Assembly (NCBI GenBank): GCA_030390025.1
Contig: JASTWF010000114.1
Location: 806,001-870,000 of the forward strand
DNA: 64,000 bases
Reading direction: 5' to 3'
Source of the DNA: Squalus acanthias
Lineage: Eukaryota
The position numbers and the translations under genes are program-made. Within the stretch, counting starts at the first letter, position 1. Every line of letters begins with the position of its first letter. The notes beneath the pieces are model-generated. The model saw only the letters and a list, made by a program, of their open reading frames with translations, was not told where the DNA came from and made no database searches. Below are positions 1-64,000 of the stretch, in pieces.

Positions 1-1255
1 AATCTAGCATTTTCCCCATTACCGATGTCAGGCTTACCAGTCTGTAATTCCCCGTTTTCGCTCTGCCACCTTTTTTGAATAGTAGGGTAACATTAGCTAC
101 CCTCCAATCCATGGGTATTGTTCCAGATTCCATCGAATGTTGGAAGATGATCAGCAATGCATCTACTATTTCTAGGGCCACTTCCTTCAATACCCTCGGA
201 CGTAGATTATCAGGCCCTGGGGATTTATAGGCCTTTAATCCCGCCAATTTCCCTAACGCCATTTACCTACAAATACTGACTCCTAACTCCCTATATTCAG
301 CTTTTAGGACCTCATCCCGTTTTTTACCTATATCGTTGTTACCTATATGCACCACGACAACTGGCTGTTCACCCTCCCCCTCCAGAATGCCCTGCAGCCA
401 CTCCGAGTCATCCTTGACCCTTGCACCAGGGAGGCAACATACCATTCTGGAGTCTCGTTTGCGGCCCGAGAAACGCCTATCAATTCTGCTTACAATAGAA
501 TCCTCAATCTCTATAGCTCTCTCGCTCTTTTTCCTCCCGTCCTGTGCAGCAGAAGCACCGTTGATGCTGCTGCCTTCCCCCGATATGCCATCTGCCTCAA
601 CACTATCCAAAGTGGTATATCTGTTTGAGAGGGGGTTGTCCACAGGGGACCCCTGCACTACCTGCCTGCGCCTACTACTCTGCCTGGCGTTCACCCATTC
701 CCTTCCTGCCTGTGCAGCCTTTACGTGTGGTGTGACCAACTCCCTAAACGTGCTATCCACGATGTCCTCATCATCGCGAATGCTCCAGTATGCATCCATT
801 CGCAGCTCCAGCGCCGCAATGCGGTCTGCCAGTAGCTGCAGCTGGATACACTTCCCACACACATGGTCAACAGGGACACAGGAAGTGTCCCTGATTTCCC
901 ACATAGTGCAGGAGGAGCATGCCACGGGGATGAGCTGTGCTGCCATGACTTATCCTTTAATTAATTTAAATTAACTCAAATCAATTCCACAAATTACACG
1001 ACAATTAAATGATATACTCAAGGGCCCTTGTATACTAGCACTCCCTGCTACACAACAGAGACCTTAGAAAATATATCCAAAAAAATTAGGACATTCTAAA
1101 ATTTATAAACTATTAACGTTAACTGTCAAACCACAGAGTAGTATAAATACTCACCTGGCCGTACTCACCCAATCAGCTGCTTCCTCTTGTCCGCGTCACT
1201 TTTTGAATTGTGACGGGGCTCTGGAACGCCGCCGCCTGTCTGTGAGATTGTTGAG
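1..1255 (-). mobile_element. CR1 LINE, internally deleted (ORF1 esterase 946..~280 fused directly to the RT region ~278..1)
   Basis: ORF 263..946 has a CxxC..CxxC N-terminus and GDSL-like motifs (VCCLPGARVKD, VVVHIGNNDIG). Bases 1-275 match the RT-proximal sequence of the CR1 at ~31510-31720; the intervening endonuclease is missing. Confidence 0.85.
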
Positions 1256-1257
1256 CC

Positions 1258-1549
1258 TCTGAACAAAAGCCGGCGAAAGTGAGTTTAACTACTCACATTG
1301 CTGCTGCTCTCTCCGCACCCGACACTGGCATCTGAAAAAAAGTCCGCGAAAGTGAGTTTAACTATTCACTGTACTGCTGCTCTCTCCGCTCCCGACACTG
1401 GCCGCTGCAAAAAAGCCCGCGAAAGTGTGTTTAAATACTCACTGTGCGGCTGCTCTCTCCGCTAACGACACTGGCCTCTGCAAAAAAGACCGCGAAAGTG
1501 AGTTTAAATACTCACTGTGCTGCTGCTCTCTCCGCTCCCGACACTGGCC
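1258..1549. repeat. 4 x 73-bp tandem repeat at the CR1 5' end
   Basis: Units start at 1258, 1331, 1404 and 1477 (tctg..aaaag..gcgaaagtgagtttaa.tactcac..gctgctctctccgc..cgacactggc). Confidence 0.9.
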
Positions 1550-1552
1550 TCA

Positions 1553-2452
1553 GTAAATGTCGCAAGGTGCTTCACAAGAGCGTTTTCACAAAGAAATTTA
1601 ACTCCAAGCCACATGAGACCTAACGCTATATTAGGGCAGAAAACCAAATGCTTGGTCAAACAGGTAGGTTTTAACAAGTGTGTTGGAGGAGGAGAGAGAG
1701 GTAGGGAGGTGGAGAGTTTAAGGAAGGGAATTCCAGAGTTTAGGGCCCAGGCAGCTGATAGCACAGCGGGAACTTTTGAGAGATTGTAAATGTAGATGTT
1801 CAATAGGCCAGAAGTTATGGAGCGCAGATATCTCGGAGGCTTGTGGGGCTAGAGGCAATTACAGACATAAGGATAGTGAGGCAATGGAGGAATTTGAAAA
1901 CAAGGATGAGAAATTTTAAATGGAGGTGTTGCTTAACCGGGAGCCAATGTAGGTCAGCAAGCAGAGGGGTGATCATTTAACAGGTCTTGGTGCGCGTTAG
2001 GACATGGGCAGCCGCGTTTTGGGTGACTTGAATTTTACGGAGTGTAGAAAGTGGTTGGCTGGCAGAATGTGCATTGGAAATATTCAAATATAGAGTTAAC
2101 AAAGGCATGGATGAGTGTTTCAGCAGCAGATGAGGTAAGAAAAGGGCGGAGATGGGAGATGTTATGGAGTTGGAAATAGGCTGTCTTAGTTATGGTGCAG
2201 ATATGTGGTCGGAAGATCATCTCACGGTCAGATATGACAACAAGGTTGTGAACAGTCTTTTCCAGCCAAGAAGAGGGACGGAGTCCATGCCGAGGGAGCG
2301 GAATTTGTGGCGGGGACCAAAGACAATGGCTTCGGTCTTCCCAATATTTAGTTGGAGTAAATTTCTGCTCATCCAGTGCTGGATGTTGGACAAGCAGTGT
2401 GGCAATTTATAGACAGTGGATGGGTCGAGAGAGGTGGTGTTGAGGTAAATCT
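1553..2452 (-). mobile_element. L2-type LINE 3' fragment (RT C-terminus + tail)
   Basis: Peptides HCLSNIQHWMSRNLLQLNIGKTEAIVFG and ITKTAYFQLHNISHLRPFL. An inverted paralogue lies at 25125-26020. Confidence 0.75.
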
Positions 2453-3880
2453 GACTCAGTGGTGTCAATAGACACGCTGATTTGGGCTATTGCCCAATGT
2501 GGAACTACAGTTCCCACGGTGTAGAGCGCGGTGTGGCCAGTGCTCTGCGATGATTGGTTCTCCAGTCAGCCGTATCGGTGTCAGCAGTGACAAAGCTCTT
2601 GGTCCCTGTGCAAGATTGAGAGAGCAGCTCCAGTCACAGCAACAAAGCCCCTTTAATAATTCTAACAGACCAGAGGAATCAGTGATCAGTTCAAGCGCAG
2701 AAACAGGAACAAGCATCTGGGCTTCACCGTAAAGCCACTTGTCCAGGTGAGAACCAATCCCTGCCCGAATTCAATGCCGGCTACTCCAGGGGCCGAGAAT
2801 CCCTCCGGCCGCTCTGTGTGATTTTTAAGGAACAGGGGAATAACTAACTTCACAGTTACACAATTCTGATATTTATTAAACAAAAAAATATTCCTTTGAC
2901 GCTAATATCTCGAGCCAACCCATTTATTAACTATTTAACGCATTTAATTTTACCCACTAGTAACTGACACCAACCAGTTTCAATCTGACTTTTAAAAACA
3001 TGAACCAAACTCAGTGTGGAGAGTTAGGGATTGACTTCAAAGAGGGGAACAGTTCAACATCACAGAGAATCAGAAATAACTGACCCGGCCGCTTAATAAT
3101 TCAACTGGAACAGGGTTTAAAACGGGAACTGCGCGCATCAATCGGACCCGCAGTAAATTAAAGGCAAGGTGTCATTTTATTAATATGGTGCCGAGTTTTA
3201 TTTGCCCTCCTGAGTTTAAAAGTGGGTGACTCAGACTATAATAAAGCAACTTCTCTTTAATCCGGGGCAGGGAGTAAAATGTCGCTTTCTACCGCTCTTT
3301 CTCATTCATCTAATTAGCTATTTACTCCGCCTCAGGAATATTCTCATCAGAAATGTATTTACAGCCTGAAGCCCAAATCATATCTGTCAATTGAAACCCC
3401 AATTTTAAAGGGATTGACAAATCCAGGGTTGTCTTGCTGCTGATTTAGAGAAGCGAACGTCAGTCTATTGTGAAATGTGTATTTTAGGGGGAAAAGGTTA
3501 TTTTAAAATCTGATGCAGTATATCGGAGAGTAACAGCGCGTTATCAGAACGATTCCGGCCGAAGTGCATCAGCTGATCCGTATCTCTACAATCCGCCCCT
3601 CGGATCCCGGACTTTAAAGAAGCAGCGCCCGGTTCAGTCGGACATTTGGACGGTGGGTGTTGTCGCTTCTCCAGTGGAAATCGCTCCAGCGATCCATCTC
3701 CTGTTGGCTCTGCTAATCCATTTAACAGGTGAGACACGGATGGTTTTAGTCACGGGTTTATCCGCAACTAAATCGTTTCAATACCGAGAATCGGGCGGTT
3801 TTATCTCCGTGTTTATTGACGCATTAAAATCCGATTTGCTTAAAGTCTCTGAATGCGTTGATTTTTTTCTTTTATTGAAG

Positions 3881-4230
3881 GTGTCCTGGCGGCTCCCGTC
3901 CTCAATCAGTCCCCAATATCCGATCCTGTATCCGAGGGTCAGACCGCCCGGTTACAGTGTGCGATGCAGAACGGCGCTGTGGGCAGCAAGGATGTGTACT
4001 GGTTCCAACAGCGACCCGGGGAAGCTCCGGTGTGGGTGATAAGACATAACACCGATGGAGCTGTATCCCGAGGCAGCGGTTTCGCAGGCCGTTTTCAACC
4101 TTCCAGAGACGCCTCAGTTAACAGTGGCATTCTGACCATCGGAACCCTGGTGCCCGGTGACTCCGTCTATTACTGTGCTGTGTGGTACTCGGGATACATC
4201 TTCGGACCGGGGACACCCTGAGTATAAAGA
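3881..4230 (+). pseudogene. Joined V-J exon, copy 1
   Basis: Acceptor ttgaag|gt at 3880/3881; conserved C, W, YYC and FGPGT motifs; frameshift after FGPGT. Confidence 0.92.
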
Positions 4231-4419
4231 TTAAGTGACTCTCTCATTCTATCATTCATATTGTTTCAATTATTATTAATTTACAGTCGGTTTCAATCCC
4301 GGGCGCCAGATGCAGGATCTATTTATACACAAAACATGTTAAACTGATCAGAATTTATATTGTTGAAACGCTCGGGCAATAATACTGTGCTGAAATAAAG
4401 TTTGACACCATTTCCTTCT

Positions 4420-4935
4420 CCCATTCAATAGGGGAGATGAAGAGAAGTGTTCTTTTTACTCACCGAGTTGTTAAAAAGAGCTTTTTCCTAAATGGCCGGG
4501 CTCTAATTTTCAATTGATGTCCCCTGGTTCTTGTTGCCCCGAACAAAGGAAATCGATTTTCTGTATCTACCCGAGCGAATCCTTTTGCACATTTTAAGGA
4601 CTTTGAACAGATCACGACTGAAGCTTCTCAGCTCAAGGGAATACAAGCCAAGTTTATGCAACCCGTCCTCGTAAGTTAACCCTCTAAGCCCCGGTATCAT
4701 TCGGATGCAGCAAGAGACAGAGAGAGAGAGAGAGAGTGGGGGGAAAGTGGTGAGCTATACTGTGAAGTTCTGACAGTGGACACTGAATATGTCACTGTGT
4801 TACACTGAGTTATAAATGGAGAAAATTGCAGGGCTGTGGGGAAAGAGCAGGGGAGTGGAACTAATTGGAGAGCTCATTCAAAGAGCCGGCACAGGCACGA
4901 TGGGCCGAATGGCCTCCTTCTGGGCTGTATGATTC
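4420..4935. mobile_element. CR1 3'-end fragments in the J-C intron (both orientations) with a short GA microsatellite
   Basis: Minus-strand peptide MIPGLRGLTYEDGLHKLGLYSLE; CR1 tail gggccgaatggcctccttct at ~4902. Confidence 0.7.
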
Positions 4936-6192
4936 TCTGCTATGCCTTACCTCTTCCCTTAGTGTATGTCGAATTATTTCTATGGTCCAGAGTCGGCACC
5001 GCCCGATTTAATAAAGATTGCCCGGAGCCGGCGGGAGAGCCCCCGGAAGAACCCCGACCCATTTACCGTCATTTGCAAAGTTCAATATTGCTGCTGTTTT
5101 TATTCCTGTGCGTATTGTCCCTCTGGGCTGGAAGAGAGGGCTGGCCCTCTGTCCCAGCACAGAAGTGGTTGGATCGACCCCCTGTCCCCAGTAACACCTT
5201 GCCTAGTCGGGATTTGATTCTTTTGATGGGACCGGTTTTATTCTGAATTCCCTGCTCCGATATTTGAGATGTCTGAACTCGTTTTTCGCAATCTCCCCAC
5301 TGTTTATAGAGCAGAACCGACGCTTTACCATGGAGCGGCGCAGTGACAATTTCTGACCTGCCCCGTGTGAATGAGTGAGTCTGGGCGATGCTTGTTGAAG
5401 GGAACTTTCTCTCCATCTCATTCTTTCGCTGCTGACCCTCTCCCCTCCCCCAGGCTGTGTCTGCTGACTCTCCCTGTCCAGTGTCCCCCCGGGTATATCG
5501 CCGATTCTCCTGGGTTGATCTGTCGGGTCCAGCTATCGCCCAGTGTTGAACGGATCGCTCCGGGACCAGCGAGACTGATCTCATCCCGAGAGAGAAATCA
5601 GTTCCCCCGCGCCGGGAGGAATCCGTACTTGCCTCTGTAGCGAGAATCTTTTACAATCCTTGTTCCCCATTTCACTTGAAATATCGAACAGTGTGGACAA
5701 TCGGTGTTAAGCAGTTCACTGCTCCCTAATTTCACATCTTTAAATTTAACACTGACCACATTTTAAGACAAACAAACGCTTTATTATTTTGAAGTAAAGG
5801 GGAAAACACTAAAAATATCCCAATTTAAAAAGAAAATGCTGGGAGTGCACGGTCGGTCGGTCAGTGTCTGTAACGGGAACAGGCAGGTTAGTGCGGTTCC
5901 GGGGGTGTAACCTGCAGCTGAACAGGTCAGTTACTGATCTTTCCAGCTCACACATGCTGACTGACCTGGTCTGTATTTCCAGCATTTTCTGTTCTAATTT
6001 TGCATGAAAAAAAGAAAGTAGGAATAATTGAAAGAAAGAACGAATGATTTTATTGGAACTCCTGTATTAATCAGTAATTTATTTTAAAGTGAATGTTGTT
6101 CGCGGGTTCTTTGGTATCTTTGATTTCAAATAAGAGCGTCCCACTGCTGACGGATTCCATAAACTAATGAATGTTCTCTCCCCCACAAAAAG

Positions 6193-6521
6193 GCAGCGAG
6201 GATCGAAGCACCTCGGTTCTTCTCCTCCCTCCTTCCTCGGAAGAATTCAGCTCGGGATCGGCCACTCTGTCCTGCCTGGTGAGTCGCTTTAAGCCGGGCT
6301 TGGTGCGGCTCCGCTGGAGCGTGGATGGCCAAGAGACAGACAGCGGGGTGACGTCAGGCGCCGTGTCCCCTGACAGCGATCAAACCTACAGCCTGAGCAG
6401 TTACCTGAGAGTCCCCGCCGCCGCCTGGAACAAGGGCTCCAGCTATTGTTGCAGCGTCAGCCACGGCTCCCTGAGCCCGCCTCTTCTCAAGACCATCAGC
6501 GCCACGTCGTGTTCCGACTGA
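6193..6521 (+). CDS. Ig light chain constant exon (open reading frame; belongs to pseudogene copy 1)
   Basis: SEDRSTSVLLLPPSSEE..ATLSCLVSRFKPG..W..YSLSSYLRVPAAAWNKGSSYCCSVSHGSL..SCSD*: a C1-set domain resembling shark type I light-chain C regions; AG acceptor at 6191-6192. Confidence 0.88.
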
Positions 6522-6874
6522 GGCGGTGCGAGTTGGCAGTGGGGTTTGAATTTTGCTCGTGTTTAATGTAATGAAACAGATCATTCGATGTGTGCAATCC
6601 ACACTTTTTGAAATGTAATCGCTGTAACAATTTCAGTTTTTGGCAAACAATGGGAATGTTAAATAATATCAGAAGTGACTGAAATGATTGTCCAGCGTTG
6701 TGAGATGGAACTTTCTGTACAATTGTCCCCAATATCTTGTGCGAAAAATTCGGTGTGTGTAGAATGGGGACAGATTTCCCTTTGTCTGTGGTCGTATTGT
6801 GATTAAAAACTTGTGTAACACAGCTCTTGATAAACATGAAATGCTGCCACGAGCTTAAAGAGTTCCGTCTTTAC

Positions 6875-8820
6875 TCAGCACTTAAAGAGACATTGAGTGG
6901 ATTTCATAGAATGTACAGAACAAACAGGATATTCAGGCCAACTGGTCTATGCTGGTGTTTATGCTCCACATGAGCCTCCCCCCACGCTATTTCATCTCAC
7001 TCCATCAGCATATCCTTCTATTCCTTTCTATCTCAGGTACTTATCGAGCTTCCCATAAAATGCACCTATGCTATTCACCTCAGATATTCGATATGGCGGC
7101 AAATTCCACATTTTCACCCACTCTGGGTAAATAATTTTATCCCGAATTCCCTATTGGATTTCTTAATTTTAAGGTTATTCCCTCTTGTTCTGGACGTTCT
7201 CTCCCCCCGCCCCCACCAGAAGTGTAGTTTCGCTGTATCTACCCGATCAATCCCTTACAGAATCCTAGAAACCACAATCAAATCACTCTTTAACATTTTA
7301 TATTCCAGGGAATATAAACTTAGTTTATGTAATCTCTCCTCATAATTTGACCCTTGGATCCCTGGTAACATTCAGGTGAATCAGCGCTGAACTCCTTCCA
7401 ATATATCCTTTCTGAGATGCGGTGCCCAGAACCTGTACACAGTGTTCCAGAAAGTGGATTATTTAAGTAGGGTGGGAAAGATAAACCAGGTCACTACCAG
7501 CATATGTCAGTTTACTGCCAGTTGTGGGGAAAATAATAGAAACTGTCATTAAGGATAGAGTGACTGAACACTTTACCAAATATGAGCTGGTCAGAGGGGG
7601 CCTCTTCTGCCGCCATATTTAAGCTCTCAGCACTTAAAGGGACATTGAGTGGATTAAATCGAATTTACAGCACCAACAGTCCATTCAGCCAAACTAGTCT
7701 AAATCGGTGTTTATGCTCCACAGGAGCCTCTTCACACACTATTTCATCTCACTCCATCAACATATCCTTCTATTCCTTTCTACCTCACGTACTTATCTAG
7801 CTTTCCCTTAAATACATCTATCCTGTTCGACTCAACCAATCCAAATGGAAGTGAGATCCACATTCTCACCACTCTCTGGGTATGAAAGGTTTCTCCTAAA
7901 TTCCCAATTCGATTTCTTAATTTTAAGGTTATGCCCCATTGTTCTGGACGACCCCCACCAGTAGAGTAATGTCTCTCCATCTACCCTATTCCATTCAAAA
8001 TCCTAAAAACCTCAATCAAATCACCCCTGAACATTCTATATTACAGGGATTACAAGCTTAGTTTTAAACCTTGGTTCCCTGGTAACATTCTGGTGATTCT
8101 CCGCTGAAATCCTTCCAATATATCCGTTCTGAGATGCGGTGCCCAGAATCTGTACACAGTGCTCCAGATACTGGATTATTTAAGTAGGGTTGGAGATATA
8201 AACCAGGTCACTACAGGCCTGTCAGTTCATCGACAGTGGGGAAGCTTCTAAAATCTGTCATTAAGGATAGAGGGACTGACAACTGAAGCAAATATGAACT
8301 GATCAGAGGGGGCCAGCATGGTTTTGTTAAGGTTAACTCATTTCTGACTAATGTAGTTGCAATTCTTGAGGAAGTCACTAATCAGATTGACAAAGGAGTG
8401 TCCATAGATGTTAGCTAAATGGACTCCCAAAAGGCATTCAAAAAGGTACCACACAAAGGATTATTGGACAAAATCAGATCGCATGGAATTGCGGGTAGCC
8501 TTTTGATCCGGGTTGGAGTTTGGTTGGGAGGTAGGAGATAGAGAGTGGGGATCATGTGTTGGTACTCAGATTGTCAGGATGTGACAAGTGCTGTTCCGCA
8601 GGGATCTGATCTGGGGCCACAATCTTTCCACCATATGTATCATTGACTTGGATGAAGGAATAAGAGTTGTATATCCAAGTTTGCAGCTGTTAAGTTAGGA
8701 GGCACAGTAACTTTTGCTGATGGAAGCCGGAAGTTAAAAGCGGATATACACAGGTTGTGAGTGGAGTGAAATATGACTGATGAAGTTCAACGTGGGGGAG
8801 TGTGAGGTAATCCACTTTGG
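6875..8820. mobile_element. Decayed CR1 mosaic with a ~740-bp direct tandem duplication (6875-7602 / 7625-8313)
   Basis: ctcagcacttaaag.gacattgagtggatt and cagagggggcc mark both copies; RT remnants continue to ~8820. Confidence 0.7.
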
Positions 8821-9629
8821 ATCTACTCCTTTTCCTGTGCTCCTTGATCAGGAAGTGAGGATTTTGAATATGGTTAATCATGCATGCGAAATGTCCCGAG
8901 CATAATAGGCAGTGTCGCCAATGAGCTTGTGCAAGGGTGGTGGGGGGAGAAGGGGGCGAGTTGCCTGCATGACCACTAACGCTTTACATGTTAACCTGCG
9001 TGCTTACGTAATAACCGCACGTACAATGAACGTGATGAAGTACTTTCACCATGCTTACCTTGCATAATTAAATAGATGTGTTTGTGAGTACAATTGAGGT
9101 CATTCTCATAGCACTGGATGTGCTAAGTTTCTATAAGTGTCCCGATAAATAAAGATTATTAGCATCTCCATCCCTTCAATCCATCAGCCTGTATAAAAGT
9201 GGACGTAAGGATTATTCTGACACCACGCTCCCGTGGCTGTTTGATTTCCAAATCTGAAGCTTCTGTAGATCGGTGCTGAGACCACATGCGTCACTTTTGG
9301 CGACCAAGCTTCGAAAGTGAAATTGATCCATTGTAGGCCATTCATTAAAGATCGCCATGCATCATTCCTGGATTAGATTACCAAAGAGATTGCTGAAAGG
9401 AAGTCTAGTGCCTTTGCTGAATCGATTAATGAAAGGAGACACCAACCTGGTCGGAAATGCACAGATAATGAACGTATGATCAGGGCCTTTGGGGTGGGCT
9501 GTGAACGAGGAACTGGACGATAGCTGATGAATTACACGCGGGGCAATAAAAGAGGAAAATATAAATATTTTACACACAGTAGAGTAGATCGGTGCAATAC
9601 ACTCGCTGTGGAGACACTTCGAGTGCTGT

Positions 9630-11530
9630 TAGTCTTTAGGTTGGAGTCGGGTAGAACTCGGGACAGACCCAGCCCGAATGTTCCTGGTGATAGCGGGCGA
9701 GATCGGTGGCGGCTCGGGTAGGAAAGTTGTTATTTTTGGGAGCGGGTCAGGATCCCGCTGTCATCTCGCCCCCAACCGCTCTTCCCCCAGGTGCGTCTGT
9801 CATCGCGGGTCCGACCCGACCGGCAGCGGCGGGGGACACAATTGAGATGATTATCAGCTAGATTGCAGGCAGTTAAGAGCCCTTTTTCACTTATTTTTAA
9901 ATTCCCCTGCATAGCCACGGGTTTCACACAGCTCGGGAACGACGTCAGTCAACCTGAGGTGGGTGTTCAGTGATCATTGCTCCAGCTGATTACTTGACAG
10001 CATCAAATGTACAGTAACAGCTCCCACATGACAGATGATCACTTTCCTCAGGCAGAAGCTGTTGTTCAGCCCATTTCCAGCACAGATTCTGCAGGCTGTA
10101 AGTGTTTCCAGCAAAATCTCCATCCAGTGTTACCTCAGTGGAAGAAATCTCTCACCATTGACAGAATCCTTCTGTCATCTTTACTTCACCTGCCATCTAT
10201 TCCATCAACATGCGTGCCATTTCTTCTGTCTCACATTGGTCCGCTGATTGGACCCCGCCGGGCCCCAACACCAGCAGCAGCAACAACAACACCAACCTTC
10301 TCCACAATCACCTGATGTAGCACAGGACACAGGGCATAAGCACCCGACCACATTGCTGACCAGTCGGCCCAGGGTGGCCTCATTATGGCCACATTTAATT
10401 AACTTCACGCTGTACACCCATATGGCCGCCACATGATGCGCCAGGTTGGCACCACCCCAGAGTAACACCATTAAGCATCCCTGCAATGACCCAGCCATTC
10501 CTTTCATACTCATCACTATTGCAGGTGGATACTTTTATGTCTCGCCATTCACTGCAACTCAGTAAGACAATTCCAAAGGTGCTATTGAATTTGCCCAAGA
10601 CTGGAAAGTGTTGCAAATAAAGATTTTTATGTTTGACTCCACATTAACAGAAACTTTACATAAACATTGGATAAACACGCAAGTGGCTACACTTGTGAGT
10701 TGTTGGTATGATTGCACTAGGATGTGTGTGAATGTGAGGGGTGGCTAGTGAGAGGGGGATCTGATAATATAGATAGAGAGAGAGGGATGGGTGGAGGTTC
10801 AAGGTATATTGGTGTGAGTAAGGATGTGCATGAGTAGGGTAGGGAAGGCAGAGTGATGGGGTTGTGATGAGAGGCACAGCAGGCTGCGGTGGAGTGTGGC
10901 TTTGTACTAATGTTTTCAGTTCTAATGAGATCATTGAAACGTTTGCGGCAATGCACCCAGGACCACCGGACTACATCCCTGCTTGTGACCTCCTCTGCAA
11001 TCTGCAACTAGGCTGTCTTGTTCTCCTGCGGCGGCCTGCTCTGCCTATTTGAAGGGAAGAGGACCTCACTGCGTGCTCTGACTCCATCCACATATGGAGG
11101 GAGTCATCGGAGAACCTGGGCGCAGGCCGCTGCCTCTAAGCAATCATGGTCTGTGGTTGCAGCACTCGAATGCTGTAGTACCCTGTTAGATTAAAATTCA
11201 ACTGTAATGTGGCCATGGTCGCTTTAAAGATCCCGGCTGAAAACGCGTCATGAATGACGTGGCCGGGCCCGCTCCATTTCATTGGTCCGGATAACGGGCT
11301 CGCCGGGCTTAATAGGCCTCATTATGATAAATTCATTTTCAATAGCGGGATCGAGCCAACAGCGGGGTCTCGACCCGCCATGGCCACCGCCCGCACAGGA
11401 TCCGCCCAGATAAGCAAAGATCCTGCCTTGACTCCAAAGCGAAAGGTCAATCTGGGTGGTGCTAAATGACACTTAAAGTGTTCGATTCCCCCGCAAATTT
11501 CTGAACTTTTTAAATTGTAACTGTTGGGAA
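9630..11530. mobile_element. PIF/Harbinger-like DNA transposon remnant with a Myb/SANT-like fragment
   Basis: Minus-strand peptide IAEEVTSRDVVRWSWVHCRKRFNDLIR (~10915-11007) fits the trihelix Myb/SANT motif; GC-rich ends; related copies at 27400-29230. Confidence 0.55.
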
Positions 11531-12355
11531 CCTGCGTGGATCGCAAGCTGTCCCAAGCCCTTCGCTAAACCTCTCCGCCGCTCTCACCGCCTTTGAGACC
11601 CTCCTTAAAACCTACCTCTTTGACCAAGCTTACGATCACCTGTCCAAATATCAGCGTAAGTGGCTCGGGGAAAAATGTTGTCCAATTAACGCTTTTGTGA
11701 AACGCCTTGGGGACATCTTACGACATTAAAGGCTCTGCAGAAATTCAGGTTGTTGTTGGTGCTGTGTAAACTACATATCGTGCTCTTAGATAACTTTTTG
11801 ACCTAGCAATTCATTCCTGAACCCCAATGGGATCTGAGCAACGTACTGGGGGCTTGGATGGGAATAAGATGGGCGGGTGAGGCTGCGGGGGGTGGGGGTT
11901 TAAATATATAAATGGGGAAAGCTCACAACAACCCACTGCTTCAGCTCCTGCCGCCATATTTAAGTTCTCAGGCGGGATGTCGGACAAGCAGCGTGACAAT
12001 TCAGAGAGAGTGGGGGGTTCGAAAGAGTTTTTGGTGAGGTAGAGCTGACTCAGTGCTGTCAATAGAACCGCTGATCCTGGCTATTGCCCAATGTGGAACT
12101 ACAGTTCCCAAGGTTCAGTGCGCGGTGTGGCCAGCGCTCTGCAATAATTGGTAATCCAGTCAGCCGTGTCAGTGTCAGCAGTGACAACGCTCTTGGTCCC
12201 TGTGCAAGGTTGAGAGAGCAGCTCCAGTCACACCACCAATGATCCTTTAATAATTCTAACAGACCAGAGGAAACAGTGATCAGTTGAAGCGTAGAAACAG
12301 AACCAAGCACCTGGGCTTCACCGAAAAGCCACTTGTCCAGGTGAGAACCAATCCC

Positions 12356-13252
12356 AGGAAACCATAGACCAGTTAGCCTAACATCTGTTGTTGGGAAAAT
12401 GCTGGAGTCCTTCATTGAGGAAGCATTAGCAGGGCATTTGGAAAATCATAATGCAATCAAGCAGAGTCAGCCTGGTTTATGAAAGGGAAATCATGTTTTA
12501 CAAATTTGCTGGATTTCTTTGAGGATGTAACGAGCAGGGTGGACAAAGGTGAACCAGTGGATGTGGTGTATTTGGATTTACAGAAGGCATTCGATAAGGT
12601 GCCATATAAAAGGTTACTGCATAAGATAAGAGCTCACGGAATTGGGGGTAATATATTAGCATGGATAGAGAATTGGCTATCTAACAAAAAGCAGAGACTC
12701 GGGATAAATGGGTAATTTTCCGGTTGGCAAACGGTAACTAGTGGGGTGCCACAGGGATCGGTGCTGGGGCCTCAACTATTTACAATCTACATTAATGACT
12801 TGGGTGAAGGGACCGAGTGTAATGTAGCCAAATTTGCGTATAATATAAAGATGGGTGGGAAATCAATTTGTGCAGAGGACTCAAAGAATCTTCAAAGGGA
12901 TATAGAAAGTTTCAGTGAGTGGGCAAACATTTGGCAGATGGATTATAACGTGGGAATGTGCGAGGTTATACACTTTGGCAGGAAAAATAAAAAAACAAAT
13001 TATTATTTAAACGGAGAGCGATTACAAAATGCTACAGTTCAGAGGGACCTGGGGGTCCTTGTGCATGAAACACAAAAATTTAGCAGGCAGGTACAGCAAA
13101 TAATCAAAAAGGCAAATGGAATATTGGCATTTATTTCAAGGGGGTTGGAGCATAATAGCAGAGAAGCCCTGCTACAACTGTATAGTATATTGATGAGACA
13201 ACAGCTTGAGTGCTGCATGCAGTTTTGGTCTCCTTATTTAAGGAAGGATATA
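12356..13252 (+). mobile_element. CR1 RT fragment shared with duplication copy 3 (23926-24820, inverted)
   Basis: KGKSCFTNLLDFFEDVT..YLDLQKAFDKVP and PQGSVLGP motifs. Confidence 0.9.
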
Positions 13253-16200
13253 GAGTCATAGAGATATACAGCGCTGAAAGAGGTCCTTCGGCAGATCGTG
13301 TCCACGCCGGCTGTCAAGCCCAGTCTATTCTAATCCCATTTCCAGCAGTTGGTCCGTAGCCTTGTATGCTATGGCGTTTCATGTGCTCATCTAAATGCTT
13401 CCTGAATGTTGTGAGGGTTCCTGCCTCTACCACCCTTTCAGGCAGTGAGTTCAAGTATCCAAACACCCTCTGGGTGAAATAGTTTCTCCTCAAATCCCCA
13501 CTAAAAATCCTCCCCTTTATCTTGAAACTATGCCCCCTGGTTGTTGAACCCTCTGCTAAGGGGAAAAGTTCCTTTCTATCTACCCTATCTATGTCCCTCA
13601 TAATTTTGTACACCTGAATCCGGTCCCCACTCAAGCTTCTCTGCTCTAAGGAAAACAAAACCACCCTGTACAGTCTCTCTCCATAGCTGAAGAGCTCAAG
13701 CCCAGGTAACAGCCTGGTGAATCTCCTCTGCACCCTCTCCAATGCAATCACATCCTTCCTATAGTGTGGCGACCAGAACTGCACACAGTATTCCAGCTGT
13801 GGCCTAAGTAGCGTTATGTACAGCTCCATCATAACATCCCTGCTTTTATATTCTATGCCTCGGCTAGTGAAGGCAAGCGTCCTATTGGCCTTTTTAACCA
13901 CCTTATCTACCTGTCCTGCTGCCGTCAGCGATCTGTGTACATGCACATGCTCTGATCCTCTGTCCTTCCTAGGGTCCTACCATTCATTGTGCATTCCCTT
14001 GCCTTGTTAGTCCTTCCAAAATGCATCACCTCACACTTTTATTGGTTAAATTCCATTTGCCACTGTTCTGCCCATCTAATCAACCAATCTATATCGTCCT
14101 GTAGCCTGAGGCTTCCCTCCTCGCTATTTACCACTCCACCAATTTTCGTGTCATCTGCGAACTTACTGCTCATACTTCCTACCTTCATATCTAAATCAAT
14201 AATGTGCACTACAAACAGCAAAGGACCAAGCAGCGAGCCCTGTGGAATTCCACTGGACACAGGCTTCCAGTCAGAAAAGCAACCTTCGACCATCACGCTC
14301 TGCCTACTGCCACTAAGCCAATTTTGGATCCAATGCGCCAAATTGCCCTGGATCCCACGGGGTCTTACCTTCTCGACCAATCTCCCATGCGGGACTTTAT
14401 CAAAAGCCTTACTGAATTCCATGTAGACTACATCAACTGCACTTCCATCATCCGCACACCTAGTCACCCCCTCGAAAAATTCAATCAAAGTGGTTAGACA
14501 TGACATCTCCTGACAAAGCCGAGCTGATTATTCTTGACTAATCCTTGCCTCTCCAAGTGGAGACTAATTTTGTCCCTCAAAATTTTTTCCAATAATTTCC
14601 CTACCACTGATGTTAGTCTCACTGGCCTGTAATTCCCTGGTTTATCCCTACTACCTTTCTTGAATAATGGAACTACATTAGCTATTCTCCAGTCCTCTGG
14701 CACCTCCCCTGTGGCCAGAGAAGTTCTGAAAATTTGGTCAGAACCCCTGCAATCTCCACCCTTGCCTCAACAGCAGACTGGGCACCCAACAGCCCTCTGG
14801 ACTCAACATTGAGTTCAACAATTTCAGATAATAACCTTGGCCCCTTTCACATATATATATGTTTTAATTTTATTTTTTCATCCACCCATTTGTTGGGTCT
14901 TTTATTTCCCTCCCACCAGCTGGCAGCTGTCCTTCATTCTGCCAGCGCAGTTCACACTTCATCTAGCCTCTACCTGTCACATTGCCACCTCCTCTTGCCT
15001 TGATTATCTATTTATGTCTCTTGATCTCTCCTGCTTTCTATCGCACTACTGACCTCGCCTTTTGTTCTTCCATCCCCTCCCCCTTTTCCCAGCATTATTC
15101 TTGCTTTAAATCTATTTCAGTTCCTGCTTTTTTCCAGTTCTGACTAAAGGTCTTCGACCTGAAACGTTAACTCTGTATCTCTCGTCACGGATGCTTCCTG
15201 GCCTGCTGAGTTTTTACAGCGTTTTCTCTTGTTATTTCAGCCCGGAATACATGCCGTCTGCGCCTGTGGATTGATCCACTTTTAAGCCCGCTATAACCGC
15301 TAGTAGCTCCTCCTTCTCAATACTAATTTGTTCAAGTATAACCCCCTGCCTGATTTCTAAGCCTACATCGTCCTGCTCCATAGTGAACACAGATGCAAAA
15401 TATTCATTTAAAACCCCACCTACATCATCCGGGTCTACACACAGATTGCCACTTTGGTCCCTAATGGGCCCTACTCTTTCCCTGGTTATCCTCTTCCTCT
15501 TAATATACTTATAAAATACTTTGGGATTCTCCTTTATTTTGCCCGGCAATGGTTTTTCATGCCCCCTCTTCGCTCTCTTAATCTCTTTTTAAGTACCCCC
15601 TGCATTTTCTATACTCCTCTAGGGCTTCCACAGTTTTTAGTCCTTTGTATCTGCCAAATGCCTGCCTTTTTTTCCTAATCCATTCTTGTATATCCCTTCA
15701 CATCCAGGGTTCCCTGGGCTTGTTGGTCCCACCCTTGACTTTTACGGGAACATGTTTGCGTTGTTCTCTCTCTATTTCCTTTCTGAAAGACTCCCAATGT
15801 TTCCTTCAAGTATCTGATCCCAGTCCACTTTGACCAGATCCTGCCTTATCATATTAAAATCGGCATTCCACAATTTGGAAACTTTATTTCCGGTCCACCT
15901 TTGTCCTTTTCCATGACTACCTTAAATCTCACCGAATTATGGTCATTGTCACCAAAATGCTCTCCTACTGCCACTTCTACCACTTGCCGGGCTACATTCC
16001 CCAGAATTAGGTCCAGTACCGCCCCCTCTCTTGTAGGACTTTCTACATGCTGGCGCAAAAAGCTCTCCTAGATGCACTTTAAGAATTCCGCACCCTCTAA
16101 GCCTTCCACACTCTGACTATCCTAGTTAATGTTGGGGAAGTTGAAATCCCCTACTGTTATTACCCTATTATTTCTATACTTCTCTGAGATTTGCCTCCAT

Positions 16201-17280
16201 ATCTGTCCCTCTATCTCCCCCTGACTGTTTCGGGGCCTATAGTACAATCCCAGCAAGGATTTTGGACCCTTTCCGGTACAGGTGCAACCCGTCCGACTTG
16301 TACAGGTCCCACCTTCCCCAGAAGCAGACCCAGTGATCAAGGAAACTGAAGCCATCCCTCCTGCACCAAGTCTTTAGACAGGCATTCATCTGCTCTCTCC
16401 TCCTATTCCTGTACTCACTAGCACGTGGCACCGGGAGTTATCCAGCGATTACAACCTTTGAAGTCCTGCTTTATAATCTGCTACCTAGCTCCCTAATTAC
16501 TTGTTGCAGGACCTGATCCCTCTTTCTACTCATGTCGTTGGTACCAATGTGAACCAGGGCCTCTGACTGTTCACCCTCCCCCTTCAGAATGCCCTGCAGC
16601 CGTTCAGTGACTTCCTTGACCCTGGCACGAGGGAGGCAACATGACATCCTGGAGTCATGTCTGCTGCCACAGAAACGTCTATCTGTTCCCCTTATGATAG
16701 AATCCCTTATCACTATTGCTCTCCTACTCTTTTTCCTCCCCACCTGTGCAGCTGAATCACTCGTAGTGCCACGGACATGGCTCTTGCTGCATTCCCCTGA
16801 GAAACCATCTCCCCCAGTAGTATCCAACATGGAAAATCTTTCGGAGAGGGAGATGGACCCAGGGGACTCCTGCACTACCTTCCCAGTTATTTTACTCTGT
16901 CTGGCGGTCATCAATTTCGTGTCTGCCTGTGCACTCTTTACCTGCGGTGTGACCACCTCGTTAAACGCGTAATCCATGAAGATCTTAGCTTTGCGGATAC
17001 TCCACCGTGACTCCAGCAGCAGCTGCAGCTCTGAAATGCGGATTTCGAGTAGCTGCAGCTGTAGACACTTCCTGCACATGTGTTCGCCCTGGGCACCGAA
17101 AGTGTCCCTGACTTCCCACATAGCACAGGAGGAGCACTCCACGGTGCCGAGCTGCCCTGCCATGACCTACCCTTAAATTATTCCCTTTACTTCCTTTAAA
17201 TTAAAGAATATTAAACACACTAGGGACCTTACTTCCCTTTAAACACTACTTACTCTAAACTGGAGACCTTACTTTACTCA
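13253..17280 (-). mobile_element. Near full-length decayed CR1 LINE (ORF1 17163..~16250, internal deletion, ORF2 fragments, 3' tail)
   Basis: ORF1 esterase; GDFNF endonuclease motif; KFADDTK RT motif; (ctatgact)-type tail at ~13253. Confidence 0.9.
14771..15240 (+). mobile_element. Penelope-like (Neptune-type) 3' fragment nested in CR1, with a degenerate hammerhead
   Basis: GIY-YIG C-terminal peptide RLGTQQPSGLNIEFNNFR*; ctgactaa-aggtc-ttc-gacct-gaaacgtt at ~15140-15168. Confidence 0.7.
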
Positions 17281-18080
17281 GAGTGGGGAGTTAGGGATTG
17301 ACTCCAAAAAGGGGAAGTGTTCAAAATCACAGAGCCCCGGAAACAACTGACCCCGCCGCTTAATTATTGAACTGGAACAGGGTTTAAAACGGGAACTGCG
17401 CGCATTAATCGGACCCGCAGTAAATTAAAGGCAAGGTGACATTTGATTAATATTGTGCCGAGTTTTATTTATCCTCCTGAGTTTTAAAGGAGGTGACTCT
17501 GACTACAATAGAACAAATTCTCTTTATTCCTGTGGCAGGGTGTAAAATGCTGCTTTCTTCCCCTCTTTCTCATTCAACTAATTCGCTCCTTACTCCGCCT
17601 CAGGTATTTTCTTATCAGAAATGTATTTACAGACTGAAGCCCAAATCATATTTGTCAATTGCAATAACACTTTTAAAGGATTGACAATTCCAGGGTTGTC
17701 TTGCTGCTAATTTAGAGAAGCGAACGTCAGTCTATTATGAAAGATGCATTTTAGTGGTAAAGTTTATTTTAAAATCTGATGAATTATATCAGAGAATAAC
17801 AGCGCGTTATCAGAACGATTCCGGCCGAAGTGCATCAGCTGATCCGTATCTCTACAATCCGTCCCTCAATTTTCTGGAGTAGAAGTCAGACTAAATATTC
17901 ATTAAACGCAAAAATCTTCGAAATCTTGGAATCTTCCCTTAACAGAATCTCCATTTGGAGATTATACATTTTTATAAACTAAAGGTTTAAGATTTTAATA
18001 ATTTAATTAGGCACAAGTAGGTTTAAAAAAATACCCGACTTAAAAATCTGCCTCCTTCCTTTTCCTGGCTCCACCCAGCC

Positions 18081-18101
18081 ATTTGCATACCGGGTTATAA
18101 A
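18081..18101 (+). promoter_or_regulatory. Ig promoter: octamer ATTTGCAT (18081-18088) + TATAAA (18096-18101)
   Basis: Canonical light-chain octamer orientation, 140 bp upstream of the leader ATG at 18221. Confidence 0.9.
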
Positions 18102-18220
18102 TAGACCCGGAGTCGCGGGTATGCAGCCACTGTAACCGGACCGGGTCCCGGAGTTTACAGGAACAGCGCACGGCTCAATCGGAAATATGAGCGGTGGCTG
18201 TTGGCGCTTCTCCTCAGGAA

Positions 18221-20958
18221 ATGGCTCCAGCGATGCATCTCCTGTGGGCTCTGCTGATCCATTTAACAGGTGAGAGACGGATGGTTTTAGTCACGGGTTT
18301 ATTCGCAAATAAATCGGTTCAATACCGAGAATCAAGCGGTTTTCCCTCCGTGTTTATTGACGCATAAACGTCGTAGTTTCTACAAGTCTCTGAATGGGTT
18401 GATTTTTTTCCTTGTATTGAAGGTGTCTTGGCGTTTCCCGTCCTCAATCAGTCCCCAATATCCTATCCTGTCTCCGCGGGTCAGACCGCCCGGTTAAAGT
18501 GTGCGATGCAGAACGGGGCTGTGGGCAGGAAGAATGTGAACTGATTACGAAAGCGACCCGGTGAACCTCCGGTGTGGGTGCTAAGCTATGAAACAGACAA
18601 TGATATATACCGAGGCACCGGTTTCACAGAACGTTTTCAACCTTCCAGAGACTCCTACGGTAACAGTTACATTCTGACTATCGGATCCTTGTTGCCCGGT
18701 CACTCCGCCGTCGATTACTGTGCTGTGTGGGACTCGGAAATCATCTTCGGACCGGGGACCATCCTGAGTATAAAGAGTAAGTGACTCTCTCATTCTATCA
18801 AAAACGTAGTTTCAATTATTAAAACTTTGCAGTCGCTTTCAATCCCTGTCGCCAGAGAAATCTCCATTCAGTGAATTTTGATGTTTGAACTATTTATACC
18901 CAAAAAAGGTTAAGCTGATCAGAATTGGAATTGTTGCAGCGCCTCGGGGAATAATACTGCGCTGAAATGATGTTTGACACCATGTCCTGCTCCCATTCAA
19001 TAGGGGAGATGAGGAGAAGTGTTCTTTTTACGCAGCGAATTGATGTGATCTGGAATGCACTGCCTGAAAGGGCGGTGGAACCAGATTCAATATTAACTGT
19101 CAAAAGCGAAATTGGACAAATACTTGAAAAGGATAAATGCATGGCCACGGGGAAAGAGCAGGAGCAGTGGGAATAATTGGATAGCTTTATTCAAAGATCC
19201 GGCACAAGCACGATGGGCCGAATGCCCTCAGCGGAGCACTGATTGATAAAATATTGACAGAGGAACAGGAGGAGTCCATTCAACCACTCGAGCATGTGTG
19301 AAAAATTGCTTCCCTCCTCAATGGCCGGGCTCTAATTTTACGTTGATGTCCCCTGATTCTTGATTCCCCGCCCACAGGGAATCGTTTCTCTGTGTTTTCC
19401 CGAGCGAATCCTTTTCCACATTTTAAACACTTCGAACAGATCACCTCTGAATCTTCTAAACTTAAGGGAATAGAAGCAATGTTTATGCAACCCGTCCCCA
19501 TAAGTTAACCCTCTAAGCCCCGGTATCTTTCGGCTGCGGCAAGAGATAGAGAGAGATAGAGGGGAAAGTTATGAGCTACACTGTGAAGTTCTGACATTGG
19601 ACACTGATTGCCCGACGCTGGCGGGAGTGACCCCGGGGGAATCCCAACCCATTTACCGTCATTTGCAAATTTCAATGTTGCTGCTGGTTTTATTCCCGTG
19701 GCGTATTGTCTCCCTGACCGCAGCCGTCGGGTGTCCAGCTCTGGGCTGGGAGAGAGAGAGGACCCTCCCGAGACCCGCTGTCCCAGCACAGAACCGGGTG
19801 CATCGACTCCCTGTCGCCAGCAACACCGGGAATAGTCGGGATTGTATTCGTTTAACGGGAATGGTTTTATGCTGAATTTCCTGTTCCGATAGTTAATCTG
19901 TCAGAGCTCATTATTCGCAACCTCCCCGCTGTTTCTAGAGCAGAACCGGCGCTTTATCATGGAGCGGCGCAGTGACAATTACTGACCAGCCCCGTGTGTG
20001 TGAGTGAGACTGGGTGATGCTTGTTGAAGGGAATTTTCTCTCCATCTCATTCGCTCCCTGCTCACCCTCTCCCATCCCCCAGGCTGTGTCTGCTGACTCT
20101 CCCTGTCCAGTGTCCCCCGGGGATAGCGCTGAAAATCCTGGATTGATCCCGCTACCGCCCAGTGTTGAACGGATCGCTCCGGGACCAGCGAGACTGACCT
20201 GATCCCGAGAGAGAAATCAGTTCACCCGCGCGGGGAGGAATCCTTACTTGCCTCTGTAGCGGGAGTCTTTTACAATCCTTGTTCCCCCTTTCACTAGAAA
20301 TATCGAACAGTGCGGACTCCCGGTGTAAAGCGGGTTACAGCTCTCCAATTCTACCTCTTTAAAGATAACACTGAACGCCTTTTAAGACAATCATACGCTT
20401 TATTATACTTAAGTGAACAGGAAAATACTGAAACTATTGCAATTTAAAAATAAACAGAAAATGCTGGGAATGCACGGTCGGGCGATCAGTGTCTGTAACG
20501 CCAACAGGCAGGTTAGTGCGGTTCCGGGGGTGTAACCTGCATCTGAACTAGTCAGTTGCTGATCTATCCGCCTCACACATGCTGACTGACCTGGACTGTA
20601 TTTCCAGCATTTTCTGCTTTTATTTTGCAGGAAAGAACGAAAGAAGGAAAGATAGAAAGAAAGCGTAAAGAAAGAAAAATGTTATTGGAACTCTAGTATT
20701 AAATAGTAACTTATTTTTAAACGAATTTTGTTCGGGGGTTCTTTGGCGTCTTTGATAACCGATCAGAGCATCCCACTGCTGACGGATTCCATCACAGAAT
20801 GGATTTTCTCTGCCCCCACACACAGGCAGTGAAGATCCAAGCCCCTCGGTTCTTCTCCTCTCTCCTCGGAAGAAATCTGCTCGGGATCGGCAGCTCTCTC
20901 CTGCCTGGTCATTCGCTTTAAGCCGGGCTTGGTGCGGCTCCGCTGGAGCGTCGATGGC
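18221..20958 (+). pseudogene. Ig light chain (sigma-cart) copy 2: leader 18221-18269, joined VJ 18423-18776, truncated C 20826-20958
   Basis: Leader MAPAMHLLWALLIHLT|G and intact splice sites. The conserved FR2 Trp is TGA (18542-18544). C has a 4-nt deletion (~20860) and is cut off at 20958. Confidence 0.93.
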
Positions 20959-21446
20959 TCTTTATATTCAGGGTGGACCCGGTCCGAAGCTGTTTCTCGG
21001 TCCCCACACAACACAGTAATCGACCGTGGAGTCACCGGGCACCACGGTTTTGATCGTCAGAATGTAACTGTTACCGGAGGCGTCTCTGGAAGGTTGAAAA
21101 CGGTTTCTGAAGCCGGAGCTTCGGTGTATGGTGCCATCGTTACTCTGCCAGTGCAACCACGCCGGAGGTTCACCGGGTCGCTGTCGGTACCAGTACACAT
21201 CGTAGCGGTTCACATTCTCGTTCTTCATCGCACACTCTAACCGGGCGGTCTGACCCACGGAGACAGGCTCGGATATTGGGGGCTGACTGAGATCACGAGC
21301 CGTCAAGACACCTTCAATAAAAGCAAAAAATCAACCCATTCAGAGACTTAGAGCAAATAGGACGTTAATGCGTCAATATACACGGAGAAAATACCGCCCG
21401 ATTCTCGGTATATAACCGATTTAGTTGCGGATAAACCCGTGACATT
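20959..21446 (-). pseudogene. Ig light chain (sigma-cart) copy 3: joined VJ exon 21311-20959; leader deleted after the ATG; no C exon
   Basis: QPPISEPVSVGQTARLECAMKN..WYRQRPG..VDYCVVWGPRNSFGPG; 1-nt deletion in J; gaaatg is fused directly to intronic tcacggg at ~21443. Confidence 0.92.
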
Positions 21447-21538
21447 TCCTCCGGAGAAGAGCCGACAGCCACCGTCCAAATTTCAGACTGGTTACAGTGT
21501 CTGCAAATCCGAGACTCAGGATCTATTTATTATCCGGA

Positions 21539-21546
21539 ATGCAAAT
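21539..21546 (-). promoter_or_regulatory. Octamer of copy 3 promoter (TATA degraded to AATAAAT)
   Basis: atgcaaat on the + strand = ATTTGCAT on the - strand, at the position homologous to 18081. Confidence 0.85.
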
Positions 21547-22600
21547 AGTTGGGATGGTCCCGGGCATGGTTTGAGGCAGATTTTTAATTCGGTGTTTTTT
21601 AAAACCTATTTGTGCCTGATTAAGTTAATACAATCTTAAACCTTTAATTTACAAATGTTTAATCTCCAATTGGAGTTTCTGTTAAGCGATGGTTCCACGA
21701 TTCCGAAGATTTTTGCGTTTAATGAATATTTAGTCTGTGTTCTACCCCAGAAAAAAATGTGGGGCGGATTGTAGAGATACGGATGAGCTGATGCACTTCG
21801 GCCGGAATCGTTCTGATAACGCGCTATTACTCTCTGATATACTGCATCAGATTTTAAAGTAATCTTTTCCCCTAAAATACATATTTCATAATCGACTGAC
21901 GTCCCTTTCTCTAAATCAGCAGCAAGACAACCCTGGATGTGTCAATCCCTTTAAAATTGGGGTTTTAATTGACAAAGATGGTTTGGGCTTCAGTCTGTAA
22001 ATACATTTCTGATGAGAATATTCCTGAGGCGGCGTAAAGAAGAAATAGTTGAATGAGAAAGAAGGGAAGAAAGCGGCGTTTTTCACCCTGCCCCGGATTA
22101 AAGAGAAATTGTTCTATTTTAGTCTGAGTAATCCCCTTTAAAACTCAGGAGGGCAAATAAAACACGCAAAATATCAATAAAATGACATCTTGTCTTTAAT
22201 TTGCTGCGGGTCCGATTAATGTGCGCAGCTCCCGTTTTAAACACTGCTCCAGTTGAATTATCAAACGGCGGGGTCAGTTGTTTCTGGGGCTCTGTAATGT
22301 TGAACATTTCCCCTGTTTGGAGTCAATCCCTAACTCCCCACACTGAGTATTGGTTCATGTTTTTAAAAGTCAGATTGAAACTGTTTGTTGTCACTTACTT
22401 GAGGGCGAAAGAAACATGCATCAATTTGTTAATAAATTGGTTGGCTCGCAATTTTAGCGTCAAAGGAATAATATTTTTTGTTTAATATATATCTGCATTG
22501 TGTAAATGTGAAGTTCGGTATTCCCCCCTGTTCCTTAGAACAACACACAGAGTGGCCGCGGGGATTCTCGTTCCCTGGAGTAGCCGGCACTGAATTCGGT

Positions 22601-24820
22601 CATAAGAAGATAAGAACATAAGAAATAGGAGCAGGAATAGGCCACTTGGCCCCTCGAGCCTGCTCTGCTATTCAATAAGATCATGGCTGATCTTGGGCTC
22701 AAAGCCACATCCCCGCCCGCTCCCCATAACCCTTCACTCCCTTATCTGAGAGACGAGATTCCTCCTCATCTCAGTTCTAAAAGGGCGACTCTTTATTCTA
22801 AAACTGTGCCCCCGAGTTCTAGACTTCCACACGAGGGGAAACATCCTCTCTAAATCTACCTTGTCGAGACCCCTCAGTATCTTATATGTTTCAATAAAAT
22901 CACCTCTCATTCTTCTAAATGCCAATGAGTATAGGCGCAGCCTGCTCAACCTTTCCTCATAAGTCAATCCCCTCATCTCTGGAATTAACGTCGTGGATCG
23001 TCTCTGAACTGCCTCCAATGCAAGTATATCCTTCCTTAGTGAACGCAGAAGCAAGCGTCATCTGCATACTGTAATTCGACGGCAGAGGATTGGACGACCT
23101 TGGATCTGGACTGGAGGCGACGGAGCATTGCTGCAAGGAAGATCGAGAAGAGCGTTGGTACGATGACACAGCCTTGCTTGACTCCGGTTCATAATTGAAT
23201 TGGGTCTATGGTGGAACCGTTGGTCAGGGTCACGGCTTGCAGGTTGTCGTGAAGCAGGCGGAGGATGGTGAAAAACTTTTGAGGGCTGCTGAATTTGAGG
23301 ATGACACTCCATAATCCATCACGGTTGACAGTGTTGAAGGCCTTTGTGAGGTCAAAGAAGGCCATGTCACGGGGTTGGTGCTGTTCCCTGCATTTCTCTT
23401 GTAATTGACGTGCAGTGAAGATCATGTCCATTGTGCCACTTAGTGGGCGGAATCCGCATTGCGAATCTGGGAGGAGCTCTTCGGACAATGGGAGAAGGCG
23501 ATTAAGGAGGATTCTTGCAATGATTCCCAAAACAAGCGCTCTACTCGGAGCTCCGGCACGGCAAGAGAGCCACAGGTGGGCAGAGGAAACACTTCAAGGA
23601 CACCTTCGAAGCCTCCTTGAAAAATTGTAACATCCCCACCGACACCTGGGGATCCCTGGCCCAAGACCACACAAAATGGAGGAGAAACATCCGGGAAGGC
23701 GCCGAACACCTGGAGTCTCTTCGCCGGGAGCAAGCGGAAGCCAAGCGCAGGCAACGCAAGCAGCGTACGTCAACAGAAGCACCCCACACATCCGCTCCTT
23801 CAAACCGTCTGCCCCACCTGTGACAGAGACTGTAGGTCCCGCATTCGACTCATCAGTCACCTGCAAACTCATTTTTAATGTGGAAGCAAGTCATCCTCGG
23901 TACCGAGGGACTGCCTAAGAAGATCCTTCCTTAAATAAGGAGAGCAAAACTGCAAGCAGCACTATAGGTGTGCTCTCACTAATAACCTGTACAGCTGTAG
24001 CAGGGCTTCCCTGCTTTTATACTCCAACCCCCTTGAAATAAAAGCCAATATTCCATTCGCCTTTTTGATTACTTGGTGTACCTGCATGCTAACATTTTGT
24101 GTTTCATGAACAAGGACCCCCAGGTCCCTCAGAACTGTAGCATTTTGGAATCTCTCTCCGTTTAAATAATAATTTGTTTTTTTTATTTTCCACGCCAAAG
24201 TGTATAACCTCGCACTTTACCACGTTGTAATCAATCTGCCAAATGTTTGCCCACTCAGTTAACCTTTCTATATCCCTTTGAAGATTGTTTGAGTCCTCTG
24301 CACAACTTGCTTTCCCACCCATCTTTGTATCATCCGCAAACTTGGCTAAATTACACTCGATCCCTTTATTCTAGTCTTTAATGTAGATTGTAAATAGTTG
24401 AGGCCCCAGTACCGATCCCTGTGGCACTCCACTAGTTACCGTTTACCAACCGGAAATTGACCCATTTATCCCGACTCTCTGCTTTCTGTTAGTTAGCCAA
24501 TTCTCAATCCATGCTAATATATTATCCCCAATTCCGTGAGCTCTTATCTTATGCAGTAACCTTTTATGTGGCACCTTATCGAATGCCTTCTGGAAATCCA
24601 AATACAACACATCCACTGGTTCATCTTTGTCCACTCTGCTCGTTACATCCTCAAACAACTGCAACAAATTTGTAAAACATGATTTCCCTTTCAAAAAACC
24701 ATGCTGAATCTGCTAGATTGAATTATGATTTTCCAAATGCCCTGCTACTGCTTCCTTAATGAAGGACTCCAGCATTTTCCCAACGACAGATGTTAGGCTA
24801 ACTGGTCTATGATTTCCTGG
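22601..24820 (-). mobile_element. CR1 3' portion, interrupted by an RTE
   Basis: RT motifs and a (taagaaca)n tail at ~22602-22625; resumes after the RTE at 23923. Confidence 0.88.
23039..23922 (+). mobile_element. RTE-clade LINE with 5' inversion; 11-bp TSD atccttcctta (23028-23038 / 23923-23933)
   Basis: The - strand 23041-23530 encodes RT (SQCGFRP..DMIFTARQLQEKCREQ..FFDLTKAF). The + strand 23530-23922 encodes the C-terminus (KHFKDTFEASLKNCNI..) and an (aag)n tail. Confidence 0.85.
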
Positions 24821-25124
24821 GATTGGTTCTCACCTGGACAAGGGGCTTTTCGGTGAAGCCCAGGTGCTTGGTTCTGTTTCTGCTCTTGAACTGATCACTG
24901 ATTCCTCTGGTCTGTTAAAATTATTAAAGAGGCTTTGGAGCTGTGACTGGAGCTGCTCTCTCAAACTTCCACAGGGACCAAGAGCTTTGTCACTGCTGAC
25001 ACTGACACGGCTGACTGGAGAACCAATCAATCCAGAGCACTGGCCACACCACGCACTGCACCTTGGAAGCTGTAGTTCCACATTGGGCAACACATAAGAT
25101 CAGCGTGTCTATTGAAACCACTGT

Positions 25125-26020
25125 TTCAGCTCTACCTCACCACCACCTCTCTCGATTCCACCACTTTCTCTAAATTGTCACACTGCTTGTCCGACATCCA
25201 GCACTGGATGAGCAGAAATTTCCTCCAACTAAATTTTGGAAATTCCGAAGCCATTCTCTTCGGCCTTAGCCACAAATTCCATTCCCTCACCACCGGCCTC
25301 ATTCCTTTCCCTGGGAACTGTCTGCGGCTGATACAGACTGTTGGCAACCATGGTGTCATATCTGACCCCGACATGAGCTTCCGACCACATATCCGTGCCA
25401 TAAGTAAGACAGCCTATTTCCAGCTCCATAACATCGCCTGACTCTACCGCGCCTCAGCTCATCAGCTGCTGAAACCCTTATGCGCACATTTTTTACCTCT
25501 AGTCTTCATTATACCAAGACACTCCTGGCCGGGCTCCCACTTTCTACTCTCCGTAAACTTGAGACTATCCAAAACAAGAACCAAGTGCCTTCACCCCCGT
25601 GCTCGCTGATCTATATTGGCTCCCGGTTACATACCTTAATTTTTACATGATAATTCTCGTTTTCAAATCCCTCCATGGCCTCAACCCTCCGTATCTCTGT
25701 CATCTCCTCCAGCCATACAAATCTCCGAGATATCGAAGTTCCTCCAATTCTGGCATCGCTCCACCATTGGCGGCAGTGCTTTCAGCTACCTAGGCCCTAA
25801 GTTCTGGACTTCCCTCACTGCACCTCTCTGCTTCTCTAACACAATTTCCGCCTTTAAGACACTCCTCAAAACCTGCCCCTTTAACCAAGTTTTTGGTCAT
25901 CGGCCCTCATATCTCCTCATGTGGCTCGGAGTGAAAAAAAATTGACAACACTCCTGCGAAGTAACTTTGGACGTTTTACTCCATTAAAGGTGCTATATAA
26001 ATACAAGTTCTTGTTGTTGT
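25125..26020 (+). mobile_element. L2-type LINE 3' fragment (inverted paralogue of 1553-2452)
   Basis: CLSDIQHWMSRNFLQLNFG peptide; tail ..ggtgctatataaatacaagtt(gtt)n. Confidence 0.78.
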
Positions 26021-27399
26021 TGGTGGTGGTACGGGACTTCAGCCGGTTTTACATCGAACAGTCTACCTGACAGCAAACACACTCTATTTTTTCAGCAAAC
26101 TCAGTCTATTTAAGCAGCGCATGACAGCAAACAGTCTACAGGGTGTATTTAAAAAGAGCATGTACAAACTACAGCAAACAGAACTGATGGCCGGAACTAA
26201 GCAACTTCGCCCAATAAAAGCTTGGCGATTTCTCCAGCATAATGCAGTGAGTCCAGGATACTTACAGATTAAAAATTATGTTTGTAAAAAGTTGCTGTTA
26301 TATATTTAGGTGTTACCCAGTGGAGGTATTCGTTTTCTTTACAGTATTGATCATACCATCTAATGCCATAATAAAGCTGAACACATTTCATCTACTTAAA
26401 TTGAAGTAAATTGTGCAGGAGAAATGTGGCAGTGGGGAAGTTGGCATGTACTACATCATCTCAACCGGAGGTTAATATGGAAAGAAGGAAACGTGAAGAA
26501 TTGTTAATTAGGATTACTAAAGTGCGCCTTTCTGGAAACATGTTGACAGGGTTTATAGCTCCATTTCAGTTCGTAAAGTGGGTGCAGGTACAGAGAGATC
26601 TGGGGTTCAGGTGCACCCATTTTTGAAGGTAGCTGGACAAGATGCGAAGGCTATAAAAATGGAGGTATAGATGACAAAACTAGGGCGTTATGATAAACCT
26701 AAATAAACACTGTTTAGGATTCAGTTGGAGTATTGTGTTCACGCTTTAAGAAGGATGTCAAGACCATGTAGAGGGTGCAGAGGGGATTTACTAGAATGGT
26801 ACCAGGGATGAGGGACTTCACTTATGTGGAGAGACTTGGATTGTTCTCCTTAGAGCAGGGAGTGTTAAAGAGAGATTAAGATGCTGGGTTTCCTGAGCAC
26901 CGGGAAACCTTGTTCGCAGCCGTTAAATATAAGTCAGGCTCCCAACTGCACTGTGGGAGCCTGATTTAAATATTATAATGAGGTTTCCCGCCTGAGAGCT
27001 TTGATATGGCGGCAGGAGCTTATGCGGTGTGTTCAGGTGGGGTTACCTCATTTTTATATGTAACACACCTCCACCCTCTCACGCCCATCTTATTCCCATC
27101 CATTCCGCCAATACCGGTCCCAGGTCCTATTGCGTTCAGTAATTAATTTCTCGATCAATAAAGTATTGTAAGTACAATGTAGGTTACAGAGCACCAACAA
27201 CAACTTGTTTTACATAGCGCCTTTAACGTAGAAAAACGACAAAAGGTGCTTCACAGGAGCGATTATCAGAAATCATTTGACACATAAGGAGATATTAGGA
27301 CAGGTGACCAAAAGCTTGGTCCAAGAGGTGGGTTTTAAGGAGAGCCTTAATGGTGAAGAGTGAGGCGGAGAGTTTTAGAGAAGGGCTTGCGACAGATTG

Positions 27400-29230
27400 G
27401 GATCCACGCAGTTTCGCTCCAAACAATTAAAATTTGAAATATTCTGAAATTTGCGGGAGAATCGAACAGGTGGAGCACTTGAAGTGACAGGAATGTCTTC
27501 CGCCGGATTCGTACCACCCGGATTGTCCTTTTGCTTTGGAGTCAATGCCAGACCTTTGCTTACTGGGCGGGTCCCCTGCGGACGGTGGCCCTGGCGGGTC
27601 GCGACCCCGCTGCTGCCTCCATCACGCTTTTGAAAATGTTGTTACCTAAATGGGGCCTATTGGAGCCCAAACAGTGCGTTACCAGGCCCAATGAGATGGA
27701 GCGGTTCTGTTGACGTCATTCATGACGCGTTTACAACCGGGATCTTTAAAGGGTCTTTGGCCACATCACAGTTGAAGTTTAATCTAACATACTACTGTCG
27801 GTGCACAAAGGGGTATGGTGGCGAGATGACAGCGGGATCCTGACCCGCTGCCAAAAAAAACAACATTCCTTCCCGTCCCACCACCTTTCTCGCCCGTTAT
27901 CACCCCGGAAAATTACGGGTGGTTCCATACCGAGTTCTAACCGACTCCAACCTAAAGTCTAACTGAAATCTTAGGGGGGAATTTTCCTGTGGTTCAGCGG
28001 GCTGGATCGGTGGCGGGTCAGGAGGGAAAGTGTTTTATTTTACAGTGGTCGGGACCCCGCTGTTAATCCACCACCACGTGCCTTTACCAAATGTCGGGTC
28101 TGTCAGCGCTGAGCAGACCCGACATGCAGTGGCGGGGGAGGCAATTCAATTCATAATGACCTTGTTAACAGAGCAGTTACAACAATTTTGAACTCACCTT
28201 TAGAACTTACCAGCTCGTCAACCATGTCCACGCTGCTGTTAAGCTGGGCTGGAGTTGAATGGCCATGCAATCATCTCATTACTTGACATCTGGAAATGTA
28301 CTATAAAAGCACCCATCTCACATCTGATCACTTTCGAATCTCAGAATCAGTTGCTTACTGCATTTGGAAGACAGATTGAGCTTTGTGCAGGTTGCAATTG
28401 TTTGGAGCAAACTCTCTATTCAGCGACACCGCATTGGTACGACCTCTCTCAGCATTGACAGATTCCTTCTGTCTTCTGAAGTTCACCTGCCATCTATTCC
28501 ATCAACATGGGTACGGTTGATGCTCTTTCACCTGGGTTCTCAGAACCTGAGCAGAATCAGCTGCAACACCAACATCACCAGGCAGACCAGCAGCACCAAC
28601 AACTACACCAAACTTCTCAGCAAACACCTGATGCTGCAAAGGACAGAGGGATTCCGCACACGACCACATGGCTACACGGGACGCCAGGGATGGGATGGCC
28701 TCACCATGGCCAGATTTACTTCACTTGACGCCGCACACCCATATGGCTGCCACACGATGCGCCAGGTTGGCATCACCCACACCAACACCGTAAACCATTC
28801 ATACAATATCCAAGCCATTCCTTTCCCACTTATCAGCTTTGCGGGGGATACCGTTATGTCTTACCATTCGCTGCAACTCACTAAGCCACTTCCAAACGTG
28901 CACACCAATCTGTCGAAGAACGGAATCTGTTCAAAATAAAGATTTCAATGTTTGACAGCACATTAACAGAAACATCTCATGGACATTGGGTAAAACACGC
29001 AAGTGCCTATCTTTGTGTGTTGTCAGTTGGTATGATTGGACTTGGCTGAGGATGAGTGTGAGTGGTGGCTCGTGAGATGGGGAAGTGAAATTGTAGATAC
29101 AGACGGATGGGTGGGGGTGCAAGGTAAGAAGGTCTGCGTAAGGATGTGCAGGAGTAGGATAGTGAAGGCAGAATGATGGGGATGTGATGGGTGGCACAGC
29201 AGGATGAGATTGAATGTGGCTTTGCAGCAA
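27400..29230. mobile_element. Harbinger-like remnants (internally deleted inverted copy 27400-27965; related direct copy 27973-29230)
   Basis: Direct similarity to 9630-11560 (e.g. cagcgggatcctgacccgct; cacctgccatctattccatcaacatg). Confidence 0.6.
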
Positions 29231-30204
29231 TAGAAACATAGAAGACAGGAGCAGGAGTAGGCCATTCCGCCCCTCGAGCAAGCTCCGGCATTCGATGAGA
29301 TCATGGCTGATCATCCAAACTCAGTACCCTGTACCTGTCTTCTCCCCATATCCCTTGATACTTTTAGCTTTAAGAAATATATCTAACTCATTCTTGAATA
29401 TATTTAATGACTTGTCCTCAACTACCTTCTGTGGTAGAGAATTCCACAGGTTCACCACTCTCTGGGTGAAGAAATTCTTCCTCATTTCTGTCCTAAATGG
29501 CTTACCCCCTATCCTTATACTATGGCTACTGGTTCTGGACTCTCCGACCATCGGGAACATTCTTCCTGCATCTAGTTTGTGCAGACCTGTCAGAATTTTA
29601 TATGTTTCGATGAGAACAACTCTCATTCTTCTATACTCCAGCGAGTATCAGCCCAATCGACCCAATCTCTCCTCATATGTCATTCCTGCCATCCCAGGTA
29701 TCAGCCTTGTGAATCTTCGCTGAACTCCTTCCATGGCAAGAACATCCTTCCATAGATAAGGCAATCAAAACTGCACACAGTACTCAAGGTGTGGCCTCAC
29801 CACGGCCCTGTACAACTGCAGCAGGACATCCCTGTCCGTATACTCAAACCCTATCGCTATGAAGGCCAACATACCATTTGCCTTATTCACCGCCTGCTGC
29901 ACCTTCATGCTTACCTGCAGCGACTGGTGCACAAGTACACCCAGGTCTCGTTGCACTTCCCCTTCTCCCAATCTATTGCCATTCAGATAATAGTCTGCCT
30001 TTTTGTTTTTGACACCAAAGTGGATAACCTCGCATTTATCCCAGTTATATTGCATCTGCCATTCATCTGCCCCCTCACCCAACCTGTCCAAATCACCCTG
30101 GAGTTTCTCGGTATCCTTCTCACAGCACACACGCCCACCCAGCATTCTGTCATCTGCAAACTTGGAGATATTACATTTAGTTCCCTTATCTAGATCATTA
30201 ATGT

Positions 30205-31112
30205 GAGAAGTCGCACAACACCAGGTTATATTTCAACAACTTTATTTGAAATCACAAGCTTTCGGAGCGCTGCTCCTTCGTCAGGTGAAGTGAAGAGATA
30301 CATATAGGCACAGCATATATCGTCAGAGAACACAGCCAGATGATTACAGTTAATCTTTCCACTGCCCTTTATCACACATCGGCAGAAAGATACTCACGGC
30401 AATCAAAGGTGTGGATGGTGTCCAAACAGGTCAGTCAGCAAAACATTACATCAAAGACAATGTGGTAGATGCTGGGGAATGTATGAAAAACAAAAAAACG
30501 TTTTTTGCTGGAAATCGCAGCAGGTCGGGCCGCATCTGTGCAGAGAGAACAAGCCAACGACGACTCGAGTCTCGAGACACACGACAACGCAAAATCGTCG
30601 AGCAGAAATTAATAGAAAAGTAACGCTCCCTTGAGGACGGCCTCAACCGGGATCTTGGGTTCATGTCACGCTACATGTAACCCCACCTGACGTAGAGTCA
30701 TCCAGACTCGAGTCGTTGTTGGCTTCTTTTCTCTACACAGATGCGGCCCGACCTACTGTGATTTGCAGCAAAAAAAGTTTTCTGTTTTCCATACAGACCC
30801 CAGTATCTGCCACATTGTCTTTGATGTAATGTTTTGCTGACTGACCTGTTTGGACACCATCCACACCTTTGATTGCCGTGATCATCTCTCTGCCGAGGTG
30901 TGATAAAGGGCAGTTGGATAGATTAACTGTAATCATCTGGCTGTGTTCTCTGACTATATATGCTGTCCCTATATGTATCTCTTCACTTCACCTGATGAAG
31001 GAGCAGCGCTCCGAAAGCTTGTGATTTCAAATAAACCTGTTGGACTATAGCCTGGTGTTGAGCGACTTCTCACATTTGTCCACCCCAGTCCAACACCGGC
31101 ATCTCCACATCA
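30205..31112 (+). mobile_element. Penelope-like element remnant with inverted pLTRs; 14-bp TSD tagatcattaatgt (30191-30204 / 31113-31126)
   Basis: 30205-~30565 is the reverse complement of ~30705-31072; the centre encodes a GIY-YIG C-terminus (QRKIVEQKLIEK..DGLNRDLGFMSRY). Confidence 0.88.
30988..31024 (+). ncRNA. Minimal hammerhead ribozyme motif in the Penelope pLTR (second copy on the - strand at ~30252-30288)
   Basis: tcac-CTGATGA-a-ggagc/agc/gctcc-GAAA-GC-TT-gtga: conserved core, stem II, helix I (tcac/gtga) and palindromic AGCT helix III. Confidence 0.75.
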
Positions 31113-33709
31113 TAGATCATTAATGTATATTGTGAATAGCTGGGGTGAAAGGACCGATGCCTGCGGTACCCCACTAGTCACTGCCTGCCACTCGGAAAAT
31201 GACTCATTAATTCCTACTCTCTGCTTTCTGTCCACCAACCAGTTCTCCATCCAAGTCAATACCTTGCCCCAAATCCCATATGCCTTAACTTTACACGCTA
31301 AACTCTTATGCGGGACCTTATTGAAAGCCTTTTGAAAGTCCAAATACACCACATCTACTGGTTCTCCCTGATCTATTTTCCCAGTTACATCCTCAAAAAA
31401 TTCCAGTAGATTAGTCAAGCACGATTTACCTTTTGTAAATCCAAGTTGACTTTGTCCGATCCTGTCACTATTTTTCAAATTCTCAGCTATTGCATCCTTT
31501 GCAACGGACTCTAGCATTTTCCCCAGTACCGATGTCAGCCCTCCAATCCATTAGTACAGTTCCAGATTCCATCGCATGATGGAAGATGATCAGCATTGCA
31601 TCTACTATTTCTAGGGCCACTTCCTTAAGTCACCTAGGATGTAGATTGTCAGGCCCTGGGGATTTATCGGTCTTCAATCCCGACAATTTCCCTAACACCA
31701 TTTTCCTGCAAAGACTGATTTCTTTCAGTTCCTCCCTTTCATCAGTGACTATGTTCTCCAACATCTCTGGGAGGTTATTTGTGTCCTCCTTTGTGAAGAC
31801 AGAACCAAAATATGCATTTACTTGGTCAACCATTTATTTGTTCCCCATTATAACTTCCCCTGCTTCTGACTGCAAGGGACCTACACTTGATTTCACTAAT
31901 CTTTTTCTCTTTACATATCTATAAAAGCTGTTACACTCAGTTTTTATGTTCTCTACAGGCTTACTTTCATATTCTACTGTCCCCTTCTTAATTAATCCCT
32001 TTGTCCTCCTTTGTTGAATCTTAAACTGCTCCCAATCCTCAGGGTTACCGCTTTTTCTTGCCATTTTATCTGCCCTCTCCTTGGATCTTATGCTATCCCT
32101 AATTTCCCTTGTTAGCCACGGTTGATTCAACCTTTTTGTTTTATTCTTATGCCACACTGGGATGAAAAAATTCTGTCGTTCATCCATGCAGTCTTTCAAT
32201 ATTTGCCATTGCCTATCCACCGTCAACCCTTTGAGTGACATCTCCCCATCAATCCTACCCAATTCGCGCCTCATACCATCGTAGTTTCCTTTATTTAAAT
32301 TCAGGAACCTAGTCTCTGATTCAACTACTTCACTCTCCATCCTAATGAAGAATTCTATCATATTATGATCATCCTGACCCAAGGGGCCTCGTACAACAAG
32401 ATTGCTTATTAATCATTTCTCGTTACATAATACCCAATCCAAGATGACCTGATCTCTGTTTGGTTCCTCGACATGTTGTTCCAGAAAACCATCCCGTAAA
32501 CATTCTAGGAATTCCTCCTCCACAGTATTTTCAATAATTTGGTTAGCCCAATCTATATGTAAATTAAAGTCACCCATGATGAGTGCTGTGCCCTTACTGC
32601 ATGCTTCTCTAATTTCCATTTTAATGCCGTCCCCAATCTCCGTATTACTGTTTGGAGGTCTATATTCCACTCCCACTAACGTTTTCTGCCCCTTGTTATT
32701 TCTCAGTTCTACCCATACAGATTCCACAACATCAGATCTAATATCCTTCCTTTCAATTCTGTTAATCCCCTCTTTAACCAGCAATGCTACCCCACCTCCC
32801 TTTATTTTTTGCCTATATATCCTAAATATTGAATACCCCTGGATGTTGTGTTCCCAGCCTTGGCCACCCTGGAGCCATGTTTCTGTAATCCCAATCAAAT
32901 GGTATTCATTTACCTCTATTTGCACAGCTAATTCATCCACCTTGTTCCGAATGCTCCTTGCATTAAGACACAAAGCCTTCAGGCTTGTTTTTTTAACGGT
33001 CTCAGACCTATATGAATTGTTATTTACTGTGACCATGTTTGATTTAAACCGTTGAGTTCTTTGCCTTCTACTTTTGTTTTTCTCATTCCTGTCTTTTCCT
33101 TTTATCCTTGTTTCCCTTTCCTCTGTCTCCCTGCTCAGGTTCCCAACCCCTTGCCACATTAGTTTTAACCCTCCCCAACCGCCCTAGCAAACACTCCGCC
33201 TGGGACATCGGTCCAGGCCCTGCCCTGGTGCAGACCGTACAGTTTGTACTGGTCCCACCTCCTCCAAACCGGTTCCAATGTCCAAGGAATTTGAATCTCT
33301 CCCCCTTGCACCATTCCTCTAGCCACGTATTCATTTGAAATATCCTCCTATTTCTACTCTGACTAGCACGTGGCACTGGTAGCAATCCTGAGATTACTAC
33401 CTTTGAGGTCCTATTTTTTAATTTAACTCCTAACTCCCTATATTCTGCTTTTAGGGCCTCATCCCGTTTTTACCTATATCGTTGGTGTCTATGTGCACCA
33501 TGACAGCTGGCTGTTCGCCCTCCCCCTCCAAAAAGTTATGTAGCCGCTCTGAGACGTCCTTGACCCTTGCACCAGGGAGGCAACACACCATCCTGGAGTC
33601 TCGTTTCCGGCCACAGAAAGGCCTCAATATTCCGTTTACAATTGAGTCCCCTATCACTACAGCTCTTCCACACTTTTTCCTCCAAGCCTGTGCAGCAGAG
33701 CCACCCATG

Positions 33710-34545
33710 TTGCCAGGAAGTTGGCTATGCGGTGGTCACTCCGGCCGGTGGTCACTCCTGCCGGTGCTGTCATGGACGGATGCATCTGCAACGGGTAGAT
33801 TGGTGAGGACGAGGTCAAGTAGGTTTGTCCCTCGTGTTGGTTCTATCACCGCCTGTCGCAGGCCCAGACTGGCAGCTTTGTCCTTCAGAACTCAGCCAGC
33901 TCGGTCAGTGCTGGTGCTGCCGAGCCACTCTTGGTGATGGACATTGGGGTCCCCACCCAGAGTACGTTCTATGCCCTTGCCGCTCTCAGTGCTTCTTCCG
34001 GGTGGTGTTCAGCATGGAGGAGTGCTGGTTCATCAGCTGAGGGAGGGTGGAGGGTGGTGGTCAGTGGGAGGTTTCCTTGCCCATGCTTGACCTGGAGCCA
34101 TGGGACTTCATGAGGTCCGGGTTCAGTGTTGAGGACTCCCGGGGCCGCTTCCTTCCGACAGCGTACCGCTGTGCCGCCACCCCTGGTGGGGCTGTCCTGC
34201 CGGTGGGACAGGACATACCCAGGAATGGTGATGGAGGAATCTGGGATATTGGCTGAAAGCTATGATCCTGTGAGTATGAATATGTCAGGTTGTTGCTTGA
34301 CTAGTCTGTAGGACAACCCTCCCAATTTTGGCACAATCCCCAGATGTTAGTGAGGAAAACTTTGCAGGGTCAACTGGGCTGGGTGTGCCATTGTTGTGTT
34401 TGAAGTCGGTGCCTAGGTCGATGCCGGGTGGTCCGTCTGGTTTTATTCTTATTATTGTTTTCGGTTGCGGTTTGCTTTGACTGAGTGGCTCGCTGGGCCA
34501 TTTCAGAGGGCAGTTAAGAGTCAACCACATTGCTGTGGGTCTGGA
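33710..34545 (-). mobile_element. Second LINE family (CR1/L2 group), 5' region with APE endonuclease
   Basis: Minus-strand VLWVG..NVHHQEWL and LVKQQPDIFILT motifs; related pieces at ~36880-37100, 52600-54290 and 57590-58085. Confidence 0.7.
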
Positions 34546-34815
34546 GACAGAAATGAGGAGGAATTTCTTCACCCAGAGAGTGGTGAACCTGTGGCATTCT
34601 CTACCACAGAAGGTAGTAGAGGCCAATTCATTAAATATATTCAAGAAGGAGCTGGATATATTTCTTAAGGTTAAAGGTATCAAGGGATATGGGGAGAAAG
34701 CATGGACAGGGTTCTGAATTTGGATGATCAGCCATGATCGCATTGAATGGCGGAGCAGGTTAGAGGGGCCGAGTGGCCTACTCATGCTCCTATCTTCTTA
34801 GTGTCTATGTTTCTA
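34545..34815 (+). mobile_element. CR1 3' end
   Basis: EMRRNFFTQRVVNLW peptide and CR1 3' hairpin/tail. Confidence 0.85.
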
Positions 34816-34874
34816 AAGTATTTCACCAAAACTCTCTGAGCAAGGGCATGATCAATTAGTTCATCAGCAAAATT

Positions 34875-36215
34875 ACCCCTACACTGTCGCATTAAACACT
34901 CCCAGGGCAGGTACAGCACGGGTTAGGTACAGAGCAAAGCAGCATCTGCACTGTCCCATCAAACACTCCCAGGGCAGGTACAGCACGGGTTAGATACAGA
35001 GTAAAGCTTCCTCTACACTGTCGCATCAAACACTCCCAGGGCAGGTACAGCACGGGGTTAGATACAGAGTAAAGCTCCCTCTACACTGTCTCATCAAACA
35101 CTCCCAGGGCAGGTACAGCACGGGTTATATACAGAGTAATGCTCCCTCTACAATGTCAATTCAAACACTCACAAGGCAGGTAAACATGGGTTAGATACAG
35201 AGTAAATCTCCCACTACACCGACCCTTCAAACACTCCCAGGGCAGGTACAGCACGGGGTTAGATACAGAGTTAAGCTCCCTCTACACTGCCCATCAAACA
35301 CTCCCAGCGCAGGTCCAGCACGGGTTTGATACAGAGTAAAGCTCCCTCTACACTGTCCCATGAAACACACCCAGGCAAGGTATAGTCCGGGTTAGACACA
35401 GAGTAAAGCTCCCTCTAAATTGTCAGATCAAACACTCCCAGAACAAGTGCAGCACGGGTTAGAAAAAGAGAAAACCTCCATCTACACTGTCCCCATCATA
35501 CACTCACAGGGCAGGCACAGCACGAGTTAGATACAGAGTAAAGCTCCCTCTGCACTGTCCCGTCAAACACTCCCAGGGCAGGCACAGCACGAGTTAGTTA
35601 CAGAGTAAAACTCCCTCTACACTGTCCCCATCAAACACTCCCAGGGCAGGTACAGCAGGGGTTAGATACAGAGTAAAACTCACTCTACACTGTCCCATTA
35701 AACACTCCCAGTGCATGTGCAGCACGGGTTAGATGCAGAGTAAAGCTCCCTCTACGCTCTCCTGTCAAACACTCACAGGGCAGGCATAGCCAGGGTTAGA
35801 TACAGAAGAAATCTCCCTCTACAATGTCCCATCAAACACACCCAGGGCAATTTCAACACGGGTTAGACAGAGAGTAAATCTCCCTCTACATTTTCCCATC
35901 ACACACTCCCAGGACAGGTACAGCATGGGTTAGATAGAGAGCAAAGCTCCCTCTACACTGTCCCATGAAGCACCCTCAGGATAGGTACGGCATTGGTTAG
36001 ATACAGACTAAAGCTCCCTCTAAGCTGTCCCATCAAACACTCCCAGTGGTGGTACAGCACGGGTTATATACAGAGTAAAACTCCCTCTACGCTGTCCCAT
36101 CAAACACTCCCAGGGCAGGTAAACACGGGTTAGATACAGAGTAAAACTCCCTCTACACTGTCCCATCATAAGCTCCCTGGGCTGGCACAGCATGGGTTAA
36201 ATATACAGAAACGTT
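34875..36215. repeat. ~67-bp minisatellite, about 20 diverged copies
   Basis: Consensus acactgtcccatcaaacactcccagggcaggtacagcacgggttagatacagagtaaagctccctct. Confidence 0.95.
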
Positions 36216-36424
36216 CTCTGTAAACTGGAAGCTGGGATTTTCTCCTCATAGCAGGGGATGTTAAGGTGAGATTGAATATAAATATTCAAAATGATGATGG
36301 GTATTGAGACAGTATGTAATGAGAAACTGTTTGCCTGGCTGCCTTGTCATTACTGAAAGGAGACAGATACAATATTATTGGTAAAAGAAACATTGGGCAA
36401 AGAGAAGAACTTTGGTCACGCAGT

Positions 36425-36710
36425 TCTCTCAGGTGGACATAACATTTCACACGGCAGAATTTCCAAGAAGAGCAGCGAGTTATCCCCGGTGTTCTGGCCA
36501 GTATTTTTCTCTCAATCAACATCACTAAAACAATTGATATGACCTTTATCACATTGCTGTTTGTGGGAGCTTGCTGTGCGACAAATGGCTACTGCGTTTT
36601 GCTGCATTACAACAGTGACTGCGCTTCAAAAGTACTTCATTTGCTGTGAAGCGTTTTGGGACGTCCTGAGGTCGTGAAAGGCGCTGTAGAAATTCAAGTA
36701 TTTATTTATT
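36425..36710 (+). mobile_element. Deu-domain SINE (SacSINE1/AmnSINE-like) 3' part
   Basis: ttgctgtttgtgggagcttgctgtgcg..caaaagtacttcatt.gctgt.aagcg.tttgggacgtcctgaggtcgtgaaaggcgct matches the recalled Deu domain + L2-type tail. Confidence 0.7.
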
Positions 36711-37780
36711 TCTTAAAAGTAACTTTCAAAAGCTGAATGGATATATAGCTTAACAGCAGAAATTTTCAGGGCTATGGGGAAACGCCTTAATTGTTAACTA
36801 ACAGTCAGGACTGGATACGTCAGATTTGAAATAAACTGATCTGTTGGTTGTGGGATGGCTTGTCTCTCAAATTTCATCCCACTGAGCCCGATGGAAGTGG
36901 CACATGATACAATGGAGGTTATCCTCAGTGCGAAGGCGAGGCTTATTGTCCACAAATATTATGCAGTGGTCAGTCCTACCAATGTCGCCATGGACAGATG
37001 CATTTGCGAGAGATAGCTTGGTGAGGACGGGGTCAAGCCAGCTATTCTCTCATGTTGGTTCTCTCACCACCTGCCGCAATCCCAGTCTGGCAGCTGAGGT
37101 TTGGAGTTCTCCGTCCCAAAGGGCTGTGGACGCTGAGTCACTGAGTATATTCAAGGCTGCGATAGAGAGATTGTTGGATTCTAGAGGAATCAAGTGATAT
37201 GGGGATAGGGCAGGAAATTGGAGCTGAGGTCGAAGATTAGCCATGAGCTTATTGAATAATGGAGGAGGCTCGATGGGCCATGTGGGCTACTCCTGCTCAT
37301 CATTCATATTTTCTTATGTTCTGCCCATTTAAAAAAATGTGTTTATTGCGAAATTGATACCCGATTGGCTTGGGATGGATGAACCAGAGAAAAGCTTCGG
37401 GCAATCTATCTGTTTTCTTCCTTTATTCCTTGCTTTTTTCTATCACTTTTAGTTCAATACAGGAAGAGAAACTCTTTTCTTTCTGTTCTGTCTCGGTATT
37501 TTATGAGCGGGTTTAATATTTCTGCTTCGCTCACGTTCAATTTAAAACTCTTTACGCTATCTTGAACTAGATTATGTTGTAGTCCAGTGTGTGGTGTCAA
37601 TTGTTCAATTAGTCTGTTTGTTCAATGACTGTAATTAATGCCTGTTTCAATAATGACTCATGATGTCACTCGGGAATTTCTCTCTCCGCTAAATAAGGGT
37701 CTCCCTTCACTGTGTCACCTCACATGAACAGCGCGTTGTCTCCAGCACAGATACCACCAGCGACTCACAGAGGCGTAATC

Positions 37781-40436
37781 ATGGTTTTGAAAATTTATTT
37801 TGGAAGTATCTTCGAAGCATTGCGGATAATGAGAATAGTTCTGGATATACAGAAGATTTACTATCCGCTCCTCGCTGCTGTTGGTGTTCCTGGTAGGTAG
37901 CTATGTCCAGGTATTAATTCTATAAACCATGTATTACTGTAATATTTTACTTGCTATCTAACCTGTAATACTCAATTATTAATGGTATTATCTGCATCAA
38001 CTTGTTATGTCTTTGTGAACGTTATGGGTGTTCTTATAAAAATACTGGCACATCCTCCCTGTGGTTGGTGCCCCTGGTAAGTCTGTATATCCAGATATTA
38101 ATAATGTAAATAATGCTTAACTGTGTTTCTCACCTTCTCATTCCCCATCCCATCCATGCTGCTATCGGCTAGAGATTCCGTACGTGATACGGTGTAACTA
38201 AGATTCAAAATGTCTTTATCCATCTCCAGCAAATATATTTGACGTGACTCTTAATTTAACGAATTTGAGTCTGCTATCTGCACTGAATTTTGTAACAGAT
38301 CAGAGAAATGATTTCATTGTTTGGGAGACTTTCGACCTTCTGCTCGGTTTGGGCCCTTACACAGAGTCAAAGAAACAAATACTGGCAGATCACATACACA
38401 TCTTTCAATGTCTGAAATATCAACTAATCATTCAGTTCCAGTCAGTTTGTCCTTTCCCACCATCTCCAGTTCTGCATTAGTGTCACTGCTTCTGCCGGAT
38501 GGAATGGTATTGCGAGCATAATTTACATTCTCTAAACATTTTCTTTCAGTCCGATGACATTATATTTATTTCCAATCTTTGTTTTGAATTTGTAATTGAA
38601 TCCCATATTCGTCTCCCACTGTTCAGTAGATCACTCAGTGAGACCCAGAGTAATTATTTCCTGTCTCATGCTGCATTTTATGATAAGCGACCCGAGCTGA
38701 TTGTAACTGAATACTGAAGTTAAGACAATCATTTGATATTTTCTCGTCTAATATTCTGTGTACGAGTTTCAAACCAACAGGTGAAAATGTACAACGGTAA
38801 AACATTTCCATTTGTTTTTAGATACTTTACAAAAGCTTTCGGCGGCACATTTTCTGTTGGATAATTCATCTGATTTCGATGCTATAAATGGATTTAGTGG
38901 GAATTTTACATGATCAATGATATAAAATTATTCAAGGTCAGGTTCCATTCTTAATTGTGTATTTCAACAAAAATGCAGAAAACTCGATCTTCAAAACACT
39001 GCTTACAGCCTAGTTCTCTTAATAACTGCAGTGCACTTGTATTTAGTATCTAAGCATCTGAATATTACATCAATGTGTTTTTAAGTACAATTACCTGTCA
39101 TTATTGCATGTCAATTTAGCACTTTCTGAAATTTAATGTTGCACTCATTTGAGTTCCAAATGTAATGGAAAGGCATTAATATTCTAAGCAGGAGCAGGAA
39201 TCCAAGTGGGATTTCCCCTCCCTAACACTGGGGCACAGAAGCGAATCACAACGCTCCAAATGCTGACTGATCCCGGTCCTTTGTGTCCCTCTTACCTCGG
39301 GCAAAGCTTTAAACTAAAGGTAGGACTATCATTTAATCTTTCATTGATTAAAAATCGTTTGCTTTCATGTTATATTTTCCCAATTTCATTTATTGATTCC
39401 ACAATGTGTTATCGATTATTCTTACAACAAACCCTATATTCAGCTCCACAGGTGATAGAATTAAATTATATCATTGAATGTTGATAATGAATTGCAGATT
39501 TCCCCCTAGAATTCCATCAAACTTCGGCTTTTGCTCCCAGCCTGATGTATAATTTCCCTTTCTTCTCCTTCCTTACAGTTAACTTAGTAACGATTGCGAT
39601 CCTCTCTCGGGGAAAGTGCGGTCTCTCCAAATGTGTCACTCGTTACCTGGTCACCATGGCAGCAGCGGATCTATTGGTCGTTATCCTCGATCTTATATTG
39701 AGGCAGATTCCTATCGTTTATCCGAAGCACTTTCATTTCGTGTTGTCTGTCCCCATATGTAATATCCACGCCGTACTGCTTTATGCAGCCACAGACTGTT
39801 CTGTCTGATTTACCGTAACTTTCACCTTTGATCGATTTGTGGCCATTTGTCACCAGAAGCTGAAAAGTAAATATTGCACCGAGAAAACGGCGGCTGTGGT
39901 TCTGGTATTTCATGTATAGGGGTAAATATAACCTTTATAATAGTCATTGGTTTTGCAGTGTAACGCACAATGTTCAGTATTCGCAGGTGTGGACAGCAAT
40001 CGAACTCCTTCATTATATTCTTACACCGGGAGTCCCATTTGTTCTGATTCTGCTACTCAATGTTTTCACCGTCAGGCACATTTTAGTGGCCAGCAGAGCC
40101 GGAAGGAGACTCCGGGGTCACAGCAGTGGTGAGATTCCCAGTGACACAGCGATGGCGAGCCGAAGGAAATTCATGGTTTTACTGTTTGTTATCTCTGGGA
40201 ATTTCATACTGTTATGGGCGCTGTTTATGGTGGATTCTGTATGGAACCGGATGTGGTATTTTCTCGGCGATGTTGATTTACTTCCTGGATTGATAAAAGA
40301 AATGGGATTCATGCTCCAGCTCCTGAGTTGCTGCACAAACACTTGTACTTATGCCGTGACCCAGACGAAGTTCAGAGCACAGTTCAAGATTGTGGTGAAA
40401 TATCCCTACACTCTAATTGTTAAATTCATTAAATAA
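37781..40436 (+). pseudogene. GPR139/GPR142-like class A GPCR pseudogene; exon 1 37781-37892, exon 2 39579-40436
   Basis: Spliced product ..IYYPLLAAVGVP|VNLVTIAILSRGKCGLSKCVTRYL..DRFVAIC..LLSCCTNTCTY. TGA replaces Trp at 39806-39808, and a frameshifting deletion in TM4 lies at ~39903. Confidence 0.88.
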
Positions 40437-40484
40437 ATGCAAGAGCTGAAGGATTTTCTGAAATAGAACTGAATTGTTTCTAAT

Positions 40485-41202
40485 ATTGGGCCATAAATTC
40501 GGCTTTCCGACTTCCTGCGGGTGTAAGCATAGCGCGCGTACTTACCTACTGCACCTGCAGTTGTGCTTTTGGCCCATGAGCACTTCTGCTCCTGGGCCTC
40601 CTCCAGCTGCCGGCGCGCACTGCTTGCGTATCCCAGGGCGCAGTTCGTTAGAAGCGTCCCCTGGGATCACGTGGGCCATGGAGCGCCAATCCGAGCCGGG
40701 CATTTTCATTCATAGATTTGACAGGAAGACCTGTCAAATCTATGAATAGAGATCGGCCCCAAAACCACACTTAAACTTCAAATAACTTAAAAAAAACAAA
40801 AATTTAAATTTTTGAAAAAATTAATTATACTTTTTAAATGTGCTAAAAATAAACTTACCTTTCTTTAAAGTATCTACAAAAGATAAACCTGTTGAAAAAA
40901 TGTTTAAATTGTAACTAATTAACCGCTTAACTTGTTAAAAACAGGCCTTGCGCCTCCTTTTTAAAGTTGCAGCTTCTCCATACTTACCCTCCCGGAGAAA
41001 CCTGAAAAAAAAACGATGTTCGCTGCGTGCGCGCAGCCTCTCCCGCGCACGTGTGCAACTTCTGAACCCCTCCCTTCAGGGGAACGGAAGTTCCGGTTTC
41101 CCGCGCATGCGCGTTGCATGCAGGAAACCGGCAATTCAGATGGCTTTACGGGTGAGTACACAGTGCGTACTCACCCGACAAAAGCCGAAATTCTGGCCCA
41201 AT
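40485..41202. mobile_element. Non-autonomous DNA transposon (MITE) with ~22-bp terminal inverted repeats
   Basis: attgggccataaattcggcttt ... aaagccgaaattctggcccaat; AT-rich centre with GC-rich subterminal arms. Confidence 0.75.
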
Positions 41203-41339
41203 GTGTTAAATCCAATCTCCCCAGTCAAAACGGACCTTCCAGAGTGACCAATAATCTGTTCCATGGAGAGACTGTGTCCTAAGTTTAAAACGGGCCGGCG
41301 GAATAAGGCGTCTGCGTACGATCTAAGGTGACTTCTCGG

Positions 41340-41700
41340 AGGTACGTGTACGAGTACATACCGAGGGGACATCCGGTAAACACTTACATTCCCAGAGATC
41401 ATCCGGTAAAGACTTACATTCCCAGAGACCATCCGGTAAACACTTACATTCCCAGAGACCATCCGGTAAACACTTACATTACCAGAGTCCATCCGGTAAA
41501 CACTTATATTCCCAGAGACCCTCCGGTAAACACTTACACTCTCAACGACCATCTGGTAAACACTTACATTCTCAGGGACAATCCGGGAAATACTTAAATT
41601 CCCAAGGATAATCGATAAACACTTCCATTCCCAGGAATCATTCAGTAAACACTTTCATTTTCAGGGATGATCCGGTAAACACTTACATTCCTGGAGACTC
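41340..41700. repeat. 30-bp minisatellite (~11 copies)
   Basis: Consensus catccggtaaacacttacattcccagagac. Confidence 0.92.
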
Positions 41701-42744
41701 CACCACTCTCTTGAGCTATCAGATTTGGCGCCTGTCACTAATCACAAACAACATCTCTGCAATCCGGAAGTCCCAATCCCGGAGACTCTCTCCTGACGCA
41801 GTTTACATTGAAAGAGCCGCTCACTGTGTAAAGATACACCGGGAAATGTCGCCTGTCTGTTGGTGTGAAAGGGCCCTTCTTCTCAAGGGATCCTCACACG
41901 CATGTGATTAACCCGATTTGTGATTCTGTCCCGATATATTAATAATAATTATTTACCGTGATCTCTACTTTGGATCCGGGATAGAATTACCCTGATACAG
42001 TGAAATTCATTGATCTGCTGAAGATTTTTCCTCTGCTGATTCCTGTTCCTGATTTAAATGTCGATTCCCTCCTAGGAACTGATCGATGCTTTCCTGTCCT
42101 ATTCACTCCTCGGAAACCTCCTGCTAACCCCGGTAAAGTACCGCGTTAATCCCTCGGTCAGGTTTGTGAAATGGTGACTGGGCTGAAATAAGATGCGAAT
42201 CCCACAGCTTGTTCAGGGGCTGATGTTCAGGATTGTTTTTACCATCTGTGATTAAATTACGAGAAACCCATAGGGAGCAGGTCATTCCCCAACTCCACAG
42301 AAACACTGGATTTCTCTCTGGCAGTGAGCGATGCATGTTATAGTGGTGAGCATTGCTGCCTTCCAAACAGTTCTCCGTTCGAATTCCCAGCCATCGGAAT
42401 TCGACTTTTCTTAATTCCTTACAATAAGAGCTCCGAGACTGGAAGCGCATTTGATGCTCAAACTGATATAACTTCAAAAGCACAAACCGGTATAATTTAT
42501 ATATGGAGATAGGAAGGGGCGAGGCCATGGAAGCAGTTTGAAAACAAGGATGAGAATGTTGTAATAGAAGCACTGCTTAACCGGGAGCCAATGAAAGTCA
42601 GCGAGCACAGGGGAGATGAGCGAACGGATTTTGGTGGGAGTTAGGACACAGGCAGCCGAGTTTTGGATGACCTCACATTTACATTGGGTGGAATCTCAGA
42701 GGCCAGCCAGGAGGGCATTGGAATAGTCAAGTCTGGAGGGGACT

Positions 42745-44282
42745 TAGAAGCTCTATAAACAGGGGAATTAGGAGCTCCATAAATAGGGAATTTAGGAGCT
42801 TCTGAAACAGGGGAATAAGGAGCGGCACCATAAACAGGGGGAATTATGAGCTCCTGAAACAGGGGAATAAGGAACGGCTGAAACGTGGGATTTAGGAGAG
42901 GGCACCAGAAACAGGGGGATCTAGACAATAGAACTAGATGAAATATCTCCAGGTTTGCAGACGACACAAAACTGTGTGGGCGTGTGTGCTGCGAGGGGTA
43001 TGCCGAGAAACTCCAGGGTGATTTGGACAGTTTGGGTGAATGGACAGAAGCGTGGCAGATGCAATATAACGTGGATAAATGCGAGGTTATCCACTTTGGT
43101 GTCAAAAACAGAAAGGCAGATTATTATCTGAATGGCAATAGATTGCGAGAAGGGGAAGTGCAACGAGACCTGGGTGTCCTTGTGCACCAGTCGCTGAAGG
43201 TAAGCATGCAGGTGCAGCAGGCGGTTAAGAAGGCAAATGGTATGTTGACCTTCATAGCGAGAGGGTTTGAGTACAGGAACAAGGATGTCTTGCTGCAGTT
43301 GTACAGGGCCTTGGTGAGACCACACCTTGTGTACTGTGTGCATTTGTGGTCGCCTTATCTGAGGAAGGATATTCTTGCCATGGAAGGAGTTCAGCGAAGA
43401 TTCACAAGGCTGATACCTGGGATGGCAGGAATGACGTATGAAGAGAGATTGGGTCGATTGGGCTTGTACTTGCTGGAGTTTAGAAGAATGTGAAGGGATC
43501 TCATTGAAAGTTATAAATTTCTGACAGGACAGGACAAACTAGATGCAGGAATCATGATCCCGGTGGTCGGGGAGTCCAGAACCAAGGATCACAGTCTAAG
43601 GATAAGGGGTAAGTAATAAGGGGACAGAAATGAGGAGGAATTTCTTCACCCAGTGAGTGGTGAACCTGTGGAATTATCTGCCGCAGAAGGCAGTAGAGGC
43701 CAATTCATTAAATAGATTCAAGAAGGAGTTGGATGTATATCTTAAGGCTAGAGGGATCAAGGGATATGGGGAGAAAGCAGGGACAGGTTACTGAATTTGG
43801 ATGATCAGCCATGACCGCATAGAATGGTGGAGCAGGCTAGAGGGGCCGAATGGCCTACTCCTGCTCCTATCTTCTATGTTTGTATGATTCTATGAATTAG
43901 GAGAGAGCACCAGAAACAAGGGAATCAGGAACTCCAGAAACAGGGGAATTAGGAGCTCCTAAAACAGGGTAATTAGGAGCTACAGAACCAGGGGAATTAG
44001 GAGCTCCTGAAACAGGGGAATTAGGAGCTTCTGCAACAGGTGAATTAGGAGCTCCAGAACCAGGGGAATTAGGAGCTCCTGAATCAGGGGAATGAGGAGC
44101 TGCTGAAACAGGGGAATTAGGAACTCCAGAAACCGGGGAATTCCGAACTCCTGAAACAGGGGAATTAGGAGCTCCAGAGCAAGGGCCATTAGGAGCTCCT
44201 GAAACCGCGGAATTAGGAGCTCCAGAACCAGGGGAATTAGGAACTCCAGAAACAGGGGAAATATGAGTTCCAGAAACAGGGG
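42745..44282. repeat. 24-bp minisatellite (ggagctcc.gaaacaggggaatta) split by a CR1 insertion
   Basis: Arrays at 42745-42918 and 43893-44282. Confidence 0.9.
42918..43893 (+). mobile_element. 5'-truncated CR1
   Basis: RT C-terminus (WQMQYNVDKCEVIHFG) and 3' tail. Confidence 0.9.
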
Positions 44283-44563
44283 ATGGAGAGCCGAAGGAAA
44301 TCCATAATTTAACTGTTTGTTATCTCGGGGAATGTCATGTTATTATGGTCAGTGTTCAGGGTGTATTCAATGTGGCACCGAATGTCGTGGTTGAGGTAAC
44401 AGTCTGTATATCTACACCGTTATGTACAAAAAATATGATTCATGCTCCAGCTCCTGAGTTGCTGCACAAACACTTGTATTTATGCCGTGACCCTGACTGG
44501 GCTCAGAGAGCATTTGAAAAATGTGGGGAAATATCCCTTTACTCAAATTGTAAAATTAATTAA
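44282..44563 (+). pseudogene. Second GPR139-like fragment (TM6-TM7 to stop)
   Basis: Colinear with 40151-40436 (gatgg.gagccgaaggaaat.., catgctccagctcctgagttgctgcacaaacacttgta..). Confidence 0.82.
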
Positions 44564-45389
44564 ATTATGAGAAGAACTAAAGACTGTGCTACGTCAGAAC
44601 TCAATGCCGCCTGACATTGTGTCCGAACCGCTCTCCCCCATGAGGCAAGTGATCTGTGTGAAAATTAACACATTCATTGACAACACTATGTTGCCTGTGA
44701 GGGGCACGGCAATTTCTAAGGCCCCACTGGAAAGTGACCAGACAAAGATGGTTGCACCCATCGCGCTGTGCAAAGTAGCGGAACACCTGCCCACACTAAG
44801 ATGGCGGCAGCCATGCCTTCGGCAAAGCGGCGGCGTTGCTCAATGAAAAAAGCAGCAGAACCCCGAGCACCCGACCCGCCCCCGTGCCCCGGATAAATAT
44901 GGTGGCACTCACGATCTGCACAGCAAAAGCATCTCTGGCACCCCGCATAAAGATGACGGCAGATGTATACTCCCCATGGGGCTGGTTGACGCCATTGAGG
45001 CTCCCATTCCCAGAGGGGAGGCCAGGTTTGTTGCAGCGGGAGTCGAACATCAGGAGGCAGCAGCAGATGGAGGTCCTTTTGCAATGGGAGCGAGTGGCAA
45101 GGTTCAGGCTCACATCCCATCCCCCCCGGCCTGCAGGAGCCCAAGCAGCCGAGCACATAAATGATCAGGCCCAGCACCAGGCCGCGAGCCCGCCCGCCCC
45201 CAGCTCACCTCCTGCCGGCTGCGCTCCACACTTGCGCCACTCTGGCCAACACTGTCTAAGCAATGGGCTGTCCCAGTTTCAGTCTTGCAAATGTTTAGCT
45301 GCAGAGGATTCTGCCTTTGCTTCTTGTCCTGTAAAGAATGAAGCCATCTGGAGAGTAGATCAATCTGTGGAAAGTAGTCTAGAGTTGTG

Positions 45390-47300
45390 AATACATTCTG
45401 CCTTCCGAGATATAAGAGCATAATTCGGCCCCATGATCCAGCTCCACCATTCAATAAGGTCATGACTAATCTGATCTTGGCCTCAACTCCACTTACCTGC
45501 AAGGGAGAGCGGCAAGTTGGTCCCAAAATTGGATTTGTGGCAGGAAGCAAAGGGTAATAGTCGATGGGGGCTTTTGTGACTAGAATATTGTTCCAGTGGG
45601 GTTCCGCAGGGCTCAGACTAGGTCCCTTGCTTTTTGTGGTAGACATCAGTGATGTAGACTTCTATGAAGTGGGCTTGATTAAGAAGATGCATAGCTTTAA
45701 AGGGATTACATAGGAAATGCGGCATAGAAACAGGCCATTCGGCACAACCAGTTCAGGCCGGCGTTTATGGTCCACACGACCCTCCTCCCGTCTTTGCTCG
45801 TCTAAATCTAACAGCAGAATCATCTATTCCCTCTCCCTCATGTACTTGTCTAGTCTCCCCTGAAATACATCTGTACTATTTGCTTCAACAACTCCCTGTG
45901 GTAGCGAGTTTCACATTCTCATCGCTCTTTGGGTAAAGAAGTTTCTGCTGAATTCGCTTTTGGATTTCTTGGTGACTATCTTATATTGATGGCCTCTAGT
46001 TATGCTCTTGCCCACAAGTGGAAACATTCTCGCTGTATCCACTCTTTCAAAACCTCTCATAATTTTAAAGATCTCTATAAGGTCAACACTCAGCCTTCTT
46101 TTTTGAAGAGAAATGAGACCCAGCCTGTTCATCCTTTCCTGATATGTATACCCTCGCATTTCTGGTATCATCCTTGTAAAGTTTGCAGATGTTATAAAAA
46201 CTGGTCGTGTGGCTGTTAGTGAGAAAGAAAGCATTGGACTGCAGGAAGATATCAATGGAGTGGTCAGGTGGGCAGAAAAGGGGCAAATTAAATTCAATCC
46301 GTAGAAGTGTGAGTTAATGCATCCCGGAGTGGGCTAACAGGGCAAAGGAATACACAATAAATGGTAGGTTATTCAGAAGTGTGGAGAAACAGAGGGACAT
46401 TAGAGTGCATGTCCACAGATCCAAGAAGCCAAGAGTACAGGTAGATAAGGTGGTTAAGAAGGCAATAGCAAAAGACTGCGGATGCTGTAAACTGAAATAA
46501 ATGCAGAAAATGCTGCAAATATTCAGCAGGTCATTATTTCAGATTGCCTGCTGAATATTTCCAGCACTTGCTGTTTTTACTTCAGATTACCCGTTGTATA
46601 TTTCCAGCGTTTTCTATTTTTATTTTAGATGAGCTGCTGAATATTTCCAGCACATTCTGTTTTTATTACTGGTTAAGAAATCTTAGGGGATACTTTCCTT
46701 TATTAGCCAAGGTATAGAATACAAGAACAGGGAGGTTATGCATGAACTGTATAAAACACTAGTTAGGCCACAGCTAGAGTGCTGCGTACAGTTTTCGTCA
46801 CCACATTACAGGAAAGATGTGATTGCACTCGAGAGGGTACAGAGGAGATTTACGAGGATGTTGACAGTACTGGAGAATTAGAGCTGTGAGTAAGGATTGG
46901 ATAGAGTGGGTTTGTTTTCTTTGCAACAGAAGAGACTGAGGGGAGACTAAATTGAGATGTATAAAATCATGAGGGGCACAGATCAGTGGATAGGAAGGAC
47001 CTATTTCAATTAGCAGAGATGTCAATGATAAGTAGGCTTAGATTTAAAGTAACATGAAGAAGGATTACAGAGGAGTAGAGGAGGACCATTTTCACACAAA
47101 GAATGGTGGGGGTTTGGAACTCATACCGATTACATTTAAAGAAAGTACTTTGATATATAGTTGAAGTGCTGTAACCTACAGGGCTACGGACCCACAGCTG
47201 CAAAGTGGGATCAGGCAGAATAGTTCTTTTTCAGCCGATAAAGACACGATGGTCCGAATGGCCTTCTTCTCTGCCGTAAATTTCTGCAATTCGATGATTC
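45390..47300. mobile_element. Nested decayed CR1 fragments with a MER6/pLTR-like insert (~46470-46670)
   Basis: RT C-terminal peptides on both strands; repeated gctgaatatttccagca..ctgttttta units. Confidence 0.7.
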
Positions 47301-47507
47301 TGTGAACTCACCTCTTACCCTTCAATATTACAGAGAATAAAAGCGTAGTTTATGTAATCTCTCCTCCTAGTCTAACCCTTGGAGCCCTGGTAACACAGTG
47401 GTGAATCTACACTGCACTCCCTCCAAGGTCCTTTCTAAGGTGCAGTGCGCAGAACTGTACACAGTGGCCTAATCAGACCTCTGTATAGCTGTCACAAAAC
47501 TTTGTTC

Positions 47508-48970
47508 CATAAGAACATAAGAACATAAGAAACAGGATCAGGAGTAGGCCAATCGGTCCCTCGAGCATTTTCCGCCATTCAATAACATCATGGCTGATCC
47601 ATTCTTGGACTCAACACCACTTTCCCGCTTTCTCCCCATACCGCTTGACTCCCTTGTAGTTCTAATATCTGTCCATCTCTGCCTTGAATATATAAAGTGA
47701 CTCCGCCTCCACAGCTCTCTGGGGTGGAGATTGCAAAGATTCACGACCCACTGAGAGAAGAAATTCCTCCTCATCTCCGTCTTAAATTGGCGAACCCTTA
47801 TTCTGAAACTATGCCCCATAGCTCTGGAATACCATACAATTGGAAACATCCTCTTAGCATCCACTCTGTTAATCCCCCTCAGAATCTTATATGTTTCAAT
47901 AAGATCACCTTTCATTGTTCTAAACTCCAATGAGTATAGGCCCAACGTGCTCAACCTTTCGTCATAATTCAACCCCTTCATCCCAGGAATCAACCGAGTG
48001 TACCTTTGCTGCACTGCCTCGTATGCAAGTATACCATCCTTAATAATGGAGAACAAAACTGTATGCAGTAATCCAGGTGCGGTCTCACCAGCGCCCTGTA
48101 AAGTTGCATCAAAACTTCCCTACTTTTATACTCCATACCCCTTGCAATAAAGGCCAAAATTCCATTAGCCTTCCTAATTACTTGCTGTACCTGCAAGCTA
48201 ACCTTTTGTTTTTCTTGATGTGGAGATGCCGGCGTTGGACTGGGGTGGACAAAAATGAGAAGTCGCACAACACCAGGTTATACTCCAACAGATTTATTTA
48301 ATTTTGTTATTGCTGTTGTGATTATCACTGGGACCCTGTGTCCCCACCAACTGAGACAGCTTTATAATGCTGTCTCAGTTGGTGGGGACACAGGGTCCCA
48401 GTGATAATCACAACAGCAATAACAAAATTAAATAAATCTGTTGGACTATAACCTGGTGTTGTGCGACTTCTCATTTTTGTTTTTCTTGTAATAGGACCAC
48501 CTTGTACCGCAGCATTTTGCAGTCACACTTCATTTAAATAATAATTTGCTTTGTCATTCTTCCTTCCAAAGTGGATAACTTCCCATTTTCCAACATTATA
48601 ATCCATGTGCCAAAATTTTGCCCACTCACTGAACCTATCTATATCCCTTTGCAGACACTTGCTAACCCACCTATCTTTGTATCATCAGCAAATTTGGCTA
48701 CAGTGCACTCGGTCCCTTCATCCAAGTCATTAATATAGATTGTAAATAGTTAAGGCCCCAGTACTGATACCTGTGGCACCCCACTAGTTACTGATTGCCA
48801 ACCGGAAAATGACCCAGTTATCCCGACTCTCTGTTTTCTGTTAGTTAGCCAATCCCCTATCCATGACAATATATTACCCCCAACCCCATGCGCTCTTATC
48901 TCGTGCAATAATCTTTTATGTGTCACCTTATCGAAAGCCTCTGGAAATCCTAAAATACCACATCTACTTC
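47508..48970 (-). mobile_element. CR1 3' portion
   Basis: AFDKVTHKRLL and GVPQVSVLGP motifs; (taagaaca)n tail at ~47510. Confidence 0.88.
48218..48480 (-). mobile_element. Penelope-end hairpin insertion (232-bp palindrome, 14-bp TSD ttttgtttttcttg)
   Basis: Arms 48249-48360 and 48369-48480 differ by one mismatch; the outer part matches the pLTR end at 31030-31112. Confidence 0.85.
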
Positions 48971-49044
48971 CATTTATATTGTGCAGGGCAAGTGTCTGAT
49001 CTTTTGCACTGGCCATTTCACTATTGAAACAGTCCCATTGTGCA

Positions 49045-49128
49045 GTTGCTATTGCCGAGTCGTTTAGGAGCTGGACCTGTAAATCTATTCAAAGTATCAT
49101 CGCACAGGTTCGAACCCTGCTCGCAGCG
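49045..49128 (+). pseudogene. tRNA-Ser(TGA)-derived pseudogene
   Basis: 3' end cgcacaggttcgaaccctgctcgcagcg matches vertebrate tRNA-Ser-TGA; the 5' half is degraded. Confidence 0.75.
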
Positions 49129-49310
49129 ATTCTGCTGGAAGCACTTCATTTTATTTAATCGTCTCCCTGTGGAGATCACTGGCCTCTAAACAGATTAAAA
49201 TACCCTCCTCTGCAGTTTATTACACTGATTAACGCAAACCTATTCTTAAAATTGGAAAGTCTCATAATTTATCGGCATCAATTAAATATTGTGGATTTGT
49301 TGGAAACTAT

Positions 49311-51088
49311 TTTACGTTGGTCCGTTAGAGGCTGAGACAGGAGAAATTATTATGAGGAATAAGGAAATCGCAGAAACGTCACACAGATATTTTGCATCTG
49401 TCTTCACAGTAGAAGACAGAAAAAGCATACCAAAAATGTTGGGGAATCAAGGGTCTAACGAGGTTGAGGTACATAACATAATTAATATAAGTAGAGAAAA
49501 AGTAGTAGAGAAACTAATGGGCTTAAAAGCTGACAAATCCCCTGGGCCTGACGGCCTAAATCCCTAGGGTTATAAAAGAGGTGGCTGAAGAGATAGTGGA
49601 TGCATTGTTTGATCTTACAAAATTCCCTAGATTCTGGAATGGTCCCAGCGGATGGGAAGGTCGTAAATGTAACATCGCTATTCAAGAAACGAGGGAGAGA
49701 AAAAACAGGGAACAGCAGGACTGTTAGCCTGAAATCAGTTGTTTGGAAAATGCTGGAATCCATTGTTTAGGAAGTGGTATCAAGTCACTTAGAAATTCAA
49801 TATATGATTAGGTAGAGTCGACATGGTTTTATGAAAGGGAAATCGTGTTTGACAAATTTATTCGAGTGTTTTGAGTATGTAAATAGCAGGGTAGATACAG
49901 GGAAATCACTGGATGTAGTATATTTGGATTTCCAAAAGGCATTCGATAATGTGCCACATAAAAGGTTATCACACAATATTAGGGCTCATGGGGTTGGGGG
50001 TAATATAATAGCATGGATAGAGGAGTGGTTAACTGACAGAAAGCAGAGAGTAGGGATAAACGGATCTTATTCTGGTTGGCAGTCTGCAACTAGTGGGGTG
50101 CCGCAAGGATCAGTGTTGGGGCCTGAGATATTTACAATCTATATGAATGATCTAGATGACAGGACCGAGTGTGATGTATCCAAGTTTGCTGATGAAACAA
50201 AGCTAGGTGGGACACAACGAGTCGAAAAAGGGATATCGATAGACTAAGTGAGTGGGCAGTATTGTGGAAGATGGAGTATAATGTCGGGAAATTTGAGGTT
50301 ATTCACTTTGGTAGCAACCATAGAAAATCAGACTTCTTTAAATGATGAGAATTTTTCAAAATTTGTTATTCAAAGAGATTTGTGTGTCCTGGTGCAAGAA
50401 AGACAGAAAGCTGGCATGCAGGTACAGCAAGCAATACGGAAGGCAAATGTTGGCCTTAATTGCATGGGGTTTCAGTATAAGAGTAAGGAAGTCTTGCTAC
50501 AATTGTATAGGGCCTTGGTGAGACAACAACTGGAGAACTGTGTACAGTTTTGTTCTCCTTATCTACGGAAGGATATATTTGCCTTGGAGGCTGTGCAACG
50601 AAGATTCACTGGATTGATTTCTGGGGTGAAAGGGCTGACCTATGACGAGAGGTTGTGTAGAATGGTCCTATACTCTCTGGAATTTAGAAAAATGATACGT
50701 GATCTCATTGAAACATGCAAGATTCTGAAGGGGATTGACAGGGTAGATGCTGAGAGGATGTTTCCCCTGGCTGGAGTGTCTAGAACTAGGGGGCATAGAC
50801 TCAGGATAAGGAGTAGGCCATTTAAGACTGAGATGTGGAGGAATTTCTTCACTCAGAGGGTTGTGAATCTTTCAAATTCTCTGCCCGAGAGGTCTGTGAA
50901 TGCTGAATCTTTGATTACATTCAATGCTGAGATAGATAGATTTTTGGACTGGGGGGAATCAAGGGATATGGAGATAGGGCGGGTAAGTGGAGTTGAGGTC
51001 GATGATCAACCATGACCTTACTGAATGGAGGAGCAGAATCGAAGGGCCGTACGTCCTACTCCTGCTCTTATTTGCTTATGTTCTTATT
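49311..51088 (+). mobile_element. 5'-truncated CR1 inserted between the tRNA-Ser and tRNA-Arg pseudogenes
   Basis: RT ORFs 49831..50247 and 50248..51015; empty site visible in the paralogous spacer at ~56845-56865. Confidence 0.9.
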
Positions 51089-51221
51089 AGCAAAGATCAG
51101 TGGGTAATATACACGCAAAACACCATTTAATAAAGACCGCTGCAATGTTTGGAAGGAAATCACCTCCAACAAATTAGTTGGAAAACAGCTTGGTTTTATA
51201 AAGTTGAACAAGCGTGTAAAG

Positions 51222-51310
51222 CTACCTCGACAAGACTCGAGCCTACAATCTTCTATTAATTTCAAGATTTATACTGAAGTCAGACGCATTAAACCTTCGG
51301 CCACGCGGCC
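51222..51310 (-). pseudogene. tRNA-Arg(TCG)-derived gene, anticodon now TCA, with a 16-nt insert after position 37
   Basis: GGCCGCGTGGCCGAAGGTTTAATGCGTCTGACTTCAG[tataaatcttgaaatt]AATAGAAGATTGTAGGCTCGAGTCTTGTCGAGGTAG aligns to vertebrate tRNA-Arg-TCG (73 + 16 = 89 nt). Confidence 0.78.
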
Positions 51311-51330
51311 ACTGCGGTGCACGATAAACT

Positions 51331-51988
51331 ATAAGAACATAAGAACATAAGAAATAGGAGCAGGAGTAGGCCAATCGGCCCCTCGAGCCTGCTCCGCCAT
51401 TCAATAAGATCACGGCTGATCTGATCCTAACCTCAAATCTAAAGAAAACAAGATGTAGGAGCAGGAGCCGGCCACTCAGCCCCTGGGCCCGCTCCGCCAC
51501 CCACAGGGCCCCGACCGATCCTAACTCAGCCTCATGTCCAATTTCCTGCCCGCTCCCCGTACCCCTAATTCCCTTTACCTCTAGGAAACTATCTATTTCT
51601 GTTTTAAATGTATTTAATGATGTAGCTTCCACAGCTTCCTGGGGCAGCAAATTCCACAGACCTACTACTCTGGGTGAAGAAGTTTCTCCTCATCTCAGTT
51701 CTGAAAGAGCAGCTCCTTATTCGAAGATTATGCCCCCTACTTCTAGTTTCACCCATCCTTGGGAACATCCTTGCCGCATCCACCCGATCAAGCCCCTTCA
51801 CAATCTTATATGTTTCAATAAGATCGCCTCTCATTCTTCTGAACTCCAATGAGTAGAGTCCCAATCTACTCAACCTCTCCTCATATGTCCACCCCCTCAT
51901 CCCCGGGATTAACCGAGTGAACCTTCTTTGTACTGCCTCGAGAGCAAGTATGACTTTTCTTAAGTATGGACACCAAAACTGTATGCAG
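51331..51988 (-). mobile_element. CR1 3' end with a double tail
   Basis: LEAVQRRFTRLIPGMRG.. peptide; two successive hairpin tails at ~51335-51440 and ~51445-51530. Confidence 0.85.
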
Positions 51989-52336
51989 ATTGCGGATAAT
52001 GATTGATTAAACCACGTGGTTGTATTTATTTGTGTTCCATTCTTTGCATGGCAAACCAATCAGCGGCTGTGACCCATTCACTGATTGAAATACGAGAAGT
52101 CCCGAAGGAGCTGGAATTTTTCATTTAATGCTGTAAACACTCCGCAGGTCCGGGAACATCTGTGGATAGAGAAACACAGGGTTAACCTTGCAGTTCCATG
52201 AGCTCTCGGCAGAACTAAGCTTTTGCATCTTTGCTTCAAAATATTGCCGGTCCAGTGTGAGTTTCCTACCGAACTTTTTAATCAGATCAAAAATTATAAA
52301 ATAAGAAATAACACACCCCACCAAAATATTGCAAAT

Positions 52337-52410
52337 ATCCCGTACGGGGAATCGAACTCACGATTTTGGCGTCACAAGCTCCACGTTCTAAACAACTGAG
52401 CTAACCGGCC
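52337..52410 (-). pseudogene. tRNA-Ile(AAT)-derived pseudogene (anticodon loop now CT-TGT-GA)
   Basis: GGCCGGTTAGCTCAGTTGTTTAGAACGTGGAGCTTGTGACGCCAAAATCGTGAGTTCGATTCCCCGTACGGG aligns to vertebrate tRNA-Ile-AAT. Confidence 0.8.
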
Positions 52411-52599
52411 TACACATTTTGCGTTAGCCGTTAAATTTAACTTACTTTTGTTCCAAGCTCATATTTTCGAGACGTCTTCAAATCCCCAGAGTCCATCGGA
52501 AAAGTTCCTGCATTAATCTCTCGGCATACGACCTGCTGTTGTCAATCATACACTATCCCATCGGCAAATGCTATACACATGTCACTGTGTGCCACACCT

Positions 52600-54290
52600 G
52601 ACCACAGCCAACATCTTATGACATTCGCGCCACACAAGTGCCATACAATGACCATCTCCAACAAGCGAGAGTCTAACCACCGCCCCTTGACATTCAACAG
52701 CATTACCATCACCAAATCACCCAGCATCAACAAACTGCGGGTCACCATTGACCAGTATCTTAACTGGACCAGTCACATAAATAGTGTGGTTCAAAGAGCA
52801 GGTCAGAGGCTGGGTATACTGCGCCGAGTGTCTCACCTCCTCACTCCCCAAAGCCTTTCCACCATCCACAAGGCACAGGTCAGGAGTGTGGTTGAATACT
52901 CTCCACTTGCCTGGATGAGTGCAGCTCCATCAACATTCAACAAGCTGGAGAAAATCCAGGACAAAGCTGCCCGCTTGATTGGCAACCCATCCATCACCAT
53001 AAACATTCACTCCCTCCGCCACCGGAACACCGTGGCTGCAGTGTTTACCATCTACAAGATGCACTGCAGCAACTCACCAAAGCTCCATCAACAGCACCTC
53101 CCAACCCCGCGACCTCTACCACAGCCACATTGGCTGACGAGACAAAGATAGGATGGAATGGAAGTTGTGAGGAGGACACAAAGAGTTTGCAAAGGGATAT
53201 AGATAGGTTAAGTAAGTGGGCATAAATTTGTCAGATGGAGTATAATGTGGGAAAATGTGAGGTTATCCACTTTGGTAGGAAGAATAGAAAAACAAAATAT
53301 CATTAAAATGGTGAGAGAATACAGAATGCTGCGGTAAAGAGGGACTTGGGTGTCCTCGTACATGAAACACAAAATGTTAGCATGCAGTAATTGGAAGGCA
53401 AATAGAATGTTGGCATTTATTGCAAGGGGGATGGAATATCAAAGTAGAGACGTCTTGCTACGACTCTGCAGGGCGTTGATGAGACCACTCCTAGAGTACT
53501 GCGTACAGTTTTGGTTTCCTTAATTAAGCAGGGAAATACTTGCATTGGCGGCAGTTCAGAGAAGGTCCGCTATGTTGATTCCTAGGATGAAGGTGTAGTC
53601 TTATGAGGAAAGGTTGAACAGGTTGGAGTTTAGAGGAATGAGAGGTGATCTCATTGAAACATATAAGTTTCTGAGGGGGCTTGACAGGTTAGATGCTAAG
53701 AGGATTGTTCCACCCTTGGGGGATTCTAGAACCAGGGGACATAGTTTCAGAATAAGGGGCTGCCCATTTAAGACGTAGATGAGGAGGAATTTCTTCTCTC
53801 AGCGGGTCGTGAATCTTTGGAATTATCGACCCCAGAGAGCTGTGGAGGCGGAATCATTTAATATATTCAAAGCTGAGATAGACAGATTGTTGAACTACAG
53901 GAGAGTCAAGGATCATGGGGAACAGGCAGAAAAGGGGAGTTGAGGCCAAGATCAGATCAGCCATGATGTTATTGAATGGCGGAGCAGGCCCGAGGGGCCG
54001 AATGGCCTACTCCTGCAACTATTTCTTATTTTCTTATGTTCTAATAAGGGCAGTCGGCGCTCCAAGTTATACACCATCCCGACGTGAAAATATATTGCCG
54101 TTCCTTCAGTGTCGCTGGGTCAAAATCCTGGTAGACCCTCCTTAACAGTACTATGGGAGTACCATCACCAAATGGACAGCAGCGGTTCAAGAAAGCGCCT
54201 CACCACCACCTTCTCAAGGGCAATTAGGGATGGGTAATAATTGCTGGCCTTGCCAGCGATAACCAAATCCAAGTAGTGAATTAAATTAAA
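52600..54290 (+). mobile_element. 3' part of the second LINE family with a nested CR1 (~53128-54045)
   Basis: RT C-terminus KAQVRSVVEYSPLAW..IQDKAARLIG; CR1 RT and tail inside. Confidence 0.8.
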
Positions 54291-54299
54291 TTAAAATAG

Positions 54300-56510
54300 T
54301 CACCATGCAAAACAGCGGCAGCGGCGAGAGCATAAATAGAGTCCCGAGAACGCACCTGCATTTATGCAGCGGCAGCGCGAGGTTCCGATTCGAAAACAAC
54401 GTCAAAGAGTGACGTCACAGGAGAGCAGGTAGATGATTGATTGGTGAGTATTACAGCTCTATTTTGCTCTTAAACTTAGGGAAGGGGGTTATATTAAGAG
54501 CTCAGAAAATAATATTAATAAATAACACAAGGTTAGAGATGGCAGGGCAGGTGGTGTGTCGTAACTGCTGCATGTGGGAGTCTGTGGAGATATTCGCGAT
54601 CTCGAGCCACCACACCTGCAGTAAGTGTTTGCAGCTCGTGGAGCTTCGGTTCGGAATTGTTGAGCTGGAATACGAGCTGCAGACATTGCGATGCATCAGA
54701 GAGGGGGAGAGTTAGCTGGACACTTTGTTCCAGGAGGCAGTCACACCCTTTAGGTTAAGTCGTACTTTAGAGTTCATCAGTGGTCAGGGACAAGAGGGTG
54801 TGACTGCGAGTCATGAAGGTATGGGGACCCAAGATATAGTGATGGAAGAGCCTCAGCTTTGGATCTTGTCAAACAGGTACTAGGTACTTTCTACCTGTAT
54901 TGATGAGGAAAAGAACTGCAGGGAGAAATGGGCAAACTGACAACGGCACTGTGGTACAGGGGGCCATCCAAGTGGGGGGGGGAGAAGGAAGGAATGTGGT
55001 AGTAGTAGGTAACAGTGTAGTCAGGGGGATAGATACTGTTCTCTGCAGCCGCGAAAGAGAGTACTGAAGGCAGTGTTGCTTGCCCAATGTCAGGGTTAAG
55101 GTATCTCCTCGCGGCTAGAGAAGATATTTGAGTGGGAGGGGGAGGTTCCAGCTGTGGTGGTCCATATAGGAAACACCGACATTGGTAGAACTAAGAATGA
55201 CGTTCTGCTGAGGGAGTTTGAGGAGCTAGGTTCTAAATTAATAAGCATAACCACAAGGGTAATAATCATTGGATTACTACCTGAGTTTCGCGCAAATTCG
55301 CACAGGGGCAAGCAGATCAGAGAGTTAAATGCGTGGCACAAAGAGTGGTGTGGGAAAAAGAGGTTTCAATTCATGGGGCACTGGCACCGGCATTGGGGAA
55401 AGAGGGAGCTTTTCCATCGGAATGGGCTCCACTTAAACCGGGCTGGGTCCAGCGTCCGGGCGAATCGATTAATTGGGCTGTAGATCGGGCTTGAAACTAA
55501 AAAACGTGGGTGAGGTGTCAGGTGAGGGGAAATTTAGAAATCTGAGGCGAAAGGTCAAGGCAATAGAGCTGTGTAGCGATTTGGGTAAAAATAAGCAGAG
55601 TTTGGCAGGATGGGACAGAAAGTTAAATGGTAGCAGTGCAGCAGAGAATAAGCTCAAAGCAGGGAATAATGGTGAAAACATTAAATGAAAGGCTCTTTAT
55701 CTGAAAGCACGAAGCAGTCGTAACAAGATTGACGAACTAATGGCACAAATAGAGATGAATGGTTTGATCCAATAGCCATTACAAAGACATGGTTGCAAGG
55801 TGGCCAAGGTTGGGAACTAAATATTCCAGGGTACTTGACGTTTCGAAAAGAAAGGCAAAATGGAAAAGGAGGGAGAATAGCCCTGATAATAAAGGATGAC
55901 ATAAGGAAGGATCTCGGCTCGGAAGATCAGGAAGTAGAATCAGTATGGGTGGATATAAGCAATAACAAGGGGCCGAAAACATTGGTCGGAGTAGTACCTA
56001 GGCCCTCTAACAGCAGCTATACAGTTGGACAGAATATTAATTAAGCAATAGTAGGAGCTTGCAGCACAGGTATTGCAATACTCTTGGGGGACTTTAATCT
56101 TCATATAGACTGGACAAATCAATTTGGCAAAGGAAGTCTGGAGGTCAGGTTCATGGAATGCATTCGGGACAGTTTCCACGAACAATATTTCATGGATCCA
56201 ACCAGGCATCAGGCTAAATTAGAACTTGCATTGTGTAATGAGACAGAGTTAATTAGCAATCTCTTAGTAAAGGATCCTCAGGGACAGAGTGATCATAATA
56301 TGATAGAATTTCACGGTAATTTTGCGAGTGACTTGCCTAAGTACGAAACTAGAGTCTTAAATTTAAATAAAGCCAGTTACAAAGGAATGACGGGTGAGTT
56401 GGCTCAGGTAGATTGGAAAAATAGATTAAAAGGTATGACGGTAAATAAGCAGCAGCTAGCAGGCTCGAGGGGCCGTATGGCCAACTCCTGCTCTTATCTC
56501 TTACGTTTTT
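54300..56510 (+). mobile_element. CR1 5' portion (5'UTR, ORF1, endonuclease), decayed
   Basis: MAGQVVCRNCCMWE..; VVHIGNTDIG; GDFNLHIDW; SDHNMIEF motifs. Confidence 0.85.
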
Positions 56511-56660
56511 ATGAAGAGATGTGGCAAGATTGCAGAAATTTGACCTGATCCATTGGTTGTTGGAACGCTTAGCTCTGTCCACACAGACACTTTCCGCTGT
56601 TTCGCATGTGTGTAGCCCTATGTTGTTGCTTCATGAGTATTTGTTCTTCTACCTAATCTT

Positions 56661-56696
56661 ATAAGAAAATTACAGGTTCGAGTCCTACTGCGGTCG
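56661..56696 (+). pseudogene. 3' half of tRNA-Arg(TCG) followed by a TTTT terminator
   Basis: ataagaaaattacaggttcgagtcctactgcggtcg versus canonical ATCAGAAGATTGCAGGTTCGAGTCCTGCCGCGGTCG. Confidence 0.72.
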
Positions 56697-57022
56697 TTTT
56701 AAACACTTGGTCATTCTTGTTCAACTTAATAAAACTAAACCGTGTTCCCAATCATTCGCTGAAGGTGATATCCTTCAAAACATTGCAGGGCTCTTTATTA
56801 AATAGTATTTTTGATGCTGTTCTGTGTGTCTATTTCTCACTAATCTTTGCAAATAGTTTCCAACAAACCAACAATATCTGAATAATTCTGGTAAAGTATT
56901 AGTGCTTCCAATTGGAACAACAGCTTTGCGTTAATCAGTGTAATGATGTGCAGTGGAGGGAATTCTGATCAGTATCGGGGCCAGTGATCTCCTCAGGGAG
57001 CCGATTAGATAAAATAAAGAGA

Positions 57023-57083
57023 CTGCGCGGGGTAACCCCATTTGATTTCAAGTCTAACGCCTTAACCACTCGGCCATCGAAGC
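57023..57083 (-). pseudogene. tRNA-Ser(TGA) pseudogene, T-arm and 3' end deleted
   Basis: GCTTCGATGGCCGAGTGGTTAAGGCGTTAGACTTGAAATCAAATGGGGTTACCCCGCGCAG. Confidence 0.85.
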
Positions 57084-57263
57084 TGCGCAATAACATTTAA
57101 AAAATATCCCCTATTGTGGGGGTGCCCTGAACTACAAGTCATCAATAGTAACCGATAAATCCAGTGGCGAATTCAGCAGTAATTTCTTTGCCCAAACAGT
57201 GGTAAAAATGTGGAAGGAGCTCCCACGAGAATTAATTCAGGCAAATAATGTTCTTAAGTTCTT

Positions 57264-57592
57264 ATCCCTTTTAAAGAGACACAGAATGATCCGGGACTGA
57301 CAGCACATCCCTTTTAAAGAGACACAGAATGATCCGGGACTGACAGCACATCCCATTTAAAGAGACACAGAATGATCCGGGACTGACAGCACATCCCTTT
57401 TAAACAGACACAGAATGATCCGGGACTGACAACACATCCCATTTAAAGAGACACAGAATGATCCGAGACTGACAGCACATCCCTTTTAAACAGACACAGA
57501 ATGACCCGGGACTGACAGCACATCCCTTTTAAACAGACACAGAATGATCCGGGACTGACACAACACACCTTTTAAACAGTCACAGAATGATC
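57264..57592. repeat. 43-bp minisatellite (~7.5 near-identical copies)
   Basis: Unit atcccttttaaagagacacagaatgatccgggactgacagcac. Confidence 0.95.
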
Positions 57593-58085
57593 CTGGTTTT
57601 GAGTGAAGTGTTGAGTATGACTGTCAGGCTGTTGTTTGACTCGTCTGTGTTACAGCTCTCACAATTACGGCACAAGTTCCCTGATGTGCGTGAGGACGTC
57701 TGTGCTGCGTCTGCCTTTGCCTTGGTCGATGCTGAGTGGTCTTTACGGTTTTATTCTTATTGTACTTCTTTGTAGCGGTTTGGTACCATTTCAGAGGACA
57801 GGTATGAGTCGTTGCTGTGTGTCTGGAGTCACAGATAGGCCAGACCAAGTAAGGACGGCAGATTTCCTTCCCTAAAGGACATTAGTGTGCCAGATGTTTT
57901 TTTAAAAACAATCCGGTAGTTTCATGTTCACTTTTACAGACACCAGCTGTTCCATTCCAGATTTACTTAATTAACGGAATTTAAATTCGCCAACTGCCAT
58001 GGTGGGATTTTCTTTCATGTCTCCAGATCATTAGTCCAGGCCTCTGGATCACTGAATCAGTAACATAACCACTGTACTACCATAC
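57593..58085 (-). mobile_element. tRNA-like head + SINE-like body leading into the start of a LINE endonuclease
   Basis: Minus strand ggtagtacagtggttatgttac.. head; body shared with 34440-34545; VKQQPD-type coding remnant. Confidence 0.6.
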
Positions 58086-58104
58086 CACTGGCTTCCTCCT
58101 CTAA

Positions 58105-58765
58105 CTGTGTAACTGGGTCAAGGGGATGAATGGCTTCCTCCAGCTGCTGTGTAAAAGGCTCGTGCGGCTTGATGGCCTGCTCCAGTGCCGCAACAGCAGG
58201 CTCGAGGGGCAGAATGATCGCCAACTGTTCCTAAGTAAGAGAATTGAGGGGCTAAATTGCCTTCTCCTGTGTAGCTCTTTCCAGGGGCTGCAAGGATTCC
58301 CCTTGTTCCTGTGCAACAGGCTCGAAGGGCTAAATGTCCATCTCCTATTTTATCTAACAGGCTTGAAGGACAGAATTGCATTCACTTGTTCCTCACAACA
58401 GGCTTGAGTGATCTAAATAGGATCCTCCTGTTCCTATGTAACAGGCACAAATGGCTGGATGTCCAGTGTAAAAGGCTCGAGGGGCTGAATGGCCTCCTCA
58501 TGTTCTTGTGCAACAGGCTTCAAGGTCCGAATGGCATCCTTCTGTTCCTGTGTAACAGGCTCGAGGGGGCCGAAAGATCTCCTTCTATTCGTGTGTAAGA
58601 GGCTTGACCCGCTGAAAAGCCTCCAACAGTCCACGTACAACAGGCTCGAGAGGTTGAATGGCCTCTTCCAGTACATGTGTAACAGGCTCACGGAGCTGAA
58701 TATTCCCCTCCTGCTCCTATGTGACAGGCTCGAGGGGCTGAATGACCTCCGTGTTCCTGTTGCAC
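58105..58765 (+). repeat. ~41-42-bp minisatellite derived from the CR1 3' hairpin
   Basis: Consensus aacaggctcgaggggctgaatggcctcctcctgttcctgtgt resembles the CR1 tail gcaggctcgaggggccgaatggcctactcctgctcctat. Confidence 0.85.
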
Positions 58766-59675
58766 CATGTTTAAGACACTGACGTGGCTGATGGCCCTAG
58801 TGCGCCCTCTGCTGTCCCGGTGCAGAAAGAACCACAGTGTTAGTGTATGAAGACCTAAGTCCTTGTACTTTATTTCTTTCTTTGAATCTTTCTTTCCTTT
58901 CTTCCTTGTCTGTGCCATACACTCCTTATTCTATTGTTCACTAGTGATAGATGTGCTCCTATTTACCGGTTCAACGTGTTCATTGCCTCTGCTGCTTTGA
59001 ATTGTGTCGAAAAAGTGAACTGAATTTCTTCACCTGTGTGAAATATCCTCGGGTTAGAAGTCGTTTTGGTTTCAATCAAACAAATGCACAGATTTCTCGA
59101 ACTCGCTGAGCCTTTCCTGGCCAGTATTTGTATCTTGTTTCGTTGCATTTGTTCTTCCTCTTTGCCTTTTCCTCAGAACCTGCTTCCCCGAGCCCCGGAA
59201 AGCCAGTGGCCGCTGCCGACTGCATGTGCTCGATGCTTCAGCTCAGCGTGGCTCGATGTTGCAATGAGGACGTCGGGCGCCTTCAGAAACTTGATTTCTC
59301 TCCCCGTGCGTTCTGGGCCAATATTGGGGCCTCAGTCCCAACATTCGCTAAATCAGATTGGCTCCTCTTAAAGTTGTCAGTGAGTGGAGAGAAAAGAGCG
59401 GATTAAAACTTCATTGTATTCAAAGAAGATGGTCGAGTCGATCGAGAGTTCTGGTGCGGGGGGTTGGGGCGTCCAGCACAAGGGTCATCAACTTAAAATT
59501 AGAGCTGGGCTGTTCAAGGTTGATGTCAGGAAGCACTTCTTCACACAAAGCGTTGTGGATATCTGGAACTCTCTCTCCATAAATGTTGTTGAGGCTGGGG
59601 GTCTATTGATTGCACCTGGTGTGGTACTGAGCCCCACACACAGAGCAGAAAGGGCGCGGGCTCGGGCTCACAGCG

Positions 59676-59916
59676 AAAGAGAGAGGCCCAAAGAGAGAGA
59701 GACAGAGAGAGAAAGAGAAGCAGAGAGGCAGAGAGAGAGAGAGACAGAGAGAGAGAGACAGGGCCAGAGAGAGAGTGAGAGTAGAGAGACAGATAGATAG
59801 AGAGAGGCAGAGGGAGAGTGGGATACAGAGAAAGTGAAAGCCAGAGATAGAGACAGGCAGATAGAGAGAAGGAGAAACATAGAGAGCACAGAGAGAGAGA
59901 GAGAGACACGGAGAGA
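59676..59916. repeat. GA-rich microsatellite / low-complexity region
   Basis: Imperfect (GA)n/(GAGACA)n. Confidence 0.9.
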
Positions 59917-60581
59917 TAACAAAGGAATATAAGAAATAGGAGCGAGAGTAGGCCATTCGTCCCTCGAGCTTGCTCCGCCATTCATAAAGATCATGGCTGA
60001 TCTTCGACCTCAACACTTTCCTGCCCGATCTCCATGCCCCTTGATTTCCCTTGAGTCCAAAAATCTATCAATCTCAGCCTTGAATTATACTCAAAGTCTC
60101 AGCATTCACAGGCCTCTGGGGCAGAGAATTCCAAAGATTCACAATCCTTAAAGTGAAGAAATCCCTCCTTATCTCGGTCTTAAATGGCCGACCCTTTATC
60201 CTGAGCCTGTGCCCCCGAGTTCTAGACATTCCAGCCAGATGAAACATCCTCTCAGCATCTACCCTATCAATCCCCTTCAGAATCTTGTATGTTTCAATGA
60301 AATCACCTCTCATTCTTCTAAACTCCAGAGAGGATAGGCCCATTGTACACAATCTATCATCAAAGGACAGCCCTCTCACCTCAGGAATCAATCTAGTGAA
60401 ACTTTAGGCAAAGCCTCCAAGGCAAGTATATCCTTCCTTAGATAAGGAGACCAAAACTGGGCATAGTACTCCAGGTGTGGTCTCAACAAGTACCTGTACA
60501 ATTGGCAAGACGGCCTTACACTTATACTGCAACCCCCTTGCAATAAAGGCCAACATGCCATTTGCCTTCCTTATTGCTTGC
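59917..60581 (-). mobile_element. CR1 3' portion
   Basis: EFRRMRGDFIETYKIL peptide and 3' tail. Confidence 0.88.
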
Positions 60582-61089
60582 TGTTGAAAGGATTAATTTG
60601 AACTCATGTTAAATTAGACCTCTCTTAGCTGTAAAGGGAATGGAAGTTATGTACGAAATAGAATAAAAATCAACCAGGTGGATGACAAGCATTGGATGCC
60701 TAGCAGCATTCAAGGACACAATACAATGGGCAACTGTAGAGAAATACAATGGACAAGTGTGAGAATGAGAGTTGACCCAGCACCCAGTCTAAACATAGAA
60801 TGTGATTCCCAACAAACATTGCTTGCAGCATATATATGTAATTGGATAATTGTTTTTAGTTTGTAGCTGACAAAATAAGAAATATAACGAATTAACCGGT
60901 TTAGTTTGAGTTGACATAATTGTAATCATGTGATATTTTGTAACAATGTGATTGGATAATTCTTAAATAAAAGGTTGTAATTGACAACGGGAGTTCGAGA
61001 AGCCGTGGTCACTAGGCCGGGTAAGATCTATGACGCTTCTCCCAGAGATCTCTGAATATTAATAAACTGTTTGCTTTTACCTATCAACA
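60582..61089 (+). mobile_element. Solo LTR-like element (508 bp, TGTTGA...TCAACA)
   Basis: TG..CA ends with a 6-bp terminal inverted repeat, AT-rich body, AATAAA at ~61061 close to the 3' end; no TSD. Confidence 0.7.
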
Positions 61090-64000
61090 GAGACCGCAAC
61101 CGAGATTCCAGGATGGTATGTTGCCTCCCTGGTGCAAGGGTCAAGGATATCTCGGAGCGGCTGCAGAACATTCTGAAGAGGGAGGGTGAACAGCCAGCTG
61201 TCGTGGTGCATGTAGGTACCAACGATATAGGTAAAAAGCGGGAAGAGGTCCTACAAGCAGAATTTAGGGAGCTAGGAGCTAAATTAAAAAGTAGGACCTC
61301 TAAGGTAGTAATCTCTGGATTGCTACCAGGGCCACGTGCTAATCAGAATAGAGAGAACAGGACAGTGAGATTGAATACGTGGCTTGAGCAGTGGTGCAGG
61401 AGGGAGGGATTCAAATTCCTGAGGCATTGGAACCAGTTCTGGGGGAAGTGGGACCTGTACAAAAGGGACGGTCTGCACTTGGGCAGGACTGGAACCGATG
61501 TCCTCGGGGTAATATTTGCTAAAGCAGTTCGGGAGGATTTAAACTAATATGGCAGGGGAATGGGAACCTATGTAGCGAAACAGGGGGAAGTAATATGCAG
61601 TCAGAAACAAATGTTAGAAGGGTGAGAAACAATAGGGGAAGGCCGAGTAAACAAAGGCAAGAAACACAAAGGGCCATACTAAATCATAAGTCTAAAAGGA
61701 CAAAGGATGTTAATAAAACAAGCCTAAAGGCTCTGTGTCTTAATGCAAGGAGTATCCGTAATAAGGTGGATGAATTGACTGTGCAAATAGATGTTAACGG
61801 ATACGATGTGATTGGGATTACAGAGACGTGGCTCCAGAACAATCAAGGCTGGGAACTGAACATCCAGGGGTATTCAACATACAGAAAGGATAGAAGAAAA
61901 GGAAAAGGGGGTGGGCTAGCATTGCTGGTTAAAGAGGAGATTAATGCAATAGCTAGGAAGGACATCAGCTTGGAGGATGTGGAATCAATATGGGTTGAGC
62001 TGCAGAACACCAAAGGGCAGAAAACGTTAGTGGGAGTTGTGTACAGACCTCCAAACAGCAGTAGTGAGGTGGGGGAGGGTATGAAACAGGAAATCAGAGG
62101 TGCGTGCAAAAAAGGCACGGCAGTTATCATGGGTGACTTTAATATGCATATAGATTGGGCTACTCAAACTGGAAGCAATACGGTGGAGGAGGATTTCCTG
62201 GAGTGTTTAAGGGATGGTTTCCTAAACCAATATGTTGAGGAACCAACTCGAGGGGAGGCCATCCTGGACTGGGTGTTGTGTAATGAGGAAGGACTAATCA
62301 GCAATCTTGTGGTACGAGGCCCCCTGGGGAAGAGTGACCATAGTATGGTGGAGTTCTACATTAGGATGGAGAAGGAAACAGTTAAGTCAGAGACCATGGT
62401 CCAGAACTTAAATAAGGGCAACTTTGAGGGTATGAGGCGTGAATTGGCGAGGTTAAATTGGCAAGCGATATTTAAGGGGCTATCAGTGGAAGGGCAATGG
62501 CAGACATTTAGAGATCGCATGGATGAACTACAACAATTGTACATCCCGGTCTGGCGTAAAAATAAAAAAGGGAAGGTGGCTCAACCATGGCTAACAAGGG
62601 AAATCAGGGATAGTATTAAAAGCAAGGAAGTGGCATACAAATTGGCCAGAAGTAGCAGGAAACCCGGGGACTGGGAGAACTTCAAAACTCAGCAGAGGAG
62701 AACGAAGGGTTTGATTAGGGCAGGGAAAATAAAATATGAAAGGAAGCTTGCAGAGAACATTAAAATGGACAGCAAAAGCTTCTATAAATATATAAAAAGA
62801 AAGAGGTTAGTAAAAACAAACGTAGGTCCCCTGCAGTCGGAAACAGGGGAAGTCGTAATGGGGAACAAGGAAATGGCGGATCAATTGAACAAGTACTTTG
62901 GTTCGGTGTTTACTGTGGAGGACACACACAACCTGCCGGAAATAAAAGGGGTCAGAGGATCTGGTAAGAGGGAGGAGCTGAGGGAAATCCTTATTAGTCG
63001 GGAAAAGGTATTGGGAAAATTGATGGGACTGAAGGCTGAAAAATCCCCGGGGCCTGATGGTCTGCATCCCAGAGTACTTAAGGAGGTGGCCTTGGAAATA
63101 GTGGATGCATTGACGATCATTTTCCAACATTCCTTAGACTCTGGATCAGTTCCGATGGAGTGGAGGGTGGCCAATGTAACCCCTCTTTTTACAAAAGGAG
63201 GGAGGGAGAAAGCAGGGAATTATAGACCGGTCAGCCTGACATCGGTTGTGGGTAAAATGATGGAAGCAATTATTAAAGATGTCATAACAGACCATTTGGA
63301 AAGTGGCGACATGATAGGTCCAAGTCAGCATGGATTTGTGAAAGGGAAATCATGCTTGACAAATCTTCTGGAATTTTTTGAGGATGTTTCCAATAGGGTG
63401 GACAGGGGGGAACCAGTAGATGTGGTGTATTTGGACTTTCAGAAGGCCTTCGACAAGGTTCCACACAAGAGATTGGTGAGCAAAGTTAAAGCACATGGGA
63501 TTGGGGGTAATGTGTTGACGTGGATTGAGAACTGGTTGGCACACAGGAAACAAAGAGTAGGAGTAAATGGGTACTTTTCAGAATGGCAGGCAGTGACCAG
63601 CGGGGTACCGCAGGGTTCGGTGCTGGGACCCCAGCTGTTTACATTATATATTAATGATTTGGACGAAGGGATTAAATGTAATATCTCCAAATTTGCGGAT
63701 GACACTAAATTGGGAGGCAGTGTGAACAATGAGGAGGATGCTAGGAGGCTACAGAGTGACTTGGACAGGTTGGGTGAATGGGCAAATGTATGGCAGATGA
63801 AGTACAATGTGGATAAATGTGAGGTTATCCACTTTGGTGGTAAAAATAGAGAGGCGGACTATTACCTGAATGGTGGCAGATTAGGGAAAGGGGAGGTGCA
63901 ACGAGACCTGGGCATTATGGTACATCAGTCATTGAAGGTGGGAATGCAAGTGCAGCAGGCAGTCAAGAAAGCAAACGGAATGATGGCCTTCATAGTAAGG
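61090..64000 (+). mobile_element. Young CR1 LINE: ORF1 3' part to 61547 and ORF2 running off the window
   Basis: ORF1 esterase motifs (VHVGTND, DGLHL); ORF2 with APE and RT motifs. Confidence 0.93.
61538..64000 (+). CDS. CR1 ORF2 (APE endonuclease + reverse transcriptase), apparently uninterrupted, 3'-incomplete
   Basis: Manual translation is open from FKLIWQG through NARSIRNK, ITETWL, GDFN, SDH, LDFQKAFD, PQGSVLGP and FADDTK to the window end. The ORF track calls no terminated + strand ORF here, consistent with no stop. Confidence 0.82.

What the first reader, a model, noticed from the sequence alone, without database searches (positions are those of the whole stretch)
3680..21546. Array of three germline-joined VJ sigma-cart (type I/NS5) light-chain clusters, all with a 7-residue CDR3
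Seen: V and J are already fused in all three copies, with no RSS or intervening DNA, while the leader and J-C introns remain (so these are not processed cDNAs). The junctions are AVWYSGYI, AVWDSEII and VVWGPRNS, all the same length. Known: cartilaginous fish have cluster-type Ig loci, some joined in the germline, attributed to RAG activity in germ cells. Inference: one ancestral germline joining event was amplified by segmental duplication into a hard-wired, innate-like antibody family.
Basis: partly seen in the sequence, partly recalled or inferred. Interest (0 to 1): 0.75.

Follow-up and report, generated by a model that had tools for sequence, protein, structure and literature searches.

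The report
Three dead pre-joined shark antibody genes
These are three broken copies of a shark antibody light-chain gene whose V and J parts are already fused in the genome, an arrangement long known in sharks and rays; they likely descend from one old fusion whose working copies lie elsewhere in the genome.

Summary
The core observation holds: three sigma-2 (sigma-cart/type I/NS5) light-chain V-J exons, each fused with no RSS, with introns kept. Two details are wrong. CDR3 is 8 residues (24 nt), not 7. Copy 1 has lost its octamer/TATA, both ATGs and the J splice donor, and has a J frameshift. Copy 2 has a stop at the conserved Trp and a frameshifted, truncated C exon. Copy 3 is inverted, has lost leader and C exon, and is frameshifted. 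Frameworks show no purifying selection. The closest relatives are spiny dogfish chains, 10 of 10 with an 8-residue CDR3, mostly AVWDSGYI. Public DNA contigs carry the joined junction, and spliced RNA-type contigs come from intact paralogues, not from copy 1. One join followed by duplication is plausible: copies 2 and 3 share a LINE insertion and the junctions align. Equal length alone does not prove it, because rays also have 8-residue junctions. Joined, fixed-length, CDR-diversified type I families with pseudogenes were described in skate in 1995. Verdict: ordinary decayed members of a known kind, in a lineage where my searches found no description of the joined state.

The parts
3680..3728 (+). 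Copy 1 leader exon; both start codons read ATC (3680-3682, 3692-3694) where copy 2 has ATG. About 275 nt upstream, holding the octamer and TATA of copies 2 and 3, are missing at 3599/3600
   Evidence: in DNA run X2 most depth has G at 3682 and 3694 while about one copy's depth (36.6 of 347.6) keeps C
3881..4230 (+). Copy 1 joined V-J exon; CDR3 4177-4200 AVWYSGYI; 3-nt deletion in FR3; 1-nt deletion in J giving TGA at 4219-4221; J donor reads TT at 4231-4232
   Evidence: Pfam V-set
6193..6521 (+). Copy 1 C exon, open frame, 92.5% identical to a Squalus chain over 107 aa
   Evidence: Pfam C1-set
11972..17270 (.). Copy 2 upstream flank (11972-12355, matches 2378-2761) and LINE-type insertion starting at 12356, shared with copy 3 and absent from copy 1
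18081..18269 (+). Copy 2 octamer (18081-18088), TATA-like element and intact leader exon (ATG 18221)
18423..18776 (+). Copy 2 joined V-J exon; TGA at 18542-18544 in place of the conserved FR2 Trp; YYC reads DYC; CDR3 18722-18745 AVWDSEII; J frame and donor intact
20826..20958 (+). Copy 2 C exon remnant, with a 4-nt deletion, cut off after 133 nt where it meets the inverted J of copy 3 (one shared base, 20958)
   Evidence: a 4-nt deletion at the matching place is in one X2 contig
20959..21311 (-). Copy 3 joined V-J exon, inverted; YYC reads DYC; CDR3 21012-20989 VVWGPRNS; 1-nt deletion in J; no J-C intron or C exon
   Evidence: Pfam V-set
21312..21546 (-). Copy 3 5' region: octamer (21546-21539) kept; a 67-nt deletion removes the leader coding sequence and its splice donor
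22603..25202 (-). Copy 3 upstream: LINE-type insertion (24818-22603) at the same site as in copy 2, then the flank that matches 2378-2761

Best explanation
These are three broken, V-J-fused sigma-2 (type I/NS5) light-chain genes of a shark close to the spiny dogfish, which likely descend by segmental duplication from one V-J join made long ago in a germ cell, presumably by RAG. Shown: the fused 24-nt junctions, kept introns, lesions in every copy, duplicated flanks, a LINE insertion shared by copies 2 and 3, and a deletion that fused copies 2 and 3 tail to tail. Inferred: one ancestral junction close to AVWDSGYI; duplication of the whole leader-VJ-C unit with its flank; CDR diversification or exchange while copies still worked; then decay (birth-and-death evolution). 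Intact paralogues elsewhere likely make the fixed-length light chain and diversify it through germline CDR differences and somatic mutation. The RAG step comes from the literature (PMC2193156) and is not shown here.
For: Lesions in 3 of 3 copies. Framework pN is at or above pS in all three pairs (0.145/0.080, 0.175/0.132, 0.191/0.090), and framework divergence (13-17%) is no lower than that of the flanks (11-13%). Flanks are duplicated with the genes, and copies 2 and 3 share an insertion point and 894 nt of LINE that differ at 79 sites; copy 1 has the empty site. The junctions align without gaps, and CDR3 differences (4, 8, 8 of 24 nt) are no greater than those of CDR1 and CDR2 together. The best single-chain hit is a Squalus acanthias light chain at 81%; 10 of 10 members of its cluster have an 8-residue CDR3, 6 of them AVWDSGYI. 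Window copies group with the Squalus rows in V trees (SH-aLRT 83 with 92 rows; 93 with 35 of those rows). In DNA run X2 a 522-nt contig with 2 other letters and 2 gaps bridges the junction (4136-4659) at depth 39.5, like intron contigs (39.1, 45.7); a diverged 293-nt contig bridges it too. RNA-type runs show the leader intron and J-C intron spliced out, with G at both start codons, the FR3 codon present and an in-frame J unlike all three copies.
Against: Flank differences are star-like (20/24/19 and 26/33/32 private changes), so they do not themselves pair copies 2 and 3. Copies 2 and 3 have the most different CDRs (32 of 69 nt) although they share the LINE and the Tyr-to-Asp change, which needs gene conversion or faster change in copy 3. 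Eight-residue junctions also occur in rays, including beside 10-residue sisters, so length alone cannot prove one event. No genome was held, so paralogues were not collected. The joint and loose-end tables were cut (57 and 1291 rows not shown), so split paralogues are not excluded. The tissue of the DNA runs is unknown.
Confidence: 0.8

Rival explanations
1. Each copy, or each sub-lineage, was joined separately in the germline after duplication; the same length recurs because the V and J ends favour one product.
For: Nurse shark kappa shows at least five independent germline joins (PMC2193156, passages). Sigma-2 junctions of 6, 8 and 10 residues in different lineages often end in GYI, and 8 recurs in rays. 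Copy 3 differs at 8 of 24 junction bases.
Against: Gap-free alignment of the three junctions; copy 3 is as divergent in CDR1 and CDR2 as in CDR3; 10 of 10 Squalus chains share the length; no leftover split partner in the window.
Confidence: 0.09
2. The join is older than the shark-ray split: the WDSGYI junction of dogfish and rays is one inherited event, and the frameworks were later homogenised within each lineage.
For: Mobula proteins P0010 and P0059 read AAWDSGYI, and most stingray and devil-ray chains retrieved have 8 residues. Sigma-2 is also joined in skate, gar, turtles and coelacanth. Copy 2's CDR2 YETDNDI equals that of skate type I chains.
Against: An AU test rejects one clade of window + Squalus + 8-residue ray V regions (13 rows against 22, p = 0.0066, quick tree, group chosen after seeing an earlier tree). 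C regions split sharks from batoids at SH-aLRT 99. Within rays, 8- and 10-residue chains are sisters (P0070/P0033, 95). Gene conversion could weaken all three points.
Confidence: 0.07
3. One reading: the three copies are themselves a working hard-wired, innate-like antibody family.
For: CDRs differ more than frameworks in all pairs (Fisher p 0.023, 0.0007, 1e-6). Joined nurse shark sigma-2 pairs with neonatal IgM1gj (reviews).
Against: Every copy has at least two independent disabling lesions. Copy 1's ATC alleles appear in X2, and an X5 contig covers 4204-4659 without a gap, so with the J deletion. The listed RNA-type contigs carry the intact states.
Confidence: 0.02
4. The joined state is a somatic rearrangement from lymphocyte DNA or an assembly artefact.
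For: The source tissue is unknown, and the best runs hold only about half of the sampled words.
Against: Three neighbouring clusters all joined at one length and since decayed by 11-17%; a junction-bridging DNA contig at the depth of single-locus intron contigs.
Confidence: 0.02

Closest known systems
Little skate type I (sigma-2) germline-joined light-chain family (Anderson et al. 1995, PMC2192082; abstract, passages and parts 7-8 of the text read)
   Same: Same isotype; V-J joined with introns kept; fixed CDR3 length; differences concentrated in CDRs; pseudogenes in the family (7 of 89); germline gene conversion and RAG in germ cells proposed
   Different: Skate CDR3 is two residues longer (10 from Cys to Phe); the skate gene examined lacks the octamer, which copies 2 and 3 keep; here 3 of 3 copies are dead; the window genes group with Squalus, not with batoids
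Spiny dogfish light chains AES93000-AES93010 (presumably cDNAs, source paper not held)
   Same: 81% V and 92.5% C identity; same 8-residue CDR3; copy 1 resembles AVWDSGYI and copy 2 resembles AVWESGII
   Different: Those are open reading frames; their genomic state was not seen
Nurse shark NS5 (four loci: two split, one joined, one pseudogene; from reviews PMC5192425, PMC4279169 and PMC2435157, passages)
   Same: Same isotype; a joined gene and a pseudogene occur
   Different: Small family with rearranging members. The 6-residue EVWGYI chains of whale, zebra and bamboo shark suggest a different join in carpet sharks (inference; nurse shark sequence not retrieved)
Nurse shark NS4 (kappa) germline-joined genes (Lee et al. 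2000, PMC2193156; abstract and passages)
   Same: Model for RAG-type joining in germ cells; joined pseudogenes occur
   Different: Other isotype; several independent joins with split relatives at hand for comparison

Membership tests
Sigma-2 (sigma-cart/type I/NS5) light chain | Closest sequence similarity to named type I chains | tested here: met
   All 37 hits are cartilaginous-fish chains; skate 'type I' P0013 gives 64% V and 73% C, against 44% and 41% for a bat lambda chain. Shark kappa, lambda and sigma references were not retrieved.
Sigma-2 (sigma-cart/type I/NS5) light chain | CDR1 of 8 and CDR2 of 7 residues (PMC5985310, passage) | tested here: met
   Copy 2 NGAVGRKN / YETDNDI; copies 1 and 3 align without gaps in both CDRs
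Sigma-2 (sigma-cart/type I/NS5) light chain | Placement in a tree with all isotypes | tested here: inconclusive
   Trees nest the copies among type I-like chains but hold no kappa, lambda or sigma rows; three outgroup rows were dropped when parsing failed
Cartilaginous-fish V-J-C minicluster | One leader, V, J and C per unit | tested here: met
   Copy 1 complete in layout; copy 2 with truncated C; copy 3 has lost C by deletion
Germline-joined Ig gene | V and J contiguous, no RSS, introns kept | tested here: met
Germline-joined Ig gene | Joined state present in non-lymphoid DNA | tested here: inconclusive
   DNA contigs bridge the junction at intron-like depth, but the tissue is not on record
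Germline-joined Ig gene | RAG signature (trimming, P or N bases) against the split ancestor | not testable with these tools
   No DNA of a split sigma-2 V and J was available (papers not held)
Functional Ig light-chain gene | Start codon, open V-J frame, splice sites, complete C exon | tested here: not met
   Fails in 3 of 3 copies
Innate-like neonatal antibody (IgM1gj partner) | Early-life expression and fixed heavy-chain partner | not testable with these tools
   No staged expression or pairing data

The most novel reading that the evidence does not exclude
The WDSGYI junction is one germline join older than the shark-ray split, kept in dogfish-line sharks and in rays and lost in horn and carpet sharks. 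In the dogfish line it has taken over the whole sigma-2 isotype, and dead copies like these serve as CDR donors by gene conversion. A milder version, that dogfish-line sharks independently fixed an all-joined sigma-2 family and converged with rays on the same junction, is more likely (about 0.4) and less striking.
Probability: 0.07. Interest if true: 0.6.

Novelty: new member of a known kind. Interest (0 to 1): 0.22.

Why it matters
Little, for these three loci: they are decayed copies of a gene type known since 1995. The residual value is comparative. They extend germline-joined sigma-2 genes to a dogfish-like shark, for which six searches of the open library listed no paper that describes the joined state; the dogfish repertoire paper itself was not held and may already say so. 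The recurrence of one 8-residue junction in dogfish and rays gives a concrete test of whether germline joins recur by mechanism or selection, or are inherited.

Tried and rejected
No whole genome is held, so no genome-wide paralogue census was made. PDB search gave only generic antibody V domains among the 60 rows shown. The near-length protein search found nothing. Contig depth is several-fold higher over exons than over introns, which hints at many paralogues, but the tool states depth is no copy number, so no count is claimed. Four papers were not held: the nurse shark NS5 junction paper, the dogfish repertoire paper, the four-isotype paper and a horn shark genomic paper; they may bear on novelty and on the split V and J ends. 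No supplements were read. Earlier scan findings: none by sequence or words; the 8 shown of 65 by place concern retroviral envelopes and do not bear on this. The careful tree searches did not finish; all trees are quick ones. Rejected: processed-pseudogene origin (introns and flanks kept); RAG as cause of the copy 2/copy 3 fusion (the only CAC-like motif is 6 nt off the break, read); positive selection as sole cause of the CDR excess (synonymous differences in CDR2 are as high as replacements, on few sites).

Full report
Observation. The window holds three Ig light-chain V-J exons: copy 1 at 3881-4230 (+), copy 2 at 18423-18776 (+) and copy 3 at 21311-20959 (-). tblastn with six query proteins found no other Ig segment in the 64 kb. 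In each copy the second Cys codon and the J Phe codon are 24 nt apart: AVWYSGYI, AVWDSEII and VVWGPRNS. That is 8 residues, not 7. No RSS lies in a junction. The window has no exact RSS, one 12-spacer match with up to 2 mismatches, at 41159 (6 of 100 shuffles give one), and no 23-spacer match with up to 3. Introns and duplicated flanks rule out processed cDNA copies.

All three copies are broken. Copy 1 lacks about 275 nt that hold the octamer and TATA in the other copies. It reads ATC at both start codons, has lost a codon in FR3, has a 1-nt J deletion that gives TGA at 4219, and has TT for the J donor; only its C exon (6193-6521) is open. Copy 2 has TGA in place of the conserved FR2 Trp (18542) and DYC for YYC. 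Its C exon has a 4-nt deletion and ends after 133 nt. Copy 3 is inverted, has lost 67 nt with the leader and its donor, has DYC and a 1-nt J deletion, and has no C exon. A deletion fused its J end to copy 2's C remnant over one shared base at 20958. Framework pN is at or above pS in all three pairs, and framework divergence (13-17%) is no lower than flank divergence (11-13%), as expected for long-dead genes. CDRs differ more (25-46%), but synonymous sites in CDR2 differ as much as replacement sites, on few sites. That suggests exchange of old CDR blocks as much as selection.

Isotype. All 37 proteins found with copy 1's V (560 candidates scored) are cartilaginous-fish chains. The best single chain is from Squalus acanthias (81%), and a skate chain named 'type I' gives 65%. 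Copy 1's C is 92.5% identical to a Squalus C, 81% to horn shark and 71% to skate, against 41% to a bat lambda. CDR1 and CDR2 have the 8 and 7 residues given for sigma-2 (PMC5985310, passage). In quick V trees the copies group with the Squalus rows (SH-aLRT 83 with 92 rows; 93 with 35 of them). The trees held no other isotype, so the isotype call rests on identity and CDR lengths. The animal is probably a dogfish-like shark (inference).

Germline state and working paralogues. I laid 4 of the 21 listed runs on copy 1; all are contigs. In DNA-type run X2, a 522-nt contig (2 other letters, 2 gaps) bridges V, junction, J and intron at depth 39.5, close to intron-only contigs (39.1, 45.7). A diverged 293-nt contig also bridges the junction. 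At both start codons about one copy's depth keeps the window's C (36.6 of 347.6) and the rest has G. A 4-nt C-exon deletion like copy 2's appears in one contig. In X5, from another sample and study, a 456-nt contig covers 4204-4659 without a gap, although the J deletion lies near its end. Either run could be related to the assembly's source. The RNA-type runs X19 and X20 show the leader intron (3726 to 3879) and the J-C intron (4214 to 6193) skipped. Their contigs have G at both start codons, the FR3 codon present, and an in-frame J unlike any of the three copies. So intact, transcribed paralogues exist elsewhere. The joint and loose-end tables were cut (57 and 1291 rows not shown), so split paralogues are not excluded, and tissue is unknown.

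One join or several. For one join: the junctions align without gaps, and their differences (4, 8 and 8 of 24 nt) are within the range of the other CDRs. All 10 members of the Squalus cluster have 8 residues: AVWDSGYI six times, and VVWDSGYI, TVWDSGYI, AVWESGII and AVWESGVI once each. A 90% cluster may favour like sequences. Copies 2 and 3 share a LINE-type insertion at one site that is empty in copy 1, and both have DYC. Against: flank changes are star-like, and copies 2 and 3 have the most different CDRs. Eight-residue junctions are also common in rays: Mobula 10 of 13 rows, Hemitrygon 14 of 19, Hypanus 3 of 7, with one unparsed row in each. Skates have 10 (Leucoraja 4 of 4, Amblyraja 2 of 2), and three carpet sharks each have one 6-residue EVWGYI. 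Most of these are automatic gene models whose DNA I did not see. Two Mobula proteins read AAWDSGYI. An AU test rejects one clade of window, Squalus and 8-residue ray V regions (13 rows against 22, p = 0.0066; quick tree, group chosen after an earlier tree), and a ray 8-residue chain is sister to a 10-residue one. The length has therefore probably arisen more than once. One point is unexplained. Gene models of apparently split genes read SAGY(I)HS, where HS would be the translated heptamer (inference). GYI may thus be the V end, in which case the 8-residue form lacks two internal codons rather than a trimmed end.

Mechanism. Most likely a split sigma-2 cluster was joined once in a germ cell of a dogfish-line ancestor, presumably by RAG. 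That step is taken from PMC2193156 (abstract and passages) and is not shown here. The joined unit then duplicated with its flanks, copies diverged or exchanged CDR blocks, and these three decayed, the last two being fused by a deletion. Intact copies elsewhere would give light chains without junctional diversity.

Comparison with what is known. Anderson et al. 1995 (PMC2192082; abstract, passages, parts 7-8 of 10) describe at least 89 skate type I genes. All are joined, with one CDR3 length, CDR-focused changes, 7 pseudogenes, and proposed germline RAG activity and gene conversion. Reviews (PMC5192425, PMC4279169; passages) give horn shark sigma-2 as split and nurse shark as two split, one joined and one pseudogene, the joined chain pairing with neonatal IgM1gj. 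Sigma-2 is also joined in gar, turtle and coelacanth. Passages of PMC2435157 and PMC12227049 added the NS5 layout and background only. Six library searches listed no paper describing joined sigma-2 genes in dogfish-like sharks; I saw most listed papers only as listings, and the dogfish repertoire paper was not held.

Verdict. A real feature, correctly recognised as germline-joined sigma-2 genes, but pseudogenes of a known kind and not a working antibody array. New member of a known kind; interest 0.22.

Noticed in passing
window 41159-41186 (+): Near-perfect 12-spacer RSS match (one nonamer mismatch) with no Ig segment nearby; it sits inside a short palindrome (41149-41177). 6 of 100 shuffles give such a match, so probably chance.
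   Followed up: partly
window about 37780-40436 (+) and about 44300-44570 (+): Rhodopsin-family GPCR gene remnant (Pfam 7tm_1 for 39864-40433) broken by a stop at about 39806 and a frameshift; a second short remnant of its 3' end lies near 44.3-44.6 kb (read).
   Followed up: partly
window 18588-18608 (+), copy 2 CDR2: Copy 2's CDR2 YETDNDI is identical to that of skate type I chains P0049, P0052 and P0053, which suggests very old CDR variants or convergence.
   Followed up: no
proteins P0001, P0011, P0019, P0023, P0026 versus P0029, P0072, P0080, P0002, P0010: Apparently split genes end in SAGY(I) before a translated heptamer, and chains of 6, 8 and 10 residues all end in GYI, as if shorter junctions lost internal codons.
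   Followed up: partly
window 34821-36184, 41325-41713, 43833-44360, 57221-57639, 1255-1557: Tandem arrays with units of about 67, 30, 24, 43 and 73 nt among many decayed LINE fragments.
   Followed up: no
window 9676-11977 versus 29224-26986: Further homologous blocks (71-74% identity) upstream of copies 2 and 3; these may be older parts of the duplicated unit or dispersed repeats.
   Followed up: no
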